In this document: in pieces, positions 1 to 44,742 of the stretch
How the letters are laid out: each line of letters opens with the position of its first letter
How positions within the stretch are numbered: the first letter of the stretch is position 1
Sequence record: PX974237.1
Source of the DNA: a phage
Length of the DNA: 44,742 nt
Direction: 5' to 3' (one strand)
Notes under the pieces: generated by a model
What the model was told of the DNA's origin: nothing
What the model saw: only the letters and a program-made list of their open reading frames with translations
Databases searched by the model: none
Program-made: the position numbers and the translations under genes

Positions 1-127
1 ATCAAAGTCCCAGCAGTGTTTCATGATTAGGCGATCGAAAAGTCCACCGTTGTGCCACACCATCTTGATGCGGCTGTTGGGCTTAACAAGGCGGCGCAGT
101 GCGCGGTGTAAATCCCCCGGCATGTCG
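1..127. repeat. Terminal overlap: bases 1-127 are identical to 44616-44742 (circular assembly or terminal redundancy)
   Basis: Direct comparison of the first and last 127 bases of the window; exact match. Confidence 0.9.
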
Positions 128-285
128 CTGCCGTCGGTGCAATCCCATACCCGCACAGGTTCGTCGTCAAAAGCATATGTACAGATAAGCACTTCGGTTG
201 ACGGGTGTTCGGCGTAAGCGTAAGAACCGACTTTCTTCAAATCGGCTTCTGAGAATGTTTCAAAGTCTAAGAACAGGTAACTCAT
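1..285 (-). CDS. DNA polymerase family A, N-terminal part (3'-5' exonuclease domain); same gene as 42720..44742
   Basis: Minus-strand translation from ATG at 285-283 reads MSYLFLDFETFSEADLKKVGSYAYAEHP..., containing a DnaQ-like Exo I motif (LDFET); frame is continuous with the 42720..44738 ORF across the terminal overlap. Confidence 0.8.
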   Translation of the reverse strand, partial: MSYLFLDFETFSEADLKKVGSYAYAEHPSTEVLICTYAFDDEPVRVWDCTDGSDMPGDLHRALRRLVKPNSRIKMVWHNGGLFDRLIMKHCWDFD

Positions 286-302
286 TATTTTTGACCCCTA
301 GT

Positions 303-325
303 AAAAAGGCCCAATGAAGGGCCTT
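303..325 (-). terminator. Weak hairpin terminator between SSB gene and polymerase start
   Basis: Inverted repeat aaggccc-aatgaa-gggcctt followed on the minus strand by a short T run. Confidence 0.3.
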
Positions 326-344
326 AGTTAAATTGATTCAGATA

Positions 345-971
345 TTAGCGGCGGCGACGTTCGCGGCGCGGTGCTTCATCTTCTTCGTCGTCTTCCAGGT
401 CATTGACGCTCGCAGCGACTTTAGAACCGCCGAACGCTTTGCCTTCGCCAACGTATTTAATCGCCAGCAGGTTAACACCGAGGACTTTGTATTTCTGGCT
501 GAACCAGATTTCAACGCTTACGTTAGCGACGCAGCCGCTGTAAACCTGTTCACCTTCAATCTGTTCACCATCTACATTGAAGTCCTGTTCTACCTGAGTC
601 TCACCTTTTTTAGAGGTTACAATCAGTGGCTGTTTCTGAGCCTTCGCTTTGAAGTATAAGCCTTCCGGGAAGTCTTCAAACGGATTGTCGCGCTCGGCAA
701 TATCTTTAATCGCGCATTTGTCCATGTGCTTACCTTCGCCGTAGTTGGACTTCATCCATTTCTCGGCGGCGGCCGCACCTAACGCTTCTTCAACCACAGC
801 GTAAACAGTGTCGTATAGCGCATCGATTTGAGCATGGTCAGACGGCAGGATAATAGTCGCGCTGTACTGGCCTTTAGTGATTGAGCCATCATCGTTTTCA
901 CGGTCTTTTTCACGTTCAAATACGTTAACCCAAGCAGTGTTTACTTTACGCAGATTCAGTTTAATACCCAT
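345..971 (-). CDS. Single-stranded DNA-binding protein, T7 gp2.5-like (DUF2815-like)
   Basis: 208 aa; MGIKLNLRKVNTAWVNVFE N-terminus and acidic C-terminal tail DLEDDEEDE typical of gp2.5-type SSBs; adjacent to DUF2800-like nuclease and polymerase. Confidence 0.45.
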   Translation of the reverse strand: MGIKLNLRKVNTAWVNVFEREKDRENDDGSITKGQYSATIILPSDHAQIDALYDTVYAVVEEALGAAAAEKWMKSNYGEGKHMDKCAIKDIAERDNPFEDFPEGLYFKAKAQKQPLIVTSKKGETQVEQDFNVDGEQIEGEQVYSGCVANVSVEIWFSQKYKVLGVNLLAIKYVGEGKAFGGSKVAASVNDLEDDEEDEAPRRERRRR

Positions 972-1030
972 CTTAATTTCTCGCTTTTAAGTTTCGTTTA
1001 CTCCGGGAAGCTGCCCGGTCAGTGATTAGA

Positions 1031-1059
1031 ACTATAATAGCTAACTATTCAGGTGTCAA
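1031..1059 (-). promoter_or_regulatory. Sigma70-like promoter (TTGACA-17-TATAGT) of the replication-module family
   Basis: Minus-strand TTGACA (1059-1054), 17-bp spacer, TATAGT (1036-1031); spacer nearly identical to promoters at 3855-3883 and 42233-42261. Confidence 0.5.
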
Positions 1060-1248
1060 ATAAAATTTCGCAATACGGACTATGTTCTCGAAATCATTCA
1101 TATCAACGGGTTCGAATTCATCCTCCACATGGTTGTATCGCACCATCGTGCCGTTCAGGAACGTAAACGATTCCGAATGGATATAACCGCCCCAGCGCCA
1201 TATCATCACAAAATCTTTATCTGTGGGCATTTCATTTACTTGAATCAT
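1045..1248 (-). CDS. Hypothetical protein (67 aa)
   Basis: ORF in operon context, stop-start overlap with upstream gene. Confidence 0.4.
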   Translation of the reverse strand: MIQVNEMPTDKDFVMIWRWGGYIHSESFTFLNGTMVRYNHVEDEFEPVDMNDFENIVRIAKFYLTPE

Positions 1249-2501
1249 TCTAAATCCTCCTCTGTTACCCTATTCCACTCAGGACGTTTGTCGTCTGCCG
1301 TTGCGACACATGGTGCGCCTGGATTACGGGTAATGAAGTCTTTCAGTTCTTCTTCCGGTATGACTTTAACAGCTTCGGTAGGTGACATGAGCACTTCTTT
1401 AGTCAGCTTGTCGCCGTAGAGTTCTGTTACTTTCTCCGCGTCTTTCCATGCACGATTACCCGGGCGGCCTTCAACCAACTTGTAACCAGGAACTTTCTTA
1501 CCTGAATGCAACGCGGCCGCCATAGCTTTCTCAACCTTGTCGATGTGCTGGCGCAACAGCGGCAACTTCTCATACTCAGCTACGAGTTGCTCCGGCGTCA
1601 GTTCCAGCACAAAGTCGTCTTCCAGTTCTTCCGCCAGTACAGAATTAACCGTCTTTGTACGCGCAGCGCATTGTTCAGAGAACCGGCACCACTGACAACC
1701 ATCTACCGATGGCTTGAAGTCCGACGCTTTCAGGTTCTTCTTGCCACGGAAATACGCATCAAGCGCTAACAGCGCGCGTTTCTGTGCGAACTTAGCAAAC
1801 AGTTCCAGACCTTCAACTGAGATGTCCCACTCCGATGCACCGCCAGCATACGGCTGGAAGATTACCAGGCGCACTACTGTGATGTTATAACGTCGCTTGA
1901 GTCGACGATAAACACCGAGAGCGTAAAGCATAAGCTGTTTGTTTTCTTTCGCTTCGACACGATGCCGTCCTGTTTTCAGGTCGCCAATAATGAGCATGTG
2001 CTCTTCGGTGTTCGCCAGTTCCTGAATGGCAACAAGGTCGGCGGTTCCGAACGTCTCAACGCCTTCATACCCCGGATGCAATACCTCAGTAAGATTGACA
2101 CGCATTTCCAGCTTGGCGTAAGTCGCTACGTCTATAATCGCTTTGCAGTAGTCGGTGTACTTGCGCACCTGCTCAATCATGTCCGCCGTAATCAGTACCG
2201 CGCCTTTCATCGGGCTGATTAGCGCCTTAATCTGACCTTTGCCTTCATCCAGTACGTAAGCGCCGACTTCACGCTCCAACGGCAACGCAGTGCCGCGTAT
2301 ATAGGCGTTGAGATGGACCTCAGCTATGGTGTGCATGGCGGTCCCCGTAACGGCAGCTTTACCTGACGTGTTAGGAATATCTTTTTCACAGGCCAGTGAT
2401 GCACTGCACGTCAGCCACTTCTTAGCACCTGACGGCGACAATAAGGCGTGCACATCATTATTGCCACCGCGTTCTTTTAGAATCATGCTCTGTTCTCCCA
2501 C
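1245..2501 (-). CDS. PD-(D/E)XK exonuclease, DUF2800-like (Cas4/RecB-like with C-terminal Cys cluster)
   Basis: 418 aa; LSPSGAKKWLTC motif near N-terminus and CQWCRFSEQC cysteine cluster, as in DUF2800 phage exonucleases. Confidence 0.6.
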   Translation of the reverse strand: MGEQSMILKERGGNNDVHALLSPSGAKKWLTCSASLACEKDIPNTSGKAAVTGTAMHTIAEVHLNAYIRGTALPLEREVGAYVLDEGKGQIKALISPMKGAVLITADMIEQVRKYTDYCKAIIDVATYAKLEMRVNLTEVLHPGYEGVETFGTADLVAIQELANTEEHMLIIGDLKTGRHRVEAKENKQLMLYALGVYRRLKRRYNITVVRLVIFQPYAGGASEWDISVEGLELFAKFAQKRALLALDAYFRGKKNLKASDFKPSVDGCQWCRFSEQCAARTKTVNSVLAEELEDDFVLELTPEQLVAEYEKLPLLRQHIDKVEKAMAAALHSGKKVPGYKLVEGRPGNRAWKDAEKVTELYGDKLTKEVLMSPTEAVKVIPEEELKDFITRNPGAPCVATADDKRPEWNRVTEEDLE

Positions 2502-2755
2502 TGGTCAATTAAATGCCGTGTCTTGTGGTCGCAATGTAAGGCCCATCCATACATCGACTCGAAGACATAAAAGTCGGGCTTGGCGAATGTCGTGCGTTTA
2601 ATCCGCGACACGTGACGACCTATATCTTTAGCCCGCGGTACTTTGCCTAAGTACGCCATCTCTTCCATCTGGTGCGCACCGGACGGCGCACGCAACAGCC
2701 ACAACGCCTCTGTGCTATCCCGCCTGTCTACGGCGCGGTAGAGTTGGTAAATCAT
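2483..2755 (-). CDS. Hypothetical protein (90 aa)
   Basis: ORF overlapping the start of the downstream gene by 19 nt in the same operon. Confidence 0.4.
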   Translation of the reverse strand: MIYQLYRAVDRRDSTEALWLLRAPSGAHQMEEMAYLGKVPRAKDIGRHVSRIKRTTFAKPDFYVFESMYGWALHCDHKTRHLIDQWENRA

Positions 2756-2798
2756 ATTTCCGCCCCTCCGTTAAAGCGGCCCGAAGGCCGCCTGATAG

Positions 2799-3317
2799 TT
2801 ATTCTTCTTCGAAATACTTGTTCTTGATTGCTGTCAGGCGTTCCAGGTACTCAACCAGGTCTTCGTCTTTAATCGCGGCAATCTTCATCTTCTTACCTGT
2901 GAACTCTTCCAGCAGTTCATCAGAATCATCGCACGCGGCATCGATAGGACCTTCATTAATTGCATCGTCGATGGCCTGAATCTGGTCACGCAGAGACTTG
3001 TAATCGACTTCTTCTTTCTCTTCTTCCGGTTCTGGCGCAGGTTCCTCTACTTTAGCTTTACGCGGCTTGCGTTTTGGCTCCTCTTCTTCTGCCGGTTTAG
3101 TGTCAACTACGTCTTCACCTTCAACCGGGATTTCTTTTGTTGCCTCTTTTACAACAGTAGGCGTGATTGTTGCAGTTTCTGCGACACCACTGTCGACGTC
3201 TTTACCATATGGCGCCGTGATAGCCTTCGGCAGTTCAGTACGGCGTGCACTGTTCGCAGCAATCAGTTCATGTGCAACTACGAAACGTTCCAGTAATTTA
3301 ATAAATTGTTCTAACAT
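2799..3317 (-). CDS. Hypothetical acidic protein (172 aa)
   Basis: ORF with Glu/Pro/Lys-rich low-complexity centre; operon context. Confidence 0.5.
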   Translation of the reverse strand: MLEQFIKLLERFVVAHELIAANSARRTELPKAITAPYGKDVDSGVAETATITPTVVKEATKEIPVEGEDVVDTKPAEEEEPKRKPRKAKVEEPAPEPEEEKEEVDYKSLRDQIQAIDDAINEGPIDAACDDSDELLEEFTGKKMKIAAIKDEDLVEYLERLTAIKNKYFEEE

Positions 3318-3320
3318 GGT

Positions 3321-3824
3321 TCATTCTCCGTGATTTTTATGGAAGTTGAGTTTTATTTCTGCTTCTTTTCTTGCGAAAACAGCATCTTCAAATTTTGAAA
3401 AGTATCCTAAGTTGTAATTTGTACCTTTTTTGTATATGTACGCATACCACTTATTTTGCTTCCCCACCCAAGACACGCCAGTTACACCCGATGTGTTGTT
3501 CTTGTGCTTTGACCTGTTGTGCATATTCGATAGGTGGCAAACTTTTCTAAGATTAGAAGCTCGGTTATTCAGCCTATCATGGTCTATATGGTCCACTTCA
3601 TCACCCTCTTCGAGTTTATCTGTAGGGTTTAGAATATCCCATATTATTCTATGCACAGGCGTAAGAACCCCGTCTAATCTTACCATTCTATAGCCGCATG
3701 TTTTTGCTAAACACCCCGCTTCATCCCCCGGCCGAACCTTCCCCTTCTTTACAGCCCATCGAAGTATGCCGGTTTCAGGTGAGTAGATGAACTGACCTGT
3801 TTTAATGTTTTTCGTTTCCTCCAT
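3321..3824 (-). CDS. HNH homing endonuclease with AP2 DNA-binding domain
   Basis: 167 aa; HIDHDRLNNRASNLR HNH motif followed by AP2-like segment GVSWVGKQNKWYAYIYKKGTNYNLGYFSKFEDAVFARKEAE. Confidence 0.8.
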   Translation of the reverse strand: MEETKNIKTGQFIYSPETGILRWAVKKGKVRPGDEAGCLAKTCGYRMVRLDGVLTPVHRIIWDILNPTDKLEEGDEVDHIDHDRLNNRASNLRKVCHLSNMHNRSKHKNNTSGVTGVSWVGKQNKWYAYIYKKGTNYNLGYFSKFEDAVFARKEAEIKLNFHKNHGE

Positions 3825-3854
3825 TTTGACTCTCCTCTCGTTTGGTATGGGCTA

Positions 3855-3883
3855 ACTATAATAGCGAACTATTCACATGTCAA
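3855..3883 (-). promoter_or_regulatory. Sigma70-like promoter (TTGACA-17-TATAGT), replication-module family
   Basis: Minus-strand TTGACA (3883-3878), 17-bp spacer, TATAGT (3860-3855); about 30 nt upstream of the HNH start. Confidence 0.5.
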
Positions 3884-3887
3884 TGGG

Positions 3888-3916
3888 CTTTTCTAAAATA
3901 ATTAATATGGTACTAT
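3888..3916 (+). promoter_or_regulatory. Candidate promoter for the XRE-type HTH gene (-10 TACTAT, weak -35)
   Basis: TACTAT at 3911-3916 followed by the conserved TCAC motif seen downstream of the early promoters; -35 is poor. Confidence 0.35.
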
Positions 3917-3947
3917 TCACATATCAACTGACTAAGGAGTAACTGAC

Positions 3948-4163
3948 ATGCAACCATCTGAACTAGGCACCCGTGTAGAACAACGCCGTAAAGAACTCGG
4001 CATCTCCCAGCGCCGTTTGGCGGCCCTGACCGGCGTTTCCCAGGGCGCGATTAACCAACTGGCACTTGGAGTAACTCAGGACGTCCGCCCGGCAACGCTG
4101 TTCAAACTGGCGGAAGTTCTGGAAGTAGACGCCAAGTGGCTGGCGTTCGGTGAAGGGGCTTAA
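3948..4163 (+). CDS. XRE-family helix-turn-helix transcriptional regulator
   Basis: 71 aa; GISQRRLAALTGVSQGAINQLALG HTH motif; RBS AAGGAG upstream. Confidence 0.75.
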   Translation: MQPSELGTRVEQRRKELGISQRRLAALTGVSQGAINQLALGVTQDVRPATLFKLAEVLEVDAKWLAFGEGA

Positions 4164-4179
4164 AGCCCCTTTCTTTTTA
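4154..4179 (+). terminator. Rho-independent terminator
   Basis: Hairpin aggggct-taa-agcccct followed by tttcttttt. Confidence 0.6.
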
Positions 4180-4180
4180 C

Positions 4181-6421
4181 CTATTCCAAATCCTCCTCTG
4201 TCACCACCAGCATCTCATTTGGTTCGTATAGTGTCTTCGGCCTTAATCTATCCCCTATTCTTTCGGGTATACGATATGTTCTCGGTACTACTTCGCCGTT
4301 AGCATCGCAACCAAGCATTAGTTCTCCATCTTTCAACATTTTATCAAGATGGGTGTTAGTCACAGAGAAGTCACCGGAACGAGCCACTATCTGCTGCTGA
4401 GTAAAACCGCGACCTGTGTCATCTGACTGTTGCAGGTCTTCCAGTGCCGAAAGTATTGACTCCTTCCTTACTTCATCCCTGCCGCGTTTAACTTCTTCCT
4501 TTACTTTTTGCTTACCTTCTTTCGTCAACCCTTCTTCCCGCTCTTTCTCCTCGTCAGTTTTGAACGGCTCGAAACCCCACGGCATCAACACAAGCGCCTT
4601 GTGTGGTTCAGGAAGGTCCAGGTTTACGATTGTGCCGTATTCTTCTGTGCCCCCCAGGAACTCAACCGCACGGTACTCTTTCGGCGGCGGAGCTTCGCGG
4701 AACTGCACAGACTCCAGCACCATGCCAACCGTTTTCTGTTGAGGACCGTGCTTAAATTTCGAGTGGTATACGTTTATTTGACGGTCGGTTGCACGTTCAA
4801 TCGTCAGTTCCACGTCGACACCCGCATACAATGCTCCACTGCCGCGGGCTTTCTTTCCGCCCTTCGGAGTATGGTGAACGACACCGACAGCGGCTTTAGT
4901 TGCATCGCGCACTTCTTTCAGGATGGCGATAACTTTACCCATACCGATTGTCGTTGATGAACTGTTCTCGTCGAACTTATCAATCGTCAGGGCCAGCGTC
5001 TGGTTAAGGGTGTCGAAGGCAACCATGCCAATAGGTTCATCCCCTGCGGTTTCGCGCATCCTGCGGATTAGAGCTGGAATTTTTTTATCACCATGCGTAG
5101 CGAGTATTTCGCCTATATCGATGACATGTACATAATCTTTACCTTCCTCGCCATATTTAGCCGCGAGCGCATCGATACGTGTGCGTGTAGCTGCACCACC
5201 TTCACCATCAATATAGAAATGGTGGCAACGCTGGGTATCCGCCCCCGCAAACCTGTACCCGGCGGCGCTGAGGTACATCATCCCCAGCGTATAGAACGAT
5301 TTGTACGTGCCAGACTCACCGACGATATCCCAGATACAATCCGACGGCATGTACCCCTCAACGACGAAATCAGCCTTTACCGGCTCCGGTAACTCGTCCT
5401 CCTCTGAGTCCTCGTCGTCTTCCAGGTCGTCGAGGCTGCAAGTTACAGGCTCCTCGTTCTCTGTGCGGTGCAGTTCTTCAATCTCTTCATCCGGTAAATC
5501 AGGCAGAGCCGCACGAATGCTGTTAATACTGATAGGTTGCTTGTCTACGTTAAGCTCGTCTGGCAGGCCGCACATACGCAGGGCCAAATGCTGTCGGCGG
5601 TTAAGCTCGGTGCAAGCGCCGTTGTTTGTATGCTGGCACACAAAGCGCACTTCTTTACCATCAAGCATGATGCTTGTGGAGCCTTTGCCTGTATGCAGAT
5701 GTTCGTTAGGGCATGGGACTTCGTACCCGCGCCCGGAAGATAAAGCGTCAAGGCCAAGCTCGGCTTCGCAGAAATGCGCTATATCCGCGTTAAGCCCATG
5801 CTCATCAGCGGCAAGTGTTTTAGCCTCACGCTTACGCAACCCCATCTCTTCGGCTTTCTTGATGTACCGCTCAGCACGGATAACACGCCCTTCTGTAACC
5901 GTTATCTTCGACTCTTTATGCGGCAGGTAGATAAGGCGGTTGCCGTCTTCTGTGCAGTGGTCGCGCAACGCTTCGTCTATTTCTAACTCTGCACAAATAG
6001 CACGTTGCACCATCCACGCGTCGTTAGAGTTAAACGGCGTGCGAGCTGGAACCAGAACGCGGAAAGCGTAATCTCCGTTTTTACATGCGTGCTGATGCGA
6101 TGCCGTTGTGTGCAGAATATTGAAGAACGGCGCGTTCTTGAATTTGCGTGTCAGGTCGCGGTACTGAGTACGGTTGAGATGGTCGAAATCGAACTTAACC
6201 ACACTGTCTTCCAGGATAGCGTTTTTACGGCGACCACCAACAGGCGCAATAGCTTTCTGTTTAATCTTGGCAGCGTCGTACTCTTCCTTAGTCCATGACG
6301 GGTCCACGGATAAACGCTTCGATGTATCGCAGACATACTCGACAAACTGCTCCAGCGGCATTTCACGCGCTACAGGGTTTTTATCGAATGTGTTACGCAG
6401 CGTTGCAAAAACAATATTCAT
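4181..6421 (-). CDS. Replicative primase-helicase (N-terminal primase-like domain, zinc-binding segment, C-terminal RecA-like DnaB/RepA-type ATPase)
   Basis: 746 aa; Walker A-like GESGTYKS, VHHTPKGG motif typical of RepA/DnaB-like helicases, N-terminal DFDH and SHQH motifs reminiscent of AEP primases, Cys/His cluster CPNEH...C. Confidence 0.65.
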   Translation of the reverse strand: MNIVFATLRNTFDKNPVAREMPLEQFVEYVCDTSKRLSVDPSWTKEEYDAAKIKQKAIAPVGGRRKNAILEDSVVKFDFDHLNRTQYRDLTRKFKNAPFFNILHTTASHQHACKNGDYAFRVLVPARTPFNSNDAWMVQRAICAELEIDEALRDHCTEDGNRLIYLPHKESKITVTEGRVIRAERYIKKAEEMGLRKREAKTLAADEHGLNADIAHFCEAELGLDALSSGRGYEVPCPNEHLHTGKGSTSIMLDGKEVRFVCQHTNNGACTELNRRQHLALRMCGLPDELNVDKQPISINSIRAALPDLPDEEIEELHRTENEEPVTCSLDDLEDDEDSEEDELPEPVKADFVVEGYMPSDCIWDIVGESGTYKSFYTLGMMYLSAAGYRFAGADTQRCHHFYIDGEGGAATRTRIDALAAKYGEEGKDYVHVIDIGEILATHGDKKIPALIRRMRETAGDEPIGMVAFDTLNQTLALTIDKFDENSSSTTIGMGKVIAILKEVRDATKAAVGVVHHTPKGGKKARGSGALYAGVDVELTIERATDRQINVYHSKFKHGPQQKTVGMVLESVQFREAPPPKEYRAVEFLGGTEEYGTIVNLDLPEPHKALVLMPWGFEPFKTDEEKEREEGLTKEGKQKVKEEVKRGRDEVRKESILSALEDLQQSDDTGRGFTQQQIVARSGDFSVTNTHLDKMLKDGELMLGCDANGEVVPRTYRIPERIGDRLRPKTLYEPNEMLVVTEEDLE

Positions 6422-6546
6422 TTCTTTTTCTCCGCACGTTCTAAGGCTTCCTGCATACGGCGCATTGCGCGGTTCATCTTTACCGGCGCGAAGAAATCGG
6501 CGCCGTGTTTCTGTCGGCGCAGCTGTGGAACTATTAACTTCGTCAT
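6418..6546 (-). CDS. Small basic protein (42 aa), translationally coupled to primase-helicase
   Basis: ATG with AAGGA RBS 8 nt upstream; stop overlaps primase-helicase ATG (ATGA). Confidence 0.3.
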   Translation of the reverse strand: MTKLIVPQLRRQKHGADFFAPVKMNRAMRRMQEALERAEKKK

Positions 6547-6615
6547 TGTATAATCCTTGTGCTTACTTTGATGATTTGTGCTTTGGCCCCGACGTTCTTG
6601 CGTTGGGGTTTCTTT

Positions 6616-6906
6616 TTACCGTTTAGCCAACCCTTCCAGCAAATTTTTATACTCTTCAAAATATTCCTCGACCAAATCATCGCCGAAATAGAAGTCGATA
6701 TACTCGAGATTATCTCTTACGTTAAGCGATGCCGACATGGTGCTTAGTTGGCGTAAGCTAATTAGCTTCATTTCTGTTTCTACGCAGAAAGGCCGGTAGG
6801 TATCAAGATGGCAAGAGATATTGAAGCATAAAGCGAACTCTCCGGCCACGGAGTGAACCATATACACTTCGTTTTCTGCTTTATTGTGGAAAATTACGCC
6901 TTTCAT
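6616..6906 (-). CDS. Hypothetical protein (96 aa)
   Basis: ORF; start overlaps stop of upstream HTH gene. Confidence 0.4.
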   Translation of the reverse strand: MKGVIFHNKAENEVYMVHSVAGEFALCFNISCHLDTYRPFCVETEMKLISLRQLSTMSASLNVRDNLEYIDFYFGDDLVEEYFEEYKNLLEGLAKR

Positions 6907-7085
6907 TTCACGTTCTCCTTAATCCATGCTTCGACTTTATTACGGTCAAATGTTCCCGGTAAACGGCGGCCCATAACCTTAATACAGCAGTCAGGGAATT
7001 TGCCGCTGCGCAACCAGTTATTAATGGTCTGACGTGTCACCCCGATACGTTCAGCTACTTCATTCTGCGTCATATAATGCGACAT
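6903..7085 (-). CDS. Small HTH DNA-binding protein (putative transcriptional regulator)
   Basis: Start placed at internal ATG (7085-7083) with AGGAGAT RBS; MSHYMTQNEVAERIGVTRQTINNWLRSGKFP helix-turn-helix; divergent from the early operon. Confidence 0.55.
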   Translation of the reverse strand: MSHYMTQNEVAERIGVTRQTINNWLRSGKFPDCCIKVMGRRLPGTFDRNKVEAWIKENVK

Positions 7086-7116
7086 TTTTATATCTCCTGT
7101 TTGTTTGGTGAAACTG

Positions 7117-7145
7117 AGTATAGGATAGCGGGAATGTAAAAGCAA
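7117..7145 (-). promoter_or_regulatory. Sigma70-like promoter (TTGCTT-17-TATACT) for the leftward HTH operon
   Basis: Minus-strand -35 at 7145-7140 and -10 at 7122-7117 with 17-bp spacer. Confidence 0.45.
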
Positions 7146-7182
7146 CCAATCTCTGTAATATTTAATCTTTACAAAAATGTTA

Positions 7183-7212
7183 TTGAAAGTTCTTGACACA
7201 TGTTTGTATAAT
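7183..7212 (+). promoter_or_regulatory. Strong sigma70-like promoter (TTGAAA-18-TATAAT)
   Basis: TTGAAA at 7183-7188, TATAAT at 7207-7212. Confidence 0.5.
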
Positions 7213-7237
7213 GGTTTTGGGACTTGTATATATTACG

Positions 7238-7274
7238 GAGTTGACGAACCCTCCCCGAGGGATTCGTCAACTCC
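7238..7274 (+). promoter_or_regulatory. Long perfect inverted repeat (hairpin or operator)
   Basis: ggagttgacgaaccctc-ccc-gagggattcgtcaactcc: 17-bp stem with one bulge and a 3-nt loop. Confidence 0.5.
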
Positions 7275-7411
7275 TCCCAGACAGCTGAGATGCTTGCCTT
7301 GGGGTTTATGGATAAGTGTATCTAAATCTCATTTAAAGAAGTAACCCGCTGAAATATCTACTGTTTCTTAATGTGCCGTAGATTCGCAACCGTAAAAATG
7401 TAACGATTATT

Positions 7412-7438
7412 GGGCAGGCTTAAGCCTGCCCTTTAGTT
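7412..7438 (+). terminator. Terminator-like hairpin
   Basis: gggcaggc-ttaa-gcctgccc followed by tttagtt. Confidence 0.45.
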
Positions 7439-7503
7439 ACCAAGTAATAAGAATAAAGGCACAACCCTCCCCGAAGAATCACAACGGCAACGTAACTAAT
7501 CTC

Positions 7504-7532
7504 TTGCACACCCCAACATAATAGGATACTAT
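7504..7532 (+). promoter_or_regulatory. Early promoter (TTGCAC-17-TACTAT), conserved family
   Basis: TTGCAC 7504-7509, TACTAT 7527-7532; about 38 bp near-identical to minus-strand promoters at 19051-19079 and 29089-29117. Confidence 0.55.
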
Positions 7533-7566
7533 TCACTTATCGAAACGAGACATAAGGAATTTAGAA

Positions 7567-7785
7567 ATGAACAAAGCGACCGCAAGCGTAGTTTCCGCAA
7601 TCAAACAAGTTTACGGCATCGATATTTCAGAGCGCGTAATTATCGGGAACAAGCGCAACTTCTTTACGTTAGACACCGACGGAATGGATGAAAATGATTT
7701 TGTTAACGTACAACGTTTCGCTATCGGTAAGGGGCTTCGTAATGAGCCTGCGGGTTACAAGAAATTCGCTATCTACTTTAAATAA
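7567..7785 (+). CDS. Hypothetical early protein (72 aa)
   Basis: First ORF after the early promoter; RBS AAGGAA upstream. Confidence 0.55.
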   Translation: MNKATASVVSAIKQVYGIDISERVIIGNKRNFFTLDTDGMDENDFVNVQRFAIGKGLRNEPAGYKKFAIYFK

Positions 7786-7842
7786 ACCCACGGCGCCGAA
7801 TCATGGCGCCAGTGCCGACGACTCTGAGGGAGGTTGCCGTTA

Positions 7843-7998
7843 ATGAAAATTCGAATAACTGACCGCAGGCTTATAGATTTCGGTATCTCGGTAGGTGATG
7901 TTTTTCTGGCGTTCAGCAGCAACCATTATGGTTTTATGATTGAGTACAAAGGGTCATTATTGTTCGTGTATCGGGATGAATGCGAGGTTCTGGTATGA
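7843..7998 (+). CDS. Hypothetical early protein (51 aa)
   Basis: ATG at 7843 with GAGGGAGG RBS; below the length cutoff of the ORF track. Confidence 0.4.
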   Translation: MKIRITDRRLIDFGISVGDVFLAFSSNHYGFMIEYKGSLLFVYRDECEVLV

Positions 7999-8156
7999 GA
8001 GAAGCATTCGAACGATGGGCCGTCGTCGAGGGTCTGCCGGTTAATAAGGGTTCGAAGAAAGAGTACCTGAACGTTAAGACGCGTCTCGCGTGGCGGGCGT
8101 GGAAAGCTGGTGCGAATGTAATGGCTGGCGCATTTGAGAAGAGAGGCGATTTATGA
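7995..8156 (+). CDS. Hypothetical early protein (53 aa)
   Basis: ATGA start-stop overlap with upstream gene; MREAFERWAVVEGLPVNKG... Confidence 0.4.
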   Translation: MREAFERWAVVEGLPVNKGSKKEYLNVKTRLAWRAWKAGANVMAGAFEKRGDL

Positions 8157-8332
8157 GCAAGTGGATTAAGTGTAGTGAGCGGATGCCTAAATATGGGGAG
8201 TATGTCATTGTCTATGTCCGCGCCGGGTACAGCTATATAGCAAGATACAACGGTGACTTTGTCTGTGATGAATATGTTAAGTGCGCCGGGGTGACCCACT
8301 GGATGCCGTTACCCGAGCCGCCGGAAGTGTGA
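8153..8332 (+). CDS. DUF551-like phage protein (59 aa)
   Basis: MSKWIKCSERMPKYGEYVIV...VTHWMPLPEPPEV matches the DUF551 signature (W-x-C-x-ER-P, THWMPLP). Confidence 0.5.
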   Translation: MSKWIKCSERMPKYGEYVIVYVRAGYSYIARYNGDFVCDEYVKCAGVTHWMPLPEPPEV

Positions 8333-8479
8333 TGTTCAATAGTTTGGGATTTTACTGAGTGACTTACGCTGCTACACAGCAGCGTATCATTTTTCTCATT
8401 TTTGTTCTATTTCACCAAACGCAACAATCGAAGCGACTATTGCAGGAGATGCAACAATACAAACACCAATAAAATTTAC

Positions 8480-8508
8480 TTGCACACTAAGATAGAATAG
8501 GCTACTAT
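8480..8508 (+). promoter_or_regulatory. Early promoter (TTGCAC-17-TACTAT)
   Basis: TTGCAC 8480-8485, TACTAT 8503-8508, then conserved TCAtTTAC motif. Confidence 0.5.
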
Positions 8509-8539
8509 TCATTTACACGAACGAGAGGAGAGACAGAAG

Positions 8540-8758
8540 ATGTTCCTGGAATGCAAATCCTATGATGACTATCGGGCGCTGACTAAAAACGACCTGTATC
8601 ACCTCAAAGAAGACGGCGATGAGAGCCGCTGCTACATAATAGACGACAACGGCACTGAACTTGATGTCTATTACACTGGGTACGGTCGATGGGCGCTATC
8701 CGCAGACGATGACTTTGTGTTTGAAGAATATAACGGGGAGGAGTCGGAAGATGAGTAA
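8540..8758 (+). CDS. Small highly acidic protein (72 aa)
   Basis: ORF with GAGAGGAGAG RBS directly behind an early promoter; about 30 percent Asp/Glu, C-terminal EEYNGEESEDE. Confidence 0.55.
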   Translation: MFLECKSYDDYRALTKNDLYHLKEDGDESRCYIIDDNGTELDVYYTGYGRWALSADDDFVFEEYNGEESEDE

Positions 8759-9053
8759 CAAAAACCAAGTATTCGAGTACCTGATTGACCAACTACGGCA
8801 GCAAGTAAATAACAACCAGTGCGAAGACCTGGCGCATGAGGTGCAGTCACTTAAGAATCAGTTACGTGATGCTTCGGCGCAGATTAAGGAGTTGTATGAG
8901 GCACTGGATGCAGAGCTTAAATACAGCCGTAAGTTTCAAGAAGAGCAATCTGGCCGCAGGAAAGAAGATGCTCATGAATGTAGGCACGAGTGGTCCCGGT
9001 ACATCGTACACCCTCACAGAAAGGTATGCTTGGTGTGCGGAGTAAAGAAATGA
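8751..9053 (+). CDS. Coiled-coil protein with C-terminal Cys/His zinc-ribbon-like module (paralog of 9255..9554)
   Basis: ATG at 8751 overlapping upstream stop; C-terminus HECRHEWSRYIVHPHRKVCLVCGVKK. Confidence 0.5.
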   Translation: MSNKNQVFEYLIDQLRQQVNNNQCEDLAHEVQSLKNQLRDASAQIKELYEALDAELKYSRKFQEEQSGRRKEDAHECRHEWSRYIVHPHRKVCLVCGVKK

Positions 9054-9253
9054 CCAGCATCTTATTCATCTGGGTACTGTCCGCGGGCCAGATGCACCTC
9101 GCGGCATCAGAAACGTTTTACTCAATGGAGGCGTGCCAGTCGGCTGCCCGCGCCGCAGAGAACGCGCACTTTCTGTTTCAGGGTGACAAGCCCATCGATT
9201 CAGAGGTACGCGCTATCTGCTCACCTAAGCGACTTGGTAAACAGGAGAAATAA
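9050..9253 (+). CDS. Small protein with hydrophobic N-terminus (signal-peptide-like), 67 aa
   Basis: ATGA overlap with upstream gene; MTSILFIWVLSAGQMHLAASE... Confidence 0.4.
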   Translation: MTSILFIWVLSAGQMHLAASETFYSMEACQSAARAAENAHFLFQGDKPIDSEVRAICSPKRLGKQEK

Positions 9254-9254
9254 C

Positions 9255-9554
9255 ATGGTACAGAGATATACCTACGACCAGATATTCGGGTTTACTCCTG
9301 ATGTTGAGGGCGTGTTAGTGCTTTACGAAGATTACGCGAAACTTGAAGCTGAGTTACAGAAATACAAAGACCAGTACCCTGATTACGTCGAGTGCGTGAA
9401 CTGTGGGTCGGTTACACATGTGGAGGGGGTCGAAGACGCTATGGGGCAATCCGGTTGCCGTAAAGAAGACGCCAAAGAATGTGAACACGTGTGGAATAGG
9501 TACATTGTACACCCTCACAGAAAGATATGCTTAGTATGCGGGGTGAAGGAATGA
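9255..9554 (+). CDS. Protein with C-terminal Cys/His zinc-ribbon-like module (paralog of 8751..9053)
   Basis: ATG at 9255 with AGGAGA RBS; C-terminus KECEHVWNRYIVHPHRKICLVCGVKE nearly identical to upstream paralog. Confidence 0.5.
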   Translation: MVQRYTYDQIFGFTPDVEGVLVLYEDYAKLEAELQKYKDQYPDYVECVNCGSVTHVEGVEDAMGQSGCRKEDAKECEHVWNRYIVHPHRKICLVCGVKE

Positions 9555-9844
9555 CACTTGCAACTGACATCCTGAAACGAAGCGGCCTTGCGCCGCTGTC
9601 ACCGAGAGCTAAAACACAGATATACAAGCGGCGCCATAACGCGCTGTACCCAGAGATACAAGAACGGCGTAAAGCTATCCGCGCCTGTGGATTCCAGAAC
9701 GGAAAGGCCGTGAATCTCGGGGAGTTTAAAACACAGGAACGCGCGGCAATCGCTAATCGGTTATTTAATTACTGGAAATCGCTCGGATACGATGATATTC
9801 CGACTAAACCGCAGAGACGACAATACATCTGGCGTCATAAATAA
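9551..9844 (+). CDS. Hypothetical basic protein (97 aa)
   Basis: ATGA overlap with upstream gene. Confidence 0.45.
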   Translation: MTLATDILKRSGLAPLSPRAKTQIYKRRHNALYPEIQERRKAIRACGFQNGKAVNLGEFKTQERAAIANRLFNYWKSLGYDDIPTKPQRRQYIWRHK

Positions 9845-9919
9845 ACCGTTATTAGGATAATTCCTACCCGTGGTATCCTCCAGTTACTGCATACTTAATA
9901 CGCACCTGGAGGATTCATC

Positions 9920-10228
9920 TTGGATAAATTTACTGAAACAGTGACGGGCTGGCTTCTCGCTGCCGCACTCGCCGGAGGGGTCATCGGACTACGACAACAT
10001 AAGTCCGTTATTTCTGGCCCTATCGACGGCTTCTGCTTCATCGCTACTGGTTTCGCCTGCGCCGTATTTGGCGCCCCTCTTGCAGCTCAATGGTTCGGTA
10101 TCACGGGCGACCGTGAAATCGCTGGCCTTGGATTCATCATTGCTATTCTCTGGATGCCTATTTATTCCCGTCTCTCCGGTATTGTTGCCGGAGAATACAT
10201 CTCACGTCGAGGAGGCCCGGATGAATGA
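9920..10228 (+). CDS. Holin (multi-pass membrane protein)
   Basis: 102 aa, TTG start with GGAGGA RBS; three hydrophobic segments and charged C-terminus; immediately upstream of endolysin. Confidence 0.55.
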   Translation: MDKFTETVTGWLLAAALAGGVIGLRQHKSVISGPIDGFCFIATGFACAVFGAPLAAQWFGITGDREIAGLGFIIAILWMPIYSRLSGIVAGEYISRRGGPDE

Positions 10229-10493
10229 GTTATTCTGGTTCTGCGGTATGCTGGCAATCGGAGGCACATCGCTGTTTAATGTGTATCATCCCAGCGTTGA
10301 CGACGGGCTGTTCGGGCGTGTGCTTTATATTCTGACTGCTATTGTCTGCGCCGCCGGATGTATCCACCTGTTACAGGGCAGCATGTCACCTACGCTGCCT
10401 GAGACATTAATCACATTAGTTGCGCTGCGTCAGATTCGTCAGGCGTGGCTGTCGTACGGAGGACATAAGCGTGTCTCGAAACATTTCAGATAA
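10221..10493 (+). CDS. Second small membrane protein of the lysis cassette (holin or antiholin-like)
   Basis: ATG 10221 with GGAGG RBS; two hydrophobic segments; overlaps holin stop and endolysin start. Confidence 0.4.
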   Translation: MNELFWFCGMLAIGGTSLFNVYHPSVDDGLFGRVLYILTAIVCAAGCIHLLQGSMSPTLPETLITLVALRQIRQAWLSYGGHKRVSKHFR

Positions 10494-10959
10494 TGGCATC
10501 AAATTCACCGCTGCGTTCGAGGGATTCCGTGGCACTGCGTATCGCGCTACACCGAACGAGAAGTACCTTACGATTGGGTATGGTCACTACGGGCCGGACG
10601 TTAAGGCGGGGCAGACCATCACTCCAGGACAAGGCCTCCTGTTACTTAATCGCGATATGGCTAAAGCCGTAGCTGCGGTTGACGCAGCAGCACACCATTC
10701 ATTGACACAGGCACAGTTCGATGCAGTGTGCGACCTGGTATACAACGCAGGTGCTGGTGTGATTGCTGCTACTACCGGCACGGGTAAGGCACTGCGTTCT
10801 GGTGATATTGCAACGCTGCGGGCTAAGCTGGCGCTGTTCATCAACCAGAACGGCAAACCGATACTTGGACTGCGTCGTCGTACCGCCGGTCGTCTGGCGC
10901 TGTTCGACGGTAAACCGTGGCAGGAGGCTGAGGCTATCGGGCGCGCGGTGAAAGGTTGA
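10471..10959 (+). CDS. Endolysin, lysozyme-like glycoside hydrolase
   Basis: NGIKFTAAFEGFRGTAYR...TIGYGH resembles lambda R / GH24 lysozyme N-terminal catalytic region; GTG start with GGAGGA RBS (start uncertain). Confidence 0.7.
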   Translation: MSRNISDNGIKFTAAFEGFRGTAYRATPNEKYLTIGYGHYGPDVKAGQTITPGQGLLLLNRDMAKAVAAVDAAAHHSLTQAQFDAVCDLVYNAGAGVIAATTGTGKALRSGDIATLRAKLALFINQNGKPILGLRRRTAGRLALFDGKPWQEAEAIGRAVKG

Positions 10960-11024
10960 CACATAAGACTAATCCGACGATACTTAAATCACCTCCTGTT
11001 CCATCCCTCTGCTCTCCAGTTTTA

Positions 11025-11056
11025 TCCCGGCCCTGACCCAGCCGGGATTTTTTTTT
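11025..11056 (+). terminator. Rho-independent terminator ending the early/lysis transcription unit
   Basis: cccggccctgacccagccggg hairpin followed by nine T. Confidence 0.7.
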
Positions 11057-11142
11057 ATCTATTTTCTGTAATGACTAGTTGACTATTACCTACGACCCTA
11101 TTATATTTACTCCATCGACAACGAGAACGGAGTAGAGAGAAG

Positions 11143-11292
11143 ATGAAAATCACAGATATCGAAGCATTCAAAGACGCACAACTGATGGCGCGCATCGCCG
11201 TTGGTAACCTGAGCAACAGCATTCCAGCGGACGCGTTCTGGTTCGCCGCGATGCAGACACTGAAAGCAGCTTACGCAGGAGAGAAGAAATGA
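11143..11292 (+). CDS. Hypothetical protein (49 aa)
   Basis: ATG with GAGAGAAG RBS; start of a chain of translationally coupled small genes. Confidence 0.35.
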   Translation: MKITDIEAFKDAQLMARIAVGNLSNSIPADAFWFAAMQTLKAAYAGEKK

Positions 11293-11453
11293 TTAAGTTA
11301 GCTACTGATTTAGTCCCTGGCGATGTTCTGTTCATAGATAACCGCGACGGTGGGTATTTTGTGGAGGTTAAACGCGTCTTCGAGGACTCGGGTATTTTAG
11401 TTGTTAACGGTGACATTGTATTCCTGACTACCGATTATGTTGAGGTTAAGTGA
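11289..11453 (+). CDS. Hypothetical protein (54 aa)
   Basis: ATGA overlap coupling. Confidence 0.35.
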   Translation: MIKLATDLVPGDVLFIDNRDGGYFVEVKRVFEDSGILVVNGDIVFLTTDYVEVK

Positions 11454-11611
11454 TGAGCGAACAAGGTCAAGTAAGCCAACCATTACGAGTAGGCCGTAAA
11501 GTCAGCCACACCCCGTTCCCGACACGCGAGGAACTGATGAAACGTAACAGTTTCCCGGGGCCGGACAAGAACAAGTATCTAAATCGCATGTGGGGAGAGC
11601 GTAAAGAATGA
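11453..11611 (+). CDS. Hypothetical protein (52 aa)
   Basis: TGATG overlap coupling. Confidence 0.35.
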   Translation: MSEQGQVSQPLRVGRKVSHTPFPTREELMKRNSFPGPDKNKYLNRMWGERKE

Positions 11612-11805
11612 CTGACCGCGAATACGAAAAGATGATGGTAGAGGCCGTTAAAGGCGGCGTAGACATTAGCCACGTGATGCACGTCCTGAATACTAAAATC
11701 GCGGTAGCCGAGCAAATGGTAGAGTCGCTCTACGAGACACGCCGTGAACTGATTAACCGCTTCAACCTTAACAAAGCCTCGGGCGATGGGTATGAAAGCG
11801 CCTGA
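11608..11805 (+). CDS. Hypothetical protein (65 aa)
   Basis: ORF track; ATGA overlap coupling. Confidence 0.45.
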   Translation: MTDREYEKMMVEAVKGGVDISHVMHVLNTKIAVAEQMVESLYETRRELINRFNLNKASGDGYESA

Positions 11806-11974
11806 ACCGGTAGTTATTGATGGCGTCCTGTGGAAACCATACTCGGTTAACCACATCGACGCCGACGGGAAGAAGTTTAGCTTCTACATTTTTGCAATTA
11901 GCCGTGAGCACGCCGCTTGCGTGGTTTCCGATATACGAGAAACGGCGTGGCTCGGTGATGAGATAGTGGGGTGA
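11786..11974 (+). CDS. Hypothetical protein (62 aa)
   Basis: ORF track; overlaps upstream gene. Confidence 0.4.
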   Translation: MGMKAPEPVVIDGVLWKPYSVNHIDADGKKFSFYIFAISREHAACVVSDIRETAWLGDEIVG

Positions 11975-12061
11975 GAGTATGAGTCTTGAGGTTGTTATAA
12001 GTCTGGTTGGTCTTAGTTACTTCATTGGGCTATTGGTCGGTTTTCTGTGGGGTAGATACTA

Positions 12062-12232
12062 ATGTTCAGCGACATCAACGCAGCAATCGAAGAAGCAATC
12101 TGGCGCCGTTACAACGGCGAGCAACAGCGTCACTTCTGCCTGGTGCAACGTGGTAACATGGTCGCCGTGGTGCAGGACCGCGATAACAAATATCCGAATG
12201 CGATGTGGACAACGAGGAATTTCTTAGGATGA
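12062..12232 (+). CDS. Hypothetical protein (56 aa)
   Basis: ATG overlapping stop of a 27-codon hydrophobic micro-ORF (11979..12062). Confidence 0.35.
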   Translation: MFSDINAAIEEAIWRRYNGEQQRHFCLVQRGNMVAVVQDRDNKYPNAMWTTRNFLG

Positions 12233-12465
12233 TTACCAGCATTCCTAACCTGATTAAAGAATTTGGCACGATGGCGGAGACATGTCGGCAAACCGGCATC
12301 AACGAAATGACGATTGCGAAGTACAGCAAAGACGTGAAATGCGAGCGCCATGTAATTTATAATAACCGCCTTATGACGCACGTTAAGACAAGCCCGGTGT
12401 TATTCACACGCCGCGGTATCACTAAAACTGAACAGCGCATTGCTAAAGGGGAGAGCGGGGAATGA
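12229..12465 (+). CDS. Hypothetical protein (78 aa), possible HTH
   Basis: ATGA overlap; ETCRQTGINEMTIAKY segment. Confidence 0.4.
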   Translation: MITSIPNLIKEFGTMAETCRQTGINEMTIAKYSKDVKCERHVIYNNRLMTHVKTSPVLFTRRGITKTEQRIAKGESGE

Positions 12466-12644
12466 TTGAGATTTTGAGGGCTACAAATGCTGCTGGCGAC
12501 CTGGTGTTTTGGCTGGCCTTTCTCGGCGTACTGATAAAACAACCGACTTTGTTTAACAGTATTCCTTGCTATCTGTGGTGGCCTATGTTTTTAGGCATGG
12601 GTGTATCAGGAGTAGCTGGCGTCCTTTTGTGGTTTTTCAAATGA
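12462..12644 (+). CDS. Small membrane protein (60 aa)
   Basis: ORF track; two hydrophobic segments. Confidence 0.4.
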   Translation: MIEILRATNAAGDLVFWLAFLGVLIKQPTLFNSIPCYLWWPMFLGMGVSGVAGVLLWFFK

Positions 12645-12745
12645 GACTGCTAATCATCCCTAACGCCTGGGCTATTGCCGTAGCTAACGACCATTACGGC
12701 GGCGACGGTAAAAGAGCACCACGACACGGCCTATACAACTGATAC

Positions 12746-12769
12746 AAGCCCTCTACGGAGGGCTTTTCT
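12746..12769 (+). terminator. Rho-independent terminator
   Basis: aagccctc-tacg-gagggctt followed by TTTTCT. Confidence 0.5.
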
Positions 12770-12863
12770 GTACATCCCGCCCAATCCCCTTATATAATCC
12801 CTTTAGACGCGTAGGGCGCGTCTGGTGCGCTCTGATGGTCAGACGCATATGCAAGGGGATTCT

Positions 12864-13409
12864 ATGAAGCTGAAACTTAAGCAGCCATCGCCAGAGGTGG
12901 TACAAGCTGCACATGAAGAAGCTGTTAGCGCAAACCGTCGCCGTAAACGACCGCGCGGTAAACAGAGCCTTTATCAATCATCCCGTAATTCTGCGGCATT
13001 GTGGGACCCGGACTACTGTGACGCGTTAATCGAGTTCTTCGACCGCACGTCGTGGGAGCTTGTGCCTACGTCTAAGGGTGACGAACGCCCGCTGATTCAG
13101 GATAAACCACCGTCACTGGCCCGCTTCGCCTTACACATCGGAGTCACTATCCCGATTATTAAGCTTTGGCTGCGTGAGATTCCCGCATTTGCAGAAGCCT
13201 ATGAAACGGCGCAGGCGCTGGAAGAGGCGTACTTCACCGAGACAGGGGCCGCAGGTATCTCTGCTACGTTTGCTGCTGCGAAACTGGGCCTCAGCAAAGA
13301 GAAACCGGTTGCATCCACCGAAGAACCAGCACCGACTGAGATTGTTTTCAGTGTTGCGGAGCCTGTAGGTAAAATCGTAACAACGAACATGGGTGAGGTA
13401 GAGGAATGA
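12864..13409 (+). CDS. Terminase small subunit (putative)
   Basis: Gene immediately upstream of, and overlapping, the large terminase; start placed at ATG 12864 with AAGGGG RBS; basic N-terminal region. Confidence 0.5.
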   Translation: MKLKLKQPSPEVVQAAHEEAVSANRRRKRPRGKQSLYQSSRNSAALWDPDYCDALIEFFDRTSWELVPTSKGDERPLIQDKPPSLARFALHIGVTIPIIKLWLREIPAFAEAYETAQALEEAYFTETGAAGISATFAAAKLGLSKEKPVASTEEPAPTEIVFSVAEPVGKIVTTNMGEVEE

Positions 13410-14656
13410 GTATTCAGCTATCCGCACCACAGGCACTGTTCCTGAATTGCGATAACAAATACAAGGCCTATGTCGGAGGCTTCGGTAGCGGCAAGACATT
13501 TGTCGGCTGTCTCGACCTGCTTACGTTCATGCTCCGGAACCCGGGTACCCGCCTGGGCTACTTCGGCCCCACCTACCCGGCTATCCGCGACATCTTCTAC
13601 CCGACATTCGAGGAAGCGGCTAACCTCCTCGGCCTCGATGTGCTGGTTAAATCTGGCGACAAAGAAGTCGTGGTCACTCGCGGTAAGACGGTGCTCGGAA
13701 CTGTTATCTGCCGCTCGATGGATAACCCCGGCTCGATAGTCGGCTTCAAAATCGCGGCTGCGGTCGTGGATGAGCTGGACGTATTGAGCCGTGAGAAAGC
13801 CGAGCTGGCGTGGAACAAAATCGTAGCCCGCATGCGTCTGGTTATCCCGGAGGTAATTAACCACATCTCCGTCACCACGACTCCGGAAGGGTTCAAGTTC
13901 GTTTACGCCAAGTTCAAGGAGAACCCGACGCCGAGTTACTCAATGGTGCAGGCGTCCACTCACGAGAACGCCAGATTCCTGCCGCCGGATTACATTAGCT
14001 CGCTGACTGAGACTTACCCGGCGCAACTGATTAACGCGTATCTGAACGGTGAGTTTGTCAACCTGACATCCGGAAGCGTGTATTACGCATACGACCGACG
14101 CAAGCACCGCAGCAAAGAGACAATTCAACCGGGCGACACGCTGTACATCGGGCAGGACTTCAACGTTACGAAGAACGCCAGCGCCGTGTATGTGCAGCGT
14201 AAAGATGGATGGCACGCGGTTGCAGAACTGAAGGGCCTGTTCGATACGCCGGACACCGTGCGCGTAATTACCGAGAAGTGGAAGTCACAAGGCCACCGCA
14301 TCGTCGTTTACCCCGACGCTAGCGGCAAGAACCGTAAGACAAACTCGGCGTCAATCTCTGATATTGCATTACTCCAGCAGGCGGGTTTCGATGTTCGCGC
14401 TAAATCAGCCAACCCCCCGGTTAAAGACCGCGTTTTAGCCGTGAACACCGCGCTGGAAAAAGGTAAGCTGTGGGTTAATGACCACTTATGTCCTGAGATA
14501 GCCAAGACGCTGGAACAGCAGGCATACGACGATAACGGAGAGCCGGCTAAAGACGGCGTCATTGACCATATGGCTGATGCTCTCGGCTATCCTGTAGTTT
14601 ATGAGATGCCGGTGGTTAAACCAGTAATCAACATCCCGGTGACTTTCGCACTTTAA
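13406..14656 (+). CDS. Terminase large subunit
   Basis: 416 aa; Walker A GGFGSGKT, Walker B-like VVDELD, C-terminal nuclease-like region. Confidence 0.85.
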   Translation: MSIQLSAPQALFLNCDNKYKAYVGGFGSGKTFVGCLDLLTFMLRNPGTRLGYFGPTYPAIRDIFYPTFEEAANLLGLDVLVKSGDKEVVVTRGKTVLGTVICRSMDNPGSIVGFKIAAAVVDELDVLSREKAELAWNKIVARMRLVIPEVINHISVTTTPEGFKFVYAKFKENPTPSYSMVQASTHENARFLPPDYISSLTETYPAQLINAYLNGEFVNLTSGSVYYAYDRRKHRSKETIQPGDTLYIGQDFNVTKNASAVYVQRKDGWHAVAELKGLFDTPDTVRVITEKWKSQGHRIVVYPDASGKNRKTNSASISDIALLQQAGFDVRAKSANPPVKDRVLAVNTALEKGKLWVNDHLCPEIAKTLEQQAYDDNGEPAKDGVIDHMADALGYPVVYEMPVVKPVINIPVTFAL

Positions 14657-14668
14657 GAGGATTATTAA

Positions 14669-16138
14669 ATGTTAACTATGAACGGTCAGAATCAGGGTGT
14701 TAAGACAAAACACCGGGAATGGCTGCATCACTTCGATAAATGGCAGAAGGTACGCCACGCGCTGGAAGGCGACCTTATTCGCTATCTGCGCAACGTCGGG
14801 AAGAACGAACCTGACCCGACCTACGCAGCACAGCGACAGGAAGAATACGAGAACGGCGCTATCTGCTACAATTTCACCAAACGCACGCTGGCGGGGATGA
14901 CGGGGTCAGTGATGCGCAAAGACCCTGAGCAGATTATCCCGCCTGAACTTGAGTACCTGTTGCACAACGCTGACGGTTCGGGTGTAGGGCTGTGGCAGCA
15001 CGCGCAGGATACGTTAATGGAGATTGACTCGATAGGACGCGGTGGGTTGCTGGTGGATGCCCCGGAAACAGCCGCAGCAACGGCGGCAGAGCAGAACGCG
15101 GGATTATTAAACCCGGTAATCGCATTCTATACCGCGGAGAACATTATCAACTGGAGACTCACCCGCATCGGTTCAGTGAACCGCGTGACGATGGTTGTAT
15201 TGCGTGAGGCATGGGAATACTCGGAACCAGGCGCTGAGTTTGAAACAAAATTCGGCGAGCAATACCGCGTCCTTGACCTGATTGACGGTCGCTACCGCCA
15301 GCGAATCTATCGCTTCGATGCCGAAGGTGGCGCTCAGGATGATGTAATCGAAATATTCCCGGAACTTGGCGAACAGTTACGGGGCAAAATCCCGTTCACG
15401 TTCATTGGGGCAAGCAACAACGATGCGACCATTGATGATGCACCTTTGCTGCCGTTAGCTGAGCTTAATATCGGGCATTTCCGCAACAGCGCGGACAACG
15501 AGGAATCCAGCTTCGTTGTAGGCCAGCCTACTCTGTTCATCGCCCCTGGCGAGAACATGAGCATGGAACAGTGGAAAGAAGCCAACCCTCACGGCGTGCG
15601 CATGGGGTCGCGTTCGGGCCATAACATCGGTTACGGCGGCAATGCATTTCTTGTTCAGGCAGGAGAGAACAACCTCGCCAAACAGAATATGCTGGATAAA
15701 GAGAATCAGGCCATTCAGATTGGTGCGCAGCTTATCACCCCGACGCAGCAAATCACCGCCGAATCCGCCCGCCTGCAACGTGGCGCGGATACGTCTGTTA
15801 TGGCGACAATCGCACGTAACGTAAGTATGGCGTATACCGATGCATTGCGCTGGGTAGCGGCGATGCTAGGGTTGCGCGAAGACACAGAGATTGAATTCAA
15901 GCTGAACATGGAGTTCTTCCTGCAACCGATGACAGCTCAGGACCGCGCTCAGTGGATGGCGGACATTAACGCAGGCCTGCTACCAGCTACTGCTTACTAC
16001 GCCGCGTTGCGTAAGGCTGGCGTAACCGACTGGACCGATGAGGACATTCAGAACGCTATTGGGGACGCACCGCTGCCGTTGGGTGCGGTTGCTCAGGTAG
16101 CAGGAGAAATTCCGCAGTCCGCGCAACAACAGGAGTAA
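14669..16138 (+). CDS. Portal protein
   Basis: 489 aa ORF immediately after terminase with AAGAGGA RBS; size and position typical of portal. Confidence 0.65.
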   Translation: MLTMNGQNQGVKTKHREWLHHFDKWQKVRHALEGDLIRYLRNVGKNEPDPTYAAQRQEEYENGAICYNFTKRTLAGMTGSVMRKDPEQIIPPELEYLLHNADGSGVGLWQHAQDTLMEIDSIGRGGLLVDAPETAAATAAEQNAGLLNPVIAFYTAENIINWRLTRIGSVNRVTMVVLREAWEYSEPGAEFETKFGEQYRVLDLIDGRYRQRIYRFDAEGGAQDDVIEIFPELGEQLRGKIPFTFIGASNNDATIDDAPLLPLAELNIGHFRNSADNEESSFVVGQPTLFIAPGENMSMEQWKEANPHGVRMGSRSGHNIGYGGNAFLVQAGENNLAKQNMLDKENQAIQIGAQLITPTQQITAESARLQRGADTSVMATIARNVSMAYTDALRWVAAMLGLREDTEIEFKLNMEFFLQPMTAQDRAQWMADINAGLLPATAYYAALRKAGVTDWTDEDIQNAIGDAPLPLGAVAQVAGEIPQSAQQQE

Positions 16139-16144
16139 ATAGAA

Positions 16145-16170
16145 AGGCCCCGCTAGGGGCCTTAGTTTTA
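16145..16170. terminator. Bidirectional hairpin terminator between portal (+) and KilA-N gene (-)
   Basis: aggcccc-gcta-ggggcct flanked by T-rich sequence on both strands. Confidence 0.5.
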
Positions 16171-16821
16171 ACGTATATTAGCCGCACATTTACGCACAAC
16201 CCGAGGTATCGCCTCTTTCAGTTCACCCCATGTATTAACGGCCTCCATGTCAAGAAGCGTCACCAGAGCTTTCTGGATGTCACTTCGCAACTGATTGGTC
16301 TTCGCATCCTGAGAGTCCCATGTATCGAAACCCGTTACGTCGCGGATATCTACGGATTCCTTTACCGCTTTAGCCACCTGTATGAAGTGCCCACTGTGGC
16401 CAATTCTTCCCTCCGTGCGCTCGATCATTCGACTAACGGCAGCGTTAAGCTCGACAAAGCTCACCGCGCCAATGTTTCGTAGTTCTACCTGCCGTTGTGT
16501 GATAAAGCGGTCGATAACGAGGAAATGGAAATAGGCGCTGTATTGCTCAGCAATATATACTGCCAGATGGAGACATGCAAAGGTGCGACCGTTTCGGCCT
16601 TTCGTCGCCCTTATGGCATTCTCGATTCCGAGTTGTTTTTCGCATTCCTCCTTGAAAATCTTGAAGCCATCCGTTGCCATGACCTGGCGAAGCTCTCTGG
16701 TCCCCATGCCGTTGTCTAAACGCCAACGGTTCATCTGGTCAACCAGCTCGTTTACGTTAATAAAGTTTTCACGGTCAAAAGTGATTTCTCCATAAGGGAA
16801 CTCTAATGTTTGCAGTTTCAT
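16168..16821 (-). CDS. KilA-N domain protein
   Basis: 217 aa; N-terminal FINVNELV...GTRELR...RTFACLHLAVYIAEQYSAYFHFLV fits the KilA-N/APSES pattern; AGGAGAAA RBS. Confidence 0.6.
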   Translation of the reverse strand: MKLQTLEFPYGEITFDRENFINVNELVDQMNRWRLDNGMGTRELRQVMATDGFKIFKEECEKQLGIENAIRATKGRNGRTFACLHLAVYIAEQYSAYFHFLVIDRFITQRQVELRNIGAVSFVELNAAVSRMIERTEGRIGHSGHFIQVAKAVKESVDIRDVTGFDTWDSQDAKTNQLRSDIQKALVTLLDMEAVNTWGELKEAIPRVVRKCAANIR

Positions 16822-16848
16822 GTGTATTTCTCCTGTTTAAGTGTACGT

Positions 16849-16878
16849 TTAAATTCTACATTCAAATGTAGAATTTAA
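16849..16878. promoter_or_regulatory. 30-bp perfect palindrome (candidate operator) in the KilA-N promoter region
   Basis: ttaaattctacatt-ca-aatgtagaatttaa; overlaps a TTGATT-18-TAGAAT minus-strand promoter. Confidence 0.55.
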
Positions 16879-16963
16879 TCAAGCTCTTTTTAACCTTAAA
16901 TGTGTATGATTATGCCAATACGTTACCGACTGATATGATTGTCATATCGAAACAGGAGGGTAT

Positions 16964-18007
16964 ATGAGCTTACTGACATCACTAATCAGCCACCAGATTT
17001 GGCTGCAACGCACCGCATCTGGTGAAGTGAAAGACTTAGCACCGTTCATTCAGGAGATGCGGGACGAAATAAAACGGCAGGTGCTGTTATTCGGTGACGA
17101 CGGTCGCAGCACTGCGCGACTGAATAAACTGTTACGCGACCTGGAAGAAGCACTAACCGGTATTACGGGCGGCTGGCAGACAAAGCTGACAGAAGACCTT
17201 AAGGAACTGGCGGCGTATGAGGCTGAGTGGAACGTAAAGACACTGACCGCCAACGTAGACGCGGAATTTGTTACGCCTACCGCTGAGCAGGTATGGGCCG
17301 CTGCCGAGTTTCAACCATTATCATTGAGCGACAAGCCCGTTGATTTCACCAAGCTGATGTCTGGATGGGGTGAAACGGAAGTAGCACGTCTTGTAACTGG
17401 AGTTAAGATGGGCTTTGTGCAAGGTCAAACCACACGGCAGATTGTTAAGAATGTTGTTGGCGCTGGTGGACTAGCCGACATCTCAGAACGTAACGCGACT
17501 ACGGTAATCCGCACCGCGCTGTCCCACGTATCCAACGAGGCCCGTAACGAGACGTACCGCCAGAACGACGACATCATCGAGAAATATGAGTGGGTGTCAA
17601 CTTTGGACAGCCGTACCAGCACGATTTGCAGGGCCAGAGACGGAATGACGTGGGAAATCGGTAAAGGTCCGATGCCACCAGCCCATCCTAATTGCCGGTC
17701 GTGCACGGCTCCGGTAATCAGTTCCGAGTTCGACTTCCTCGATAAAGGCGCAAAACGCGCGGCTAAAGGCGCGGAAGGTGGCACTCAGGTAAGCGCAGAC
17801 ACCACTTACTACGAGTTCCTTAAACAACAACCGGCGTGGTTTCAGGACCAGGCGCTCGGCCCGGTGCGAGGTAAGATTTTCCGTAACAGCGGTATATCGC
17901 CGGAAGAGTTTCGCGTAATATCTGTAGATGGTTTCGGGAATCCGCTCACGCTTAAGCAGATGGCGGAACTCGATAAACGTGTTGCTGATTATCTGAAAGG
18001 GGAATAA
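16964..18007 (+). CDS. Head morphogenesis protein (Mu F / SPP1 gp7-like minor head protein)
   Basis: 347 aa; WVSTLDSRTSTICRARDGMTWEIGKGPMPPAHPNCRSC segment typical of the Mu F family; located after portal. Confidence 0.6.
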   Translation: MSLLTSLISHQIWLQRTASGEVKDLAPFIQEMRDEIKRQVLLFGDDGRSTARLNKLLRDLEEALTGITGGWQTKLTEDLKELAAYEAEWNVKTLTANVDAEFVTPTAEQVWAAAEFQPLSLSDKPVDFTKLMSGWGETEVARLVTGVKMGFVQGQTTRQIVKNVVGAGGLADISERNATTVIRTALSHVSNEARNETYRQNDDIIEKYEWVSTLDSRTSTICRARDGMTWEIGKGPMPPAHPNCRSCTAPVISSEFDFLDKGAKRAAKGAEGGTQVSADTTYYEFLKQQPAWFQDQALGPVRGKIFRNSGISPEEFRVISVDGFGNPLTLKQMAELDKRVADYLKGE

Positions 18008-18468
18008 TGATGGGCTTTTTCAAAGTAACTGACGTACCGTCTCGTCGCGTAGTCCAGTACGCCCGCGTGTCTGGCTCTGGCGAGAACGTGGTATTTATTG
18101 GGGACGAAAGTGTACTCGGTACACCGGTAGATGATATGCCGTTTGCAGATAAAACCGGTATTGCGTTGCCCGCCGCCGGTATGCTTTATGAAATTCCGTA
18201 TCTGGCGGACGCTGGCGACGTGTATTTCTCTGCGCAACCGCAGGACGCTGAACTGGCGGGCGGCAGCGCAACCATCACTGTCGAGGTTAAGGCAGGCAAA
18301 GCGCCGTATTCTCTGACCTGGTACAAAGACGGTAAGGAAGTGGTGAATGCGCCTGAGGAGGCTCTGTCTCTGACGGTTAATGCGGTCGGCGAATACTTCG
18401 TTAAAGTTACTGATGCCGATGGGGTAGAGGCCGTCAGTAAAGCGGCGAAGGTTACTAAGCCGGAATGA
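18007..18468 (+). CDS. Ig-like domain structural protein
   Basis: 153 aa; C-terminal ATITVEVKAGKAPYSLTWYKDGKEV...YFVKVTDADG resembles a bacterial Ig-like fold. Confidence 0.45.
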   Translation: MMGFFKVTDVPSRRVVQYARVSGSGENVVFIGDESVLGTPVDDMPFADKTGIALPAAGMLYEIPYLADAGDVYFSAQPQDAELAGGSATITVEVKAGKAPYSLTWYKDGKEVVNAPEEALSLTVNAVGEYFVKVTDADGVEAVSKAAKVTKPE

Positions 18469-18493
18469 TAAAAAGCCGGAATGATAAAAAGCC
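18462..18493. repeat. Tandem 16-bp direct repeat (gccggaatgataaaaa x2) across a stop codon
   Basis: Exact duplication seen at 18462-18477 and 18478-18493. Confidence 0.9.
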
Positions 18494-18516
18494 CCGCTAT
18501 GGGGCTTTATTTTTAT
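18486..18516. terminator. Bidirectional rho-independent terminator
   Basis: agcccc-gctat-ggggct with T runs on both sides. Confidence 0.7.
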
Positions 18517-18580
18517 ATGAACATCGCGGTGATAGCCGCAGCAGATACCCACAAAACAAAATAAAACATCACACTATTTG

Positions 18581-18925
18581 TCATTTGCATTTCTCGTCGT
18601 ATGTTTGTTGTAACTGCGACAGACGATTACCGGCTGTCATCTCGTCCATAGAAGGCCCGGCGCCCGTGTCCATAAAGAACAGCGGAACAATCAGGAATGC
18701 GCCTGTAACACCGAGTACAACGTTAGTACCTATTTGCTTATTAACACGGTGCGTAGCGTTGGCTTGAGCTTGTTTTGTCGTGGCGATTCTCGATAGTAAC
18801 TGATTACATGTTGCCGTTGTATCCCCTGCCTGATAAACCTGTAAAGCCGGGTCTGGCAACGACCTTACGCAACCACTCAAACAAACGGCTACAACACCTG
18901 CTACTGCTAATTTAATATATTTCAT
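18581..18925 (-). CDS. Lipoprotein (signal peptide plus lipobox LSGC), possible superinfection-exclusion or envelope moron
   Basis: 114 aa; MKYIKLAVAGVVAVCLSGC signal and lipobox; second hydrophobic segment VVLGVTGAFLIVPLFF. Confidence 0.6.
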   Translation of the reverse strand: MKYIKLAVAGVVAVCLSGCVRSLPDPALQVYQAGDTTATCNQLLSRIATTKQAQANATHRVNKQIGTNVVLGVTGAFLIVPLFFMDTGAGPSMDEMTAGNRLSQLQQTYDEKCK

Positions 18926-19023
18926 AGTTCACCATTACCCGTGTCAATGTCACCAATACCGCTACAAGCCCAAAGAAACATCACCGCATCAACTGCAATT
19001 ACTACTGAAATAACGACTAACAT
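18922..19023 (-). CDS. Small single-pass membrane peptide (33 aa), coupled to the lipoprotein
   Basis: ATG with GGGGAGG RBS 5 nt upstream; MLVVISVVIAVDAVMFLWACSG...; stop overlaps lipoprotein ATG. Confidence 0.35.
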   Translation of the reverse strand: MLVVISVVIAVDAVMFLWACSGIGDIDTGNGEL

Positions 19024-19050
19024 GACGGCCTCCCCGGTTCGATAGAATGA

Positions 19051-19079
19051 ATAGTACCCTATTATATTGGGGTGCGCAA
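19051..19079 (-). promoter_or_regulatory. Early-family promoter (TTGCGC-17-TACTAT) driving the membrane peptide and lipoprotein
   Basis: Minus-strand -35 at 19079-19074, -10 at 19056-19051; spacer accccaatataataggg nearly identical to promoter at 7504-7532. Confidence 0.55.
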
Positions 19080-19145
19080 ACTATTTGTTTATGTATTCCG
19101 GTTATTCCACTCAATTGTAAATGTTGGAATAAACTATTCGAATAG

Positions 19146-19174
19146 TTGACTTTTCACCAAAAATGTGCTAAGCT
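19146..19174 (+). promoter_or_regulatory. Candidate promoter (TTGACT-17-TAAGCT with TG extended -10)
   Basis: TTGACT 19146-19151; TGcTAAGCT 19166-19174. Confidence 0.35.
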
Positions 19175-19354
19175 CCACCTGAGCTTGTGAAGTATGAACA
19201 AGCGACCGCGGCGCGGGCAGGTAACGGAGCGGGACGTAAGTCCTGAGTGTAGTTACGCTGACGCGTTCGGAAGGGCCATACTCTATTGCTTGTGTAAAAA
19301 GTAACTGGTTTACTGAGATTACGCCGTTTCTATGTTTAAATGATAAGGACTAGC

Positions 19355-19381
19355 GCCCCGCTTTAAGGCGGGGCTTTACTT
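19355..19381 (+). terminator. GC-rich hairpin with weak T tract just upstream of the spanin RBS (terminator or attenuator)
   Basis: gccccgc-tttaag-gcggggc followed by tttactt. Confidence 0.35.
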
Positions 19382-19398
19382 ATCGAGAAAGGAGAAAC

Positions 19399-19785
19399 AT
19401 GAATCTTAAAGCAACCGTCGTAGCAGGAGCATGTTTCATCATCCTGGCTTACACACACGGCATTTATCAGTACCGCAGCGGCTGGAGCGAAGGCCGGGCG
19501 AATCTCGTTTCGCAGCAACAGCAGAAAGCGCAGGCCGAGTTAGCGAAGAAAACACAACGGCAGCAGCAGGACGAATCAAAGGCCGCCGCCGCCGACAACG
19601 AAGGCAAGACGAAATCAGAGGTGATTACCCGTGAAGTCGTTAAATACATTAAAACGCCAGGTCGCAGCGTGTGCACTTTCGACGATGCTCGCGTCCTGCT
19701 CAAGTCCCACGCCGTCGCAAACGCTAATTCCATTACCGGATACGACGATGATGCAGCCTCCGTGCAAACTGGCAGCTCCAAGTAG
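19399..19785 (+). CDS. i-spanin (Rz-like)
   Basis: 128 aa; N-terminal transmembrane segment, Gln/Ala-rich coiled coil; contains an overlapping lipoprotein ORF in the +1 frame. Confidence 0.55.
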   Translation: MNLKATVVAGACFIILAYTHGIYQYRSGWSEGRANLVSQQQQKAQAELAKKTQRQQQDESKAAAADNEGKTKSEVITREVVKYIKTPGRSVCTFDDARVLLKSHAVANANSITGYDDDAASVQTGSSK

Positions 19786-19894
19786 CGACGCTGACGAGGA
19801 TTTAGCTATCGACGTTCAGAACGCTGAATGCGTACGGCAACTGAGACTGAAAGTGTTCATGTTGCAGGATTACGTGAGGAATATTCTGGAATAG
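19631..19894 (+). CDS. o-spanin (Rz1-like lipoprotein) overlapping the i-spanin gene
   Basis: GTG start with GAGGTGA RBS; signal peptide and lipobox LASC followed by Pro-rich segment; embedded in and extending past 19399..19785. Confidence 0.5.
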   Translation: MKSLNTLKRQVAACALSTMLASCSSPTPSQTLIPLPDTTMMQPPCKLAAPSSDADEDLAIDVQNAECVRQLRLKVFMLQDYVRNILE

Positions 19895-19976
19895 TTGCCT
19901 TGCATGTTGGAATAATTTATTCTTGACATGTAAATCCGGGTGGCCCGGGTTCCAACGTCCAGGGGACATACTGACT

Positions 19977-20678
19977 ATGAATCGTTTTTTACGTTATCCG
20001 TTCCGGGAAGAAGCTGGGGCAGAAGATAAAGCTGGTGGCGGTGACGCGCCGAAAATGTTCACCGCTGAAGAAGTTCAGGCGCTGATTGAGAAAGAAGTTG
20101 CCGGGCTTAAGGCTAATCAGGAAGCATTGTTGGCGGAGAAGAAAGAAGCCGCTCGCAAAGCAAAAGAGGCCGAAGAAGAACGGCAGCGCGCGCACCAGGA
20201 GGCGTTAAAAGCCGCTGGTAAGATGGATGAGTTCGAAAAGACGATTCGTAGCCAGTATGACCCGGTGTTAGCCGAGAAAGACGGTCGCATCTCCAGAATG
20301 GCAGAGCGTATCCTCGGCAGCGAACGTAAAGCGGTGCTAGGCTCTTTCGCGGGTGACTTTATTACCCCAGAAGCAGTGGACATTCTTGCGCCGTTCGTTA
20401 AGACTGAGTTCGAAGGCGATGATGTGGTTACTAAGTTTGTTGGTGCAGACGGTAACGTAATCACGACTGACCCGGAACAGTTCCGCAAATACCTGCGCGA
20501 ACACAAGGCGTTTTCGCATTTGATCAAAGCAAATGCAGCTTCCGGCGGCGGGGCTTCCGGTAGCAAAGGCGGCGGGGCCGCACCAGCGTTTAAAGACATG
20601 AGTGAAGCAGAGCGTTTAGCCCTGTATAAATCGAACCCTGCCGAATTTGAACGGCAACTTAAAGCCCTGAGGAAATAA
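19977..20678 (+). CDS. Scaffolding protein
   Basis: Start placed at ATG 19977; Ala/Glu/Lys-rich coiled-coil protein immediately upstream of major capsid gene. Confidence 0.55.
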   Translation: MNRFLRYPFREEAGAEDKAGGGDAPKMFTAEEVQALIEKEVAGLKANQEALLAEKKEAARKAKEAEEERQRAHQEALKAAGKMDEFEKTIRSQYDPVLAEKDGRISRMAERILGSERKAVLGSFAGDFITPEAVDILAPFVKTEFEGDDVVTKFVGADGNVITTDPEQFRKYLREHKAFSHLIKANAASGGGASGSKGGGAAPAFKDMSEAERLALYKSNPAEFERQLKALRK

Positions 20679-20680
20679 TA

Positions 20681-21730
20681 ATGGCAATTACCACTATCGG
20701 CGATATCGTAACTGGCAACATCCCGGTCCTGGCGTCTTATATGACCGAGGACCCGGTAGAAAAAACCGCGTTCTTCCAGTCTGGTATTCTCACCCCGACC
20801 CCATACGCCGCCGAGATTGCCCGCGGCCCGTCCAACGTCGCTAATATTCCTTTCTGGAAAGCGATTGATACCTCTATCGAGCCGAACTACTCGAACGACG
20901 TATACCAGGACATCGCCACCCCGCGTAACGTGCAGACCGGCGAGATGATGGCGCGCGTTGCGTACCTGAACGAAGGTTTCGGTCAGGCGGATTTGACCGT
21001 TGAACTGACCAGCCAGAACCCGCTGCAATCCGTAGCGTCACGTCTGGATAACTTCTGGCAGCGTCAGGCACAACGCCGTCTGATTGCTACCGCGCTCGGG
21101 CTGTACAATGACAACGTAGCCGCTACCGACGCATACCACGAGCAGAATGACATGGTAATCGACGTGTCTGCTACTCTGGGCTTCGATGCGGGCGCGTTCA
21201 TCGACGCTACCCAGACTATGGGCGATGCTCTGATGGGCAACGGCGGTGAAGTGCTGGGGGCTATCGCGATGCATAGCTTCGTTTATGCGCAGGCACGTAA
21301 GCAGCAGCTTATCGACTTCATCCGTGACGCGGACAACAACACCATGTTCGCCACCTACCAGGGCTACCGCGTGATTGTTGACGACAGCATGACCGTAGTC
21401 GGCACTGGCCCGACCCGTAAGTTCATCTCCATCATCTTCGGCAACGGCGCTATCGGTTACGGTGAAGGTTCTCCGTCCAACCCGCTGGAATACGAGCGCG
21501 AAGCGTCCCGCGGCAACGGCGGCGGCGTTGAAACCCTGTGGACCCGTAAGACCTGGTTGCTACATCCGTTTGGTTACAGCTTCACCAGTGCAGTAATCAC
21601 TGGCAACGGCACCGAGACTACCCCGCGCTCTGCTTCCTGGCAGGACCTGGCGAACGCCTCCAACTGGAACCGTGTGGTTGACCGCAAGCACGTACCGATT
21701 GCCTTCCTGGTAACTGGTGTCGGTGCTTAA
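20681..21730 (+). CDS. Major capsid protein
   Basis: 349 aa ORF after scaffold gene, strong RBS, followed by a strong terminator (partial attenuator typical after capsid genes). Confidence 0.7.
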   Translation: MAITTIGDIVTGNIPVLASYMTEDPVEKTAFFQSGILTPTPYAAEIARGPSNVANIPFWKAIDTSIEPNYSNDVYQDIATPRNVQTGEMMARVAYLNEGFGQADLTVELTSQNPLQSVASRLDNFWQRQAQRRLIATALGLYNDNVAATDAYHEQNDMVIDVSATLGFDAGAFIDATQTMGDALMGNGGEVLGAIAMHSFVYAQARKQQLIDFIRDADNNTMFATYQGYRVIVDDSMTVVGTGPTRKFISIIFGNGAIGYGEGSPSNPLEYEREASRGNGGGVETLWTRKTWLLHPFGYSFTSAVITGNGTETTPRSASWQDLANASNWNRVVDRKHVPIAFLVTGVGA

Positions 21731-21746
21731 GGTTAAGATATAATCG

Positions 21747-21770
21747 AGAGGGACTTCGGTCCCTCTTTTC
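21747..21770 (+). terminator. Rho-independent terminator after capsid gene
   Basis: agagggac-ttcg-gtccctct followed by TTTTC. Confidence 0.6.
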
Positions 21771-21791
21771 ATTTACTAAGAGGATTCCTAA

Positions 21792-22133
21792 ATGGTAGAC
21801 GTATTGAAGCGACGTATCACCGGCGTCTCCGCTGACGCCCCGGGCGCTAAGATTGACATGGCGACTATTTCTCCTGCGTCTTTCTCTTCCGCGCTGGCGG
21901 CTACTACCGCAGTGACCACAGGTGAAACTATGACGCTGACCGTAACGGTAGCCGGTGGTCTGGAGCCATATTCTTACCAGTGGTATAAGAATAACAACGC
22001 CATCGCCGGGGCTACCGCAGCTACCTATGCTAAAGCATCGACCACTGCCGCCGACTCCGGTACGTATAAAGTGGTCGTTCACGATGCATATGGTAATATT
22101 ATCTCCAGCAGCACTGTAGCAACTGTGTCTTAA
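21792..22133 (+). CDS. Ig-like domain protein (candidate capsid decoration protein)
   Basis: 113 aa; MTLTVTVAGGLEPYSYQWYKNNNAIAGATAATY...GTYKVVVHDAYGN Ig-like pattern; follows capsid gene. Confidence 0.5.
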   Translation: MVDVLKRRITGVSADAPGAKIDMATISPASFSSALAATTAVTTGETMTLTVTVAGGLEPYSYQWYKNNNAIAGATAATYAKASTTAADSGTYKVVVHDAYGNIISSSTVATVS

Positions 22134-22169
22134 TACAACGGCCCTTCGGGGCCGTAATAAGGAAAGGTC

Positions 22170-22349
22170 ATGGCAGATAATTACGTAATCCGCGAAAAGT
22201 ACACCCACGTTGATATTGTTGACGGTCAGGTAATGCCGGTTCGCGGTGTTGTAGAAGCGGATGAACTGGTTGCGACTCAACCGGACAACGAAGAAGCGCA
22301 CAACAACGGCGGTGGTACTAAGCGTCGTCGCCGTAAGTCTGAGGAATAG
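22170..22349 (+). CDS. Small protein with basic C-terminus (59 aa)
   Basis: ATG 22170 with AAGGAAAGG RBS; C-terminal KRRRRK. Confidence 0.4.
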   Translation: MADNYVIREKYTHVDIVDGQVMPVRGVVEADELVATQPDNEEAHNNGGGTKRRRRKSEE

Positions 22350-22404
22350 TAATATCTGGCGTAGTTGGTATAATGAATCCATCCTCCATTGAAAAGGGTG
22401 AATC

Positions 22405-23154
22405 ATGAACTACGCCAAAATCTATGAACAGTTAATATCGAACGCAAAAATCAATCCGTTTAGTGGGTATACCGAAAAACATCACATAGTCCCGAAATGC
22501 ATGGGTGGTGGGGATACCTATGACAATATTGTATCTTTGAGCGCTAGACAGCATTTTATTGCGCATTGGCTTCTCTATAAGATACACGGGACTAAAGAAC
22601 TAGCTTTCGCCTGGAGGGTTATGTGTATTAACCCTAAAAACAATCAAAGGTCAAAAGTTAACTCACATTCCTTTAAGTTGGCGAAAGAGGCTTGGGCTAT
22701 AGAGATGTCCAGGTTGAATACTGGTGTTAAATTTTCTGATAAACGTATAGAAAATCTCAGACAAGCACATCTAGGGCAAAAGGCGTGGAATAAAGGAATT
22801 GCTACCGGGGAAACTGCAAGTAGAAAAGCCAGAATAGAGCATTACATGGCAAACCCACAACGATGTGTAACATGCGACCAGCCGATCCCCTACCGTTTTA
22901 AATCACGAGCGCGTAAATATTGCTGCAAGAAATGCCAGTTCGCGGACCCAAATAGAATCGTTGGCAAGGTTAATAGAAAACCTAACTCCGGAAGTTTTAA
23001 GAAGGGCCATACGTTAAAGGGCGAGACTGTCAAGAAAATTTCAGATAAACTTACTGGAATGAAACGCCCGCGCGGGGTATGCCCACATTGCGGAACCGAA
23101 GGGGCGCTATCTCTTCTAAAGAGGTGGCACTTTGATAACTGTAAGAAGGGGTGA
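22405..23154 (+). CDS. HNH homing endonuclease
   Basis: 249 aa; EKHHIVPKCMGGGDTYDNIVSLSARQHFIAHWL HNH motif; AT-rich relative to flanks; own TGgTATAAT extended -10 upstream. Confidence 0.8.
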   Translation: MNYAKIYEQLISNAKINPFSGYTEKHHIVPKCMGGGDTYDNIVSLSARQHFIAHWLLYKIHGTKELAFAWRVMCINPKNNQRSKVNSHSFKLAKEAWAIEMSRLNTGVKFSDKRIENLRQAHLGQKAWNKGIATGETASRKARIEHYMANPQRCVTCDQPIPYRFKSRARKYCCKKCQFADPNRIVGKVNRKPNSGSFKKGHTLKGETVKKISDKLTGMKRPRGVCPHCGTEGALSLLKRWHFDNCKKG

Positions 23155-23157
23155 AAA

Positions 23158-23670
23158 GTGTCCTTAACCGTAGAAACAGGTCAAATTATAGAAGGGGCCG
23201 ATTCGTACATCTCACTGGCTGACGCCCGCGCGTTAGCGGCTAATTACGGTCTTGAGTTACCCGCAGACGATACCGCAGCAGAGGTGGCCTTACGCAACGG
23301 TGCTACTTATGTAGGGCTTGCAGAACCGCAGATGTGCGGTCGTCGAGTATCCGCTGAACAGTCTCTTGCGTATCCACGCACGGGTGTAACGTTGAATGGT
23401 TTCCCAGTAGCTAACAATGCCATTCCGAAACAGGTAATTCTCGCGCAGGTAATCGCCGCTGTTACGTATGGAGCTGGCACTGATGTTCGGGCTAACTCCG
23501 ATGGACGTTCCGTGCAGACCGAGCGTGTAGAGGGTGCGGTAACAGTTACCTACTTCAACAACGGCAACAGCGGAGCCACAACCGCGATTACCGCCGCTGA
23601 CGACGCCTTACGCCCGTTACTGTGTGGTGGTCTTAACAACGGCTTCTCATTTAATGTGTACCGGGGTTAA
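23158..23670 (+). CDS. Head-tail connector or adaptor protein (putative)
   Basis: 170 aa, GTG start with AAGGGG RBS; position between head and tail genes. Confidence 0.45.
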   Translation: MSLTVETGQIIEGADSYISLADARALAANYGLELPADDTAAEVALRNGATYVGLAEPQMCGRRVSAEQSLAYPRTGVTLNGFPVANNAIPKQVILAQVIAAVTYGAGTDVRANSDGRSVQTERVEGAVTVTYFNNGNSGATTAITAADDALRPLLCGGLNNGFSFNVYRG

Positions 23671-23672
23671 AA

Positions 23673-24287
23673 ATGGCGAAGACTAAATCAGAGATGTTTA
23701 CTCTTATCGGCGCAAACCTCCCCGATAACACTACCGGGCTTATTACCCCAGCAGCGTTGCGCGAGGTAATGACACAGATGGCTGACTCACCTATTTACGC
23801 CACTCCAGGTGTTAAAGAGGTTGAAGTTCTCCGTGCCGCGTCTACGGTAACCCAAGCGCCTACCGCGGTAGATACGGCATTGCAGTTAACTTTCGGTGCA
23901 GCTCAGGGTAGTGCATCCGACCCGGTAATGATTAATGCTGCGGGGCTGGTTACATTCAACACCGCCGGTAACTACGCCGTTCGCATCAAGTTACAGGCAG
24001 GCCGCACAGGTGCCAGCGGAACGTCTATCCTGTTATCACGCATTCTTCTGAACGGTGCTCAGTACGGCTCACCTGCCGCCACGAAACTGGTAAGCGCGGA
24101 CACCACAATCCCGATTGAATCTCGCGTTGTTATTAACCCAACAGCAGGCCAGACGTTTGCCGTTCAGATTATGCGGGATAGCGTCGGAACTAACTTCGGT
24201 GGTGTATACCCGCAAGCGGCTACCGTAACCGCATGGGGTACAGCCCCGTCCGCGTTGCTGGTTATTTCGAGACTGGAGGCCGCCTGA
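23673..24287 (+). CDS. Structural protein, neck or head closure (putative)
   Basis: 204 aa ORF in the neck gene block. Confidence 0.45.
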   Translation: MAKTKSEMFTLIGANLPDNTTGLITPAALREVMTQMADSPIYATPGVKEVEVLRAASTVTQAPTAVDTALQLTFGAAQGSASDPVMINAAGLVTFNTAGNYAVRIKLQAGRTGASGTSILLSRILLNGAQYGSPAATKLVSADTTIPIESRVVINPTAGQTFAVQIMRDSVGTNFGGVYPQAATVTAWGTAPSALLVISRLEAA

Positions 24288-24646
24288 TGAGCACCGCTTT
24301 CAGTAAACGTATGCAAGGCGTGGGTACACGCCTGCTAACCAAATTCGGCAGCACGGTATCTCTGGTTCGTGCTGGCTCGAAAGTGTGGGATGAAGTTCTC
24401 GGTGAGTACGTCTGGTCTGCGGATGAAGTGTTGCCGTTGAAAGCGGTTCCGGTTCCGGTTAATGCTGGACTGGTAAACGGTTCGACGATTCAGGCGGCCG
24501 ACATGATTGTTAAAGCCGATTACAGCGTCGTTCCGAAGATGGAAGACAAGGTTCAGTTTAGCGGCGCGCAATGGTCTATCGTAGCTATCGAGACGAAGAT
24601 GGTTAACGATGATGTCGTGGCATATTTTATTCAGGTGAGAAAATGA
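24287..24646 (+). CDS. Neck or tail-completion protein (putative)
   Basis: ATG 24287 overlapping upstream stop; 119 aa. Confidence 0.45.
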   Translation: MSTAFSKRMQGVGTRLLTKFGSTVSLVRAGSKVWDEVLGEYVWSADEVLPLKAVPVPVNAGLVNGSTIQAADMIVKADYSVVPKMEDKVQFSGAQWSIVAIETKMVNDDVVAYFIQVRK

Positions 24647-25038
24647 GTTTCGCGCTTGATGTCTCTAAGTTCGTGGAAAAGGCGAAGAAGAACCCTGAGA
24701 AGGTGATGCGTCAGGTGTCTATCAAGCTGTTTTCCGCTATTATAAAGGCGAGTCCGGTAGATACTGGTCGGTTTCGCATGAACTGGATGGCATCTGGCGG
24801 TACTCCTGCTTCCGGGATTACGGATGCTACGGATAAATCAGGAAACACAGCAACCGGAAACGCTACAAGTTTCGTGCTGAAAGCCGCTGACTGGCATGAG
24901 TTCACGCTGACAAATAACCTGCCGTATGCACAACGGCTGGAGTATGGCTGGTCGCAACAGGCCCCGCAAGGATTCGTCAGGACTAACGTGTCCCGCTTCC
25001 AGCAACTCATTAACGAAGAAGCTAGCAAGGTGAGATGA
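24643..25038 (+). CDS. Neck or tail-completion protein (HK97 gp10-like, putative)
   Basis: 131 aa; position and size; coupled start. Confidence 0.4.
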   Translation: MSFALDVSKFVEKAKKNPEKVMRQVSIKLFSAIIKASPVDTGRFRMNWMASGGTPASGITDATDKSGNTATGNATSFVLKAADWHEFTLTNNLPYAQRLEYGWSQQAPQGFVRTNVSRFQQLINEEASKVR

Positions 25039-25451
25039 TGGGCTACTTTGAGGACTTAACAAAAGCGTTTGATGTGCCGCTGGTAGCCTTCGGAACCACC
25101 AACGGCATCAAGGTAGCGCTTGAAAACATCGACGCGCCGACGTCAACAGATACGCCGTATCTGGCAAGTTACATGTTGCTGGCGGATACCGAGCAGGCTG
25201 ACTTATTCTTCACGGAACAACGCGCTGGCGTCTATCAGGTAGATATTAACTACGCATCGGTGAAAGGTAGCGCGCCGATCAATAAAATGGCAGACTTACT
25301 TAACACGGCGTTTAAAGCAGGTAAGTCATTTTCACGTAACGACATCTGCGCCGAGGTTCAATCGGTTAGCCTGGGGCCGCTGATTGTAGAAAACGGATGG
25401 GCCAAACGACCATTGTCAATTAACTTTATTGCATTCACCAAGAGGCTGTGA
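25035..25451 (+). CDS. Tail terminator or completion protein (putative)
   Basis: 138 aa; immediately upstream of the tail tube gene. Confidence 0.4.
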   Translation: MMGYFEDLTKAFDVPLVAFGTTNGIKVALENIDAPTSTDTPYLASYMLLADTEQADLFFTEQRAGVYQVDINYASVKGSAPINKMADLLNTAFKAGKSFSRNDICAEVQSVSLGPLIVENGWAKRPLSINFIAFTKRL

Positions 25452-25453
25452 AT

Positions 25454-26620
25454 ATGGCTACAACTCCTTTTAAGGGCGCGAATACCGCGCAATTCTATGT
25501 GGCGGAAGTGACCCCGGGCGTAACACCGGCTAACCCGGTATGGTCGCCGTTGCGCAACACGGGCGGCGTTCCTGCCATTACCCGCGACACGCTGACCTCC
25601 AACGAACTTGACGGCAGCCGAGAAACCACATCCATCCGCACCGGTAACAAGCAGGTTAGCGGAGAATACGCTATTGAGCTTAGCTCTAAAAGTCAGGACG
25701 ACTGGTTAGCCGGGGCTTTAGGCTCTACGTGGCAATCCGGCGTTTCCCTGTCAGGGCTATCGATTACCGTCGCACCGGCTGGCAAGACGTTCACTCGTGC
25801 CACCGGCAGCTTTATCACTGACGGAGTTGAGGTAGGCGACCTGATTGCGTTTACCAACTTAACAGGCGATAACGCAAAACCATTTATCGTTACTGCAGTA
25901 ACGGCTACGGTTGTTACTGGTGCTGGTATCCAACACACCCTGACCACAGAGACAAAAACTAGTAAGGCTAAAACTGGCGACACGCTGGAAACCGGTAACA
26001 CGTGTAAGACGTTCTCTATCCTTACCTGGTACAAAGGCCAGTGCGGCGGCACTGACGCGTACACGTTAACCAAAGGCGTGGAAGTTTCTGGTTTTACCAT
26101 CGAACAGGCTGTTAACGCGATGGTAACTGGCAGCTTCCCATTCATCGGTCGCAGTCAGGAGATTCTCACTACGCCGCCGACCGGTTCCAACTTCTCATCT
26201 GTTACTTTTGGTGATGAGCCGTTCTCTTCGGTTGACGTTTCCGTGTTCGACGGCTCTACGCCGTTGCGTTGCGACAGTCTGACTATCACCAACGATAACA
26301 GCGCGTCCGCGCAGTTCGAACTTGGTAACACTAACGTAGCGTTTGTGGAGCGTGGACGCGCAGCTAACACATTCTCTATCTCTGGCAAGCTGTACGACAT
26401 GGCGATGATTCAGAAGTTTATCAACGAGCAGCAGGTAGAGATTAACTCTATTCTGGCAGGGGTAAACGGGGCTATGTCTTTCAGTTTGAAACGTGCAGAG
26501 CTTACGGCGGTTACACCTGAGATTGGTGGGCCTGAGTCAATCACTCAGTCCATTGAAGGCCAGGCTACCGGCAATCAGTACCAGTCGTCTATCGTAATTC
26601 AACGTATCACCTACGCATAA
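25454..26620 (+). CDS. Major tail (tube) protein
   Basis: About 388 aa; Thr/Ser/Gly-rich, positioned before tail chaperones and tape measure; followed by a strong terminator. Confidence 0.6.
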   Translation: MATTPFKGANTAQFYVAEVTPGVTPANPVWSPLRNTGGVPAITRDTLTSNELDGSRETTSIRTGNKQVSGEYAIELSSKSQDDWLAGALGSTWQSGVSLSGLSITVAPAGKTFTRATGSFITDGVEVGDLIAFTNLTGDNAKPFIVTAVTATVVTGAGIQHTLTTETKTSKAKTGDTLETGNTCKTFSILTWYKGQCGGTDAYTLTKGVEVSGFTIEQAVNAMVTGSFPFIGRSQEILTTPPTGSNFSSVTFGDEPFSSVDVSVFDGSTPLRCDSLTITNDNSASAQFELGNTNVAFVERGRAANTFSISGKLYDMAMIQKFINEQQVEINSILAGVNGAMSFSLKRAELTAVTPEIGGPESITQSIEGQATGNQYQSSIVIQRITYA

Positions 26621-26624
26621 AACT

Positions 26625-26650
26625 AAGGCCCCTTTCGGGGCCTTTTTCTT
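26625..26650. terminator. Bidirectional rho-independent terminator (tail tube + / kinase -)
   Basis: aaggcccc-tttc-ggggcctt followed by TTTTCTT. Confidence 0.7.
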
Positions 26651-27203
26651 ACAAACCTAATTTTAAAGCAATGTCTATAACGTTCGATTTAACGTCACCC
26701 GGTATGATGTAGGTGTCGTAATCTTTTACACCACCAACATCGTACAGATAGCCACGGCTATCGCCGATGAACGTATAGCCGTCACGATGGAGGCGGACGA
26801 TTCGCACGTCATGCCCCGCGGCGACGATAGGGGCAACTTCACTGGCGAATCCACCGTCGGACACTACAAAAACTTCGTCGCCGTCAGGCAAGTTTTCAGC
26901 AAGATACTTACCGAAATAATCATCGCCGAATACCGGTTTAATGAATTGCTCAGAAATGGCAATCATTAACCGGCGGCGGGACAACCCATTAAGAAAACCC
27001 TCGGGTTTTTCTTTCCGCGCCCGGTCGTCGTAGCCGTCGAGAAATTCGTGGTAAGCATCCTGGCCTAACGCTGCCAAAGCAATATTGAACATTGGATTCT
27101 TGAAACTGGTAGTTCCTTTCGCAAAGCCCATTTCTACCAGCGCCATAGCAAGCGTGTCTTTCCCGCAACCCGCAGGGCCATTAAGAATAATTACCTTAGC
27201 CAT
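26649..27203 (-). CDS. P-loop nucleotide kinase (dNMP-kinase-like; possibly polynucleotide 5'-kinase)
   Basis: 184 aa; Walker A GPAGCGKDT and RRLM segment as recalled from T4 gp1 dNMP kinase. Confidence 0.6.
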   Translation of the reverse strand: MAKVIILNGPAGCGKDTLAMALVEMGFAKGTTSFKNPMFNIALAALGQDAYHEFLDGYDDRARKEKPEGFLNGLSRRRLMIAISEQFIKPVFGDDYFGKYLAENLPDGDEVFVVSDGGFASEVAPIVAAGHDVRIVRLHRDGYTFIGDSRGYLYDVGGVKDYDTYIIPGDVKSNVIDIALKLGL

Positions 27204-27691
27204 TATTTATCGCTCCCGTGTGGTTTTAAGTGTGTAGAGTTCCCGTTACAGTCGTATTCGGTAACTGCGTGTACGGTTATGCCGAGGTCACGGAAATGCT
27301 TTATTACCGCTGGAGAGTCGTCGAACGCACACAAGATTCTTTCCAGTCCGAAAGCACGCAACACCTCTTCTTTAATTACGATGTCTTTTCTGTTGTCGTG
27401 TTTGCTGCGCATGATTAGCGTGTCAAACCTAACGTTATTCTCTCGTAACCATTCGCGAGTCTCCTCCTCAGCGTCATCACTTCGCCCGGTAAGGATAATT
27501 ATAGTAAGTCCGGAATGCCACAGTACGCTACACAAATGGATATTGTCGTATATCGGAGCGTCATCTTTGCAGGCCATGTTAAATGGCTTCCACGCCCACG
27601 TTTCTCCGTAGTTATCTTTTGGTAACAGGTGTAAGCGATGGGTACCGTCAGCCAATGTCCCGTCTAAATCGAAAATTACAATATCTTTCAT
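27203..27691 (-). CDS. HAD-superfamily phosphatase resembling the 3'-phosphatase domain of polynucleotide kinase-phosphatase
   Basis: 162 aa; VIFDLDGTLA motif I, IILTGR motif II, DNRKDIVIKEEV...FDDSPAV motif III/IV, closely resembling my recollection of the T4 PseT phosphatase domain. Confidence 0.65.
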   Translation of the reverse strand: MKDIVIFDLDGTLADGTHRLHLLPKDNYGETWAWKPFNMACKDDAPIYDNIHLCSVLWHSGLTIIILTGRSDDAEEETREWLRENNVRFDTLIMRSKHDNRKDIVIKEEVLRAFGLERILCAFDDSPAVIKHFRDLGITVHAVTEYDCNGNSTHLKPHGSDK

Positions 27692-28818
27692 CCCAGCATC
27701 TCCGGTGAAATAGTTAAACGTGCGACCTCGCCATATTCGGCGCTATAAGTAATTACATTTGCACTGCGGCCCGACATCCATCCGCCGCGAGAGGCGTAGG
27801 CGTCTTTAGCCGCTAAGGTGCGGTGTTGCTCAACAATCATGTTACGGCTTTCTACAATCTTCTGGTGGTGCAGATGGCCTACGTGGGCGTAGCTGTAAAC
27901 ACTCTCGCCGAACGCTTTACGGAACTTGGCAATCATAACCGGTTCGATAGCGTCGAATCGTGCTTTATGCCCGTGATGGAAGAACAGCGTCGTTTTGCCG
28001 TGTTGCACCATCTTGTAAACATCCGGCGACGTATCAACAATCACTCGGCTGTCGTTTGAGTATAAAACCGTGAACATTTCAGCAAGCCATACGGAGCCAA
28101 CAGGGTCGTGGTTACCTTGAACGATTAAAAGTTTTACTGTGTGATGCTTAACCAGCGCCATATCAACAACACGGCGGACCATACGAATCATGTAACGTAC
28201 CAGTTTCTGATAGCGAGTATCCGCATCTAATACATGGCGCGACTCGGGGGTAACGGCATCAAGACTATCGAAGTGTGCGAAGTCCCCAAGCAGGTTAATA
28301 ACTCCTGTTCCTGCATCCGGTGCTTTCTGAAACGCCGCGTCGAACCACCGAGAGAACAGGTCTTCTGCAATCTTCATGTCCCAGTCGTCGCCGCTCTCAT
28401 CGGCCCATGCCAGCATACCGAGATGGAAATCAGATACAGTGTAAAGATTGAGTAGCTTGTCGTCACGTTTGGCGCGCGCCGCTTTAACAGGCGCAACGGG
28501 CGTAATCTCTGACTTCATGCCCTCTATTACGGCTTTCATCAATTCAACCTGACGTTCGGCGTCGGTATCAGTCTTAACCCATTGCAACTTAGTGTTGCCG
28601 AACTCGTCCACAAGTGACGACGTTCCTTTAATCTTGTAACCGTCTGGTACAAGGTGACTAACGTCGCGCCCGTGGCCTACGCCTTTCTTAGCCAGCTTCG
28701 CTTTACGGATACGAATAACGCGGTCTGAGATGCCGTATTTACGGGCGATATCTACATTCTTCATACCGGCGTTCAATTCTTCCTGCAACTGTTCGTCGGT
28801 TATTTTCTTCCGGGCCAT
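27688..28818 (-). CDS. Calcineurin-like metallophosphoesterase with N-terminal HTH domain
   Basis: 376 aa; phosphoesterase motifs DFH, GDFAHFD, GNHD, HHGH, GHLHH; N-terminal 50 aa KNVDIARKYGISDRVIRIRKAK looks like an HTH. Confidence 0.7.
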   Translation of the reverse strand: MARKKITDEQLQEELNAGMKNVDIARKYGISDRVIRIRKAKLAKKGVGHGRDVSHLVPDGYKIKGTSSLVDEFGNTKLQWVKTDTDAERQVELMKAVIEGMKSEITPVAPVKAARAKRDDKLLNLYTVSDFHLGMLAWADESGDDWDMKIAEDLFSRWFDAAFQKAPDAGTGVINLLGDFAHFDSLDAVTPESRHVLDADTRYQKLVRYMIRMVRRVVDMALVKHHTVKLLIVQGNHDPVGSVWLAEMFTVLYSNDSRVIVDTSPDVYKMVQHGKTTLFFHHGHKARFDAIEPVMIAKFRKAFGESVYSYAHVGHLHHQKIVESRNMIVEQHRTLAAKDAYASRGGWMSGRSANVITYSAEYGEVARLTISPEMLG

Positions 28819-28855
28819 GTTTATTCCTCGTGCTTAGGATTTGTCCTATACTAGC

Positions 28856-29047
28856 TCACTTCTCTTTGACATTCGAGTTGCAAGCCCAGATTAAAATAAA
28901 TACCCACGGCAGCAGAACCCATCCAAGAAACAGATTAGCCATGAATATCGCTAATTTCGCTTTATGGTCGCGCATATGCGCCACGAGAAATGGAATAAAA
29001 TAAACTAAAACGATAATGATTAAGAAGAACATAGTAATACCCGTCAT
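28856..29047 (-). CDS. Superinfection-immunity-like small membrane protein (Imm_superinfect-like)
   Basis: Start at internal ATG 29047 with AGGAG RBS; 63 aa with two TM helices; YFIPFLVAHMRDHKAKLAIFMANLFLGWVLLPWVFILIWA matches the Imm_superinfect pattern. Confidence 0.55.
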   Translation of the reverse strand: MTGITMFFLIIIVLVYFIPFLVAHMRDHKAKLAIFMANLFLGWVLLPWVFILIWACNSNVKEK

Positions 29048-29088
29048 GGTGTAGCTCCTGTTTGGGATAACATCGTTGGTGTAAGTGA

Positions 29089-29117
29089 ATAGTACACTAT
29101 TATATTGGGGTGTGCAA
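29089..29117 (-). promoter_or_regulatory. Early-family promoter (TTGCAC-17-TACTAT) driving the imm / phosphoesterase / phosphatase / kinase cassette
   Basis: Minus-strand -35 at 29117-29112, -10 at 29094-29089; spacer accccaatataatagtg nearly identical to 7504-7532 and 19051-19079. Confidence 0.55.
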
Positions 29118-29224
29118 GTAATGTGATAGAATAATTTTGCGCCTAGTGTCGCACACGAAAAGCGGGTGGTTCCCGTCTGGCGCATTAACCTTAACCCGTA
29201 ACCTCTTAACCAAAGGATTAAAGA

Positions 29225-29641
29225 ATGAAACTTTCTGATTTTTATTACGAAGCTGAGGCAGAAAAAGGCGCCCGTATGCCGATCCCACTGAAAGACGGCA
29301 CCGATTCAGGGGAGTGGCTGAACGTTGTTTCACCGGAGGCAGACGTTGCGGTTAAAGCCATGCGTGCATTTACCCTGGCGTACCGCGCGTCGTTAGGTAA
29401 ACTGAAGCCGCTTCGTGATAAATGCGAGGAACTGAAAGATTTCTCGGAATATAACATTAAGATGGAAGACGCCGCGACGGACCTTAACCGCCAGTTAGCA
29501 CTTGAACTGGTTAACGGTTGGAGTCTCGACGATGAATTTAATAAAGAGAACCTGAATACTCTTTTTTCACAATATAAACGCCTCGCTGAACACGTTGTTG
29601 TTTTCCACAACGAACAGCTTCACCAATTGCAGGAAAAGTAG
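29225..29641 (+). CDS. Tail assembly chaperone (lambda G-like)
   Basis: 138 aa acidic protein immediately upstream of tape measure; downstream ORF in the -1 frame overlaps its 3' end. Confidence 0.55.
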   Translation: MKLSDFYYEAEAEKGARMPIPLKDGTDSGEWLNVVSPEADVAVKAMRAFTLAYRASLGKLKPLRDKCEELKDFSEYNIKMEDAATDLNRQLALELVNGWSLDDEFNKENLNTLFSQYKRLAEHVVVFHNEQLHQLQEK

Positions 29642-29646
29642 ACGCG

Positions 29647-30006
29647 TTGCTCCAGTTTGCCCGTTGGAACTTCATAACTCGCCACAAACGGCGGGAGTTT
29701 GACAGTATCTCCGACGGGCATAAAGCCGCGCTAATTGCTATGGGGGTTATGCAAGACGCGCCGGAAGCAACGCAGGACACCGGGCCAGAATGCCCCCCTG
29801 AGCTATTAACCACCTTCGAGAAGTACAGGGAAATCAAATTCACCCGCCGAGTGGACGATGATGGCATCAAGATGTATCCGCGTGAACAGTTAAGATGGTC
29901 GGATTTAGTGGCATATAGCACCGTTTCAGGCCAGAATATAGGCATGTTTGAATCTGACATCATCATGAGCTTAGACGCTATTTTCGAGGGTAGAAACGAT
30001 GGCTGA
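29647..30006 (+). CDS. Tail assembly chaperone extension (lambda T-like), probably made as G-T fusion by -1 frameshift
   Basis: -1 frame relative to 29225..29641 is open from 29590; candidate slippery heptamer G_GAA_AAG at 29632-29638; no convincing independent RBS (track start is TTG). Confidence 0.4.
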   Translation: MLQFARWNFITRHKRREFDSISDGHKAALIAMGVMQDAPEATQDTGPECPPELLTTFEKYREIKFTRRVDDDGIKMYPREQLRWSDLVAYSTVSGQNIGMFESDIIMSLDAIFEGRNDG

Positions 30007-32338
30007 TGTAGCTAGTTTAGTTGTAAAAGTATCAGAGCAAGGCGCGAAAGCTACATCAGACCGTCTTGATAACCTTTCCAAGTCTGCAAAGGTAGCCGGA
30101 GCTGCGGTAGCGGGCCTCGCTTCCATCGTCGCCGCTACCGCTTACAAGGCCGCACAGGAACTAGTTGACTCACAGCGGCAACTGGACAAGATGTCCGCCA
30201 GTTTGAAGACCTTAACCGGAAGTACCCAAGGTGCTAAACAGGCGCTAAGTATCCTGCAAGATTTTGCACGCGACACCCCATACGGACTGGAGCAGGCGGT
30301 GGAAGGCTTCCGTAAGCTGGTGGCCCTTGGCCTTACCCCATCCGAGGAGGCGTTGCGGTCCTACGGCAATACCGCATCGGCTATGGGTAAGGACCTTAAT
30401 CAGATGATTGAGGCGGTAGCCGACGCCAGTACGTTTGAGTTCGAACGCCTCAAAGAATTCGGCATCAAAGCCAAGCAGAACAAAACCGACGTAGAGTTTA
30501 CGTTCCAGGGAACGACAACCGTAGTTAAGAAAAGCGCTGCCGATATTGAGCAGTATTTACTTAACATTGGTAACGTAAATTTTGCGGGGGCTATGGCTGA
30601 CCAGGCCAACACCCTTAACGGGGCCATCGCCAGTGCCAGCGACTCATGGTCGCAGTTAAAAATGACACTGGCTACCAGTCTTGATGTTGGTGCGCTCGCC
30701 GAACCTATCCGATACATCGATGATTTAATCCAGGAACTTAACGCACAGGTTGCATCCGGTGAACTTGCCGCAGAGATGCGTATGTGGGGTGACATCGCGT
30801 CGGAAGTAGGAAGCGCAATAGAGATGTCATTCGACGCGGCATTTGGTTTCGTGGGTGATGCGATAAACGGGCTAAATGAGCTTTGGGATTTTAGTAGCAA
30901 AAGTATCACGGATAGCGGCGAACAAACGGCGACAACCATAGCGGAATCAGCCGCCGATGCGCTCGATTTCATCGCGGAAGAATTTACCGCGATGGAGCGC
31001 TTCTTTGAGGATATGGTTAAAGGGGCGCAGGATGCCGGTCGGCTGGTTAAGGCCGCCTTCACACCAGGGGAATCCGTAGACGTAGCAAAAAATATTAACT
31101 TCCAGCTGGGGATGGCACTGGATACTCAGCGCGACGTTGCGGACCTGACACGTAAAAGTTTCCGCGAACAGGTGGAGGCTCAGCAAAATATCGTCGCGCT
31201 TAAACGCGCAGCGTATGACATCGACAAAGAAGCCGCTAAGGAAGAAGGGCTTAGTAAATTTAAGGTAACTGGTACCGGCGGCGGATCTGAAGATGATAGC
31301 GCGGGTGCAAAAGCCGCTAAGAAAGCAGCGGATGCGTTCGAGCGCCAGAAGAAAGCCGCGGAGGATTTCTACTATCAGTCAATTCATCTCAATGATGACG
31401 TATTCCAGAAAATAGAAGCCAACCAGGAACAGCAGTTAACCAAGCTACAGGAGTTTTACGGCAATCAGCTTCTTAGCGACCAGCAGTACGAAAACGCCAA
31501 GACGCAGATTATGCTGGAAGCGGACACTGCTCGCCAGGAGGAACTCGCTAAACGAGAGAAAGAACGGCAGGAAAAGAACCAGAAAGGTGAAGACTTCATG
31601 GCTCAGATTATGGGTCAGAACGCCGCTGAGCTTGAGCTTCTCAACATTCAGGAACAGCAGAAACTGTCGGTAGCAGATAAGTACCGCGAGCAGGGTTTGA
31701 TTAGTGAGAAGCAGTATCAGGCTGCGCTTAATGCCGTCAACGAGCAGTACGCCACGAAGCGTGCCGACGCAACGGCAACGGCCTTCGGTAACATGGCCTC
31801 AAACATCGGTTCGGCTTTGGGCGAGGCTTCTGGCGCGTACAAGGCATTCGCTATCGTGCAGGCCACTATAGCCACGTACACCGCGGCTATTGAGGCGTAT
31901 AAGTCAACAGCGGCTATCCCTGTAGTTGGCCCGTTCCTGGCTCCTGTAGCTGCCGCTGCTGCCGTTGGGGCGGGTATGGCGCAGATTTCCGCTATCAGGT
32001 CCGCACGTGAACAGGGCGGTCAGTTATCCGCTGGGCAGGCTTCTACTATCGCAGAACGCGGTAAACCAGAAGTTATCATGCCCGCTGGTGCGTCACGTGT
32101 ACGCACCGCACAGCAGATGAAAGAAATTATGGGGCAAAACGGCGGCAGTACCGGACCAGCCAATATCAGCATTATAAATAACACCAGTGCACAAATTGGC
32201 AACACCAGCGTTGAACAGGACGAAGAAGGCCGCCTACGTATCATCATCGAAGAACAGGTAGCCGCCTCTTTGCAGAATAGCAACAGCAAAATATCGAAAG
32301 CGAGGAAGGCTACAAGAAACGCACCGGGCTTTAAGTAG
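29999..32338 (+). CDS. Tail tape measure protein
   Basis: 779 aa, Ala/Gln/Glu-rich coiled coil, located after chaperone pair and before tip genes. Confidence 0.8.
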   Translation: MADVASLVVKVSEQGAKATSDRLDNLSKSAKVAGAAVAGLASIVAATAYKAAQELVDSQRQLDKMSASLKTLTGSTQGAKQALSILQDFARDTPYGLEQAVEGFRKLVALGLTPSEEALRSYGNTASAMGKDLNQMIEAVADASTFEFERLKEFGIKAKQNKTDVEFTFQGTTTVVKKSAADIEQYLLNIGNVNFAGAMADQANTLNGAIASASDSWSQLKMTLATSLDVGALAEPIRYIDDLIQELNAQVASGELAAEMRMWGDIASEVGSAIEMSFDAAFGFVGDAINGLNELWDFSSKSITDSGEQTATTIAESAADALDFIAEEFTAMERFFEDMVKGAQDAGRLVKAAFTPGESVDVAKNINFQLGMALDTQRDVADLTRKSFREQVEAQQNIVALKRAAYDIDKEAAKEEGLSKFKVTGTGGGSEDDSAGAKAAKKAADAFERQKKAAEDFYYQSIHLNDDVFQKIEANQEQQLTKLQEFYGNQLLSDQQYENAKTQIMLEADTARQEELAKREKERQEKNQKGEDFMAQIMGQNAAELELLNIQEQQKLSVADKYREQGLISEKQYQAALNAVNEQYATKRADATATAFGNMASNIGSALGEASGAYKAFAIVQATIATYTAAIEAYKSTAAIPVVGPFLAPVAAAAAVGAGMAQISAIRSAREQGGQLSAGQASTIAERGKPEVIMPAGASRVRTAQQMKEIMGQNGGSTGPANISIINNTSAQIGNTSVEQDEEGRLRIIIEEQVAASLQNSNSKISKARKATRNAPGFK

Positions 32339-32352
32339 TAACAAAAAAAAAT

Positions 32353-32376
32353 AAGGCCCGAAAGGGCCTTATTTCT
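32353..32376. terminator. Bidirectional hairpin terminator (strong T run on minus strand)
   Basis: aaggccc-gaaa-gggcctt flanked by A9 upstream and ATTTCT downstream. Confidence 0.55.
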
Positions 32377-32388
32377 CCAGCCTCTGGG

Positions 32389-33039
32389 CTAACGACCCTC
32401 TTTTATCAAGGCGATAACGCGGTCGAACATACCTTCCCTTATCGCCTCTATCTCACATCTTCTTGATTCCGCCACCCTTATCTTTTCAGCAATGTAAGCA
32501 TCTAGCGCTTCTTCCTGAGTTTCAAAACGTCCTAGATTAATAGTTTTTTTATCATAGCTCACTGAGGCTTTAAATTTACCTCTAGATTCTTCATAAAAAA
32601 CACCCGTAGGTGTTCCCCTATTTTTCTTTTCCTTTAGGAAAACATTCAGCCATTTAGGGATGAAGATGCAAGTGGTAGGGCTGTATACCTTATTAATACC
32701 AGAGAATATATCCTTATCTAGCTCCCATCCCTCCACATAATTACAAAGCCACCATCTACGGAAGGACATAAACCTTTGCCACCCATGCCACACAGTTACA
32801 TCCCTGTACGCAGGCCTTTTGTTTTTATACTCGGCGTCCACGCAACGTTGGATCATCCCTCGCCATGTAGCGTACGCCAGACACGTCTCACGGTTGCCGT
32901 TTATCTTGGGGCTAACCACATAATCGGCGTCATTTATGCCAAAATCGCATATAGTTGCACGCTTAGTTTTGCTGCTTTTGTTCGCAGGATAATTCGCACG
33001 CAGCCACATGCTCTTGGCTACTTTTTCGGTTGGCATCAT
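32389..33039 (-). CDS. AP2-domain homing-endonuclease-like protein (HNH motif apparently degenerate)
   Basis: Start placed at ATGATG 33039 with AGGAGA RBS; C-terminal AP2-like GVFYEESRGKFKASVSYDKKTINLGRFETQEEA; AT-rich; the long ORF-track start would overlap the downstream tail gene. Confidence 0.5.
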   Translation of the reverse strand: MMPTEKVAKSMWLRANYPANKSSKTKRATICDFGINDADYVVSPKINGNRETCLAYATWRGMIQRCVDAEYKNKRPAYRDVTVWHGWQRFMSFRRWWLCNYVEGWELDKDIFSGINKVYSPTTCIFIPKWLNVFLKEKKNRGTPTGVFYEESRGKFKASVSYDKKTINLGRFETQEEALDAYIAEKIRVAESRRCEIEAIREGMFDRVIALIKEGR

Positions 33040-33074
33040 GTTAGTATCTCCTAAACTAATAGGAGTATCTTGCC

Positions 33075-34466
33075 ATGTCTTCTTTGAAATTTCCAGCAAG
33101 TTTAAAGCCGGTGGTATCAAAAGGCTACTCAATGACCAGACGTAACAACGTCTGGAGGGTCGATTTAGCCGGTGGCGGGGTGCGTCAGGGCCGTGACACA
33201 TATTACGACGTGTTCCCGGTGAGCGTAACCCTGATCACATCCGCAATGGGGCGGCAGGCGTTTCTGTCGTTCCTCGAAAAAGTAGACGGTGGTGCGTCAA
33301 GTTTCTGGATGGCCCACGATTTCGGCATGGGTATCGAGGATTACCAGGTAACCATCACGTCCACCATCGCCGAGTCCACAGAAGATGGGATTAACTGGAC
33401 AATCACTTTCACAGCAACCGCTGAGAAATCCCCGTTCCAGGATGAAGACAACCAGTGCCTGATTAACAATCTGCCAGATTTGTACGGTTGCTATGGAGAT
33501 TGCCTCGGTGGTTTCCTGAAAGCATATGGCATTTACGAAACGACGTTCCCTCGCATCTGGAGCAATGAAGGCCCAGCAGGACACCCGCCGATTAACCTTC
33601 TGGCGTCGACTCTTGATAGCCGCATTGTGTATGACGGACCACAGGTTTACTACATCAACCGAAACGGCAATCTTGTGCAGTCCGCCGCCAATGAATGGCC
33701 TTTAACATTTATTGATGGTGTTGCTGCAGGTCGTGTGCCGCCGGAAAATATCCGCGTTAATTTCGCAGTAAATAACGCGAACATATCCAGCGCTGCATGG
33801 GTGAAGATTAATATGTCTGTTTCTGAATATGACACCATCACCGGAGGGTATGCCCTAACCCCGACCACAACAAAGGGCTCGCACAATTTAAACCAAACTG
33901 TGACAAACACGACGCACCAGGTAGGTAGTTTGGTGACAGTTAGTTACATGGTCAAGGCTAACGGCTATGATTTTTTCCGCGTAAGAGTAGCTGACAGTTT
34001 AGGCTTCCTGGGGGATGTAGTAATAAACTCTACTTCAGGGGAGGTTGTTAGCGGCGGTAGTGGGTCAACAGTACAAAATCTTGGAGGAGGACTGTTCCGG
34101 GTTACCGAAACAGTAACAATACGGGCCGGGGGGACAACAAGTATACTTATGCAGTGTTTTGTGGACGCTGACGGGTTGAAGTCAACCTATCCGGGAGACG
34201 GGGTCAGCGGTGCGGTTATTTTGCTGCCACAAATAGAAAAATCTGCGATAGCTACATCACCGATAGTAACCGAATCGTCACCGGTAACCCGCGCGACGGC
34301 ATCCGCAAAAGTAGCAATGAACGGTGCGACAAGCATCGACATCACCTATTCCGACGGCACTGTGGTAAACGTTCCGTCTGCTGACGGTTACGCGACTATC
34401 CCGCAAGCGGATTCTGCGTGGGGTAGTAAGTACATCACTCGTATCGACTTTAATGTGGACGGTTAA
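33075..34466 (+). CDS. Minor tail protein, lambda gpM-like N-terminal domain with long C-terminal extension
   Basis: 463 aa; first ~115 aa (FLSFLEKVDGGASSFWMAHDF) resemble gpM family; remaining ~350 aa Thr/Ser/Gly-rich. Confidence 0.45.
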   Translation: MSSLKFPASLKPVVSKGYSMTRRNNVWRVDLAGGGVRQGRDTYYDVFPVSVTLITSAMGRQAFLSFLEKVDGGASSFWMAHDFGMGIEDYQVTITSTIAESTEDGINWTITFTATAEKSPFQDEDNQCLINNLPDLYGCYGDCLGGFLKAYGIYETTFPRIWSNEGPAGHPPINLLASTLDSRIVYDGPQVYYINRNGNLVQSAANEWPLTFIDGVAAGRVPPENIRVNFAVNNANISSAAWVKINMSVSEYDTITGGYALTPTTTKGSHNLNQTVTNTTHQVGSLVTVSYMVKANGYDFFRVRVADSLGFLGDVVINSTSGEVVSGGSGSTVQNLGGGLFRVTETVTIRAGGTTSILMQCFVDADGLKSTYPGDGVSGAVILLPQIEKSAIATSPIVTESSPVTRATASAKVAMNGATSIDITYSDGTVVNVPSADGYATIPQADSAWGSKYITRIDFNVDG

Positions 34467-34469
34467 TTT

Positions 34470-34985
34470 ATGAGTCAGGAATCAGTAGAAGCTGCCTATC
34501 GCCGTAAGCTGGCCTCCAACCCCGACGGCGAGATGGACTACATCACGTTGCAAATCAGCCACCCGTTGCTGTCTAAGACGTACTATCTTGTGCGCGGGTT
34601 ACAGGAACTCACGGCAACACTGGAGACAGGCGAAATTATCACGTTCGAGCCAACCCCGATGGAGGCGTCGGGGGCGGCTAACAACAGTGATATGGACCAG
34701 ACGACTACGTTTACTTTACCGGATATTCTCAATCAACTTGACGATGAGATGGATAAAATCCCTATGAGTAACACCGAGTTGCCGAAGTTCGTCTTCCGTC
34801 GTTACGTCAGCACAGACCTGTCTTATCCGGCTGACGGTCCTGTCATGTATGAGTTGCAGGCCATCAACCAGGAGAAGGGCGAGTTCTCCGCGGATGTTGG
34901 TACACCTATGCTGAACCAGCGAAGCACTGGTATACTGATGACACCTAAAGAGATACCGTTATTACGCGGCCTGTTGACCACATGA
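34470..34985 (+). CDS. Minor tail protein, lambda gpL-like (putative)
   Basis: 171 aa; position in M-L-K-J order. Confidence 0.4.
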   Translation: MSQESVEAAYRRKLASNPDGEMDYITLQISHPLLSKTYYLVRGLQELTATLETGEIITFEPTPMEASGAANNSDMDQTTTFTLPDILNQLDDEMDKIPMSNTELPKFVFRRYVSTDLSYPADGPVMYELQAINQEKGEFSADVGTPMLNQRSTGILMTPKEIPLLRGLLTT

Positions 34986-35347
34986 ATATTAACGACTACA
35001 CGGGCATACCTTACGACTTTCGCAAACGTAATTGCTGGCATCACGTGCGCATTGTCCGCGCGGATGCCGGGTTAGAAACCCCAGCGTTCGACGTTGCAAG
35101 CCCAACGGCGATTAACGAAGCGTTTGACGAAGGGCATCGCAACACGAAGGGGCTTACAAAAATTGATAAGCCTGAAAACTTCTGTGCGGTGCTTATGGGG
35201 TATCGCCGCGGCGGTCGTATCGTGTGGCACGCTGGAGTTTACTTCGACGGGATGGTGAGTCATTGCGAGCTTGCATCCCGTCAGGTACGGCTTGACAGGC
35301 TGGTGGACCTCAGAGACACGTACACGGAGATTGAATTTTGGCGATAA
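34982..35347 (+). CDS. Tail assembly protein, NlpC/P60-like (lambda gpK-like)
   Basis: 121 aa; NCWHHV Cys-His segment and downstream His consistent with NlpC/P60 catalytic residues. Confidence 0.45.
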   Translation: MNINDYTGIPYDFRKRNCWHHVRIVRADAGLETPAFDVASPTAINEAFDEGHRNTKGLTKIDKPENFCAVLMGYRRGGRIVWHAGVYFDGMVSHCELASRQVRLDRLVDLRDTYTEIEFWR

Positions 35348-37905
35348 TCCTGCACTACACGCGAAACGCTGAAGGCGCTTTCGACCGTACAAAACACGTC
35401 GGGATGCCGATAGATTTTGTCGTTAACCATATTCCTGACGGGGTGCCTGCGCGCGTCTACCTCGGCGAGATTGGCGATGATACTGATGTTACAGACGACT
35501 TCAATGCGCTCAAAGACGAGGACGCCGTGTACCACATTATCGAGGGTGCAGGCGGTGGTATCGGCGACGCTATCGGTAGTGTATTCAGTTTCATCCTTAA
35601 GCCAATTGCCAAATTGTTCGGGCTAAACACAGCAGCTAACGCTAATTATTCCGCTACCAACAATCAGGCTACGTCGCCTAACAACAGTCTTACTGACCGC
35701 TCGAACAAGCCACGTCCTTATGAACGTTCTTATGACATCTGCGGGACAGTGCAGACTATACCCAATGACCTGATGCAGACGTATAAGGTGTTTAACGCCA
35801 CGGGGGCGCTTATTGAATATGCGTACTATGACGCCGGTCGAGGGTATCTGCATATTGAGGAAGACGGTGTAACTGAGGCAGATACCCGAATCAGCGAGAT
35901 AACTGGCTCGTCGGTGACGGTGTATTCTCCTTACACTTCGCCGAATAACACCAGCACACCACAATTGCATATCGGCGACCCTATAGACCAGAAATTGTAC
36001 GTTACATTTAAAAACGCCGATGTCGATGGCGCTGTTCTTCCCGCCCCTAATGATATCGCTATAGACGTGCAGGACTACACTGTCCAGCGGCAGGGAACAA
36101 CCGGCGTTGTAGTAGGCGATGACGCTGGTTTCGATGAGTTTTTGGCGGTCGGGGACCTGGCATACTTCGATAACGTATATGCAGATACAACCCCAGGGTC
36201 TTTGGGTAATGAGGTTAACCTGGACGGGAGGTACACGGTTCTTTCTGTTAGTGAAACGACCCTTATTGTGGACGTCAGTACAAATCAATCAATATGGAAC
36301 CAGCTAGGAACATCTGTATGGTTTATAGGTGAAGAGGGCAACCATCTTATAGGCCCGGCGGATACTTACGCGGCTTCCCTCTCTGAATGGGCGTACATCA
36401 CCCGCGGAACCGTCGACCGTGTTGTAGCCAATGTCGCCGCCAGCAACGGCATGTATAAATATAACGGCGATTATAACCGTGCCTCCGTTACGGTGGAACT
36501 GCAATACCAGATGGTGGACGAATTGAAACAGCCCGTTGGTGGCATATTCACCGTGCAAGGCACTGTTACAGGGAGAAACACCGATTACACTGGTATTACC
36601 CTATACGGAAGCTTGCCTACCGCTTCCAGATTACGCGCCCGTATGCGCCGTGTTTCCGATACTGATAAAGATTTTGAGGGTACTGTTAGCGACGAGGTTA
36701 CTTTCACTAACCTGTACGGACAGTCTCTGGACACAACACCGCACTACGGCAACCGCACTACGGTGCACTGTGCCCGTAAACAAACCCCACGTGCAGCCGA
36801 GGTGTCAGAACCGGAACTGCGCATGATTGCTACCGAGATGTGCTACAAATACTTAGGTAACTGCGTATTCGATACGGTAATGACACCGAACACTCAGGCC
36901 GTGCAGTCGCTAATCAGGCTGGCGCGTGACCCTGTGGTGGGTAATCTGGAACTGACAACGGCAAATATGGACAAGTTACTTGCCGTGCAGGAAGAAATTG
37001 AGTCGTATTTTGACAGTGAATTAGCCGGGCAGTTCTGCTACACATTCGACGACTACGACACAACCATGCAAGACATCGTTCAGACCATCGCGGAAGCCGT
37101 GTTTTGTACGGCATACCGTAAAGGTGCTGATATTATGCTGCGATTCGACCGTCCTGTTGCGGGGCCTGAGATGGTTTTCACCCACCGCAGCAAAACGACC
37201 GGTACGGAGAAATGGACGCGCACGTTCAACGATTCGACAACCTACGATAGCCTATCGTTCTCGTACATTGACCCGGATACAAACGTACAGGAGACGATTT
37301 ATATCCCGGAAGAACTCGGCGCGAACACCGAGGAGTACGAATCGAAGGGTGTACGTAACTATCAGCAAGCGTACTGGCTGGCGTGGCGTCGCTACCAGCG
37401 CAACACGTTAAGTAAAGTTGTCGTAGAGTTCGAAGCTACCGAAGAAGGCGCTCTCGCTACTCCCGGCGGCGTAATCAGTGTGGTTAAAGGCTCGCGTATC
37501 GCGCCGCAGGATGGTTATGTTGTTGCCGTCAATGGCCTTACGCTGACGCTGTCTCAGCCTGTTACGTTTACTCCTGGTGATGACCATTCCATCATTCTTA
37601 AGAAGCGCGACGGCTCTGTGCAGAGTATTTCTGTTATCAAAGGAAGCCACGACCGCGAAGTGATTATGCTCTCCGCGCCGGAGGAGGCAATCTACACGGG
37701 GAATAGTGCGCTAAAAACTGAGTTTTCATTCGGCAACGAAGCAAGGCATAATGCTCAGAAGATAGTTGTTTCTTCAATCGACCCCGGCGACGACCGCACA
37801 GTCAAGATTACGGGCTACAACTATGATGACGGATTCTATAAATACGACGGCGTCGCGCCATACGGCAGCGGTTTCTCCGACGGATTCAGCAATGGTTTTA
37901 ATTAA
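35338..37905 (+). CDS. Tail tip / central fibre protein (lambda gpJ-like host specificity protein)
   Basis: 855 aa ORF (TTG start in track) following the M/L/K-like genes. Confidence 0.5.
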   Translation: MAIILHYTRNAEGAFDRTKHVGMPIDFVVNHIPDGVPARVYLGEIGDDTDVTDDFNALKDEDAVYHIIEGAGGGIGDAIGSVFSFILKPIAKLFGLNTAANANYSATNNQATSPNNSLTDRSNKPRPYERSYDICGTVQTIPNDLMQTYKVFNATGALIEYAYYDAGRGYLHIEEDGVTEADTRISEITGSSVTVYSPYTSPNNTSTPQLHIGDPIDQKLYVTFKNADVDGAVLPAPNDIAIDVQDYTVQRQGTTGVVVGDDAGFDEFLAVGDLAYFDNVYADTTPGSLGNEVNLDGRYTVLSVSETTLIVDVSTNQSIWNQLGTSVWFIGEEGNHLIGPADTYAASLSEWAYITRGTVDRVVANVAASNGMYKYNGDYNRASVTVELQYQMVDELKQPVGGIFTVQGTVTGRNTDYTGITLYGSLPTASRLRARMRRVSDTDKDFEGTVSDEVTFTNLYGQSLDTTPHYGNRTTVHCARKQTPRAAEVSEPELRMIATEMCYKYLGNCVFDTVMTPNTQAVQSLIRLARDPVVGNLELTTANMDKLLAVQEEIESYFDSELAGQFCYTFDDYDTTMQDIVQTIAEAVFCTAYRKGADIMLRFDRPVAGPEMVFTHRSKTTGTEKWTRTFNDSTTYDSLSFSYIDPDTNVQETIYIPEELGANTEEYESKGVRNYQQAYWLAWRRYQRNTLSKVVVEFEATEEGALATPGGVISVVKGSRIAPQDGYVVAVNGLTLTLSQPVTFTPGDDHSIILKKRDGSVQSISVIKGSHDREVIMLSAPEEAIYTGNSALKTEFSFGNEARHNAQKIVVSSIDPGDDRTVKITGYNYDDGFYKYDGVAPYGSGFSDGFSNGFN

Positions 37906-37917
37906 AGAGGACTCTAT

Positions 37918-39903
37918 ATGTCAAGCGGATGCGGTGACGTTTTAAGCCTGGCGGATTTACAAACCGCCAAGAAACACCAAATTTTTGAAGCCGAGGTTAT
38001 CACCGGTAAATCCGGCGGGGTTGCTGGTGGCGCCGATATTGATTACGCGACCAACCCTGTTACCGGGCAGACCCAGAAGACGCTCCCTGCCGTGTTGCGT
38101 GACGCTGGTTTTTCTCCTGTATCGTGGGACTTTTCCACCGGCGGTACGTTAACCGCTAATGACCGCGACAAAGTGGTGTATGACCCTGTACGCAAGACGT
38201 GGTACTCGTATACCGGGACTCTGCCGGTTGTTGTCCCCGCATCGTTTAACCCGGTTGGTAACGCTAACTGGAAGCCGCAGACTGACCCGGATTTGCGTAA
38301 TGATTTGGCGTCAAGTACCGCCGGTTTAGGGGCTTCACTGGTGTCTTTTTCCAACGGTAACACCGTTGAAACATTATCTGACGCGGAAGGTGCCAAGAAC
38401 ATAGGCAGTGGCGAAAGGAGTTTGCTTGCACGTAACAATGATATTAAGCATTCTGGCGACTTTTCTACCCTTCAAGCCGCGGTAGATGCGTCGTTAACTA
38501 AAAACGACTTAATTGTTTCTCCGGGTGAGTATACAGAAGCAATCACTCTGGGTAGTAAGCAGATAAAAGGTGTAGGTGGTGCTGCAATATTAAAACCATC
38601 GGCAAACTATGCAAATACTGTACAGGTTAATTTATCCACCCCGCACTGGCAGTTTCGACACAGCGGTGGTTTTGCCGTAGATGGTACAGGTACAACTGGG
38701 GCCGTAGGTATTAGTTTTGACCCGTCAGACCAATATTCCGGACGTCATAATTTTAGTGATTTATACATCCACAACATCAACAAGGCCATTCAGAAGCCTT
38801 CCGGGAACATCGGTAATACATGGAGAAATATTGGGGTATCTACGTGTGATTGGGGGTATTACGCGATTAGTGGCTCAGAGATGCATTGCGGGGCCGATAC
38901 CCTCTACAATATCCACTTCGACGGCATCTCCACCTATGCCGTCTACCTAAACGGCACTGTCAATAACGGCGGGATAGGCGGATGGTGGCTTAAAGACTCC
39001 ATTATTGAGGCTTCCGGAGGCGGCGGGATATACTTAAAAAGCAAATCGGGTGACTGTCCTACATCTCCATGCGGGGTATCCAATGTAGGGATGGAAGCTA
39101 TTGCAACATCATCGGCTGTTCAGGTAGACGGCGTGGCGCAAAAACCGCGAGTTCTCAAGTTGGTAGACACCGCGATATTCTTTGCTGAGTATTCTTATCT
39201 CAATAACATCGAGCTATCCAACTCCAACTTAGTAACTTATGGTTGCCGTTTTGACAACGCTGATGGTAATCAGGATATTGTAGTGGATGCACAAAGCACC
39301 ATCGTAGCCCACGACGTGTATTTAAACGGCAGCTCTGGAAAGGACGTTATTGTAGAGTCTGTCGCGTCGCAATCCGCAACGATAGCCACTACAAACTTGT
39401 CTCTACGAGGAAATTTAACAAGGGGACGAGTGTTTAATACGCCGACGGGGAATAAGTTAAAAGCTATCACATTTGACTCAGGTAGCCATAATTTTTCTGG
39501 TAGCGGTACCGTTAACGGTTCGACTGTATCTGACGGACTTCACGCCGCTACATGTACCGAATTTTCATTCCCTGGGTCCGGTTTATATGAAATGGTAGCG
39601 TCAAGAACGACACTTACATCCGGCAGATGGTACGTGTGGGGCGTCAACTCTCGCCGCCAATCAGGAACAGCAGATGTGAGTATAACGTCAGGTATTACTA
39701 TGGGTAGCGTTTATACTAAGTCTGGTGAGTGGATTAGCACATTTGGTGTGGGTAAAGCTTCCGCTAACGGTACTGTAGGTCTGTACGTCTCTACTGGGGG
39801 AGGTTCAGGTGCTGTTATCAGATTTAGTGACTTCTTCATCGCTGAGTTTACGACGCAGGCTCAGGCTTTAGCTTTCGCTAACTCCCGAATGTCGTTGGCT
39901 TAA
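37918..39903 (+). CDS. Tailspike / receptor-binding protein with beta-helix (pectate-lyase-like) domain
   Basis: 661 aa; GC-rich N-terminal ~180 aa anchor, then AT-richer region beginning DFSTLQAAVDAS... with Gly/Asn/Ser/Thr-rich repeats typical of beta-helix depolymerases. Confidence 0.6.
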   Translation: MSSGCGDVLSLADLQTAKKHQIFEAEVITGKSGGVAGGADIDYATNPVTGQTQKTLPAVLRDAGFSPVSWDFSTGGTLTANDRDKVVYDPVRKTWYSYTGTLPVVVPASFNPVGNANWKPQTDPDLRNDLASSTAGLGASLVSFSNGNTVETLSDAEGAKNIGSGERSLLARNNDIKHSGDFSTLQAAVDASLTKNDLIVSPGEYTEAITLGSKQIKGVGGAAILKPSANYANTVQVNLSTPHWQFRHSGGFAVDGTGTTGAVGISFDPSDQYSGRHNFSDLYIHNINKAIQKPSGNIGNTWRNIGVSTCDWGYYAISGSEMHCGADTLYNIHFDGISTYAVYLNGTVNNGGIGGWWLKDSIIEASGGGGIYLKSKSGDCPTSPCGVSNVGMEAIATSSAVQVDGVAQKPRVLKLVDTAIFFAEYSYLNNIELSNSNLVTYGCRFDNADGNQDIVVDAQSTIVAHDVYLNGSSGKDVIVESVASQSATIATTNLSLRGNLTRGRVFNTPTGNKLKAITFDSGSHNFSGSGTVNGSTVSDGLHAATCTEFSFPGSGLYEMVASRTTLTSGRWYVWGVNSRRQSGTADVSITSGITMGSVYTKSGEWISTFGVGKASANGTVGLYVSTGGGSGAVIRFSDFFIAEFTTQAQALAFANSRMSLA

Positions 39904-39907
39904 AACT

Positions 39908-39930
39908 AAGGCCCCAAACGGGGCCTTTTC
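39908..39930. terminator. Bidirectional rho-independent terminator
   Basis: aaggcccc-aaac-ggggcctt followed by TTTTCTCT. Confidence 0.7.
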
Positions 39931-39931
39931 T

Positions 39932-40069
39932 CTACTCTTCTGATAACTTCTCCAGTACAAACGCCAGTTGCGCATTAGCGGCGTCTCTTTGCTGACGTAG
40001 CCGCAGAACCTCTTCTTCGAGTTCCTTGATACGTTTTTGCAATGCTGGAATCGGGGCTATGATGTTCAT
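39932..40069 (-). CDS. Small coiled-coil protein (45 aa), last gene of the leftward replication operon
   Basis: ATG overlapping stop of the Toprim gene (ATGA); MNIIAPIPALQKRIKELEEEVLRLRQQRD... Confidence 0.3.
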   Translation of the reverse strand: MNIIAPIPALQKRIKELEEEVLRLRQQRDAANAQLAFVLEKLSEE

Positions 40070-40581
40070 CTGGTAAATTTCCTCGCAAGATACGTTATTT
40101 CTTCTTCACAAAGTTCATCGAGGTCGTTAGATACAAATCCTCTGGTGAATGTTTTGCTGAACTTTAAGCCCGCTTTATCACTGTCACCGGCGCACACCCA
40201 TTCATACGGCAAAAGTGACATTTGCTGCCGTAAGTCAGCTGGTATGTTCGACCCCAATGCGCTAACTGCATTAAACCCGCAATTCATCAAAGCAACAGCT
40301 TTAAATATGCTTTCGGTAACAAATACCACCCCGCTACTTGGCAAATACTCAAGTCCCCATAAACACGGCCTTGTTGTTCGGGTAAAGTACCGCGCGTCTT
40401 TAGGGTTTTTACAGTTCTTTTCAGCATGCGGCTTGTAATGCTGGTATCCTCGTAGCCTGCCGTCAAAACCCCACAAGTAGAATGTAGCAACGCCAGGGGC
40501 TAAGACTACCTGGAGACGGTCTGCGTCAAAACCTCGTGACAGCAGATGCGCCTTAAGTAGAAACTCTTCGAAATCCATCAT
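40066..40581 (-). CDS. Toprim-domain protein (DnaG-like primase core, putative)
   Basis: 171 aa; VVFVTESIFKAVALMNCGFNAVSALGSN...VCAGDSDKAG fits the Toprim pattern. Confidence 0.5.
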   Translation of the reverse strand: MMDFEEFLLKAHLLSRGFDADRLQVVLAPGVATFYLWGFDGRLRGYQHYKPHAEKNCKNPKDARYFTRTTRPCLWGLEYLPSSGVVFVTESIFKAVALMNCGFNAVSALGSNIPADLRQQMSLLPYEWVCAGDSDKAGLKFSKTFTRGFVSNDLDELCEEEITYLARKFTR

Positions 40582-42008
40582 TTCTTACTCCTACGTTTCA
40601 TATAATTAAGTAGTTCATCCTGTACAGACCTTTTCTCGTCTGTACGAGCGGCGACAACTTCATCAAGAGTATCTCGGGCTATTATTTGATAAATGAATAC
40701 AGACCGTTTGTATCCGGATTGCATCTGCCTTACTGGGCCTATACGCTCGATAACCTGCAGATAATGCTCCAGGTTCCACCCCTGACTCATAAAAGCCATG
40801 TGATGCCCGCCGTGTTGTAGCGACAGCCCGTGGCCCGCGGATGCCGGGTGTATCAGGAGCATAGGTATATCCCCCCGGTTCCACGCTTCCATCTGCTTAT
40901 TACCCTTAGCACCTTTTGCAAACGCCTGCGCCTGCGGGAATCGCTTAAGGATGCGCTCCAGTTCGTGCTTAAACTGATAGGCGACTAGCAACGGCGCGCC
41001 CTGTAACTCCTCAACAATTGACTCAAGCGCATCCAGTTTCGTGTCGTGCACTTTCTCCCAGTCTTTCGTTGCTTCGCCATCCGGCCCTGACACATACACG
41101 GCACCAGATGCAATCTGCAAGCACTTTGAGGTCTTCGCCGCAGCGTTAGCCGCTTCAACTTCCCCGCTCTCCAGTTCTGCGAATAACTTCTCCTCCATAT
41201 CTATGTACGCCTGACGCGCTTTCTTCGGCAGGTCTATTTCCACCGGTACGATAACAGGCGCTTCACAACCAAACCACTCGGCAGGGTCTATGGTCAGGCT
41301 GATGTCTTTCATCTTCTGATGAATCTCATTATCCGCACCCGGTCGTGCATGATACTCGCGGGCCATAGCCGATTTACCTTTCTGTACCGAGTTAAACCAG
41401 CGGTCGGTGAATGCTGTGTACGATGAACCGAGTCGCTCGCCAGCGTCGATAAACCAGTTCTGCCCCCACAAGTCCTTGAGGCCGTTTGGTGACGGCGTGC
41501 CAGTCAGGTTAATGAAACGCTTAACCTTTCCGAACGCAACCTTGCTGAGCGCCTTTGCCCGCTTGCTACCACCCGAACGGCTGCGGAACGATTTAAGCTT
41601 CGTGCTTTCATCGGCAACGATAACCGTAAAAGGCCAGTCGTCTTTGCCGTAGTAGTCAATTAGCCACTCGATAACTTCGTAGTTAGTGCACACCACGTTA
41701 GCATCTGACTCCAGCGCTGCGATGCGGCGCTTCTCCGAACCAGTTGCATCTACGACACGCAGACAAGGGAATTGCCATTTCTCTTGTTCAGCGGGCCACG
41801 TACCGGACGCAACACGTAACGGGGCAAGGATTAACACGCGGTCCTCTTCCGTAAGCTGCCCGTTGCGGAACAGGCGGTTGAGCACCCACATAGTGGAGGA
41901 GGTTTTACCTCCCCCCATTCCGCACCAGATATTACAGCGCGGGTGTTGCAGCATGAACGAAGTCATGAGCTTCTGGTACTCTCGACGGATAAATTTAGAC
42001 ATGTTCAA
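40578..42008 (-). CDS. SNF2-family helicase / ATPase
   Basis: 476 aa; Walker A GMGGGKT, DEST box, LTGTPSPN motif, C-terminal helicase motifs. Confidence 0.8.
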   Translation of the reverse strand: MNMSKFIRREYQKLMTSFMLQHPRCNIWCGMGGGKTSSTMWVLNRLFRNGQLTEEDRVLILAPLRVASGTWPAEQEKWQFPCLRVVDATGSEKRRIAALESDANVVCTNYEVIEWLIDYYGKDDWPFTVIVADESTKLKSFRSRSGGSKRAKALSKVAFGKVKRFINLTGTPSPNGLKDLWGQNWFIDAGERLGSSYTAFTDRWFNSVQKGKSAMAREYHARPGADNEIHQKMKDISLTIDPAEWFGCEAPVIVPVEIDLPKKARQAYIDMEEKLFAELESGEVEAANAAAKTSKCLQIASGAVYVSGPDGEATKDWEKVHDTKLDALESIVEELQGAPLLVAYQFKHELERILKRFPQAQAFAKGAKGNKQMEAWNRGDIPMLLIHPASAGHGLSLQHGGHHMAFMSQGWNLEHYLQVIERIGPVRQMQSGYKRSVFIYQIIARDTLDEVVAARTDEKRSVQDELLNYMKRRSKK

Positions 42009-42199
42009 TCCTTAACGTAGAGTACCAGCTCTTTACGCCCGAACGCGGTAACGTTGCCTGTTACATCTTCGATAACCAGTTTACCGTTTGACTCGACGAA
42101 CACAGTATCAACGGCAACAGGCTGGCGGGTCTTAACGTTGAAAATCATGTCGCCAGGTACGATGTCACGTGCTGGTTTACGGTCATATTCGTATTTCAT
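42005..42199 (-). CDS. Hypothetical protein (64 aa)
   Basis: ORF downstream of a conserved promoter, stop-start overlap with SNF2 gene. Confidence 0.45.
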   Translation of the reverse strand: MKYEYDRKPARDIVPGDMIFNVKTRQPVAVDTVFVESNGKLVIEDVTGNVTAFGRKELVLYVKD

Positions 42200-42229
42200 C
42201 TATCAATTCCTTATATTGTTGGTGTAGGG

Positions 42230-42517
42230 CTAACTATAATAGTTCGCTATTAGGTCGTCAACCTGTTTGAACGACCCGACGACAAAAACATTCGCACCAC
42301 GTTTACGCATCCGCTCATGCTCTCGTAACTGGTGTGGGTCAGGCTTCGTGCTTTCGTCTTTCTTCACCTCGACGAACCAGACGATGCCGCCCGGGAGAAT
42401 TACCAGCAGGTCGGGAGCGCCGGAACGTCCTTCGTAGGAGAGCTTGCGAACGAGGCCACCGAGGGCCTCGAATCGCTCTTTTGCGTATTTCTGTATGCGC
42501 CCCTCAGGCGTACTCAT
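42230..42517 (-). CDS. VRR-NUC domain nuclease
   Basis: 95 aa; GAPDLLVILPGGIVWFVEVKK matches the VRR-NUC PD-(D/E)XK signature. Confidence 0.7.
   Translation of the reverse strand: MSTPEGRIQKYAKERFEALGGLVRKLSYEGRSGAPDLLVILPGGIVWFVEVKKDESTKPDPHQLREHERMRKRGANVFVVGSFKQVDDLIANYYS
42233..42261 (-). promoter_or_regulatory. Sigma70-like promoter (TTGACG-17-TATAGT), replication-module family
   Basis: Minus-strand -35 at 42261-42256, -10 at 42238-42233; spacer shared with promoters at 1031-1059 and 3855-3883. Confidence 0.5.
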
Positions 42518-42602
42518 CTATACACCCCTCACGTTTCGTATGCTCAATACCGCAGCGCGGACAGATTCGGCAGTCTTCCTCATAAAACCAGTAAATTTTC
42601 AT
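42504..42602 (-). CDS. Zinc-ribbon micro-protein (32 aa)
   Basis: MKIYWFYEEDCRICPRCGIEHTKREGC; start overlaps upstream micro-ORF stop, stop overlaps VRR-NUC start. Confidence 0.25.
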   Translation of the reverse strand: MKIYWFYEEDCRICPRCGIEHTKREGCIDEYA

Positions 42603-42730
42603 TCCGGCACCCACAGATAAATTGCTACTAACATACCCAATACGGCGACCATCATGCCGTATTGGCCTTCGTGACAGTAGACAACTGCGGCGAATCCCGC
42701 CAGTACCGCGATAATCAGTTTACTTAGCAT
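42599..42730 (-). CDS. Hydrophobic micro-protein (43 aa, two TM-like segments)
   Basis: ATG overlaps the last codons of the polymerase gene; weak RBS. Confidence 0.2.
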   Translation of the reverse strand: MLSKLIIAVLAGFAAVVYCHEGQYGMMVAVLGMLVAIYLWVPE

Positions 42731-44742
42731 AGCGCTTCATCTCCGCACCTTCCGCCACAAGAGGGAACCCATCCGCCCATTCCGGCAATTCGCACATCAA
42801 CCGCTCAAGCTCTGCTACATTGTATTCCGGTGAATCTGGTGTCTCGCAGATAATCTCATCGTGTACGTGAAGTACAATCGGGTAGCCGTTTGCTTCTACG
42901 TTCAGCAGGGCGTTAGCCAGCAAATCACGGCACAGCGCCTGAGTACAGTTTTCCACTAGTTTACCAGAGTAGGTGTACTGGAAACCCCACTGCCTGGTTA
43001 ACTGGTTTTCGCCCTGGTACTTTATGCGCACGTTAGTAGACACCTTCCCGTCTTCGTCTGTCTCTTTTGACACGCTCAACCCGACGCCCGGGTATGACAT
43101 AACGCGACCCGACGGCAACGTCATGCGCAACCACCAACCAGCGACTTTGTTGCCGTTGTTGTCCGTTTCTACGTTACGCGAAAACTTAACCCCGCGAGGG
43201 CCAGCGGTGAACTCTTTCCCCGGATTACGGATTGCTGCCATAGCTGCGTCTTCAATATCACGCCAGAAAGCTACTGTTTCCGGGTGGGACTCCCGCCACA
43301 TACGCTTAATTGCGTCGCATGTACGCCAGACTTTCTTATCAAGAATATATGATGGTCGGTCATCCTTTTCACCCGGACGCGGTGGTCGCTTGGCTTCCTG
43401 AATACGCGCCCACTCGTACCCGCGCGCGGTAGCGGCCCAGATGTGGTCAGGGAAAGTCCCATCCATTGTTTTTGCCATATCTACAAGGTCAAGGCCGAGG
43501 TTCTTGGCGAACTGAACGAAAGCACCGACACCGCCCGCGTATCCGAGGCCCAATTCGCAGGCTTTACCAATTTGGCGTAAGTCTTTACGTTCTTTCTTAA
43601 TGTAATCCGGCTCCATGCCAAACATCTTACCTGCTGTTACGCAGTAAATATCCAGTCCGGCGCGGAACGTATCTAGCGCGGTTTCTTCGCCTGCCAGCCA
43701 CGCAAGACCGCGGCCTTCGACGTTAGAGTAATCGGCGACGACAAACTTATGCCCAGCTTCCGGTATAATGCAGCTACGAACGGTAGATGCCGTCAGCTTG
43801 GCTACGTCAAATCGGCGGTGCGCCCGGCCCTTAAGTAACGCTGAAATGCCTTTATCCAGTTCATCATCGTGATAGTACCCACGCGCCAGGTTCTGTGGCT
43901 GGAAGCCTTTACCCGCGAACCGTAACGTACGCTTTGCCCCACCGTACTGGATACAACCGCGGCGTCGGTCGTCAGACGAGCGGCCCAACAGCAGCGGGTT
44001 ATATTTCGTGGACGCGGTGGACGCCGCCCCGAGGCGCATTTCGATAATCATCCGGGCGTCGTCCGGTAAATCATCATCTGCCAACAGGTCGTTAAGCGTC
44101 GACTTCTGTGCATTGTGTATGCGGTGCGCGGGCGCAAGTTCACGCAGAATCGGAAGGAAGTCTTTACCGGTAAGCGAGCCGCCGTATTTACGTTGAGCTT
44201 CTTCCTGTAACTGTGCCTTGTGCTTCTCTACGGCTTCAATCGCGGCTTCCGCCAGTGCGACGTCAACCTTAAATCCGCGGTCGTTGATTAACTGGTCAAG
44301 TTCCAGTACACGGTCTTCGAACTCTGAGTTACCCCAACGCGGCAGCTTATGGAAGACTTCACGCATCGCAGTGATGTCGCTCACGGCGTACCTGATGAAC
44401 ATCGCCCACTCATCAGGGTGAGTTTCTGCGGTGTAGCGGCGGATTTTGTAGTTCTTCGGCGTCGGTTTAGAGAAACGCTTAATCAGAGCCTTGCCGCGTT
44501 TATCTTTCGCGTTGTCTGCAGACACGCCCAGCACTTCGCACAGCGCATCAAGAGAACCCGGCAGCGCGTGACGGAACGCCCAAATCATAGTATCAATGGT
44601 GTTACTTACCGGAATATCAAAGTCCCAGCAGTGTTTCATGATTAGGCGATCGAAAAGTCCACCGTTGTGCCACACCATCTTGATGCGGCTGTTGGGCTTA
44701 ACAAGGCGGCGCAGTGCGCGGTGTAAATCCCCCGGCATGTCG
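42720..44742 (-). CDS. DNA polymerase family A (T7-like), polymerase domain; continues into 1..285
   Basis: Motif A DYSNVEGR, motif B KACELGLGYAGG, motif C HVHDE; N-terminus lies across the window origin. Confidence 0.85.
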   Translation of the reverse strand, partial: DMPGDLHRALRRLVKPNSRIKMVWHNGGLFDRLIMKHCWDFDIPVSNTIDTMIWAFRHALPGSLDALCEVLGVSADNAKDKRGKALIKRFSKPTPKNYKIRRYTAETHPDEWAMFIRYAVSDITAMREVFHKLPRWGNSEFEDRVLELDQLINDRGFKVDVALAEAAIEAVEKHKAQLQEEAQRKYGGSLTGKDFLPILRELAPAHRIHNAQKSTLNDLLADDDLPDDARMIIEMRLGAASTASTKYNPLLLGRSSDDRRRGCIQYGGAKRTLRFAGKGFQPQNLARGYYHDDELDKGISALLKGRAHRRFDVAKLTASTVRSCIIPEAGHKFVVADYSNVEGRGLAWLAGEETALDTFRAGLDIYCVTAGKMFGMEPDYIKKERKDLRQIGKACELGLGYAGGVGAFVQFAKNLGLDLVDMAKTMDGTFPDHIWAATARGYEWARIQEAKRPPRPGEKDDRPSYILDKKVWRTCDAIKRMWRESHPETVAFWRDIEDAAMAAIRNPGKEFTAGPRGVKFSRNVETDNNGNKVAGWWLRMTLPSGRVMSYPGVGLSVSKETDEDGKVSTNVRIKYQGENQLTRQWGFQYTYSGKLVENCTQALCRDLLANALLNVEANGYPIVLHVHDEIICETPDSPEYNVAELERLMCELPEWADGFPLVAEGAEMKRYAK
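44616..44742. repeat. Terminal overlap copy (identical to 1-127)
   Basis: Exact identity with window start. Confidence 0.9.

Follow-up and report, generated by a model that had tools for sequence, protein, structure and literature searches.

The window, which is the whole stretch of DNA analyzed (44,742 nucleotides), is a circular permutation of the 44.7-kb genome of a virulent Escherichia coli siphophage of the genus Kagunavirus, in the Guernseyvirinae. Its first 6 kb are best matched by Kagunavirus SonjaBuckley_Bas74, within a group of Escherichia Kagunavirus (Guernseyvirinae) phages at identities of ≤96%, with weaker matches to Salmonella Jerseyvirus phages, and no copy of the phage was found in 5,426 complete E. 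coli genomes. A replication and recombination cluster occupies the minus strand from ~7200 down through position 1 and then from 44742 to 40066, and three promoter-like elements (A1, A2, and A3) are found on this strand. In A1 (1031–1059) the -35 hexamer TTGACA is located at 1059–1054 and the -10 hexamer TATAGT at 1036–1031, with a palindrome, AATAGTTAGCTATT (1049–1036), inside the 17-bp spacer. A1 is predicted to drive the Gp2.5-like SSB gene (345–971) and then, past the window edge, the DNA polymerase gene, and the left arm of its palindrome contains the stop codon (1047–1045) of the ORF at 1045–1248. The SSB 5'UTR includes a hairpin that is thermodynamically ordinary, and an Rfam search of the window gave no match. 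A2 (3855–3883; TTGACA at 3883–3878, TATAGT at 3860–3855) carries the palindrome AATAGTTCGCTATT, referred to as O1, at 3873–3860. It heads a leftward operon composed of an HNH homing endonuclease gene (3321–3824), which is missing in the closest relative, Bas74, followed by phrog_3127 and an exonuclease gene, and is divergent from an XRE-type regulator gene. A3 (42233–42261; TTGACG at 42261–42256, TATAGT at 42238–42233) has the palindrome AATAGCGAACTATT at 42251–42238, the center of which is inverted relative to A1 and A2, and is predicted to drive a 64-aa ORF for a protein without known function (42005–42199), the helicase gene (40578–42008), and a primase-like ORF (40066–40581). A3 overlaps the end of the VRR-NUC ORF (42230–42517), whose stop codon lies at 42232–42230. 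As both A1 and A3 overlap the last codons of upstream ORFs, they are internal promoters; of the three elements, which had been described as heading operons in the original prediction, only A2 does so.

TTGAC(A/G)-17-TATAGT with an AATAG-N4-CTATT palindrome in its spacer occurs at exactly the three minus-strand positions given in the original prediction; the full 29-nt pattern, TTGACR-N4-AATAG-N4-CTATT-ATAGT, has three exact matches in the genome, all on the minus strand (1031–1059, 3855–3883, and 42233–42261). None is expected by chance, with 0 of 100 shuffles containing any match, even when two mismatches were allowed. The -35 hexamers of A1, A2, and A3 agree with the sigma-70 consensus at 6/6, 6/6, and 5/6 positions and the -10 hexamer at 5/6 in each, giving overall scores of 11/12, 11/12, and 10/12 with spacers of 17 bp. 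The three sites rank within the four best sigma-70 matches of the scanned genome, in which a single other site reaches 11/12, and they have the appearance of real sigma-70 promoters that are conserved. From the -10 hexamer, the start codon is 30 nt away for A2 and 33 nt for A3, within the 20–40 nt first proposed for all three, but ~59 nt (~59–60 nt) for A1. A replication gene is the next gene at A1 (SSB), but the HNH endonuclease gene follows A2, and at A3 the ORF of 64 residues precedes the helicase gene.

The spacer core originally proposed to be shared, GAATAGTT(A/C)GCTAT, is present on the minus strand of A1 and A2 but not of A3, where this strand reads TAATAGCGAACTAT, the reverse complement of the A2 core. 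The common feature of the three sites is therefore the dyad AATAG-N4-CTATT, which is present in 3/3, in agreement with the earlier description of the sites as partly palindromic; the plus-strand sequence CTATAATAG was likewise found at 3/3 sites. Allowing up to one mismatch, this dyad occurs 11 times in the genome compared with 1.3 expected, and when scored with a position weight matrix, eight strong sites (1036, 3860, 3904, 7520, 8496, 19050, 29088, and 42238; scores ~20–25) stand apart from the next best site, at 14. All eight are located in core promoters, which are intergenic except for A1 and A3, where the site falls at the very 3' end of the preceding ORF, and seven of the eight, when aligned in one orientation, conform to the extended form TGAATAGT-N3-CTATTAT. 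A scan of GTDB representative genomes with the motif gave chance matches only.

The core is positioned differently relative to the promoter hexamers in three architectures. In architecture A (A1, A2, and A3) the arrangement is TTGACA-N4-core-ATAGT, with the core at -25 to -12, and these sites differ from the other core-bearing promoters only in this architecture, in which the -35 hexamer is consensus and the core lies inside the spacer. Architecture B has the form TTGCAC-N10-AATAGnnTACTATT, where the -10 hexamer, TACTAT, is part of the core and the core spans -19 to -6. Relative to the common orientation of the core, transcription runs in opposite directions in architectures A and B. Four promoters belong to architecture B. 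B1 (7504–7533, plus strand) has TTGCAC at 7504–7509, a 17-bp spacer, and TACTAT at 7527–7532, with the core AATAGGATACTATT (7520–7533) over the -10 hexamer; it is predicted to drive small rightward genes of unknown function from 7567, which are termed early on the assumption given by their position alone. B2 (8480–8509, plus strand) has the same TTGCAC-17-TACTAT arrangement, with the core AATAGGCTACTATT at 8496–8509 and genes from 8540. On the minus strand, B3 (19050–19079; TTGCGC at 19079–19074, 17-bp spacer, TACTAT at 19056–19051, core at 19050–19063) is found where a small minus-strand gene and the Rz/scaffold/capsid block diverge, and B4 (29088–29117; TTGCAC at 29117–29112, 17-bp spacer, TACTAT at 29094–29089) in a divergent region between a small-membrane-protein/exonuclease unit and the tail genes. 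The B4 core, AATAGTACACTATT (29088–29101), is a perfect 6-N2-6 palindrome. In architecture C, the center of a weak copy of the core forms the -35 hexamer TTGACT upstream of structural-gene blocks. One such copy, ACTAGTTGACTATT (11074–11107, plus strand), belongs to TTGACT-17-TATATT upstream of the genes preceding terminase, and the other, AATAGTTGACTTTT (19141–19174, plus strand), to TTGACT-17-TAAGCT upstream of the Rz/scaffold/capsid block. Architecture C is also present in the Cornellvirus Shemara, at 6873 and 27878, and a fourth register (-22 to -9) was observed at one Jerseyvirus site.

The remaining strong site is found at the XRE locus itself. The XRE/HTH_3 gene (3948–4163, plus strand; 71 aa; Pfam HTH_3, E = 3.9e-13) forms its own transcription unit, followed by a plus-strand hairpin resembling a terminator (4152–4172), and its promoter is overlapped by an imperfect core, O2 (AATATGGTACTATT, 3904–3917, plus strand), which carries the -10 hexamer TACTAT (3911–3916) as in architecture B. 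An alternative promoter for the gene, TTCACA-16-TAAAAT, is located at 3872–3899. O1 (3860–3873) and O2 are 44 bp apart, center to center, both in the region between the XRE gene and A2, and the locus has these two sites only, with no tripartite operator. The element had been regarded as dedicated to the replication genes, which is contradicted by the presence of the same core at the 7520, 8496, 19050, 29088, and 3904 promoters. Since these serve small-gene and accessory units and the XRE gene, the element extends beyond the replication genes.

This motif has been reported before, as a listed repeat only. Seven PHIRE copies with the consensus tgAATAGTa-ccTATTat-T were found in the Kagunavirus fBC-Eco01 and ascribed to a phage RNA polymerase (PMC9825357), seven PHIRE promoters were listed for Golestan, for which the main text gives no consensus (PMC7203180), and the PHIRE motif of the Jerseyvirus SGP-C, TAATAGTACCCTATTATGTT, is the same element (PMC8790156). 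No paper was found that notes the dyad, the architectures, the link to the XRE protein, or the lineage-specific half-sites. It is extremely improbable that the present sites are promoters of a phage-encoded polymerase, because the motif is palindromic, points either way with respect to the genes that follow it, and is set in good sigma-70 hexamers, and because the search for a gene encoding RNA polymerase was negative, all large ORFs being assigned to replication, packaging, or the virion. This reading was consequently rejected.

Loci from IMG/VR that had been selected by the motif showed the same picture of conservation at all eight sites, but such a sample is biased toward conserved arms and is supportive only. 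For this reason, conservation was measured again on 63 IMG/VR loci gathered by homology to the XRE protein, independently of the motif, from which the 135 nt preceding the XRE start were aligned (41 distinct sequences, 32 of them Kagunavirus-type). In the 32 Kagunavirus-type sequences the -35 and -10 hexamers and the two arms of each of O1 and O2 do not vary, save for one base in one sequence, whereas the center of the palindrome does, as does the 4–5-nt linker between the -35 hexamer and TGAATAG (TGTG, AGTG, CGTG, CCATG, TCATG, and others). In some relatives this linker contains an insertion of 1 nt, so that the spacer measures 18 bp instead of 17 bp. The Jerseyvirus sequences in the alignment have AATCG in one arm and TTGCAT as the -35 hexamer.

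The sigma-70 holoenzyme is not known to make base-specific contacts at -25 to -20, the position of the left arm in architecture A. The invariance of this arm therefore implies that something other than sigma-70 selects for it. It could still be argued that no regulator is involved and that the core is a promoter-intrinsic RNA polymerase cassette, made of two opposite -10-like hexamers (TACTAT and TATAAT/TATAGT) and copied around the genome, where it would be bidirectional or simply strong. The arms resemble -10 hexamers whichever direction is read, all four native divergent intergenic regions contain the element, and the core has flanks with a consistent asymmetry (TGAATAGT ... CTATTAT; TG...AT), a feature that a symmetric dimer alone does not explain. 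Against this, the left arm is invariant while the adjacent linker varies, the register of the core relative to the functional -10 hexamer differs among the architectures, and there is no conserved -35 hexamer for the opposite direction; in particular, when the architecture-B cores were read as rightward (late) promoters, no conserved -35 was found among orthologues. Moreover, both arms have changed together in one lineage, as set out below. We therefore judge an intrinsic cassette to be improbable and favor a protein-binding site.

Conservation in relatives, on which the original prediction was made to depend, holds for the promoters and not for the half-site. The promoter set is kept in six lineages at orthologous positions, namely at the SSB gene, at the XRE promoter and its divergent partner, at the early clusters, and, within the structural module, at the divergent regions, and the hexamers are retained in the five lineages besides Kagunavirus. 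The half-site, by comparison, differs among lineages. AATAG-N4-CTATT is enriched in the Jerseyvirus wksl3 (9 sites versus 1.3 expected) and in the Serratia phage Tsm2 (4 versus 0.47), as it is in the Kagunavirus window (11 versus 1.3). In the Cornellvirus Shemara, AATAG-type sites are absent (0) and ATTAG-N4-GTATT is found instead (9 versus 2.0); this core is a pseudo-palindrome only (ATTAG versus AATAC), and some of its sites are inverted. In the Pantoea phage AH01 the enriched form is AATAC-N4-GTATT (10 versus 1.1, five of them perfect and located at the orthologous promoters), with no enrichment of the AATAG type, and the Enterobacter phage phiEap-2 has mostly AATAG and some AATAC; arms of both types are mixed in AH01 and phiEap-2. 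The symmetric change of G to C in both arms of AH01 fits co-evolution with a dimeric protein rather than a -10-like element contacted by the polymerase.

The protein at 3948–4163 had been suggested as a possible binder, and it stands as the best candidate on sequence features: it is 434-Cro-like, has two copies of the element at its own promoter region, accompanies the promoter set in every lineage where this is retained, and has a recognition helix with which the half-site may co-vary. Its best sequence match in the PDB is 434 Cro (phmmer, E = 1.4e-6), both proteins being 71 aa in length. An AF2 model (pLDDT 82) has five helices, and a Foldseek search with this model again gave 434 Cro as the best fold match (2cro; TM 0.77/0.84, 40% identity). 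Conserved homologues of the XRE protein occur in 506 phage records and in every lineage compared, and the O1/O2 layout at its locus is repeated in Jerseyvirus, Cornellvirus, AH01, and phiEap-2. The recognition helix starts with Ser-Gln in the lineages with AATAG arms (Kagunavirus, Jerseyvirus, Tsm2, and, for the most part, phiEap-2) and with Thr-Gln in the two lineages with GTATT arms (Cornellvirus and AH01). This correlation of Ser or Thr in the helix with G or C in the half-site is suggestive only, as it spans approximately six lineages and may reflect a single evolutionary event. In addition, the helices SQSLITH of Jerseyvirus and SQGAINQ of Kagunavirus differ at four positions with no change in the motif, which counts against the XRE protein as the binder, as do the pseudo-palindromic core of Cornellvirus and the mixed arms of AH01 and phiEap-2.

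The window encodes a second small HTH protein, an HTH_17/excisionase-like protein of 60 aa (6903–7085, minus strand), and the palindrome could in principle be bound by this or by another phage protein, such as an uncharacterized conserved small protein, with the XRE protein doing something else. The distribution in Kagunavirus and Jerseyvirus makes HTH_17 attractive, as it is 82% identical between the two groups compared with 50% for the XRE protein, and so better matches their identical motif; furthermore, in Cornellvirus both HTH_17 and the AATAG motif are missing. The wider comparison does not support it. In Serratia Tsm2 the SSB and early promoters contain AATAG-N4-CTATT although the phage lacks an HTH_17 homologue, and Cornellvirus and Pantoea AH01, in which HTH_17 is not detectable, and phiEap-2, in which none is annotated, all keep the promoter set with a modified core. 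Short HTH_17/Xis-like proteins also usually bind direct repeats, not 14-bp dyads. HTH_17 was dropped as a candidate on the basis of these lineages, and we consider it doubtful that any phage protein other than the XRE protein occupies the site. A DNA-binding protein of the host, recruited by the phage, appears less probable again, indeed very much so. The general form A-W-T-A-S ... S-T-A-W-T does persist in phages of several enterobacterial hosts, but Jerseyvirus and Cornellvirus both infect Salmonella enterica, yet their cores differ. To our knowledge, none of the consensuses of CRP, ArgR, Cra, TrpR, Fis, IHF, H-NS, and MarA fits the palindrome.

Collectively, these data suggest that A1, A2, and A3 are sigma-70 promoters with a 14-bp operator that is common to eight promoters, and that they are repressed by a dimer of the 434-Cro-like XRE protein, an interpretation that we regard as somewhat probable. 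The sites, their enrichment and conservation, their distribution over the genome, the half-site switches among lineages, and the family of the protein are observed here, whereas the XRE protein as the binder, repression as its effect, and any timing of expression are inferred. A dimer of the 71-aa protein would bind the AATAG-N4-CTATT operators and exclude RNA polymerase, and since all operators lie over core promoters, in registers that differ from one promoter to another, steric repression of this kind is the simplest mechanism. Activation is unlikely, as the operator lies within the spacer or over the -10 hexamer and the spacers are of optimal length, an arrangement that fits neither class I/II nor MerR-type activation. 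A MerR-type spacer operator, which involves a spacer of 19–20 bp, was likewise rejected, the spacer being 17 bp here and no longer than 18 bp in the relatives. Binding of the XRE protein would lower transcription of the early and replication genes, and the protein would repress its own gene through O2, the weaker and imperfect site, giving negative autoregulation. The position of the operator may also set the response of each promoter. In architecture A the hexamers are consensus and lie outside the arms, which may allow RNA polymerase to compete better with the repressor, whereas in architecture B the -10 hexamer is inside the operator and the promoter may be shut off sooner, with the result that early and replication genes could have different shut-off kinetics. 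The structural-gene promoters, where weak copies cover the -35 hexamer, would be the least affected.

Phages of the genera Kagunavirus and Jerseyvirus are widely proposed for therapy and biocontrol. Nothing was found on their transcription organization in the searchable literature, which also yielded no transcript-start, transcriptome, or EMSA/binding data for Guernseyvirinae. The present analysis provides a map of eight promoter/operator sites with a named candidate regulator, and corrects the published view that the motif serves a phage RNA polymerase, the gene for which was not found in the genome. A broader interpretation, which we consider unlikely, is that virulent Guernseyvirinae carry a Cro-like master repressor acting over most of their recognizable promoters, with the operator classes AATAG, AATAC, and ATTAG/AATAC being analogous to lambdoid immunity groups. 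Such a system might confer transcriptional superinfection immunity among co-infecting relatives, a reversible silenced or carrier state without an integrase, or both. A reversible silenced or carrier state has been claimed for SGP-C (PMC8790156). Genes for cI-like, integrase, and partition proteins are not annotated in a close relative and were not found among the scanned ORFs. If the repressor were able to silence the genome, this would bear on the assumption of strictly lytic growth on which the safety of these phages is based. The mechanism proposed is otherwise textbook operator–repressor control, and its useful feature is the set of natural operator-specificity variants: the half-site switches among AATAG, AATAC, and ATTAG, together with the variant 434-Cro-like helices, form a small, testable set for HTH specificity.

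The proposed circuit is of the Cro-operator type, in part described before and ordinary in kind, and does not amount to a lambdoid switch. The 434 Cro and repressor proteins bind 14-bp operators, making contacts with the outer bases and none with the variable center. The XRE protein shares with 434 Cro its length of 71 aa and its five-helix HTH_3 type, and 434 Cro is its best match in both sequence and fold; the candidate operators resemble those of 434 in being 14-bp dyads with five conserved outer base pairs and a variable center, placed over core promoters that include that of the regulator itself. They differ in sequence, with ACAA-N6-TTGT in 434 compared with AATAG-N4-CTATT here, where binding is predicted, and in distribution, as the 434 operators form two clusters (OR1–3 and OL1–3) whereas eight are dispersed in this virulent phage. 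Moreover, the tripartite operator of 434 and the lambdoid switch is absent here, and the annotation includes neither a partner of the cI type nor an integrase or a lysogeny module.

Many genome-wide sites for one small regulator are also known for P1 C1 and for gp71 of mycobacteriophage L5, both from temperate phages. The predicted arrangement is similar in that one small regulator would act at scattered sites on several transcription units. The sites of P1 C1 and the L5 stoperators are, however, asymmetric, and stoperators lie in transcribed regions with an orientation bias, whereas the sites described here are dyads inside core promoters. The restriction-modification controller (C) proteins C.AhdI, C.BclI, and C.Esp1396I are small XRE dimers similar in fold to the phage protein (Foldseek ranks 13–17 and 40). 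They bind palindromic boxes at the promoters of their own genes, with concentration-dependent autoregulation as a result, as is predicted for the phage protein. C-boxes are located at and upstream of the -35 hexamer, and C proteins activate first and then repress, whereas the position of the phage operators argues for repression only. The phage system differs further from the C proteins in its reach, its predicted regulon spanning the whole of the phage genome.

The stop codons of upstream ORFs are built into two of the minus-strand promoters, A1 (1031-1059, ahead of the SSB gene) and A3 (42233-42261). In A1, the left arm of the palindrome (AATAG-N4-CTATT core) contains the stop codon (1045-1047, minus strand) of the ORF at 1045..1248, and in A3 the stop codon of the VRR-NUC ORF (42230..42517, stop at 42230-42232, minus strand) lies immediately 3' of the -10 element. 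Consequently, the same bases serve coding, promoter and putative operator roles together. The 5'UTR of the SSB gene also includes a hairpin, CCGGGcagcttCCCGG, at 1003-1018 (minus strand), whose sequence CACTGRCCGGGCAG is kept in Kagunavirus, Jerseyvirus, Cornellvirus and phiEap-2-type loci, with a variant form in Pantoea phage AH01. Its folding was no better than that of shuffled sequence (z = 0.5), and a role as a translational or processing signal is possible.

In Kagunavirus and Jerseyvirus the primase-helicase module (4181-7199 in the window) and the XRE gene, which encodes the candidate repressor, lie on opposite strands, and the module includes the gene for the excisionase-like HTH_17 protein. 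In Cornellvirus, Serratia phage Tsm2, AH01 and phiEap-2 the module comes after the XRE gene in the same orientation and has no HTH_17 gene. From this gene order, the module looks to have been inverted or replaced between lineages. The closest relative, Bas74 (PQ850627.1), carries an intact XRE gene (33202-33414, 97% identical) that is missing from the annotation of its record, where a 31-aa ORF is annotated instead on the opposite strand at 33217..33312. Compared with Bas74, the phage has additional minus-strand genes at 3321-3824, 16168-16821, 26649-27691 and 32389-33201. These extra genes, probably mobile or accessory insertions, encode two HNH endonucleases, an amidase, a dNMP kinase and a polynucleotide kinase.

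Repeated copies of a ttccgcaca/tgtgcggaa inverted repeat are common to two long intergenic regions of Tsm2 (9567-10144 and 20356-20575), which also resemble each other in a GC-rich structured segment. The two regions may be paralogous non-coding elements, one ahead of the early genes and the other ahead of the late genes. In the early control region of our phage, TTGAAA-18-TATAAT at 7183-7212 (plus strand; 11/12) ranks in the top three sigma-70 matches of the scanned genome. Downstream of it on the same strand lie a strong hairpin (7241-7272) and then an intrinsic terminator (7412-7431). No ORF or Rfam match was found within 7183-7435 (plus strand), and the region is a candidate for encoding a non-coding RNA of ~200 nt.

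A further plus-strand promoter, TTGACT-17-TAAGCT (19146-19174), with everted half-sites ACTATTcgAATAGT upstream, precedes a leader of ~190 nt that ends in a terminator (19355-19374, plus strand) directly ahead of the Rz/scaffold/capsid genes. This arrangement (19134-19398, plus strand) hints that the late genes could be under antitermination control, the promoter-leader-terminator layout recalling that of lambda PR'-tR'.

Follow-up and report, generated by a model that had tools for sequence, protein, structure and literature searches.

What a virulent phage keeps in a 481-bp stretch of DNA between two divergent operons is the question raised by the interval at 7086..7566 of the sequence analysed here (the window, 44,742 nucleotides in all), whose source is a Kagunavirus of the Guernseyvirinae that is 97-99% identical to JSSK01 and Bas70. 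The interval runs from the start codon of a minus-strand HTH_17 gene to the ATG at 7567 that opens the rightward early operon, whose first gene (7567..7785, plus strand, 72 aa) is replaced by other genes in many relatives. The original prediction had described these roughly 480 bp as a non-coding, divergent control hub with one leftward and two rightward promoters, a hairpin-forming inverted repeat and a terminator-like hairpin, and all of these elements are present: a leftward promoter (P_L) faces away from two rightward ones (P1 and P_R), and no ORF in the interval, including the part downstream of P1, has a ribosome-binding site. Two minus-strand ORFs of 33 and 38 aa annotated here in Bas70 are taken to be spurious, since they span mosaic junctions and have no ribosome-binding sites. 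The interval is the main early control region of the phage and is a mosaic of three units, namely P_L, a rightward non-coding unit and a conserved block that carries P_R.

P_L (7117..7145, minus strand; -35 TTGCTT at 7145-7140, 17-nt spacer, -10 TATACT at 7122-7117) serves the HTH_17 gene and the rest of the helicase-primase operon; its predicted start is at about 7110, and a good AGGAG ribosome-binding site follows some 25 nt downstream of the promoter. A generic promoter scan overlooked it because its -35 matches at only three of six positions; promoters of this form (TTGNTT-17-TATACT, or TTGTGT-17 and an extended -10) occupy the equivalent position in 37 relatives, across four sequence contexts that are otherwise unrelated. 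The leftward operon encodes, in order, the HTH_17 protein (6903..7085, minus strand, 60 aa), a 96-aa protein, a 42-aa protein and a 746-aa helicase-primase. The small helix-turn-helix gene that had been predicted is indeed a gene for a DNA-binding protein, matching Pfam HTH_17 (PF12728) over residues 4-58 (E 1.6e-8; 35.1 bits against a cut-off of 27) and PHROG 66, 'excisionase and transcriptional regulator'. Its AF2 model (pLDDT 87) points to the winged-helix fold of HTH_17 family members, and the nearest solved folds found by Foldseek are BldC, RacA, Pukovnik Xis and RdfS, with TM scores of 0.58-0.70 and probabilities of 0.97-1.0 but E-values of only 0.01-0.2. The protein thus resembles the small MerR-like winged-helix proteins BldC, Xis and RdfS in size and in Pfam membership, but the phage lacks an integrase for an excisionase to partner. 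Proteins of the BldC/Xis class bind direct repeats as monomers, and no direct-repeat array suited to them was identified in the interval. Membership in the AlpA family was also considered and rejected, as the protein has no Phage_AlpA (PF05930) match at E <= 0.01 and AlpA is missing both from its PDB sequence matches and from its top 50 Foldseek PDB matches. Only one time course has been published for a phage that carries this cassette (PMC12645636), and in it the helix-turn-helix gene vB_Eco_K1B4_008, which by gene order is probably the HTH_17 gene, is reported to peak early.

The second unit begins at P1 (7183..7212, plus strand), a near-consensus sigma-70 promoter (TTGAAA-18-TATAAT, matching at 11 of 12 positions) with a predicted start at about 7219 and one of only three such sites in the 44.7-kb window, where 0.5 would be expected. 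With its own promoter, an intrinsic terminator and no translated ORF, the unit has the build of a stand-alone small RNA gene; to judge from these signals, it probably makes a non-coding RNA of about 218 nt (7219..7436, plus strand; here the win-type cassette), presumably transcribed as a discrete molecule, whose predicted fold has an energy of -77.3 kcal/mol (z -5.7). Its 5' end would carry the long inverted repeat, described earlier as 37 bp and here 38 nt at 7237..7274 (plus strand), with 15-nt arms that are 93% complementary. As RNA, this repeat forms a continuous 17-bp stem (dG -28.8 kcal/mol, z -7.2), and since it begins at about +18 of P1 as a continuous nested palindrome, it has the form of an RNA hairpin and not that of a spaced operator. 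A 17-nt repeat at 7247 and 7463 was set aside, as its second copy is not kept in relatives.

The 3' module of the unit (allele i; 7349..7473, plus strand) is shared with L021-type cassettes, most L025-type cassettes and Jerseyviruses, and within it 7378-7462 is almost invariant across genera that are otherwise widely different; among its 18 distinct sequences, substitutions concentrate in the terminator loop and at 7464-7473. The segment 7340-7411 has no predicted structure (z 0.2), and is followed by the intrinsic terminator (7412..7438, plus strand), which reads GGGCAGGC-TTAA-GCCTGCCC and then TTTAGTT. Its hairpin at 7412-7431 (dG -17.8, z -4.3) has a near-invariant stem, with one substitution in one sequence, and a loop that varies among relatives; among the terminator-like sites of the first 20 kb it shares the top rank with a hairpin at 19355-19374. 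Because the T-tract is short, read-through from this terminator into P_R is possible. The cassette has no evident kin among known RNAs or host sequences: Rfam 15 gives zero matches at gathering score across the whole window and only chance-level matches (E > 0.8) when 6900-7700 and 19100-19420 are searched at E <= 10, the tRNA/tmRNA scan returned nothing, and a search of 5,426 complete E. coli genomes with 7150-7475 by blastn gave zero matches, which at that sensitivity argues that it is neither host- nor prophage-derived. Nor did a search of the phage genome for antisense targets find any, as duplex energies against 125 phage translation-initiation regions are weaker than those of shuffled RNA and the longest complementary k-mer is 10 nt, against 10-14 in shuffles. 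OQ696342.1 carries the same cassette at 97% identity (about 18.9-19.5 kb, reverse strand), and public time-course RNA-seq is available for it as PRJNA939978 / PRJCA028359.

Comparison with relatives sets this unit between P_L and P_R in context. At least five unrelated cassettes, all of one build, occupy this slot in 37 relatives: in every locus a near-consensus promoter, with a perfect or near-perfect -35 and a TAnnnT -10, lies 5-40 bp from P_L and is followed by a hairpin-rich body of 130-190 nt and one of two terminator alleles, with order and orientation constant and about 270-350 nt from the cassette promoter to P_R. The pieces have separate histories. The block 7086-7149 follows the HTH allele and ends 4 bp past the P_L -35, 7150-7348 is rare (of 390 related GenBank records, only about 21 have this 200-bp segment), 7349-7473 is found in a subset, and 7474-7552 is conserved; segment boundaries coincide with conserved promoter blocks, and HTH alleles and cassette types assort independently. 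Modules are also reused from elsewhere in the genome, since the L037-type cassette holds an inverted copy of a terminator hairpin from the spanin locus.

The commonest of these cassettes, the L004-type, is a paralogue of a leader directly upstream of the spanin/head genes (19146..19376, plus strand), which comprises an extended -10 promoter, a structured leader and the terminator at 19355-19374. The leader is 79% identical to the L004-type cassette and 96-99.6% identical in 180 records. In this family 25 pairs, eight of them doubly changed, retain 100% pairing, as against 0-1 in slid controls; on the strength of these compensatory changes, the L004-type cassette and the spanin leader are a true structured RNA element. 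Copies of the win-type cassette are 93-99% identical, a level at which covariation has no power. With filters off, covariance model R1, which describes the other cassette family, matches only 19180-19290 of the window and not 7219-7436, and the win-type RNA is therefore not homologous to the leader family. A 36-aa ORF in the leader was rejected as a gene: 1-nt indels break it in two relatives, and the paralogue lacks its start codon.

The third unit is the conserved block at 7474..7552 (plus strand), in which P_R has its -35 TTGCAC at 7504-7509, a 17-nt spacer, its -10 TACTAT at 7527-7532 and a predicted start at about 7539. The block is 94-100% identical in 34 of 36 readable relatives (91% and 85% in the other two), its flanks vary, and the 35-45 bp of the P_R promoter itself have three paralogous copies in the window, at 8479-8526, 19079-19035 and 29118-29082. 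Four Jerseyvirus records start or stop inside the block, but at differing ends; PhageTerm detected no termini in fBC-Eco01, and headful packaging has been reported for Shashou. We therefore rejected a packaging site or genome end here, and take these record ends to be arbitrary linearisation points.

Overlapping the P_R -10 is a 14-bp dyad, AATAGGATACTATT (AATAG-N4-CTATT; 7520..7533), that is a candidate operator. Seven exact copies occur in the window where 0.02 would be expected, all of them at promoters of early or DNA-metabolism/replication operons, so that a dyad-symmetric site recurs at promoters far above chance, as in a repressor-operator regulon of the HTH_3 type. Its arms are invariant, its centre is variable, and it occupies two registers relative to the -35 and -10, lying between them at three promoters (1036, 3860 and 42238), none of which has a leader terminator. 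Bas70 has the same seven sites in syntenic positions, SE2 has a symmetric variant (TAGTAG-AGTA-CTACTA), and two genome papers, one of them on fBC-Eco01, list the same seven sites as 'phage promoters' found with PHIRE. The dyad at 7520-7533 is a better operator candidate than the long inverted repeat and is presumably bound by a repressor; it could also be, in part, a symmetric -10-like promoter sequence and not a protein site. An 8-mer shared by P_L and P_R, ATAGGATA, is compatible with chance (19 of 100 shuffles) and is not kept at P_L in other alleles.

Two phage proteins could bind the dyad. A Cro/CI-type HTH_3 gene (3948..4163, plus strand, 71 aa; Pfam HTH_3, E 3.9e-13) has dyads at 3860-3873 and 3904-3917 in its own divergent control region, and the site suits a Cro-like dimer better than it suits the HTH_17 protein, whose recognition helix varies among relatives in which the dyad is constant. 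Comparing the conservation of binders with that of the dyad gives a mixed outcome: the HTH_3 protein is 93-97% conserved in 14 of 16 relatives, but the L057 version has only 49% identity and different dyads at its own promoter, and the P_R dyad of L057 has nonetheless stayed the same. Of the two candidates, the Cro-like HTH_3 protein is the likelier, and the HTH_17 protein, of the monomeric BldC/Xis type, the less likely.

The operators of phage 434 are likewise 14 bp long, with the form ACAA-N6-TTGT. The likeness to lambdoid Cro/CI regulons extends to a short HTH_3 protein paired with a 14-bp dyad of invariant arms and variable centre, to the overlap of dyad and core promoter, and to the two dyads (3860, 3904) in the regulator's own divergent region, but here the dyads are candidate operators only and are spread over seven promoters instead of forming a tripartite cluster. 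The comparison with a genetic switch in the original prediction fits poorly: an independent unit separates P_L from P_R, which are some 390 bp from each other, the promoters do not overlap, there is one dyad at P_R and none at P_L, and there are no overlapping tripartite operators and no sign of bistability. Part of the reasoning behind it stands, as no integrase appears in the full annotation of the collinear relative Bas70 and none is reported in the fBC-Eco01 genome paper; the further claim that no other lysogeny gene is present is not strictly true given the HTH_3 gene at 3948-4163, although that 71-aa product is the only Cro/CI-type protein and no repressor of CI length was found.

As a whole, we consider it moderately probable that the interval works as three modules. 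P_L, a moderate sigma-70 promoter, would start the operon from HTH_17 to helicase-primase. Back to back with it, P1, the best sigma-70 promoter of the genome, would drive an autonomous rightward unit of promoter, RNA and strong terminator, in which the long inverted repeat would serve as the 5' stabilising hairpin of the ~218-nt RNA and the terminator at 7412-7431 would also shield P_R from P1. Recombination would place one of at least five interchangeable non-coding cassettes in this slot. The unit would most likely yield an early RNA that is stable and abundant and acts independently, and the dyad would most likely serve as operator for a single dimeric regulator encoded by the phage, which turns off the seven promoters together.

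Two facts count against a free RNA: the cassette always points towards the right operon, and the 24 nt that separate the end of the 19146 leader paralogue from the spanin start contain no promoter. This orientation and the promoterless spanin junction fit a cis-acting leader better, and they give rise to an alternative that we regard as possible though doubtful, in which P1 is constitutive and its transcripts stop at 7412-7431 early in infection but later read into the right operon by antitermination, once the HTH_17 protein, or the leader RNA itself in a put-like way, has rendered RNA polymerase terminator-resistant; the late operon would be run from 19146 by the same logic. All 37 loci have the strong promoter, the leader of about 200 nt and the strong terminator, oriented to the downstream operon, that such control would use, and the late genes at 19146 depend on read-through given the missing promoter. 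The regulator would also be of a suitable kind, as the HTH_17 protein is small, the gene equated with it by gene order peaks early, and AlpA, a small phage-type regulator, acts in this way from a site between the -35 and -10 (PMC7969949). Against this, the protein lacks both the Phage_AlpA match (E <= 0.01) and AlpA among its top 50 Foldseek matches, P1 and the 19146 promoter have no motif in common, spacers included, and the right operon has its own promoter, so that read-through is not needed there; moreover, the leader family does not include any homologue of the win-type RNA, and HTH alleles assort independently of cassette types. The same balance emerges from comparison with lambda PR'-6S RNA-tR' under Q and with P. 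aeruginosa AlpA (PMC7969949, PMC9371919), which share with our locus the succession of sigma-70 promoter, short untranslated transcript, terminator and operon, the intrinsic terminators within leaders (7412-7431 after P1 and 19355-19374 after the 19146 promoter) and a small phage-type helix-turn-helix protein encoded nearby, but here no Phage_AlpA or Q family signal was found, no shared binding element was identified in the two promoters that precede terminators, and the downstream operon has P_R.

We think it unlikely that the cassette lacks a functional product and is recombinational debris kept only to insulate P_L from P_R. The extreme mosaicism, the reuse of promoter and terminator modules (as with the inverted spanin-locus hairpin in the L037-type), the match between segment boundaries and conserved promoter blocks and the empty antisense target search within the phage are all what such debris would leave, but they are opposed by the retention of promoter, hairpin-rich body and terminator in order and orientation at 37 of 37 loci, by the near-invariance of 7378-7462 across divergent genera and by the compensatory changes through which the L004-type body keeps its base pairs.

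Transcription from P1 might instead open or prime an origin through an R-loop in AT-rich DNA. Origins of this type include phage T4 oriF and oriG, ColE1 RNA II and the T7 primary origin. The interval adjoins the helicase-primase operon, P1 is strong, GC content falls to 29-31% at 7100-7250 and the cumulative GC skew has its global minimum at 7541, but this extremum coincides with the flip in gene orientation, an equally good explanation, and iterons or DnaA-box-like repeats were not found. As the strong terminator and stable hairpins point to a released RNA, and the cassettes are unrelated in sequence where the helicase-primase is conserved, we judge an origin improbable.

Least of all can we credit the original proposal that the inverted repeat is an HTH_17 operator for autoregulation or an early-to-middle switch. 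The palindrome does lie close to the HTH gene, and the gene equated with it by gene order peaks early, but 11 relatives with a 98%-identical HTH_17 protein carry a different cassette without the repeat, which is also absent from most of the 390 records. Moreover, the repeat sits beyond the P1 start, some 90 bp past the P_L -35 and 230 bp before the P_R -35, and is a continuous palindrome of the hairpin type, and the fold class of the HTH_17 protein (BldC, Xis) binds direct repeats as monomers.

The arrangement has parallels among mobile and non-coding elements of other phages. Arbiol, Comeau and Krisch reportedly described, in 2010, promoter-early stem-loop (PeSL) mobile regulatory cassettes in T4-type phages. 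Here, too, conserved promoter or stem-loop blocks are repeated around the genome and edge variable segments, which homologous recombination at the blocks would shuffle, but the phage group and the sequences are others and the shuffled segment beside the block is non-coding. Lambda OOP, P22 sar and P4 CI RNA either pair as antisense RNAs with identified transcripts of their phages or are processed out of such transcripts. Our predicted RNA resembles them as a short, hairpin-bounded, untranslated transcript of an early control region, but differs in that the phage genome yielded no complementary target for it and there is no Rfam match.

It is possible, though doubtful, that Guernseyvirinae time infection through RNA leaders, with interchangeable promoter-RNA-terminator units both in the slot between P_L and P_R and ahead of the spanin and head genes, whose read-through a phage factor, or the RNA itself in the manner of HK022 put, would switch on. 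If so, virulent therapeutic phages would possess lambda-like antitermination with swappable non-coding cassettes. In a second version of this reading, the abundant early RNA may be a decoy or counter-defence RNA, a role that would explain its free exchange. Phage therapy and food biocontrol are common reasons for isolating Kagunaviruses and Jerseyviruses, which also serve as small chassis for synthetic phage genomes, and we found no functional work in the literature on the order of gene expression in either group. The analysis offers three handles for such work: a regulon-like set of seven dyad sites, for which there are two candidate regulators; a predicted early non-coding RNA that lacks annotation, is probably very abundant and differs between close relatives; and a covariation-supported leader ahead of the late genes. 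Several annotations also call for correction, among them 'phage RNA polymerase promoters' reported in a phage without an annotated RNA polymerase gene, small ORFs called inside the non-coding RNA, and an over-extended 98-aa 'PrtN' protein. For genome engineers, the seemingly 'empty' 480 bp carries three promoters and a terminator.

The interval from 7086 to 7566 fills exactly the gap between the start codon of the HTH_17 gene (6903-7085, minus strand) and the ATG at 7567, and it holds every element originally listed there. The first rightward promoter, P1 (7183-7212, plus strand; TTGAAA-18-TATAAT), is an 11/12 match, one of three such sites in 44.7 kb against 0.5 expected, and the second, P_R (plus strand), has its -35, TTGCAC, at 7504-7509 and, after 17 nt, its -10, TACTAT, at 7527-7532. 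The leftward promoter P_L (7145-7117, minus strand; TTGCTT-17-TATACT) was missed by a generic promoter scan, and its form recurs in relatives, where four contexts of unrelated sequence have it at the matching place. The inverted repeat (7237-7274) has a continuous 17-bp stem (dG -28.8, z -7.2), and the terminator-like hairpin (7412-7431, then TTTAGTT) is the joint-best site of its kind within the first 20 kb. Of the original prediction of a switch-like hub, the regulatory hub stands, its features being real and non-random; the region is not a lambda-like switch and is a hub of the ordinary kind, a phage early control region. Two unannotated aspects of it merit follow-up: the non-coding cassette, which is interchangeable, and the dyad regulon of seven promoters.

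By megablast, 217 phage records match 6400-8400, all Guernseyvirinae, the best being Escherichia phages JSSK01 and Bas70 (genus Kagunavirus), and the window is collinear with Bas70, whose genome is fully annotated. Replication genes form a leftward block that closes with helicase-primase, a pair of small genes and the HTH gene, and next comes a long rightward block of small early genes and those for lysis, terminase, head and tail. No integrase is annotated in Bas70, and lysogeny genes are likewise not reported in the published genome descriptions of relatives. The 60-aa HTH product matches Pfam HTH_17 with a score exceeding the cut-off; in some database entries it is a 98-aa 'PrtN' (6903-7199, minus strand, GTG at 7199), probably an annotation artefact since the extension passes through P_L and crosses a mosaic junction at 7149, and in many relatives it starts at Met5, giving 56 aa. 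Within the leftward operon, an 11-bp hairpin (6585-6610) between the 96-aa and 42-aa genes is terminator-like on the plus strand only; the helicase-primase gene lies downstream of it and has a published peak later than that of the HTH gene. Cumulative GC skew across the whole window is lowest at 7541, where P_R starts, and highest at 39829, and gene orientation flips at both extremes.

The inverted repeat had been proposed as an operator for the HTH protein, a role that comparison with relatives contradicts: eleven loci (L004-L006, L008-L009, L011-L014, L016 and L035) encode a 98%-identical HTH protein, share 7086-7149 with the window and have a cassette of the L004-type from which the repeat is wholly missing. 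The repeat starts about 18 nt past the predicted P1 start and is a nested palindrome down to a 3-nt loop, and its form is that of an RNA hairpin. Two small ORFs annotated within the interval in Bas70 (7169-7270 and 7420-7536, both minus strand) are probably spurious, as each overlaps P_R or the hairpin and neither has a ribosome-binding site. The sequence AACCCTCCCCGA(G/A)G(G/A)AT, a direct repeat of 17 nt at 7247-7263 and 7463-7479, is probably coincidental, given that the second copy is not kept in relatives. On either side of the P1 -35 (7170-7180 and 7198-7208) stand inverted, imperfect copies of TACAAAAATGT, with one more (7082-7092) overlapping the HTH start codon; these copies are confined to the rare cassette.

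Comparison of 37 related loci from IMG/VR and GenBank divided the interval into four segments of differing behavior. The first (7086-7149) travels with the HTH allele and ends 4 bp past the P_L -35; the second (7150-7348), to which the inverted repeat and P1 belong, was found in just 6 of the 37 loci and about 21 of 390 GenBank records; the third (7349-7473), with the terminator, is common to another subset that includes Salmonella Jerseyviruses; and the fourth (7474-7552) is present in all relatives with readable sequence, at 94-100% identity except in two, with variable genes to its right. Clustering of the loci gave five cassette types (six loci of the window's type, 17 L004-type, nine L025-type, and two and three of the rarer types), and HTH alleles assort independently of them. 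Three further copies of the 35-45 bp P_R promoter block (8479-8526, plus strand; 19079-19035 and 29118-29082, minus strand), 75-92% identical with spacer and first transcribed bases included, all stand where operons begin. In relatives, such blocks also mark the boundaries of segments, which suggests that they act as portable recombination sites. Four Jerseyvirus records (celemicas, blauehaus, templet and skrot) start or end, each at another base, within the P_R block or the conserved 3' module, which probably reflects arbitrary linearization of circularly permuted genomes, not a physical end.

Every cassette has the same architecture: a perfect or near-perfect -35 (TTGACA or TTGACT) and a TAnnnT -10 spaced 16-18 nt apart, next to P_L and pointing away from it; a body rich in hairpins, with no ORF that could be translated; a terminator in either of two 3' modules, GGGCAGGC-loop-GCCTGCCC-TTT or a compound stem of -32.6 kcal/mol followed by UUUU; and P_R some 75 to 90 nt beyond. 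Within the 3' module that the window's type carries, 7378-7462 is nearly invariant among 18 distinct sequences, with variation falling in the terminator loop and 7464-7473 and a single substitution, in one sequence, in the terminator stem. This common architecture and near-invariant 3' module make the unit look like a small non-coding transcription unit. The predicted window RNA of about 218 nt (7219 to ~7436) folds at -77.3 kcal/mol (z -5.7), and copies of this type are too similar to one another for a covariation test.

Such a test was afforded by a paralogue of the L004-type cassette, the commonest, which is 79% identical to window positions 19146-19288. There, an unannotated leader (19146-19376, plus strand) comprises an extended -10 promoter, a structured RNA of about 195 nt and a terminator, ends 24 nt ahead of the Rz-spanin start, with head genes following, and is 96-99.6% identical in phages of Escherichia and Salmonella, 180 GenBank records in all. 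A covariance model built on the two paralogues found a diverged copy at the corresponding place in Jerseyvirus SE2 (42 bits). In the alignment fitted to that model, all 25 predicted pairs remain paired across three lineages and eight changed on both sides, one position appearing as C-G, A-U and U-A; sliding the 3' partner by 1-3 columns left 0-1 doubly changed pairs. Bas70 has an annotated ORF of 36 aa at this place; single-base indels disrupt it in two relatives and the paralogue lacks its start codon, and Rfam does not represent the leader. Judged by this sequence comparison, the slot beside the HTH gene is occupied, in nearly half of the relatives, by a non-coding element that is genuinely structured. 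Homology of the window's own cassette to this family was rejected, as the model had no match at 7219-7436 with filters off.

The window cassette most likely specifies a stable, abundant early RNA that would act on its own, for it comes with a near-consensus promoter of its own, a hairpin close to each end (one ~18 nt into the predicted RNA, the terminator at its 3' end) and a strong terminator, while P_R independently serves the downstream operon. It matches no Rfam family, has no similarity to E. coli genomes, and shows no above-chance complementarity to phage translation-initiation regions or any phage sequence. Its chief competitor is a leader acting in cis, with a terminator that would be overridden at a later stage, after the pattern of Q at lambda PR'-6S-tR' and of Pseudomonas AlpA (PMC7969949). 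The single fixed orientation of all cassettes fits such a leader better, as does the spanin-locus paralogue, between whose terminator and the spanin start we found no promoter, leaving late genes with no other nearby. The HTH_17 protein gave no signal of the AlpA or Q family, and a search for a promoter element in common found none. With low probability, the interval could have a role as a replication origin, being AT-rich at 7100-7250, adjacent to the helicase-primase operon and at the global skew minimum (7541), but that extremum coincides with the gene-orientation flip and no iterons were found.

A better candidate operator than the inverted repeat is the dyad AATAG-N4-CTATT at P_R, whose -10 falls within AATAGGATACTATT (7520-7533). 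Seven exact copies occur in the window (1036, 3860, 7520, 8496, 19050, 29088 and 42238) against 0.02 expected, with a one-mismatch copy at 3904. All lie within promoters, in two registers, TTGCAC-N10-dyad overlapping a TACTAT -10 and TTGACA-N4-dyad abutting a TATAGT -10, and their arms are invariant and centers variable both among sites and among relatives. Bas70 has the seven sites in synteny, and SE2 has an additional, symmetrically changed version (TAGTAG-AGTA-CTACTA). The sites stand upstream of the early right operon and leftward DNA-metabolism operons; none of the seven precedes structural genes, and the dyad is absent from P_L and P1. Two genome papers had identified these same seven with PHIRE, and that of fBC-Eco01 ascribed them to an RNA polymerase that the phage itself would encode; the annotation of the collinear Bas70 includes no gene for such an enzyme.

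Of two candidate binders, the one favored on present evidence is the Cro/CI-type HTH_3 protein (3948-4163, plus strand, 71 aa); 14 of 16 relatives keep it at 93-97%, and its predicted recognition helix does not vary. Its divergent control region (3825-3947) contains an exact dyad at 3860-3873 and, 44 bp away, one with a single mismatch at 3904-3917, and is more switch-like than 7086-7566. The other is the HTH_17 protein, whose confident model (pLDDT 87) resembles BldC, RacA, Xis and RdfS, winged-helix proteins of small size that recognize direct repeats, either as monomers or in head-to-tail arrays, and its recognition helix varies (TRQTINNW, TRRTLNNW, SPMTLNRW) among phages with an identical P_R dyad; this likeness and variability together would favor the Cro-like protein. 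Locus L057 is a counter-case, with an HTH_3 protein of 49% identity and differing own-promoter dyads but an unchanged P_R dyad. Published expression data comprise one coarse RNA-seq time course of vB_Eco_K1B4, with intergenic transcripts outside its analysis, in which helix-turn-helix gene 008 is among four genes peaking during the initial 30 min, and helicase-primase gene 005 and 'specific DNA binding' gene 004 are in the middle class (PMC12645636). From gene order, we infer that 008 is the HTH_17 gene and 004 the HTH_3 gene; the genome record of that phage (OQ696342) carries the window's cassette at 97% identity.

The 19146 promoter has no exact dyad, and a near-dyad with one arm mismatch overlaps its -35. 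A 16-bp perfect palindrome, AACTATTCGAATAGTT (19131-19146), presents the dyad half-sites in everted order and abuts that -35 in 26 of 29 distinct relatives, which suggests that the dyad-regulator family also touches this late-leader promoter. Three TTATTCC/GGAATAA repeats lie upstream of it (19096-19135), and palindrome and repeats are kept in nearly all relatives, even where the neighboring divergent promoter has been replaced.

Follow-up and report, generated by a model that had tools for sequence, protein, structure and literature searches.

Organization of the locus

The window, that is, the whole stretch of DNA that was analyzed (44,742 nt), comprises the complete Kagunavirus genome PX974237.1, which shares 98% identity with Escherichia phage Bas70. 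The segment under study lies in a non-coding gap between divergent gene blocks (Table 1). To its left, the promoter PL serves the HTH_17 regulator gene and the helicase-primase operon, as judged from the Pfam and PHROGs context, and its -10 element (AGTATA on the plus strand) is retained in most locus types. Back to back with PL lies P1, the strong promoter that a preliminary description of the segment had placed at 7183-7212. It was confirmed as one of only three sites in the 44.7-kb genome that match the sigma-70 consensus at 11 of 12 positions. Transcription from P1 is predicted to start at ~7219. P1 lacks the AATAG..CTATT operator that is present in other strong promoters of the phage, and the fBC-Eco01 record carries a predicted host promoter at the same position.

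The first gene downstream (7567-7785) is driven by a promoter of its own, P2, which had also been recognized correctly, although it matches the consensus at only 8 of 12 positions. The genome contains four near-identical copies of P2-like promoters. The palindrome AATAG-GATA-CTATT (7520-7533) covers the -10 element of P2, and the motif is the one that PHIRE termed "phage promoter" in fBC-Eco01. The rightward unit 3' of P2 spans the holin, endolysin, terminase, and portal genes (Bas70 annotation) and is not simply "early", as had been proposed. It contains terminators, for example, at 8365-8386, and its downstream segments have further promoters at 8479-8516.

Table 1. Features of the P1 locus and of the paralogous cassette in PX974237.1
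Feature	Position	Strand	Basis
PL, leftward promoter, TTGCTT-17-TATACT	7117-7145	-	Relaxed consensus scan, 8/12
P1, TTGAAA-18-TATAAT	7183-7212	+	11/12 match to sigma-70 consensus
-10-like hexamer TATATT (~+10 to +16 of transcript)	7229-7234	+	Sequence reading, relaxed scan
5'-proximal long hairpin (12 + 5 bp, bulged A7262, loop CCC)	7237-7274	+	Folding
Type-A-specific A/U-rich linker	7275-7348	+	BLAST coverage classes, type-A alignment
Type I 3' module	7349-7473	+	BLAST, alignment of 24 distinct copies
Composite hairpin, putative leaky intrinsic terminator/attenuator	7400-7441	+	Folding, terminator scan
Hypervariable C/U-rich patch	7465-7473	+	Alignment of 24 sequences
Universal "anchor" AAGAATCACAACGGCAACGTAACT	7474-7497	+	Exact-match searches
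P2, TTGCAC-17-TACTAT	7504-7532	+	8/12 consensus matches
Cassette 2 promoter, TTGACT-17-TAAGCT	19146-19174	+	Sequence reading
Cassette 2 RNA	19181-19384	+	Similarity, covariance model, covariation, terminator scan

Coding potential and identity searches

The longest ORFs within the predicted transcript (7219 to ~7440) comprise 11 codons from an ATG and 16 codons from a TTG, and none is preceded by a Shine-Dalgarno sequence. The earlier statement that no ORF exceeds about 10 codons is therefore adequate for ATG starts only. No ORF on either strand of the cassette was conserved across relatives. A small-protein reading was rejected because the minus-strand ORFs of Bas70 (33 and 38 aa) and all plus-strand ORFs shift in length and frame between cassette types; they persist only in DNA that other constraints keep conserved. 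An Arg-rich 36-aa ORF in the paralogous cassette 2 (19194-19304) was likewise discarded, as G alleles disrupt its frame and D alleles lack its ATG. Bas70_0007, Bas70_0055, and Bas70_0056 are probably not genes.

Rfam scans, run with gathering and E-value thresholds, revealed no family match in the whole window, in both cassettes, or in nine related loci; the best sub-threshold scores were ~17 bits (E around 1-3). Neither a tRNA nor a tmRNA was detected. E. coli genomes and plasmids contained no homologues except for one 44-kb "plasmid" record, the size of which points to a mis-filed phage genome.

The 5' hairpin and the GC hairpin

The hairpin at 7237-7274 has a dG of -28.8 kcal/mol and a z-score of -7.4, and none of 200 shuffled sequences folded equally well. 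It occupies the same position as the "rod" hairpins of other cassette types. Across 13 type-A sequences it is nearly invariant, except for position 7272, which is a C in all 12 other sequences and converts the third pair, near the stem base, into an A.C mismatch. The very stable 17-bp hairpin of the preliminary description is thus present, and its full 17 bp are unique to PX974237.1 among these sequences. The early leader of phage T7 carries the RNase III site R0.3; sites of this kind comprise about two turns of dsRNA, often with an internal loop, and those of T7 are longer than the present stem and have such a loop. Both loci share a strong host promoter, several hundred non-coding bases, and a long hairpin before the first gene; the present stem, however, is shorter than the classical sites, and 12 of the 13 type-A sequences interrupt it with the mismatch. 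The adjoining linker is confined to ~21 close relatives.

The composite hairpin combines an outer stem, GTAAC/GTTAC (7400-7404 with 7436-7440), with an inner hairpin, GGGCAGGC-TTAA-GCCTGCCC, in which 7412-7419 pair with 7424-7431 around the loop TTAA, followed by the tail TTTAGTTACC. The inner stem (8 bp, seven of them GC; dG -17.8, z = -4.3) and its loop fall within the range of intrinsic terminators (GC-rich stem of at least 5-8 bp, loop of 3-8 nt), and a predicted terminator is annotated at the orthologous hairpin in the fBC-Eco01 record. The T tract UUUAGUUA is short and interrupted, with 5 U in 8 and a longest run of 3. It is not kept at the equivalent hairpins, the tails of which read ACUGCGUUGC in type II, ACGUUCGUUU in type III, and UUAGCGUAUA in the Ent2-type cassette 2. 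Of the GC hairpin with T tract described previously, the hairpin was confirmed, while the tract is weak here and absent from type II and the Ent2-type cassette 2. At best, the "terminator" at 7412-7431 would be a leaky attenuator. Within the scanned region, terminator-like hits are frequent (11 observed vs. 4.3 expected), and the weight therefore comes from the conservation of the order promoter, hairpin, GC hairpin rather than from a single hit.

The pairing of the GC hairpin is retained in relatives. Loop indels leave the stem intact, as does a compensatory change from C-G to U-A, seen as GGGCAGGT/ACCTGCCC in Jerseyvirus Ent2, and sequence L014 in the 24-sequence alignment has one G.U variant in the stem. 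Other alleles carry different GC hairpins with stable tetraloops (UUAA, UAAC, cUUCGg, UUAC).

The conserved 3' module

The type I module consists of the A/U-rich boxes UUUCUUAAUG, GUGCCGUAG, and AACCGUAAAAAUG, the composite hairpin, and the AGUAAUAAGAAUAAA tract. BLAST analysis revealed that it is ~84-92% identical in hundreds of Salmonella phage records. Compared with Ent2, the core (7349-7545) showed 89.9% identity, with long coding HSPs at 66-85%; among stretches >100 nt, only 9049-9249 (89.1%) rivals it. Conservation is highest from 7349 to ~7500. It thus spans the "terminator" and continues up to P2, and the unit does not end at 7438, as had been assumed.

The C/U-rich patch occurs in at least eight variants among 24 sequences, and its flanks are invariant. 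The direct repeat AACCCTCCCCGA (7247, 7463) is significant within the window; we rejected it as an element, since its second copy lies in this patch and, in relatives, shows no covariation with the loop of the hairpin. The anchor, located at -65 to -40 relative to P2, is common to all three 3' module types and has exact matches in 32 IMG/VR loci. Its 21-nt sub-word GAATCACAACGGCAACGTAAC matched 26 metagenome loci, and the word CAACGGCAAC within the anchor is the most over-represented 10-mer of the genome (8 copies vs. 0.09 expected). Candidate long-range pairings connect GUGCC (7373) with GGCAC (7458) or UGCCGU with ACGGCA (7484). Their support consists of single variants, a G.U pair in L019 and an extension to 9 bp in L033, and the 5' partner is deleted in L051 and L059.

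The CUAUU box shares with the familiar rrn boxA consensus only the GCUCU core, and a boxA-like reading is a lead. The first or last base of several Salmonella phage records falls within the core, at inconsistent positions, and we rejected the possibility that genome termini lie there; PhageTerm detected none in fBC-Eco01.

A mosaic family of non-coding cassettes

Sequence comparison identifies the P1 segment as one copy, with a type A 5' module and a type I 3' module, of an undescribed non-coding cassette family of the Guernseyvirinae. The segment under study represents the left two-thirds of such a mosaic cassette. Cassettes head both long rightward transcription units and occur in essentially all of the roughly 450 genomes of the subfamily. 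Among the 5' modules, at least six sequence types that are unrelated to one another were distinguished, all of which have a near-consensus promoter and a long hairpin of their own; the 3' modules comprise three types. Among 59 distinct related sequences, all locus types have the order near-consensus promoter, long hairpin, GC hairpin, and despite the unrelated sequences the rightward promoter lies 210-285 nt 5' of the GC hairpin in every type. At the P1 position, all other types carry functionally equivalent promoters (TTGACA/T, 16-17 nt, TAAGNT or TAAAAT). With a rightward promoter in every type and no conserved ORF, the earlier notion of a promoter-driven, non-coding, structured unit separate from the promoter of the next gene is upheld.

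The modules reassort freely, and we observed the combinations A+I, B+I, B+II, C+I, D+II, E+II, E+III, G+II, and G+III. In L057 and L038, the left flank has been replaced with a breakpoint immediately 5' of the -35 element, indicating that promoter and RNA behave as one unit. The 5' type is correlated only with the leftward genes physically next to it, including variants of the adjacent HTH gene, and no gene within ~6-7 kb on either side tracks the 3' module type. Module type did not track the helicase-primase variants either. A protein partner that co-varies with module type was therefore rejected. The genome itself carries two different 5' types, A and a G-like one.

Among the E. coli and Salmonella phages for therapy and biocontrol, the Guernseyvirinae (Kagunavirus, Jerseyvirus) rank with those isolated most frequently, and they are represented in the BASEL collection. 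The cassette family holds some of the most conserved DNA common to both genera and sits exactly at the start of the two main rightward programmes, and it is now annotated as nothing or as spurious small CDSs. Our literature searches found no transcript or origin mapping for the subfamily.

A paralogous cassette precedes the capsid genes

The promoter hexamers of cassette 2 are those of the type D/G promoters found at the P1 position in other phages. Its RNA consists of a short 5' hairpin, a 65-nt GC-rich rod (19205-19270), an A/U-rich linker, and a 3' hairpin (19355-19374) with the tail UUUACUUAUC, which was flagged by the terminator scan. The linker has the boxes CUAUUG, ACUGAG, GCCGU, and UUUCUAUG in common with the first cassette. 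Type D/G 5' modules of other phages share 77-87% identity with cassette 2, which recurs at 95-99.6% identity in 179 records, Salmonella phages included, and scored 87.7 bits with the covariance model. The Shine-Dalgarno sequence and the ATG of the spanin gene (19399) follow directly, the start codon being 24 nt from the cassette end, and the cassette leads straight into the spanin-scaffold-capsid genes. As no promoter lies in between, the RNA must be a 5' leader at this site. In Ent2, sequence reading revealed a strong terminator-like GC hairpin with a T run just 5' of cassette 2, and the capsid operon thus most likely depends on the cassette promoter.

The rod domain of cassette 2 and the D/G modules is 94% paired, compared with 27-44% in slid controls. 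Ten of the 23 pairs are compensatory, and two invariant tandem G.U pairs are compatible with the sense strand only. The type B/C 5' modules are 99% paired, with four compensatory pairs, many G.U cells, and few A.C cells. Consensus folds were better on the plus strand for B/C, equal for D/G, and better on the minus strand for E. The MFE showed no consistent strand difference, and our strand assignment relies on covariation and G.U evidence only. Since the type-A sequences are nearly identical, covariation lends no support to the type-A hairpin itself. The check by folding and covariation in relatives that had been suggested thus turned out positive for the sister types, in the form of compensatory changes, and uninformative for the type-A hairpin.

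A proposed cis-acting leader and attenuator

The best reading of these results, which we adopt tentatively, is that the cassette RNA works in cis, as a structured leader and an attenuator, and gives rise to a short RNA in addition. Upon DNA entry, host RNA polymerase would start at P1 (~7219), which is free of the operator of the other phage promoters. The nascent RNA would fold the 5' hairpin, followed by the conserved A/U-rich boxes and then by the GC hairpin with its weak U tract. Some polymerases would stop there and release an RNA of ~220 nt, and the remaining ones would read through P2 into the operon of small genes, lysis genes, and packaging genes. We infer that P1 is active in vivo, that only a fraction of the polymerases terminate, and that the RNA acts mainly in cis by setting or conditioning rightward transcription. 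In cis, the RNA may attenuate or insulate P2, protect the 5' end, or possibly exert anti-termination or anti-Rho conditioning of the polymerase.

This reading draws on the strength of P1 and its movement together with the RNA, the rightward promoter kept 5' of a GC hairpin in every locus type, the lack of a conserved ORF, and the rank of the core among the two most conserved long stretches shared with Ent2. The GC hairpin is swapped between alleles and, within type I, kept by compensatory and G.U changes, and the 5' and 3' modules reassort freely. Cassette 2 repeats the order of parts and the shared boxes directly before a gene start. The sense-strand covariation of cassette 2 and the D/G rod is joined by the B/C pairing and its plus-strand consensus fold. 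Against it stand the type-A hairpin, for which covariation is silent, the inconclusive MFE asymmetry, including the better antisense fold of type E, and the conserved primary sequence of the unpaired stretches, which would fit a DNA-level site equally well. Moreover, P2 follows the hairpin, and the downstream genes need no P1, as expected of a free-standing RNA gene.

A broader proposal, to which we assign a low probability, is that the cassettes constitute a new RNA class that programs the host polymerase at operon heads, or primes a T7-like replisome, in a virulent siphovirus devoid of its own polymerase. A function like that of the put or PE1-T RNAs discussed below would then be exerted by an unrelated modular RNA composed of rod hairpin, A/U-rich boxes, and GC hairpin. 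Its ultra-conserved alleles would be exchanged between E. coli and Salmonella phages. If control of elongation or termination were true, it would explain the timing of gene expression without an own polymerase or a known antiterminator. If the cassettes were origins, the replication start sites would be located. Either reading would provide defined, swappable parts for phage engineering and a corrected annotation.

Possible alternative functions

The preliminary description had left the choice between a small regulatory RNA and a structured leader; our results favor the leader, since no promoter separates the paralogue at 19146-19384 from the gene start that it adjoins. A free-standing sRNA is less likely, though a serious competitor. 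It would be a discrete P1 RNA of ~220 nt ending at 7438, the unpaired A/U-rich stretch (7349-7411) of which could pair with or titrate a host or phage target, as an Hfq-type regulator, sponge, or decoy. Enterobacterial Hfq-dependent sRNAs have their own promoter, a 5' stem-loop, a conserved unpaired region, and a 3' GC hairpin with U residues. The first cassette shows this classical order of parts, the next gene has its own promoter, and the operator-free P1 would let the RNA appear immediately on infection. The near invariance of the unpaired stretch between E. coli and Salmonella phages would be expected if the partner were a conserved host molecule. However, the U tail comprises just UUUAGUU, a proper U tract is missing from types II and III as well as from the Ent2-type cassette 2, a length of ~220 nt lies in the upper part of the range for such RNAs, and conservation runs uninterrupted beyond the hairpin to 7500. 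The conserved unpaired stretch has no conserved complementary site in the phage genome beyond chance-level 10-11-mers, E. coli chromosomes and plasmids contain no homologue, and the paralogous copy is a leader rather than an independent gene.

We regard a transcript-activated or transcript-primed replication origin as less probable still, yet also as a serious competitor. The P1 RNA would form an R-loop or primer in the A/T-rich stretch near the hairpin, where a T7-like replisome would start. A transcript-primed start has likewise been proposed for the primary origin of T7. The anatomy resembles that of Ceduovirus origins: the origin of Lactococcus phage c2 lies between divergent blocks, where the first two promoters, arranged in tandem, enclose a non-coding stretch that has neither ORF nor RBS, and Ceduovirus origins fall into a few discrete types that are >90% identical within and unrelated between types (PMC7150918). 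The c2 PE1-T transcript has a proposed role in replication, for which its structure is thought to matter (PMC7150918). Here, P1 and P2 would correspond to PE1 and PE2, the gap likewise contains neither ORF nor RBS, and at least six 5' and three 3' types exist. The locus also adjoins the helicase-primase operon; in addition to this helicase-primase, the phage has genes for a gp2.5-like SSB and a DNA polymerase; and the anchor, with its over-represented word, is possibly a protein-binding site. The cumulative GC skew has its minimum at ~7 kb, but we rejected it as an origin marker, since the skew follows gene orientation throughout the genome. The two systems have no sequence similarity, the c2 host is Gram-positive, and c2 origins need no phage proteins to replicate plasmids, whereas the present phage has a replisome of its own. 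Neither iterons nor DnaA boxes nor a long DUE were apparent at the locus. Natural 5'/3' chimeras are common here, whereas chimeric c2 origins are reported to be non-functional. Module type is independent of the helicase-primase variants, and the second copy serves as leader of the capsid operon, although secondary origins remain compatible with this.

A switch in elongation control, a sharper version of the leader, ranks below the origin, and we consider it improbable. In the lambda late leader, the promoter PR' precedes the 6S RNA and the terminator tR', and the antiterminator is Q. The present locus could work in this manner with a Q-like protein or as an RNA-only, put-like antiterminator, in which case P1-started polymerases would ignore downstream terminators such as that at 8365-8386. 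As in lambda, a strong constitutive sigma-70 promoter is followed by ~200 nt of ORF-less RNA up to a predicted terminator, before lysis, terminase, portal, and head genes, and terminators do lie inside the rightward unit. The -10-like hexamer TATATT in the initially transcribed region is a possible sigma-70-dependent pause element, which we note as a lead only; it is not universal among the other cassette types. Sigma-dependent pausing is a known use of -10-like elements, and putL of phage HK022 has one (PMC9378689). Like putL and putR, the two cassettes are related structured RNAs just 3' of sigma-70 promoters that head two operons, and like put they would act without a phage protein. Yet, no Q- or N-like product is annotated in the 98%-identical Bas70, and the neighboring proteins tested, a subset of all ORFs, were an HTH_17 regulator or proteins of unknown function. 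The presence of two 5' types, A and G-like, in one genome argues against a type-specific protein partner, and the many unrelated 5' alleles have no matching linked protein. In addition, P2 lies between hairpin and genes, the U tract is weak, and the promoters at 8479-8516 make antitermination dispensable for the downstream segments. The put RNAs are ~70 nt long with two adjacent stem-loops (PMC9378689), contain a triplex, and antiterminate in cis via the zinc-binding domain of RNAP beta'; the cassettes are unrelated to them in sequence and carry a rod of 38 to 100 nt, an A/U-rich linker of ~135 nt, and a second hairpin.

Finally, a purely DNA-level regulatory region, in which phage or host proteins bound to core and palindromes would control the three promoters PL, P1, and P2, with a functionless RNA, is highly improbable. 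The conserved unpaired stretches, the location of the anchor at a typical activator position relative to P2, the genome-wide repetition of its word, and the adjacent HTH gene, the variants of which are linked to 5' module type, would suit it. However, the hairpins differ completely in sequence between alleles and yet retain their pairing through compensatory changes, as a fixed protein site would not; only in sense-strand RNA do the G.U substitutions and the invariant tandem G.U pairs make sense; and the upstream promoter is always retained.

Genomic setting of cassette 1

The complete 44.7-kb genome belongs to a Kagunavirus (Guernseyvirinae); over 6900-7800, the Escherichia phage Bas70 and JSSK01 are ~98% identical to it. 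Cassette 1, i.e., the promoter P1, an ORF-less structured RNA and a GC hairpin, lies within a ~480-nt gap separating two divergent units. To its left, an operon starts with the gene of a 60-aa HTH_17 (excisionase-type) regulator and continues into the helicase-primase. To its right, a unit starts at 7567, which in the Bas70 annotation comprises ~14 small genes, two holins, the endolysin, more small genes, terminase and portal. The preliminary description had placed a first early gene with its own promoter here. The promoter, P2, is present, but the unit is not simply early, because it includes lysis, terminase and portal genes according to the Bas70 annotation. P1, the long hairpin, the GC hairpin and P2 were all found where that description had put them (see table).

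Promoters, hairpins and repeated words in the phage genome
Feature	Position	Strand	Details
P1	7183-7212	+	TTGAAA-18-TATAAT; consensus match 11/12
5' long hairpin	7237-7274	+	17 bp; -28.8 kcal/mol; z = -7.4; 0/200 shuffles
GC hairpin	7412-7431	+	8 bp; -17.8 kcal/mol; z = -4.3; tail TTTAGTTACC
P2	7504-7532	+	TTGCAC-17-TACTAT; weak match to consensus
P2-type promoters (n = 4, nearly identical)	7503-7540 (+), 8479-8516 (+), 19043-19080 (-), 29081-29118 (-)		TTGCAC-17-TACTAT
Two other 11/12 promoters	3883 to 3855; 1059 to 1031	-	TTGACA-17-TATAGT; carry AATAG..CTATT palindrome
Cassette 2 promoter	19146-19174	+	TTGACT-17-TAAGCT
Cassette 2 3' hairpin	19355-19384	+	GCCCCGC-UUUAAG-GCGGGGC; tail UUUACUUAUC
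CAACGGCAAC copies	2277, 7482, 18810(-), 23559, 24430(-), 31770, 42109, 43149(-)

In Jerseyviruses, ~1 kb without annotated genes separates the HTH gene from the first annotated rightward gene (Ent2, HG934469, 37471-38478; locus L074). This stretch holds a cassette, P2, a further ~500 nt and another promoter of the P2 type; the first P2 is deleted in SE2-like phages. An inverted repeat, ACATTTTTATA / TACAAAAATGT (7082-7092 / 7170-7180), flanks the leftward promoter PL; among the locus types, it was seen in type A alone. One arm covers the HTH gene start and the other lies directly upstream of the P1 -35, and the repeat is possibly an operator pair for the HTH_17 protein.

Mosaic organization of the locus

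The comparison used 59 distinct locus copies, drawn from phages in GenBank, from IMG/VR and from metagenomes. For the 5' part (promoter and structured domain), at least six unrelated types of sequence (A, B, C, D, E, G) can be distinguished, and for the 3' part three (I, II, III); all end with the 24-nt anchor AAGAATCACAACGGCAACGTAACT followed by P2. The observed combinations are A+I, which is that of the window, B+I, B+II, C+I, D+II, E+II, E+III, G+II and G+III. Type A, with P1 and the 17-bp hairpin, occurs in only ~21 GenBank records and is nearly invariant, the sole stem difference being a C at 7272 (A.C mismatch) in every other copy. In two copies (L038, L057), the left flank is replaced with the breakpoint directly upstream of the -35, indicating that promoter and RNA travel together.

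Judged by sequence comparison, what is conserved at this locus is an architecture. A rightward promoter close to the consensus (TTGACA-17-TAAGGT, TTGACA-17-TAAGTT, TTGACT-17-TAAGCT, TTGACA-16-TAAAAT or TTGAAA-18-TATAAT) is present in every type. Downstream of it come a long hairpin rich in GC, a linker rich in A/U and a GC hairpin of 6-9 bp whose tetraloop (UUAA, UAAC or cUUCGg) is stable. The boxes CUAUU, AAGUnnCUGAU, UUUCUa/u and GCCGUa/g recur in the linker. The type I stem is maintained through loop indels, one C-G to U-A double change and one G.U variant.

Module I (7349-7473) with anchor and P2 is 89.9% identical to Ent2, versus 66-85% for long coding HSPs; among stretches >100 nt, only 9049-9249 (89.1%) is comparable. 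Since these elements are conserved together, the right-hand end originally drawn at 7438 splits a conserved unit that extends beyond it.

Cassette 1 encodes a predicted structured, non-coding RNA

The predicted RNA (7219-7445) folds with -77.4 kcal/mol (z = -5.9). Its longest ORFs have 11 (ATG) and 16 (TTG) codons, neither with a ribosome-binding site; for ATG starts, this agrees with the earlier estimate of about 10 codons at most. Across the types compared, no ORF persists on either strand. The earlier picture of a promoter-driven, non-coding structured segment upstream of P2 is supported. Two small minus-strand CDSs annotated as "hypothetical protein" in Bas70 (PQ850619, 36258-36359 and 36509-36625, corresponding to 7169-7270 and 7420-7536) are almost certainly spurious; their length varies between 21 and 116 codons in relatives, and the frames are open only where non-coding DNA is conserved. 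The GC hairpin previously called terminator-like is present, but the U tract after it is short in type I, and types II and III have a degenerate one or none. Thus, its role as a terminator is at most partial.

A paralogous cassette precedes the capsid operon

BLAST of type D and G loci against the window gave a match at 19094-19288. This cassette 2 has its own promoter, ~200 nt without a conserved ORF and a 3' hairpin; the start codon of an Rz-like spanin (19399) follows 24 nt past the stem, with scaffold and major capsid next and no promoter between hairpin and spanin start. The allele of the window occurs with 95-99.6% identity in 179 records, 65 of them Salmonella phages, and an alternative, Ent2-like allele in 269 further records; the two add up to roughly all genomes of the subfamily. 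Directly upstream of cassette 2 in Ent2 lies a strong terminator-like GC hairpin with a T run, and the cassette's own 3' hairpin lacks a U tract; hence the RNA there has to be the 5' leader for the capsid operon. A 36-aa Arg-rich ORF (MNKRPRRGQVTERD...AFGRAILYCLCKK; 19194-19304, +) inside this RNA, annotated as CDS Bas70_0007 in Bas70, has its ATG in a hairpin loop and no Shine-Dalgarno. A version of the same length exists in L044, but G alleles have lost the frame and D alleles the ATG; from its sequence, the ORF is probably not coding.

Folding and covariation in related phages, suggested at the outset as a check, were informative for the paralogue family and for types B and C; type A sequences offer no variation. 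Each allele of a 65-nt GC-rich domain independently folds into the same three-tier hairpin. A covariance model from six seed sequences recovered unseeded Ent2-type and G-type alleles (E 1.5e-5 to 0.011) and matched only 19205-19270 in the window. In an alignment that was itself fitted to the model, 94.2% of cells are paired, versus 27-44% with slid partners, 10/23 pairs show compensatory changes, and none of 500 shuffles reaches the covariation score. The invariance of two tandem G.U pairs is meaningful only for sense-strand RNA. Type B/C 5' modules show 99.3% pairing and four compensatory pairs. The predicted plus-strand structure has 63 G.U versus 2 A.C cells, and the antisense consensus fold likewise 94 versus 1. 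A plain MFE comparison of the two strands was uninformative; the consensus fold is better on the plus strand (-13.1 versus -7.5), which is the usable strand evidence for B/C. We conclude that the paralogue family is folded as sense RNA and that the cassette is a promoter-hairpin-linker-hairpin unit, non-coding, strongly selected, modular and present twice per genome.

A promoter regulon marked by a palindrome

P1 is one of three 11/12 promoter sites in the genome. The palindrome AATAG-N4/5-CTATT is embedded in the spacer or -10 of six promoters genome-wide, namely the other two 11/12 sites and the four P2-type promoters, where the N4 form covers the -10. These six constitute a phage-wide promoter regulon, and the palindrome is likely the operator of a phage regulator. 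It is absent from P1, which therefore looks unregulated by whatever binds this operator. A candidate binder is the 71-aa product (MQPSELGTRVEQRRKELGISQRRL...) of an ORF at 3948-4163 (+). This ORF sits within the leftward replication operon and is oriented divergently to the strong promoter at 3883-3855; the annotation of its counterpart in Bas70 reads "transcriptional regulator". An inverted version of the palindrome, CTATTCGAATAG (19133-19144), lies directly upstream of the cassette 2 -35.

Possible functions of the cassette 1 RNA

The preliminary description left open a small RNA or a structured leader. We tentatively prefer a leader and attenuator acting in cis, given that the paralogue can only be a leader. 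Host polymerase would start at ~7219 immediately on infection, and the 5' hairpin, forming first, may protect the 5' end and/or serve as a processing site. At the GC hairpin, whose U tract is weak, part of the polymerases would halt and yield a ~220-nt RNA, and the remainder would proceed through P2. The effect in cis could be attenuation or insulation, stabilization, or polymerase conditioning.

A free trans-acting sRNA, to which the sRNA-like architecture and the separate P2 would be suited, is unlikely given the poor U tail and the conservation past the 3' hairpin; moreover, no conserved complementary site was found in the phage genome. Rather less probable is a transcript-primed replication origin: the anatomy strikingly resembles that of Ceduovirus c2 origins (PMC7150918) and replisome genes adjoin, but the modules reassort freely, the second copy is of the leader type and iterons are absent. 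We doubt still more that the RNA is an elongation switch of the Q or put type, a more specific version of the leader model. Its support consists of three points, the position, the two copies and a -10-like TATATT at +10 to +16, whereas no Q-like protein is annotated and the cassette RNA does not resemble put. A purely DNA-level site is very improbable, as the compensatory and G.U changes speak against it.

Elements of this kind are known from phages as promoter-proximal non-coding leaders, attenuators or primer transcripts. What appear to be undescribed are the cassette family itself, the modular structure of its alleles and its duplication at the heads of two operons. Neither the window nor related loci matched Rfam, E. 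coli genomes hold no homologue, and we found no transcript or origin mapping in Guernseyvirinae in the literature. The record of the related phage fBC-Eco01 annotates a predicted promoter and terminator at positions orthologous to cassette 1; its paper makes no RNA claim.

Local variation and repeated words

A hypervariable 9-nt C/U-rich patch (7465-7473; CCCTCCCCG, CCTTCCCTA, CCCTACCTG, CCCTGGTTG and others) lies within the otherwise invariant 150-nt core and resembles an anti-Shine-Dalgarno or Rho-loading tract; 7432-7540 contains 29 C versus 13 G. In L033 (IMG/VR 3300045988_019953; positions equivalent to 7373-7381 and 7452-7462 of the window), AATAAAGGCAC is changed to CTACGGCAC and is thereby complementary over 9 bp to GUGCUGUAG, located upstream of the hairpin. 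The change reflects either selection for a long-range helix around the hairpin or a quasi-palindrome template-switch mutation. Tetranucleotide microsatellites occur as three to six copies of (CTCA) in type III 3' modules (L029, L034, L037, L042 and others) and, in a single type II copy (L036), as an expanded (GTGA) repeat.

The most frequent 10-mer of the genome is CAACGGCAAC, with 8 exact copies versus ~0.09 expected; ACAACGGCAACG with <=2 mismatches has 26 sites versus 5.0 ± 2.2 in shuffles. The copies of CAACGGCAAC lie mostly within genes, some running with and some against transcription, and one belongs to the invariant anchor that precedes P2. The word could serve in protein binding, in a Chi-like role or in priming, and related words also head the 10-mer list of the Jerseyvirus Ent2.

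Follow-up and report, generated by a model that had tools for sequence, protein, structure and literature searches.

Several temperate phages have dispersed-operator regulons, examples being the C1 operators of P1, the gp71 operator/stoperators of mycobacteriophage L5 and the inverted repeats of Streptomyces phage phiC31. In these systems one repressor acts at many sites across the genome, most of them at or within promoters that serve distinct early operons and accessory genes, and in phiC31 the conserved inverted repeats lie at a family of near-identical early promoters. The P1, L5 and phiC31 repressors maintain lysogeny, and the sites of P1 and L5 are asymmetric. The targets of 434 Cro, at one or two control regions, are 14-bp palindromes whose centre varies. 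The C proteins of restriction-modification systems, which are small HTH_3 dimers, use paired palindromic sites in their own promoter for autoregulation, with activation followed by repression.

Here we analysed the complete genome of a lytic coliphage of the genus Kagunavirus (Guernseyvirinae), 44,742 nucleotides long (PX974237.1; hereafter the window). Therapy and food biocontrol are widely proposed uses of Kagunavirus and Jerseyvirus phages, whose gene regulation is essentially undescribed; a search of the literature for a Guernseyvirinae repressor or operator gave no mechanistic account. The motif that concerns us has been listed as PHIRE 'phage promoters' in fBC-Eco01 (PMC9825357), VB_EcoS-Golestan (PMC7203180) and SGP-C (PMC8790156), and the versions given for fBC-Eco01 (tgAATAGTa-ccTATTat-T) and SGP-C (TAATAGTACCCTATTATGTT) are the reverse complement of the core of our class A sites. 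Six of the seven copies annotated in fBC-Eco01 are orthologous to sites described here, and the seventh overlaps a terminator. Those reports give a word list, whereas we describe a palindrome, its σ70 frames and three registers, and a link to an adjacent HTH gene. The reading we favour, with moderate confidence and on sequence evidence, is that these sites are host-polymerase promoters with a built-in phage operator, a 14-bp palindrome, and that a small HTH_3 protein is the most likely dimeric, blocking binder. Since papers on related phages already list the motif, this would be a tidy but fairly ordinary regulatory system, and no new principle is involved because dispersed-operator regulons and Cro-type repressors are textbook matter. 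The sites and genes are collected in Table 1.

Table 1. Predicted promoter-operator sites of the window, with the two HTH genes and the units headed by the sites.
Feature	Position	Strand	Elements	Gene or unit
P1059, class B	1031..1059	-	TTGACA 1059-1054; palindrome 1036-1049; TATAGT 1036-1031	Enc34-type ssDNA-binding protein gene 971-345
P3883, class B	3855..3883	-	TTGACA 3883-3878; 4 nt; palindrome 3860-3873; TATAGT 3860-3855	leftward operon: HNH endonuclease, 172-aa protein, 90-aa protein, DUF2800 nuclease, 67-aa protein
HTH_3 gene, alternative promoter reading	3872-3899		TTCACA-16-TAAAAT	
HTH_3 gene control region	3888..3917	+	degenerate palindrome AATATGGTACTATT 3904-3917 over -10-like TACTAT 3911-3916	
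HTH_3 (434-Cro-like) protein gene, 71 aa	3948..4163	+		monocistronic; terminator 4152-4172
HTH_17 (excisionase/MerR-like) protein gene, 60 aa	6903..7085	-		first gene of primase/helicase operon
HTH_17 operon promoter-like site	7117..7145	-	TTGCTT 7145-7140; 17 nt; TATACT 7122-7117	
P7504, class A	7504..7533	+	-35 TTGCAC 7504-7509; palindrome AATAGGATACTATT 7520-7533 containing -10 TACTAT 7527-7532; 33-nt copy 7504-7536 TTGCACACCCCAACATAATAGGATACTATTCAC	unit 7567-8332; terminator 8365-8386
P8480, class A	8480..8509	+	-35 TTGCAC 8480-8485; palindrome AATAGGCTACTATT 8496-8509; -10 TACTAT 8503-8508	rightward unit, extending in annotated relative fBC-Eco01 through holins and endolysin
P11079, class C	11074..11107	+	one-mismatch palindrome ACTAGTTGACTATT 11074-11087 overlapping -35 TTGACT 11079-11084; -10 TATATT 11102-11107	unit leading into terminase genes
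P19079, class A	19050..19079	-	-35 TTGCGC 19079-19074; palindrome 19050-19063; 33-nt copy 19079-19047 TTGCGCACCCCAATATAATAGGGTACTATTCAT	33-aa ORF 19023-18922; 114-aa lipoprotein 18925-18581; bidirectional terminator 18488-18508
P19146, class C	19141..19174	+	one-mismatch palindrome AATAGTTGACTTTT 19141-19154 over -35 TTGACT 19146-19151; -10-like TAAGCT 19169-19174	divergent from P19079
P29117, class A	29088..29117	-	-35 TTGCAC 29117-29112; palindrome 29088-29101; 33-nt copy 29117-29085 TTGCACACCCCAATATAATAGTGTACTATTCAC	Imm-like protein 29047-28856; metallophosphoesterase 28818-27688; HAD/PNKP phosphatase 27691-27203; dNMP-kinase-like protein 27203-26649; terminator 26625-26644
P42261, class B	42233..42261	-	TTGACG 42261-42256; palindrome 42238-42251; TATAGT 42238-42233	64-aa ORF, SNF2 helicase, Toprim-like protein

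A reading made from the sequence only had picked out a TTGCAC-N17-TACTAT repeat at 7504(+), 19079(-) and 29117(-), and the letters at these three places match it exactly. The copies are identical at 31-33 of 33 positions, and a whole-genome search with the 33-nt pattern (up to three mismatches) returned these three matches against 0.00 in 100 shuffles. The shorter word TACTATTCA occurs five times (3911, 7527, 8503, 19056(-) and 29094(-); 0.28 expected). Two further places had been said to share the -10 and the downstream part. At 8480-8508 this is so, and the -35 TTGCAC, which had gone unmentioned, is present as well; at 3888-3916 the -10 hexamer and the downstream part are all that is common to the repeat, CTTTTC 17 bp upstream being no -35. 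All the sites that had been listed stand, but the list was incomplete, having missed promoters 1059(-), 3883(-), 42261(-), 11079(+) and 19146(+).

The repeats are supported as σ70-type promoter-like sites. We grouped them into three classes, all of which have -35/-10-like hexamers (TTG, TA...T) within the 16-18 bp spacing: class A is TTGCAC-17-TACTAT, class B is TTGACA/G-17-TATAGT (10-11 of 12 consensus positions) and class C is TTGACT-17-TATATT/TAAGCT. The class A hexamers are weak (3/6 and 4/6, or 7/12), which is why a simple consensus scan does not return these sites and why we infer promoter activity itself. Class A copies were compiled from six genomes with a filter that demanded TTG at that offset, so that independent evidence is limited to the 17-bp spacing and the remaining letters of the hexamer; in the compiled sites the hexamer positions other than the filter-set TTG score high in information. 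Each site lies upstream of a correctly oriented gene, with an RBS and start codon 25-70 nt downstream, 25-40 nt in the case of the repeats first picked out. The surrounding DNA is intergenic and the upstream flank rich in A/T, except that P1059 and P42261 each reach into the 3' end of the gene before them. We also asked whether the true -10 of class A might be the YATAAT embedded in its spacer. A usable -35 (ATCACA) was found for it at 29117 only and none at 7504 or 19079, and TTGCAC-17-TACTAT is therefore preferred. Reverse-strand promoters at class A sites (TCGATA-18-TATATT at 19039, and others) were poor and inconsistent, and were rejected.

Every copy of the motif stands within a σ70-like -35/-10 frame, which argues against the assignment made in the fBC-Eco01 paper and GenBank record (PMC9825357; OM272052), where the seven PHIRE copies are promoters of a phage-encoded RNA polymerase. 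PHIRE finds repeated words only, and we saw no RNA polymerase domain in ORFs of at least 416 aa or in the smaller ORFs scanned; no single-subunit polymerase was found, nor do the annotations of relatives include a phage-encoded RNA polymerase. Neither the 855-aa nor the 463-aa ORF has a Pfam match, and the 855-aa ORF corresponds to tail proteins in annotated relatives. We give this assignment practically no credence, and reading the sites as host-polymerase promoters would correct public annotations that assign them to a polymerase the genome does not encode.

The sequence-only reading had ascribed the conservation beyond the hexamers either to recent duplication of a promoter cassette or to a shared regulator-binding site. 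It is the second that the sequence points to. Most of the conserved "spacer" is a 14-bp palindrome, AATAG-N4-CTATT, with the extended form ATAATAG-N4-CTATT(A/C)(T/A). The window holds seven exact copies against 0.02 expected and four one-mismatch copies against 1.1, while two-mismatch copies are at background (13 versus 15). All exact copies lie inside promoter-like sites, upstream of genes and in the right orientation. The palindrome starts 10 nt after the -35 in class A, where it covers the -10; 4 nt after it in class B, where it occupies the spacer beside the -10; and 7 nt after it at SETP7 14330, and in class C it overlaps the -35. Classes B and C share nothing with class A except this palindrome. 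That it occurs in three or more registers with respect to the hexamers marks the palindrome as an independent element, and its position, at which a protein on the DNA would keep RNA polymerase out, gives it the look of an operator. The class C sites are one-mismatch palindromes, whose status comes from conservation alone; P11079 is kept in all Kagunavirus and Jerseyvirus genomes checked. In an information profile of unique Kagunavirus sequences, 75 of class A and 62 of class B, the peaks fall on the -35, both palindrome arms and the -10, with lower values at the palindrome centre, the C-rich part of the spacer and the flanks. In class A the left arm lies at about -20 to -16, where σ70 has no base-specific need.

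Conservation was measured on whole phage-collection genomes and on loci reached via the HTH_3 protein; an IMG/VR scan with ATAATAGNNTACTATT had been set aside as a measure since it returned mostly chance matches in unrelated contigs. A 36-bp module occurs at 384 places in 201 phage records, all from Escherichia, Salmonella, Raoultella, Shigella or Klebsiella phages or named Kagunavirus, as expected for Guernseyvirinae; 5,426 E. coli genomes contain no copy of it. Individual copies have variants of their own that recur from one Kagunavirus species to another: the lipoprotein unit has TTGCGC both in the window and in fBC-Eco01, and the clamp-like unit has TTGCAG in fBC-Eco01 as well as in K1B4. 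The palindrome is kept at orthologous Jerseyvirus promoters even in another register, as at SETP7 14330, and the orthologous Imm cassette has it in the class A register in Kagunavirus and in the 7-nt register in Jerseyvirus. In Cornellvirus-like genomes a count of shared 9-mers in intergenic regions gave no clear motif, and a generalised pattern taken from promoter contexts, AWTAS-N4-STAWT, has 4-5 promoter-embedded copies against 0.5-0.7 expected.

As orthologous copies persist across genera, the duplication cannot be called recent; the similarity is old and maintained. The near-identity of the three class A copies also reflects an old duplication of a promoter-operator-leader cassette kept by selection, as does the leader and RBS sequence that several units share (AACGAGAGGAG after 3883, 7504 and 8480; ACACCAAC after 29117 and 42261). 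The leader motif AACGAG is weakly enriched genome-wide (10 versus 5.6), which we attribute to cassette ancestry and not to a distinct element.

Neither did the placement of the lipoprotein and phosphatase/kinase cassettes in the earliest expression class hold up. The module heads replication, holin/endolysin, terminase-leading and accessory units alike, suggesting that the cassettes share a regulon and not a time class. In the K1B4 RNA-seq study, the one published for a Kagunavirus, only the HTH_17 gene (gene 008) is named among four early genes, the HTH_3 gene is classed as middle and the Imm gene of the 29117 cassette as late, these being coarse gene-level classes over 5-120 min with phage reads at most 8.9% (PMC12645636). 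The sole gene named early in K1B4 is thus that of the operator-free promoter.

These observations bear on an alternative in which the sites are plain, strong early σ70 promoters, alike through recent cassette duplication, lacking a dedicated regulator and marking the earliest expression class. Such promoters would account for the 31-33/33 identity, for the likeness of the leaders and RBSs downstream and for the accessory cassettes of relatives that bring the same module (fBC-Eco01 3919, K1B4 8902). We consider this unlikely, given hexamers that are weak rather than strong, the position of the class A left arm, the multiple registers that include class B and C promoters otherwise unlike class A, the age of the copies with their shared variants and Jerseyvirus persistence, and the presence of the module at replication and lysis-region units together with RNA-seq that, coarse as it is, does not place the genes early.

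The best candidate for a binder is encoded next to two of the sites. The 71-aa ORF at 3948-4163 matches Pfam HTH_3 at 3.9e-13, and its best solved relative by sequence is 434 Cro (1.4e-6). In the predicted structure (pLDDT 82) there are five helices, and a Foldseek comparison again places 434 Cro first (2cro; TM-scores 0.77/0.84), consistent with the five-helix Cro/434 fold of a small HTH_3 domain; the single-domain protein also resembles the DNA-binding domains of the 434 and P22 repressors, and C.BclI, C.AhdI and C.Esp1396I are among the fold matches of the model. The gene lies between the sites at 3860 and 3904, a divergent control region with two sites as for 434 Cro. Like the 434 OR/OL operators, the putative target is palindromic and 14 bp long, conserved in its outer bases and variable in the middle, and it overlaps core promoter elements; it falls within the 14-18 bp of symmetric operators, with more than one copy in the regulator's own control region. 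On sequence grounds, the palindrome is most likely bound by this phage's own small Cro-like repressor. The HTH_3 protein is found in all three clades compared, and the half-site consensus varies by clade, as do the HTH_3 recognition helices.

The differences from the known systems are equally clear. Compared with 434 Cro, the window has no CI partner, integrase or lysogeny module, the sites stand in about ten promoters genome-wide instead of one or two control regions, and the half-site is AATAG, not ACAA, with binding predicted. No integrase or CI-like domain, as a bistable switch would need, was seen among the ORFs scanned or in relatives' annotations, and the genes divergent from the HTH_3 gene are the HNH endonuclease and replication/recombination genes rather than a CI-type repressor. 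In contrast to P1, L5 and phiC31, Guernseyvirinae are described as strictly lytic and the protein is Cro-sized; the sites here are symmetric, unlike those of P1 and L5. C proteins serve one promoter, which they activate and then repress, whereas here many promoters are involved and the site positions allow only occlusion.

Three points sit poorly with the favoured reading. The AATAG core is common to Kagunavirus and Jerseyvirus despite differences at four of seven recognition-helix residues (SQGAINQ versus SQSLITH); a repressor on nearly every promoter, even upstream of lysis and packaging genes, is odd for a strictly lytic phage; and late genes are offered no route of escape from it. Within these two genera the first of these would fit the HTH_17 protein at least as well, since the latter is 82% identical between them. 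In that alternative HTH_17, the earliest product and made from the only operator-free promoter, would act on all other promoters. The promoter of its operon is conserved in relatives, likewise without a palindrome. Across Kagunavirus and Jerseyvirus, the two genera that have the exact AATAG core in common, HTH_17 is conserved at 82-98%. It is missing from Cornellvirus-like genomes, which lack the exact palindrome, and it is also the gene named early in K1B4 (PMC12645636). Against this, the Cornellvirus-like genomes without HTH_17 keep enriched, promoter-embedded pseudo-palindromes of the same layout, to which another protein must bind, and it is the HTH_3 gene, not that of HTH_17, that lies between the two sites. 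HTH_17 has no significant solved relative. Small HTH_17/excisionase-type proteins are usually monomers on direct or irregular repeats, not on symmetric 14-bp sites, and we count this against it too. HTH_17 as the palindrome binder appears to us rather doubtful.

The sites might instead load a Q- or AlpA-like antiterminator, after which RNA polymerase would read through many intrinsic terminators and so impose temporal control. Binding elements of Q and AlpA lie between the -35 and -10 (PMC9371919), the genome has many terminators inside co-directional strings of genes, and in class A another hexamer resembling a -10, YATAAT, precedes TACTAT by 4 nt. However, AlpA makes its DNA contacts through residues 128-142 and depends on an N-terminal ring inserted into the RNA exit channel, and its element is a 6-bp asymmetric site for one protomer (PMC9371919), while both HTH proteins here are single domains (60 and 71 aa) and the palindrome is symmetric. 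Loading also requires a fixed geometry and a downstream -10-like pause element, but the register here varies by up to about 15 bp. With a register that differs by class and candidate proteins that consist of a single HTH domain, we set this explanation aside as very improbable.

Returning to the favoured reading, each repeat would be a host-RNA-polymerase (σ70-type) promoter with a phage operator in its core, and a dimeric phage DNA-binding protein, most likely the HTH_3 protein whose own gene lies between two sites, would sit on the palindromes and block RNA polymerase. The HTH_3 gene's own promoter has the palindrome in the class A register. The regulator would limit itself, and replication, lysis-region and accessory units (lipoprotein, Imm/phosphoesterase/kinase) would be damped together. 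It is conceivable, at somewhat below even chances, that in this subfamily of strictly lytic siphophages one Cro-sized repressor with operators in essentially every host-polymerase promoter but one forms a genome-wide self-limiting circuit or, alternatively, a latent immunity. In the latter case an incoming or resident genome would be silenced, giving a carrier state or exclusion of superinfecting relatives, and the clade-specific operator variants AATAG, TAATAG and AWTAS would be immunity specificities. If the favoured reading is true, about ten transcription units are under the control of a single small protein acting at a single kind of 14-bp site, offering a simple engineering handle in the form of compact promoter-operator parts, silencing or timing of payload genes and a predicted test of host-expressed "immunity".

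A shared operator module, if true, would also explain why accessory cassettes arrive with the same module. Both cassettes of the window had been called morons. The term suits the lipoprotein pair, which has its own promoter (P19079), two ORFs and a terminator (18488-18508) and is absent from K1ind1; another cassette with this module exists in fBC-Eco01 and K1B4. For the Imm/phosphoesterase cassette the label is less apt, as this cassette and its promoter occur in every Kagunavirus and Jerseyvirus genome checked, namely the window, fBC-Eco01, K1ind1, RP180 and SETP7, and the distal cargo alone differs, the phosphatase and kinase being missing from it in SETP7 and fBC-Eco01.

The repeated promoter-like sequences described in the sequence-only reading are present in the window and highly non-random. 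The 33-nt pattern TTGCACACCCCAAYATAATAGNGTACTATTCAC occurs three times with 0–2 mismatches each (none in 100 shuffles), and TACTATTCA is found five times where 0.28 copies would be expected. The copy at 8480 shares the −10 and downstream motif and also has the −35 hexamer TTGCAC, which had not been listed; that at 3888 has, as described, the −10 hexamer and downstream part only. Inside every one of these copies lies an AATAG-N4-CTATT palindrome, of which the window holds seven exact versions (0.02 expected) and four with one mismatch (1.1 expected), those with two mismatches being at background (13 against 15 expected). Where the palindrome covers the −10 (class A) the hexamers are weak for σ70 promoters (TTGCAC 3/6, TACTAT 4/6 relative to consensus), and such sites are therefore passed over by a plain consensus scan. 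Three exact palindromes that had gone unnoticed sit on the minus strand in a second type of predicted promoter, TTGAC(A/G)-N4-palindrome-(T)ATAGT (class B, palindrome in the spacer beside the −10). All one-mismatch copies except that at 6248, which probably reflects chance, are kept at promoters in relatives.

Coordinates of sites, genes and repeats (positions in the window unless OM272052 is named)
Feature	Position	Strand	Details
33-nt pattern	7504	+	
33-nt pattern	19079, 29117	−	
Exact palindromes	1036, 3860, 7520, 8496, 19050, 29088, 42238		pattern search of the window
Class B predicted promoters	1059, 3883, 42261	−	hexamers 10–11/12 relative to consensus
One-mismatch palindrome	3904		covers −10 of HTH_3 gene
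One-mismatch palindromes	11074, 19141		−35 hexamer TTGACT embedded within
One-mismatch palindrome	6248		within primase gene
HTH_3 gene (71 aa)	3948–4163	+	Pfam HTH_3 3.9e-13; PHROG "transcriptional repressor"
Terminator of HTH_3 gene	4152–4172		
HTH_17 gene (60 aa, excisionase-like)	7085–6903	−	first gene of primase/helicase operon
HTH_17 promoter-like site	7145–7140, 7122–7117		TTGCTT, TATACT; kept in relatives
Metallophosphoesterase gene (376 aa)	27688–28818	−	PHROG 'DNA repair exonuclease' 1e-162
KilA-N-domain gene	16168–16821		
KilA-N promoter-like site	16882–16853	−	TTGATT-18-TAGAAT
Perfect inverted repeat	16849–16878		14+14 nt, TTAAATTCTACATT / AATGTAGAATTTAA
HNH endonuclease gene	3321–3824	−	
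First conserved leftward gene	2799–3317		
P19146 unit (class C)	19146–19374	+	36-aa ORF 19194–19304; strong terminator 19355–19374
Spanin-like gene	19399		
Hairpin	7237–7274		15-bp stem, GGAGTTGACGAACCC ... GGATTCGTCAACTCC
55-aa ORF	7177–7344		
Terminator	7412–7431		
fBC-Eco01 annotated promoters (OM272052)	6061–6080, 15129–15148, 27124–27143, 34223–34242, 37807–37826, 38973–38992		
10-mer, example copies	2277, 7482, 23559, 31770, 42109	+	
10-mer, example copies	18819, 24439, 43158	−	

Comparing six complete genomes, we find that the palindrome starts 10 nt (class A), 4 nt (class B) or 7 nt (Jerseyvirus SETP7, 14330) after the −35, or overlaps it (class C). The orthologous Imm cassette has the class A layout in Kagunavirus and the 7-nt layout in SETP7, with the palindrome kept in both. 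In sequences taken from 42 Kagunavirus genomes or loci (75 unique for class A, 62 unique for class B), information content is highest at the −35, both palindrome arms and the −10, and low at the palindrome centre, the C-rich ACCCCA stretch and the flanks; conservation also covers two A's that adjoin the palindrome on its left (AnAnAATAG). The 17-bp spacer noted earlier is therefore indeed conserved, but mainly as an extended putative operator arm. In the absence of a regulator, duplication alone accounts neither for the class A left arm nor for the palindrome in promoters with nothing else in common. The palindrome is an independent element, and every copy sits where a protein bound to it would collide with RNA polymerase.

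We favour HTH_3, a 434-Cro-like protein, as the binder. Among proteins of known structure, those closest to it are 434 Cro and the DNA-binding domain of the 434 repressor (1.4e-6 to 5e-6), and a Foldseek search with its single-sequence AlphaFold model (pLDDT 82, five helices) returns 434 Cro first, then P22 C2, SinR and restriction-modification controller proteins. The gene is monocistronic and is described as lying between palindromes 3860 and 3904. The main rival is HTH_17, which is 82–98% identical in Kagunavirus and Jerseyvirus, since the AATAG half-site is common to these clades although their HTH_3 recognition helices differ: SQGAINQ in Kagunavirus (AATAG in 99%, preceded by G/T) and SQSLITH in Jerseyvirus (AATAG in 90%, preceded by T in 95%, TAATAG). 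However, three Cornellvirus-like genomes in which no HTH_17 was found retain promoter-embedded sites. They have no exact palindrome, but 4–5 AWTAS-N4-STAWT pseudo-palindromes each (0.5–0.7 expected), arranged as in class B or in the 7-nt register, with half-sites ATTAG, AATAC or ATTAC and the HTH_3 helix TQSAISH. Because the sites persist without HTH_17, and because HTH_3 is universal (>90% identity in Kagunavirus, ~50% in Jerseyvirus, ~42% in Cornellvirus-like genomes), compatible with a symmetric site and flanked by two sites, HTH_3 is the preferred candidate. No palindrome was found in the HTH_17 promoter-like site of the window or relatives.

In the Cornellvirus-like genomes the primase/helicase gene follows the HTH_3 gene in the same orientation; Kagunavirus and Jerseyvirus have the primase operon in inverted orientation, with an extra HTH_17 gene at its head (3948–7199 in the window). 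Judged by gene order, an inversion and the gain or loss of HTH_17 set the clades apart. The metallophosphoesterase is a possible third regulator: an N-terminal HTH-like stretch weakly matches a 'late transcriptional activator' PHROG (6e-4), and the PhiSTP1 orthologue is annotated 'transcriptional regulator'.

The best reading is of host-polymerase promoters with a putative built-in operator, which a phage Cro-like repressor would bind. Individual parts recall 434 Cro and its operators, and the layout recalls the dispersed-operator regulons of P1, L5 and phiC31 but, unlike these, the arrangement belongs to a lytic phage that has no lysogeny module. Its late genes would need some means of escaping a repressor present on nearly every promoter. 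A Q/AlpA-type loading site is unlikely: AlpA contacts an asymmetric 6-bp site through one protomer and requires fixed geometry and a pause element, whereas the palindrome varies in register, and AlpA, with its RNA-exit-channel ring, is much larger than the 60–71-aa HTH proteins here (PMC9371919). A phage RNA polymerase was excluded, no such domain being found in window ORFs of at least 416 aa or the smaller ORFs scanned.

Units with the palindrome in their promoters are the leftward operons for replication and recombination (ssDNA-binding protein, DUF2800 nuclease, SNF2 helicase), a rightward unit that in fBC-Eco01 extends through holins and endolysin, one that leads into the terminase genes, both minus-strand cassettes and the HTH_3 gene itself. 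This distribution suggests that the palindrome defines a regulon and not a time class, and speaks against the proposed placement of these promoters in the earliest expression class. The only Kagunavirus transcriptome, from K1B4 (89% identical to the window over a 5-kb test stretch), has four early genes, of which only gene 008 (HTH_17) is named; gene 004 (HTH_3) is classed as middle and gene 045 (Imm) as late. These classes go against the earlier inference but weigh little, because sampling spanned 5–120 min and phage reads reached at most 8.9% (PMC12645636).

The predicted promoter-operator-leader cassette has clearly been duplicated, since several units have leader and ribosome-binding sequences in common and accessory cassettes of relatives bear the same module. 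Duplication, as proposed earlier, thus stands, but not its recency, because copy-specific variants are common to different species and a 36-bp module occurs at 384 places in 201 phage records (none in 5,426 E. coli genomes). The 5-kb stretch matches 446 phage records, all Escherichia/Salmonella siphophages of the Guernseyvirinae, the best at ~91% (Kagunavirus LF7074P1, BASEL phages Bas70–76). Length and gene order agree with complete 41–45 kb Guernseyvirinae genomes, so the window represents an entire, circularly permuted Kagunavirus genome.

The motif itself had been published before. Seven PHIRE "phage promoters" of fBC-Eco01 (consensus tgAATAGTa-ccTATTat-T) were ascribed to a phage-encoded RNA polymerase (PMC9825357), seven PHIRE promoters were reported for Golestan (PMC7203180), and TAATAGTACCCTATTATGTT was given as a phage-specific regulatory element of SGP-C (PMC8790156). 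These papers mention neither palindrome, σ70 frames, registers nor the adjacent HTH gene, and our literature search found no mechanistic study. Six promoters annotated in fBC-Eco01 are orthologous in position to window sites. They are σ70 frames with the palindrome, and this genome type encodes no phage RNA polymerase; the label in OM272052 and its paper needs correcting.

The lipoprotein pair (a 33-aa ORF and a 114-aa lipoprotein, MKYIKLAVAGVVAVCLSGC) comes with a promoter of its own plus a bidirectional terminator and is missing from K1ind1, thus behaving as the moron it was taken for. The second cassette (Imm-type superinfection-immunity protein, metallophosphoesterase, HAD/PNKP phosphatase, dNMP-kinase-like protein) is in all Kagunavirus and Jerseyvirus genomes checked, with variation confined to distal genes. 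The KilA-N accessory unit seems to be served by a separate putative operator of a different kind, the inverted repeat over its promoter-like site; at this place fBC-Eco01 and K1B4 carry a different cassette, headed by a class A promoter. Immediately behind P3883 (the class B promoter at 3883) and ahead of the first conserved leftward gene stands the HNH endonuclease gene; fBC-Eco01 and K1ind1 have no gene there, which makes it look like an insertion of a homing endonuclease. The short separate unit of P19146, a class C promoter, is followed by the spanin-like gene, is kept in fBC-Eco01 (gp09) and has a reversed palindrome, ACTATTCGAATAGT, just upstream. The HTH_17 promoter and P7504 (the class A promoter at 7504) are separated by a 300-bp spacer, in which the hairpin adjoins the 55-aa ORF and a terminator.

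A dispersed 10-mer, CAACGGCAAC, has eight exact copies in the window and 26 with at most one mismatch (3.75 expected), on both strands and mostly intragenic, one lying just upstream of P7504. In SETP7, CACAACGGCA is repeated six times.

Follow-up and report, generated by a model that had tools for sequence, protein, structure and literature searches.

A strongly acidic small protein encoded behind a conserved Kagunavirus promoter cassette is predicted to adopt a Gp54-like beta-barrel fold

The DNA analysed here, referred to below as the window, is the whole 44,742-nucleotide stretch of sequence record PX974237.1. It represents a Kagunavirus (Guernseyvirinae, K1G-like virulent E. coli siphovirus) and is approximately 90-93% identical to many records. 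An open reading frame that runs from an ATG start to a TAA stop at positions 8540-8758 of the plus strand encodes a product of 72 amino acids with 12 Asp and 10 Glu residues (22 of 72, 30.6%) and 6 Lys and Arg residues, a net charge of -16 and a pI of 4.05. When the 150 ATG-initiated ORFs of at least 50 amino acids in the window were ranked by acidity, this ORF came first. A Shine-Dalgarno sequence, AGGAG, is located at 8526-8530 (+), 9 nt 5' of the ATG, and it is kept in all Kagunavirus copies of the gene. Both the ORF, with its roughly 30% of Asp and Glu residues, and the strong ribosome-binding site that an earlier sequence-only reading of this DNA had described were thus found exactly in place. 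Pairwise dN/dS ratios across six Kagunavirus copies were 0.02-0.22 and the differences were mostly synonymous, which argues that the ORF is a translated gene under selection. Two antisense ORFs, 8604-8792 (-) and 8671-8850 (-), were rejected as the coding frame; the substitution pattern suits the plus frame. We are nearly certain that the acidic ORF is a real accessory gene. Next in acidity within the window is an ORF at 2799-3317 (-) that encodes 172 amino acids with 26% Asp and Glu; it lies in the replication arm and had no Pfam match.

The acidic gene belongs to a block of small plus-strand ORFs that is flanked on one side by the divergent, minus-strand arm with an HTH regulator (HTH_17) and the helicase-primase, and on the other by the lysis genes, which comprise a holin and an endolysin gene according to the Bas74 annotation and include a Phage_lysozyme match at 10420-10959. 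Toward the acidic gene, a DUF551 gene (8153-8332, +; Pfam E 7e-17) is followed by a terminator-like hairpin and then by a promoter-like element. The hairpin, which was detected by a scan at 8365-8386 (+), has a 9-bp stem and a 4-nt loop followed by a T-rich run, and marks the end of the preceding unit, whose last gene is the DUF551 gene. The promoter-like element, TTGCAC-N17-TACTAT at 8480-8508 (+), belongs to the conserved cassette TTTACTTGCACACTAAGATAGAATAGGCTACTATTCATTTACAC. A generic sigma-70 scan called no promoter upstream of the acidic gene, and the motif was recovered only via its recurrence in the window, where four copies are present (7504-7532 +, 8480-8508 +, 19051-19079 - and 29089-29117 -) versus 0.4 expected. 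All four copies share TTGC[AG]CAC...AATAGnnnACTATTCA, with a Shine-Dalgarno sequence and an ATG 20-45 nt further on. Furthermore, the 88-nt cassette 5' of the acidic gene is conserved in 117 phage records. The recurrent motif, the conserved cassette and the hairpin just upstream bear out the proposal that the gene sits behind a promoter. Early expression, as proposed in the sequence-only reading, is conjectural; the only Kagunavirus transcriptome, that of K1B4, has four early genes, of which just one is named, and is too coarse to place the slot. The two minus-strand promoter copies (~19020 - and ~29040 -) are found in the structural module and precede small ORFs with hydrophobic N-termini (MLVVISVVIAVDAVMF... 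and MTGITMFFLII...); from their sequences, these ORFs look like membrane-protein morons, for example candidates for superinfection exclusion.

A palindrome of the AATAG-N4-CTATT type, AATAGGCTACTATT at 8496-8509, overlaps the -10 hexamer. Seven such palindromes occur in the window, including those at 1036, 3860 and 42238 outside the promoter copies. The overlap suggests that the promoter is regulated, and the palindrome at 8496-8509 is possibly the operator of a phage regulator. A PHIRE motif of the Kagunavirus fBC-Eco01 has the same consensus and was called a phage-RNAP promoter (PMC9825357). Since the annotations inspected in related records included no phage RNA polymerase, a host sigma-70 promoter combined with an operator for a phage DNA-binding regulator is the more likely reading of the motif. 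The scan found no plus-strand terminator from the acidic gene to the holin and endolysin genes approximately 1.2-1.7 kb downstream.

Directly downstream lies a gene of 100 codons (8751-9053, +) whose product matched phrog_6094 (E 4e-38) and contains a coiled coil and a C-terminal CxxC module. Its ATG at 8751 overlaps the last codons and the stop codon of the acidic gene in ATGAGTAA, and because of this overlap the two genes are probably translationally coupled. The last eight residues of the acidic protein are NGEESEDE (codons AAC GGG GAG GAG TCG GAA GAT GAG TAA), and the Shine-Dalgarno sequence of the downstream gene, GGGGAGGAG at 8735-8743 (+), falls within the G-E-E codons of this tail. Unrelated slot proteins that abut the same downstream gene (MSNKN...) end in ...EDPEDE, ...EEPEDE, ...GEADE or ...EVADE, as seen at seven loci whose junctions correspond to window positions 8733-8758. 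Because unrelated proteins abutting the same gene share the acidic ending, the tail appears to be imposed in large part by the Shine-Dalgarno sequence and the overlapping start codon of the next gene. In addition, the tail is missing from divergent family members elsewhere and is disordered in the AF2 model described below, with pLDDT < 50 at residues 70-72. When residues 65-72 are left out, 17 acidic and 6 basic residues are left, and the barrel proper is very acidic throughout the family. The acidic C-terminal tail noted in the sequence-only reading is therefore present, but it is mostly dictated by the signals of the next gene, and part of the signal that drew attention to this protein is a by-product of gene overlap, which calls for caution with the method. 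The genes at 8751-9053 and 9252-9554 (+) have near-identical C-termini of ~30 amino acids (RKEDAxECxHxWxRYIVHPHRKxCLVCGVK) that form a zinc-ribbon-like CxxC module, and this repeat may drive deletions and fusions in the region. The gene at 9252-9554 also gave a weak, sub-threshold match to Lar restriction alleviation proteins (PF14354, E 0.0012).

The slot behind the promoter cassette is hypervariable. Across ~25 cassette loci, the first gene behind the cassette encodes at least 10 unrelated small proteins. The acidic gene is first in the window and in SZH-1, while another small gene is inserted between it and the cassette in Bas74 and phiWAO78-1; in TPH05A and BCH953P1 it comes after different genes and only the ribosome-binding site is retained. 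The Kagunavirus BUCT825 carries, directly behind an identical cassette and 3' of the same DUF551 gene and hairpin, a homologue of Gp54 from phage Bas11. Because the same cassette is found in the window and in BUCT825, one and the same slot is filled in two ways, by the acidic protein in the former and by a true Gp54 homologue in the latter. Gp54 matched 215 phage records by tblastn, which are mostly Drexlerviridae and also include BUCT825 (43% identity, E 6e-8); the BUCT825 homologue has 61 amino acids and is a member of phrog_7421. We searched for a Gp54 paralogue in the window and found none. BUCT825 has an extra 56-codon gene between the hairpin and the cassette (2180-2440 of its locus, corresponding to 8387-8470 of the window), which is deleted in the window except for its first few bases.

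By tblastn, the acidic gene was detected in 18 of 50,697 phage records, comprising 9 Kagunavirus records at 88-96% identity, 6 records at 57% and 3 Drexlerviridae (Braunvirinae) at 43%. One of the close copies, Bas74_0063 of phage Bas74 from the BASEL collection, is 90% identical. Word-index searches and an exhaustive HMMER profile scan of 1.84 billion representatives yielded ~9 full-length clusters, and the sole match outside the family was a spurious repeat protein (P0016). No significant family match to the acidic protein was found in Pfam, PHROG, NCBIfam or PDB sequences; at E <= 1, Pfam gave only an irrelevant 11-bit match. In the Drexlerviridae phage TR3, the homologue stands alone between minor tail genes with its own promoter-like sequence and terminator hairpin. 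The P0015 copy adjoins a gene for a DUF3799 exonuclease, and the P0012 copy is in an array of small genes upstream of a DnaB-like helicase gene. Judging from these gene neighbourhoods, the acidic gene is a mobile, stand-alone moron in unrelated siphoviruses, and its absence from relatives, rather than a knockout, suggests that it is dispensable. In phage ECO104 4-5-2, an ORF of 63 codons (2296-2487 of locus L003) lies directly upstream of a 57%-identical homologue; its product is rich in Asp, Glu and aromatic residues (...YIEADSGYTWTFRDEGDGYYGCTDINGKHVSFLVE) and may likewise be a small protein of this beta-rich kind.

This distribution bears on two other roles. The product could be a small virion-associated or structural accessory protein, as hinted at by weak matches of family members to the 'virion structural protein' family phrog_14592 (E ~1e-3), by the label 'putative minor capsid protein' on the best BFVD match, and by the position of the TR3 homologue between minor tail genes. 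However, these 'virion' and 'capsid' labels are unverified automatic annotations, the TR3 copy is moron-like with its own promoter and terminator, and the window gene is one of the small ORFs that separate the regulator from the lysis genes, a long way from the structural module; in addition, the gene is absent from most Kagunavirus genomes. We consider a virion role very improbable. T7 Gp2 and Gp5.9 are small acidic phage proteins that act in host takeover, and the acidic protein could likewise act on a housekeeping protein (RNA polymerase, a nucleoid protein, FtsZ or a nuclease) and not on a defence system. The slot context and the charge speak for such a factor just as they do for a DNA mimic. 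Genes of this kind are usually genus-wide, however, whereas the acidic gene was found at 88-96% identity in only 9 records compared to 117 for the cassette, and many of its alleles are truncated or deleted, so that we regard this role as rather unlikely.

The family has a conserved core, F[LI]EC..[YF]W.LT.GD[LI]Y...DGDES..[YF]I.DD.GT.L...L.AD...F, which is kept across three or four phage lineages. The net charge of its members is -8 to -17, compared to 0 to -5 in the Gp54 family, and the acidity is kept even at 36-42% identity. An EF-hand or calcium-loop reading of the DGDES and DDNGT segments was rejected; their spacing misfits, and they fall between predicted strands as hairpin turns. AF2 modelling was performed without templates. 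With six sequences the pLDDT was 67.5, and with ten sequences, which added members of 36-49% identity, the model reached a pLDDT of 83.4 and a pTM of 0.67. The model is all-beta, with six strands (2-5, 19-25, 30-34, 40-47, 50-53 and 60-64), a long loop at residues 6-18 and a disordered tail at 65-72. A Foldseek search against BFVD returned uncharacterised proteins of 60-80 residues from T1-like and other enterobacterial siphoviruses with TM scores of 0.7-0.8. Among these matches was the W011D protein A0A4Y5NR62 (73 amino acids, TM 0.72), which tblastn ties to Gp54.

Gp54 of Bas11 is a protein of 66 amino acids that is dispensable in the laboratory and is expressed from its own promoter (Zhang et al., Nature 2024, PMC11578894). 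It forms a six-stranded barrel with a prominent beta1-beta2 loop, a very rare topology. CapRelSJ46, a fused toxin-antitoxin, is activated when Gp54 binds to its antitoxin domain, and on binding the beta1-beta2 loop of Gp54 refolds into an extra strand (PMC11578894). Not all close Gp54 homologues trigger CapRelSJ46, and the authors speculated that the native role of Gp54 is to inhibit another defence system (PMC11578894); a later study in this line of research, published in 2026, likewise assigned no function to it. We confirmed that the product of Bas11 gene 54 (bas11_0054; 39780-39980, -, of record L010) is identical to the protein in 9AXB and 9ERV. The predicted model of the acidic protein is likewise a six-stranded small barrel with a prominent beta1-beta2 loop, and its strand order and its loop at 6-18 agree with the published description of Gp54. 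Because no templates were used and 9AXB was released in November 2024, this match is independent of the prediction. It is thus likely, given the model, that the acidic protein has a Gp54-like fold.

Sequence comparisons between the two families were negative. The hhalign probabilities against two Gp54-family alignments were 5.4% and 2.0%; the local alignment keeps the register of the structural alignment but lacks significance. A shuffle-based test of ungapped column scores, acidic family against Gp54 family, was not significant either. The motifs LTxG and WxLxxD can be aligned by eye at a constant offset of +2, which we did not count as evidence. The acidic protein gave no match to phrog_7421, while Gp54 and the BUCT825 protein match it at E 2e-18 and 5e-21, respectively. 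The link to Gp54 rests on one predicted structure, from an alignment of ten sequences, and on gene position. From the predicted fold, equal size, loop layout, shared slot and shared phage groups, we consider the chances for and against common ancestry with Gp54 to be about even. The fold match says little about mechanism, because the native function of Gp54 is itself unassigned.

Unusually many alleles of the acidic gene are disrupted. In phiWAO78-1 (1501-1716 of locus L005), codon 32 is a premature TAA; the clusters P0006, P0009, P0013 and P0014 are truncated, frameshifted or internally deleted, and P0007 is a fusion. Some of these disrupted alleles may be metagenome assembly artefacts. In addition, codon 12 of the window copy (8573-8575) encodes Arg (CGG), while all ten other members, down to 36% identity, have Trp (TGG), which makes it a radical replacement. 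Residue 12 lies in the long beta1-beta2 loop, whose counterpart segment in Gp54 refolds on CapRel binding, and the window copy with Arg12 may be a functionally altered allele. The broken alleles and Arg12 recall the escape mutants that lost gene 54 function when selected by CapRelSJ46, and they could also reflect assembly artefacts or neutral loss. On another account, the gene would bring little current benefit, being a drifting or selfish cassette gene that is mainly a liability sensed by host immunity, as Gp54 is by CapRelSJ46. Such a gene would fit the predicted fold of a known immune trigger, the unusual number of broken alleles and the replacement of an otherwise invariant Trp in the window. 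However, the intact copies are under strong purifying selection (dN/dS ~0.1), a core conserved in three or four phage lineages speaks for a function under selection, and part of the broken alleles may be artefacts. We therefore regard a gene of little benefit as decidedly unlikely and favour a selected accessory function.

The charge of the protein had led the sequence-only reading to propose a DNA mimic of the Ocr or ArdA type. Membership in the Ocr family (T7 Gp0.3, PF08684) was rejected on the lack of a Pfam match and on the all-beta model, and membership in the ArdA family (PF07275) on the lack of matches in Pfam and among PDB sequences. In the strict form of this proposal, the acidic surface would imitate the phosphate backbone and block type I R-M, BREX or another DNA-binding defence. 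The high carboxylate density expected of a DNA mimic is present (30.6% Asp and Glu, net -16, pI 4.05; -8 to -17 across the family), it is conserved in the distant members, the slot is promoter-proximal and accessory, and a neighbouring gene has the sub-threshold Lar-like match. On the other hand, the protein matched neither Ocr nor ArdA nor any other Pfam, PHROG or NCBIfam family, and a monomeric barrel of 64 residues would offer a surface equivalent to no more than a few base pairs. Several of the conserved acidic residues are in the hairpin-turn motifs DGDES and DDNGT and are probably structural, and the overlap with the next gene largely accounts for the acidic tail. It is the composition that would speak for strict Ocr/ArdA-type mimicry, and we consider such mimicry unlikely. 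The Ocr and ArdA analogies thus failed, with no sequence match and a compact all-beta barrel as the model, while the broader idea of a small accessory protein that engages host factors or defences fits the hypervariable slot, the patchy distribution, the moron character and the conserved acidity.

Taken together, these results lead us to favour, by a modest margin of confidence, a non-essential Kagunavirus accessory gene whose product is a barrel of the Gp54 fold that serves as a protein-binding module against a host protein. The acidic gene would come first in a transcription unit driven from the conserved, phage-specific promoter cassette. Its product is predicted to be a six-stranded beta-barrel of ~64 residues with a long beta1-beta2 loop and a short, disordered acidic tail. 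By analogy with Gp54, it would work as a stand-alone protein-binding module and would most likely bind and block a host protein; judging by the conserved negative charge, the putative target would be a protein of the host or of a defence system that binds nucleic acids. Conversely, the acidic protein may itself be recognised by a host immune sensor. That it is specifically an anti-defence or host-takeover binder is proposed tentatively. In a bolder version, which we consider improbable, the acidic family and Gp54 would be divergent branches of one superfamily of promoter-proximal, exchangeable 'decoy' barrels, with the acidic branch acting as a DNA or tRNA mimic that inhibits defence. If true, the Gp54 fold would gain its first native function, host sensors such as CapRelSJ46 would be explained, and the broken alleles and the W12R replacement in the window would be footprints of sensor escape.

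Gp54 of Bas11 is among the few phage proteins shown to be directly sensed by a bacterial immunity protein, and its fold has been called very rare. What is new here is a second family with this predicted fold, one that is strongly acidic, unrelated to Gp54 in sequence and located in the same slot next to the promoter in a different phage genus. This suggests that the Gp54 fold recurs among enterobacterial siphoviruses as an exchangeable accessory module. The acidic family offers a contrast set for studying the task of these barrels, and for asking if sensors of the CapRel type respond to the fold as such or just to certain sequences. The copy in the BASEL phage Bas74 makes the acidic gene experimentally tractable.

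Among known systems, Ocr and ArdA share with the acidic protein a small size, a high acidity, a gene carried by a phage or plasmid and a position close to a promoter. Both form elongated dimers, helical in Ocr and multi-domain in ArdA, whereas the acidic protein is modelled as a compact all-beta barrel. SH3-like small beta-barrels (the RecD SH3-like domain, FeoA and eukaryotic SH3) have five strands in contrast to the six of the model; their scores were far below that of the Gp54 match, and they show no sequence relationship. The closest likeness is to Gp54 (PDB 9AXB; CapRelSJ46 complex 9ERV), with 66 compared to 72 amino acids. Both are encoded by small stand-alone genes with their own promoter that are dispensable (presumably so for the acidic gene) and patchy in enterobacterial siphoviruses, and in BUCT825 the slot behind this promoter is filled by a member of phrog_7421. 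The two differ in that no sequence similarity is detectable and the acidic protein falls outside phrog_7421, in its net charge of -16 compared to 0 to -5 in Gp54 relatives, and in the motifs of its family, F[LI]EC, YWxLTxGD[LI]Y, DGDES, DDxGT and LxAD. On the basis of the model, the acidic protein would represent a separate, much more acidic sequence family of the Gp54 fold.

Follow-up and report, generated by a model that had tools for sequence, protein, structure and literature searches.

Two small genes directly upstream of the lysis cassette of a Kagunavirus-like phage end in almost the same 35 residues, and this shared tail belongs to a family of short Cys/His units that are carried behind a common linker by at least five different scaffolds. 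We judge it about an even call whether the tail is a zinc-stabilized cassette that binds a partner and is exchanged through recombination at conserved junctions. The window analyzed here is the whole 44,742-nt stretch of sequence record PX974237.1, and the two genes are referred to as A and B (table 1). An earlier note on this DNA had proposed a shared zinc-ribbon-like Cys/His module attached to different N-terminal parts; this holds, and the pattern is more general than that note saw.

Genomic Setting

The region matches 263 phage records at 80–96% identity; with few exceptions these are siphoviruses of Escherichia and Salmonella from the Guernseyvirinae genera Kagunavirus and Jerseyvirus. 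The best long match has 90.6% identity over 82% of the first 25 kb of the window. The window is therefore a Kagunavirus-like genome and, judged by its sequence, the phage that carries genes A and B is of the E. coli Kagunavirus type.

Genes A and B are part of a cluster of five translationally coupled ORFs (8540..9844), with overlapping stops and starts, immediately followed on the same strand by the lysis cassette. A promoter-like element precedes the cluster, with a terminator-like hairpin (8365–8386) just 5' of it. Four copies of the element occur in the window versus none expected from 100 shuffles (the others are at 7503, 19048, and 29086), and one copy is located in a divergent control region. 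The copy at 8479–8511 is a putative promoter. Genes A and B had been labeled early genes, which is plausible because their cluster has its own copy of an element from the divergent control region. Adjacency to the lysis cassette on the same strand is a counterpoint to that label.

The first gene of the cluster is 93% identical to its Bas74 orthologue (5 differences in 72 residues, counted from the translations). For the 97-aa protein at the other end of the cluster we had presumed an AP2-like identity, which found no support from any tool. Between A and B lies a 67-aa protein with a hydrophobic, signal-peptide-like start (MTSILFIWVLSAGQMHLAAS), as expected from its earlier description as a small secreted-type protein. 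Conservation of its gene extends from Kagunavirus to Jerseyvirus, and, where the upstream ORF was identified, the gene usually lies directly 3' of a unit-bearing one. The order of unit-bearing gene, 67-aa signal-peptide-like gene, MVQRY gene, 97-aa gene, and lysis cassette is kept in relatives.

Table 1. Features of the gene cluster and of the two tail copies, in window coordinates
Feature	Position	Strand	Remarks
Promoter-like element, TTGCAC-N17-TACTAT inside CTTGCACAC-N8-AATAGGnTACTATTCA	8479..8511	+	From repeat search; 5' of five-gene cluster
First cluster gene, 72 aa, acidic, no family	8540..8758	+	Stop overlaps gene A start
Gene A, ATG 8751 to TGA 9053, 100 aa, PHROG 6094	8751..9053	+	Long N-terminal helix, linker, one CHCC unit
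Linker of copy A, QSGRRKEDAHE	8946..8978	+	5' junction of cassette
CHCC unit of copy A, C77-x-H79-x-W81 ... C93-x2-C96-G97, class RYIVHPHRK	8979..9053	+	Stop overlaps ATG 9050
67-aa protein, PHROG 3766, signal-peptide-like N-terminus, two or three Cys	9050..9253	+	Between A and B
Gene B, ATG 9255 to TGA 9554, 99 aa	9255..9554	+	PHROG 29624 N-terminal part, linker, one CHCC unit
Linker of copy B, QSGCRKEDAKE	9447..9479	+	5' junction of cassette
CHCC unit of copy B, C76-x-H78-x-W80 ... C92-x2-C95-G96, class RYIVHPHRK	9480..9554	+	Stop overlaps ATG 9551
Last cluster gene, 97 aa, PHROG 9632 ("unknown function")	9551..9844	+	Holin/holin/endolysin cassette from 9920 follows

The longest mechanical ORFs of A and B begin earlier (TTG 8661 and GTG 9183, respectively). 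The ATG starts used here agree with all homologues (MSNKN... for A, MVQRY... for B) and have Shine-Dalgarno sequences (GGAGG/AGGAG) 8–12 nt upstream. The match of phrog_6094 to gene A is full-length (residues 1–99, E 4.3e-38). Residues 1–60 of gene B match positions 1–60 of the 60 in phrog_29624 (E 3.2e-43), and its tail (residues 52–99) matches the tail of phrog_6094 (E 6.9e-9). The N-terminal 60 residues of gene B exist as a free-standing protein of 57–60 aa in most relatives and contain a C47-x2-C50-G motif before the linker. Neither exact protein is present in a set of 5.8 billion proteins, in which the best matches have 84% (A) and 98% (B) identity.

The Shared Tail of Genes A and B

The last 35 residues of A and B align without gaps, with 28 identical and 31 similar positions (BLASTP E 8e-21), and the remainder of the two genes has no similarity by BLASTP on the proteins or by blastn on the 5' parts. 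Near-identical tails on differing N-terminal parts were thus correctly seen from the start, as was the consensus H/E-C-x-H-x-W-x-RYIVHPHRK-x-CLVCGVK. A six-frame scan found the tail motif nowhere else in the window. The reported relatedness at the DNA level also stands, as a repeat of 110 nt with 78% identity (8945–9054 vs. 9446–9555); a MAFFT alignment of both 3' regions covers 137 nt with a mean column identity of 83%. Its boundary had been placed too far downstream: the similarity begins ~10 nt upstream of 8956/9457, at codon Q66/Q65 (8946/9447).

At its other end, the similarity between the copies takes in the stop codon and, overlapping it, the ATGA start of the following gene, and it spans the Shine-Dalgarno sequence of that gene. 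This would be in keeping with a repeat conserved as a DNA or RNA element, serving translational coupling or recombination, with the peptide similarity as a by-product. The distribution of changes makes such an explanation hardly credible, as the 24 nucleotide differences concentrate at third codon positions (8, 3, and 13 at positions 1, 2, and 3) and 11 codon changes are synonymous versus 7 nonsynonymous. In addition, the ligand pattern of the unit is invariant across classes with unrelated DNA.

That the tails arose by a recent local duplication, of which one copy is now decaying or unexpressed, was named beforehand as the outcome that would undo the idea of a shared module; it is very improbable. 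The two copies are 501 nt apart on the same strand, and copy A has an Arg in place of the linker Cys, as might be expected of a decaying duplicate, but this Arg variant recurs in many family members. By the Nei-Gojobori method the copies differ with dN 0.143 and dS 1.40 (dN/dS 0.10), both ORFs are intact, and Shine-Dalgarno sequences and all ligand residues are present. Outside the window, the RYIVHPHRK class of tail was found on A only in contigs L007 and L008 and on B only in the six other contigs L002, L003, L004, L006, L031, and L032, which served as the comparison set for copy B. The DNA of copy A is 86% identical to the A-borne copies in L007/L008, and that of copy B is 96–99% identical to those in L002, L006, L031, and L032 and less so to the more divergent ones in L003 (84%) and L004 (75–76%). 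Each copy is therefore nearer to its same-position orthologues in other phages than to its partner in the window (78%), which shows the A-borne and B-borne copies to be, as far as these alignments go, old and separately evolving lineages. Within the copy lineages dN/dS is 0.16–0.22. Both copies are intact, and their codon changes show strong purifying selection at the protein level. The comparison of copies across phages and the dN/dS values refute a recent duplication or pseudogene, and correct the idea of a local duplication for the tails of A and B.

A Family of Units on Several Scaffolds

Searches with A and B returned 949 and 418 homologous proteins, respectively, some of them found by both. 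Among the 240 homologues listed, the design is a conserved N-terminal scaffold followed by a linker and zero to three tandem units. The linker has the consensus (E/G)QSG(C/R)RKED(A/T)QE across the family, and the unit, of roughly 25 residues, follows the pattern C-x-H-x-W, 8–12 residues, C-x2-C-G. Across 30 diverse units that were aligned, the C, H, C, and C positions are invariant, the W and G show at least 90% conservation, and the loop that separates the two knuckles is specific to each class; the same four positions are invariant in 49 full-length A proteins. The units of the 240 listed homologues form at least 24 clusters, five of which occur on both the A and the B scaffold.

At least five scaffolds bear units. 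Besides the A coiled coil and the B "MVQRY" protein, these include a Jerseyvirus N-terminus (S119 orf56, L005) and a DUF551 scaffold (P0359), the latter located exactly where A would be with respect to the 67-aa gene, on its upstream side. Two further ones are the small MKQYDEVTL protein P0266 and P0335, a second long coiled coil. The linker may also be followed by nonunit cassettes, namely a different Cys-rich unit, a half unit, or a ~60-aa beta domain. Members of PHROGs 6094 and 29624 (annotated "hypothetical protein" in Kagunavirus and Jerseyvirus records such as AV104, Bas74, EF2-1, and S119) share with A and B their profiles and the synteny with the 67-aa gene and the lysis cassette; the window differs from these relatives in having a single unit class on both genes.

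We took a census of 61 related loci, 50 of which were fetched through the conserved 67-aa protein, using regular expressions on stop-to-stop frames, by which divergent units may be missed. Position A nearly always carries units, of varied class, and gene B mostly has the short form of 57–60 aa that lacks a unit. Among the 61 census loci and 57 phage records, none has one unit class on both A and B; such double occupancy, by the RYIVHPHRK class, is seen solely in the window. The module is present in 57 of 50,697 phage records, always once per genome. The class has a frequency of ~3/59 on A and 6/59 on B, and because one co-occurrence in ~60 genomes is about what chance would give, the double occupancy in the window is unusual yet not evidence of selection for pairing.

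The motif reaches beyond the Guernseyvirinae. A profile search run exhaustively over 1.84 billion representatives retrieved 146 proteins only. Among them, tandem arrays of the motif are seen in further small phage-like proteins, in membrane-anchored proteins with two units, in giant proteins, and as Firmicute lipoprotein-like repeats. No named function was found for these distant repeat proteins, and the gene context of one of them (P0262) was uninformative.

Structure of the Unit

Structure prediction had been suggested as a check of the module. The AF2 model of gene A has a helix over residues 2–66 (pLDDT ~82–96 over residues 1–60, ~64 over 61–70), a flexible linker, and a small beta-hairpin (81–83/91–93) at pLDDT 59–76. 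The helix is probably a coiled coil because hydrophobic residues are spaced in a 3–4 (heptad) manner from L27 to L56. Gene B was modeled at low confidence (62), with a C-terminal hairpin like that of gene A. From the ligand pattern and the predicted hairpin we infer that the unit is a mini zinc-ribbon-like domain with a putative CHCC metal site.

Like the zinc-ribbon/rubredoxin knuckles (Pfam Zn_Ribbon_TF, DZR, Zn_Ribbon_1, A2L_zn_ribbon), which have four ligands in two knuckles ~10–15 residues apart, the unit arranges its four conserved putative ligands in two knuckles, with C-x2-C-G as the second and a predicted beta-hairpin between them. Unlike zinc ribbons, its first knuckle is C-x-H followed by Trp instead of C-x2-C, and it ends 3–4 residues past the last Cys. 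In a classical zinc ribbon, C-x-H would be an unusual first knuckle. Neither the window proteins nor the Guernseyvirinae members of the family reach the gathering threshold of a Pfam zinc-ribbon model, although sub-threshold matches recur, and 30 isolated units gave only sub-threshold generic zinc-ribbon matches in Pfam. One distant repeat protein from outside the Guernseyvirinae (P0270) scores above the cut-offs of three zinc-ribbon models, all of them short. Profile searches of the PDB returned only generic CxxCG knuckles for the unit (E ≥0.012) and no match for the B family. With Foldseek, the gene A model had a best E value of 2.5 against the PDB and matched only uncharacterized Guernseyvirinae homologues in BFVD.

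The character of the sub-threshold matches raises the question of nucleic-acid-binding regulators, in which the units would bind DNA or RNA (cf. phage Mu Com and the TFIIB and primase ribbons) and tune phage or host expression ahead of the lysis genes. All of these matches are to nucleic-acid-associated ribbons (Zn_Ribbon_TF, DZR, A2L, Zn_Ribbon_Prim, uS14/S29, GATA), the RYIVHPHRK class is rich in R, K, H, and aromatic residues, arrays of one to three units resemble modular recognition, and the holin-endolysin cassette follows the genes directly. We nevertheless think such a role unlikely, given that several unit classes are acidic (e.g., VMHDVDDFQTCSKCG) and that none of the matches reaches its threshold, all being due to the generic CxxCG knuckle.

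Comparison with Known Systems

Pfam, PHROGs, NCBIfam, and PADLOC provided no function for A, B, or their neighbors, and both PHROG 6094 and PHROG 29624 are annotated "unknown function." Literature searches combining Kagunavirus or Jerseyvirus with zinc, on the HEWD domain, and combining Guernseyvirinae with anti-defense yielded nothing on the module family. The H-E-W-(D) that follows the Cys in units resembles the name-giving motif of Pfam HEWD (PF20576); 1 of 30 units matches this model (E 9e-4), and the other 29 and both window copies have no match. DksA/TraR (PF01258) was rejected in that neither A nor B has a Pfam match to it or a specific fold match, and its ligand set is C4, as opposed to CHCC in the unit. 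Adaptors of the BS69 coiled-coil-MYND type are an analogy only, with no sequence or specific fold match to A or B.

The earlier note had seen a targeting module on different effector domains, a pattern it likened to anti-defense gene families. On such a reading the shared tail would target a host immune protein and the N-termini would be different inhibitory effectors. Loci of small accessory genes that are highly mosaic and carry variable cassettes are known to harbor anti-defense genes, and the A/B locus is of this type. The high diversity of cassettes together with purifying selection within classes would also fit adaptation to variable host targets. The nearest match of this kind is of gene B residues 32–82 to Lar_restr_allev (PF14354), at E 1.2e-3 and 19.5 bits versus a cut-off of 28.6 (P0173 scores 13.8 bits). 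Like the unit-bearing proteins, Lar is a small, Cys-rich zinc-ribbon protein of phages and prophages, but the match covers the C-x2-C of the gene B scaffold and only the start of the unit, and membership was rejected as the profile score is below the gathering cut-off. No defense or anti-defense family in Pfam or NCBIfam matches A or B significantly, and in PADLOC-DB only coiled-coil matches of the gene A helix were found (GajB, JetC; E ≥2.6e-4), which we take as noise. The N-termini are a plain coiled coil and a ~60-aa protein without an enzymatic signature, and it is the scaffolds that are conserved and the cassette that varies; both points count against this reading. Kagunavirus phages are reported to be variably sensitive to Old and highly sensitive to restriction-modification (PMC11990801), the latter arguing against a Lar-like anti-restriction role. 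Overall, an anti-defense function for the family appears doubtful.

Proposed Exchange of Cassettes at Conserved Junctions

The boundaries of the cassette are more conserved than what lies between them. The linker is a conserved DNA island of ~36 nt, with a majority-base frequency of 0.78–0.88 versus 0.40–0.49 in the flanks (45 distinct sequences), a set that was chosen by a 7-residue peptide motif, such that conservation is inflated within the 21 nt of the motif and only positions outside it are unbiased. At the 3' junction, many classes end in C-G-(V/L)-K-(K/E)-stop, with the stop overlapping ATGA and the Shine-Dalgarno sequence of the next gene within the last codons. The end of short-form gene B (...GGGGTGGAGTGATG) resembles that of the long form (...GGGGTGAAGGAATGAC). 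Two short conserved junctions around a variable core are suited to cassette exchange by homologous recombination. Alternatively, the linker may be conserved for a reason at the protein level and not as a recombination site. Family-wide, conserved N-terminal scaffolds are combined with a variable C-terminal cassette, as would be expected, as far as the sequences can tell, if the cassette confers specificity and the scaffold stays constant.

More than 20 sequence classes of the unit exist in the Guernseyvirinae, joined in zero to three tandem copies to several scaffolds. In the reading to which we give an even chance, these cassettes would be traded among genes and among genomes through homologous recombination at both of the conserved junctions. 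Each unit would bind one zinc ion and fold as a beta-hairpin knuckle, and its class-specific, aromatic-rich loop would present a surface for a partner, either protein or nucleic acid. The scaffold of gene A, a probable dimer through its coiled coil, would supply dimerization and that of gene B another constant activity. Because both genes carry the RYIVHPHRK class and the loop is read as a binding surface, A and B may be directed to one partner in the window phage. We predict that both are accessory host-interaction factors and not core replication or virion proteins. The conservation of loops within a class could also stem from folding constraints instead of a binding surface.

A simpler proposal is that the unit is a structural cap, a zinc site that stabilizes very small proteins or shields their C-termini from host proteases, and that it has spread merely by easy recombination. 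The unit is promiscuous, being found on at least five scaffolds, many B genes work as the short form of 57–60 aa without it, and the 3' junction doubles as the Shine-Dalgarno sequence and start of the next gene, which would itself favor retention. However, the loops are conserved within a class (dN/dS 0.1–0.2) and very different between classes, which exceeds the needs of a bare fold, and tandem arrays of two or three different classes are hard to account for. A cap alone is consequently an improbable explanation.

The favored reading, an exchanged partner-binding cassette, has a counterpart in the cassette swapping of phage receptor-binding proteins, which likewise combines a conserved scaffold with C-terminal modules that can be exchanged, between short stretches of conserved DNA able to act as recombination anchors. 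In contrast to those proteins, the cassettes described here are mini-domains of ~75–100 nt on small nonstructural proteins. A bolder version, in which more than 20 units form a combinatorial system that retargets intracellular accessory proteins to host factors (e.g., of defense or housekeeping), and the same class on two scaffolds brings two activities to one host target, has in our estimation only a small chance of being correct.

As it stands, the finding is mainly one of ordinary phage domain shuffling and mosaicism in accessory genes. If the cassettes are partner-specific binders, the ~950 and ~420 homologues of A and B would constitute a compact natural library of zinc-stabilized binders on simple scaffolds, and would offer a tractable handle on the host factors manipulated by Kagunavirus and Jerseyvirus phages, which are used in phage therapy and in synthetic-phage work. 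B-type genes are often tandemly duplicated in relatives.

Conserved and variable parts of the cluster

The 67-aa protein encoded between genes A and B is retained from Kagunavirus to Jerseyvirus; of the 50 loci retrieved with it, 48 encode a version with 55-99% identity. In most loci with an identifiable upstream ORF, the gene directly 5' of it ends in a zinc unit (C-x-H-x-W...C-x2-C-G), irrespective of which N-terminal scaffold it carries. In one metagenomic relative (L061), gene A is replaced by a fusion of DUF551 to a CHCC unit. The N-terminus of the 67-aa protein is hydrophobic and signal-peptide-like, with neither a positive n-region nor a lipobox.

Downstream of the 67-aa gene, the gene B (MVQRY) family is frequently duplicated in tandem in relatives, as in L003, L007, L009, L012, L018, L022, L026, L030, L034, L036, and L038. 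There are also hybrids, such as SHAK7693 gp69 and P0174/P0177, that join the start of gene B to the coiled coil of gene A at the junction '...LQKYKDQ|LRD...'.

Residues 1-48 of gene A are almost invariant among 49 homologs. In the predicted coiled coil, Cys24 occupies a heptad core position, with His29 five residues further on, and the two could provide an inter-chain disulfide or a metal site in a putative dimer.

Promoter-like element and neighboring genes

A 33-nt promoter-like element laid out as CTTGCACAC-N8-AATAGGnTACTATTCA (TTGCAC-N17-TACTAT) is present in four copies in the window versus none expected by chance. Both plus-strand copies are followed by a common 5' leader (the 48-nt repeat D2).

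Features in the window and in related loci
Feature	Location	Strand	Remark
Promoter-like element	7503-7535	+	Precedes first gene of a cluster
DUF551 protein	8153-8332		Pfam E 7e-17; two genes 5' of the five-gene cluster
Promoter-like element	8479-8511	+	Precedes first gene of a cluster
Gene A residues 8-43	8771-8880		Include Cys24 and His29
67-aa protein	9050-9253
97-aa protein	9551-9844		PHROG 9632; adjoins lysis cassette, immediately upstream
Promoter-like element	19048-19080	-	Same 33-nt pattern
Promoter-like element	29086-29118	-	Same 33-nt pattern
DUF551-CHCC fusion	L061 246-551
HNH homing endonuclease gene	L006 3492-4025
HNH homing endonuclease gene	L005 2809-3102

The 'GKAVNLGEFKTQERAAIA' stretch of the 97-aa protein resembles AP2; sequence searches of Pfam and the PDB gave no support for an AP2-like identity. 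Some relatives have HNH homing endonuclease genes inserted within or close to the lysis cassette; the window has no such insertion.

Related repeats in other proteins

Repeats of the same C-x-H-x-W...C-x2-C motif occur in giant proteins of 3,500-4,500 aa (P0248, P0257, P0283, and P0334), and the motif also forms arrays of H-x-W-x2-A-T-C-x2-P-x-T-C-x2-C-G in secreted or lipoprotein-like proteins, among them the Firmicute lipoprotein-like P0280, P0289, and P0296. These giant and lipoprotein-like repeat proteins apparently have no curated family; C1_1 alone marginally exceeds its cut-off, with a score driven by summing over the repeats.
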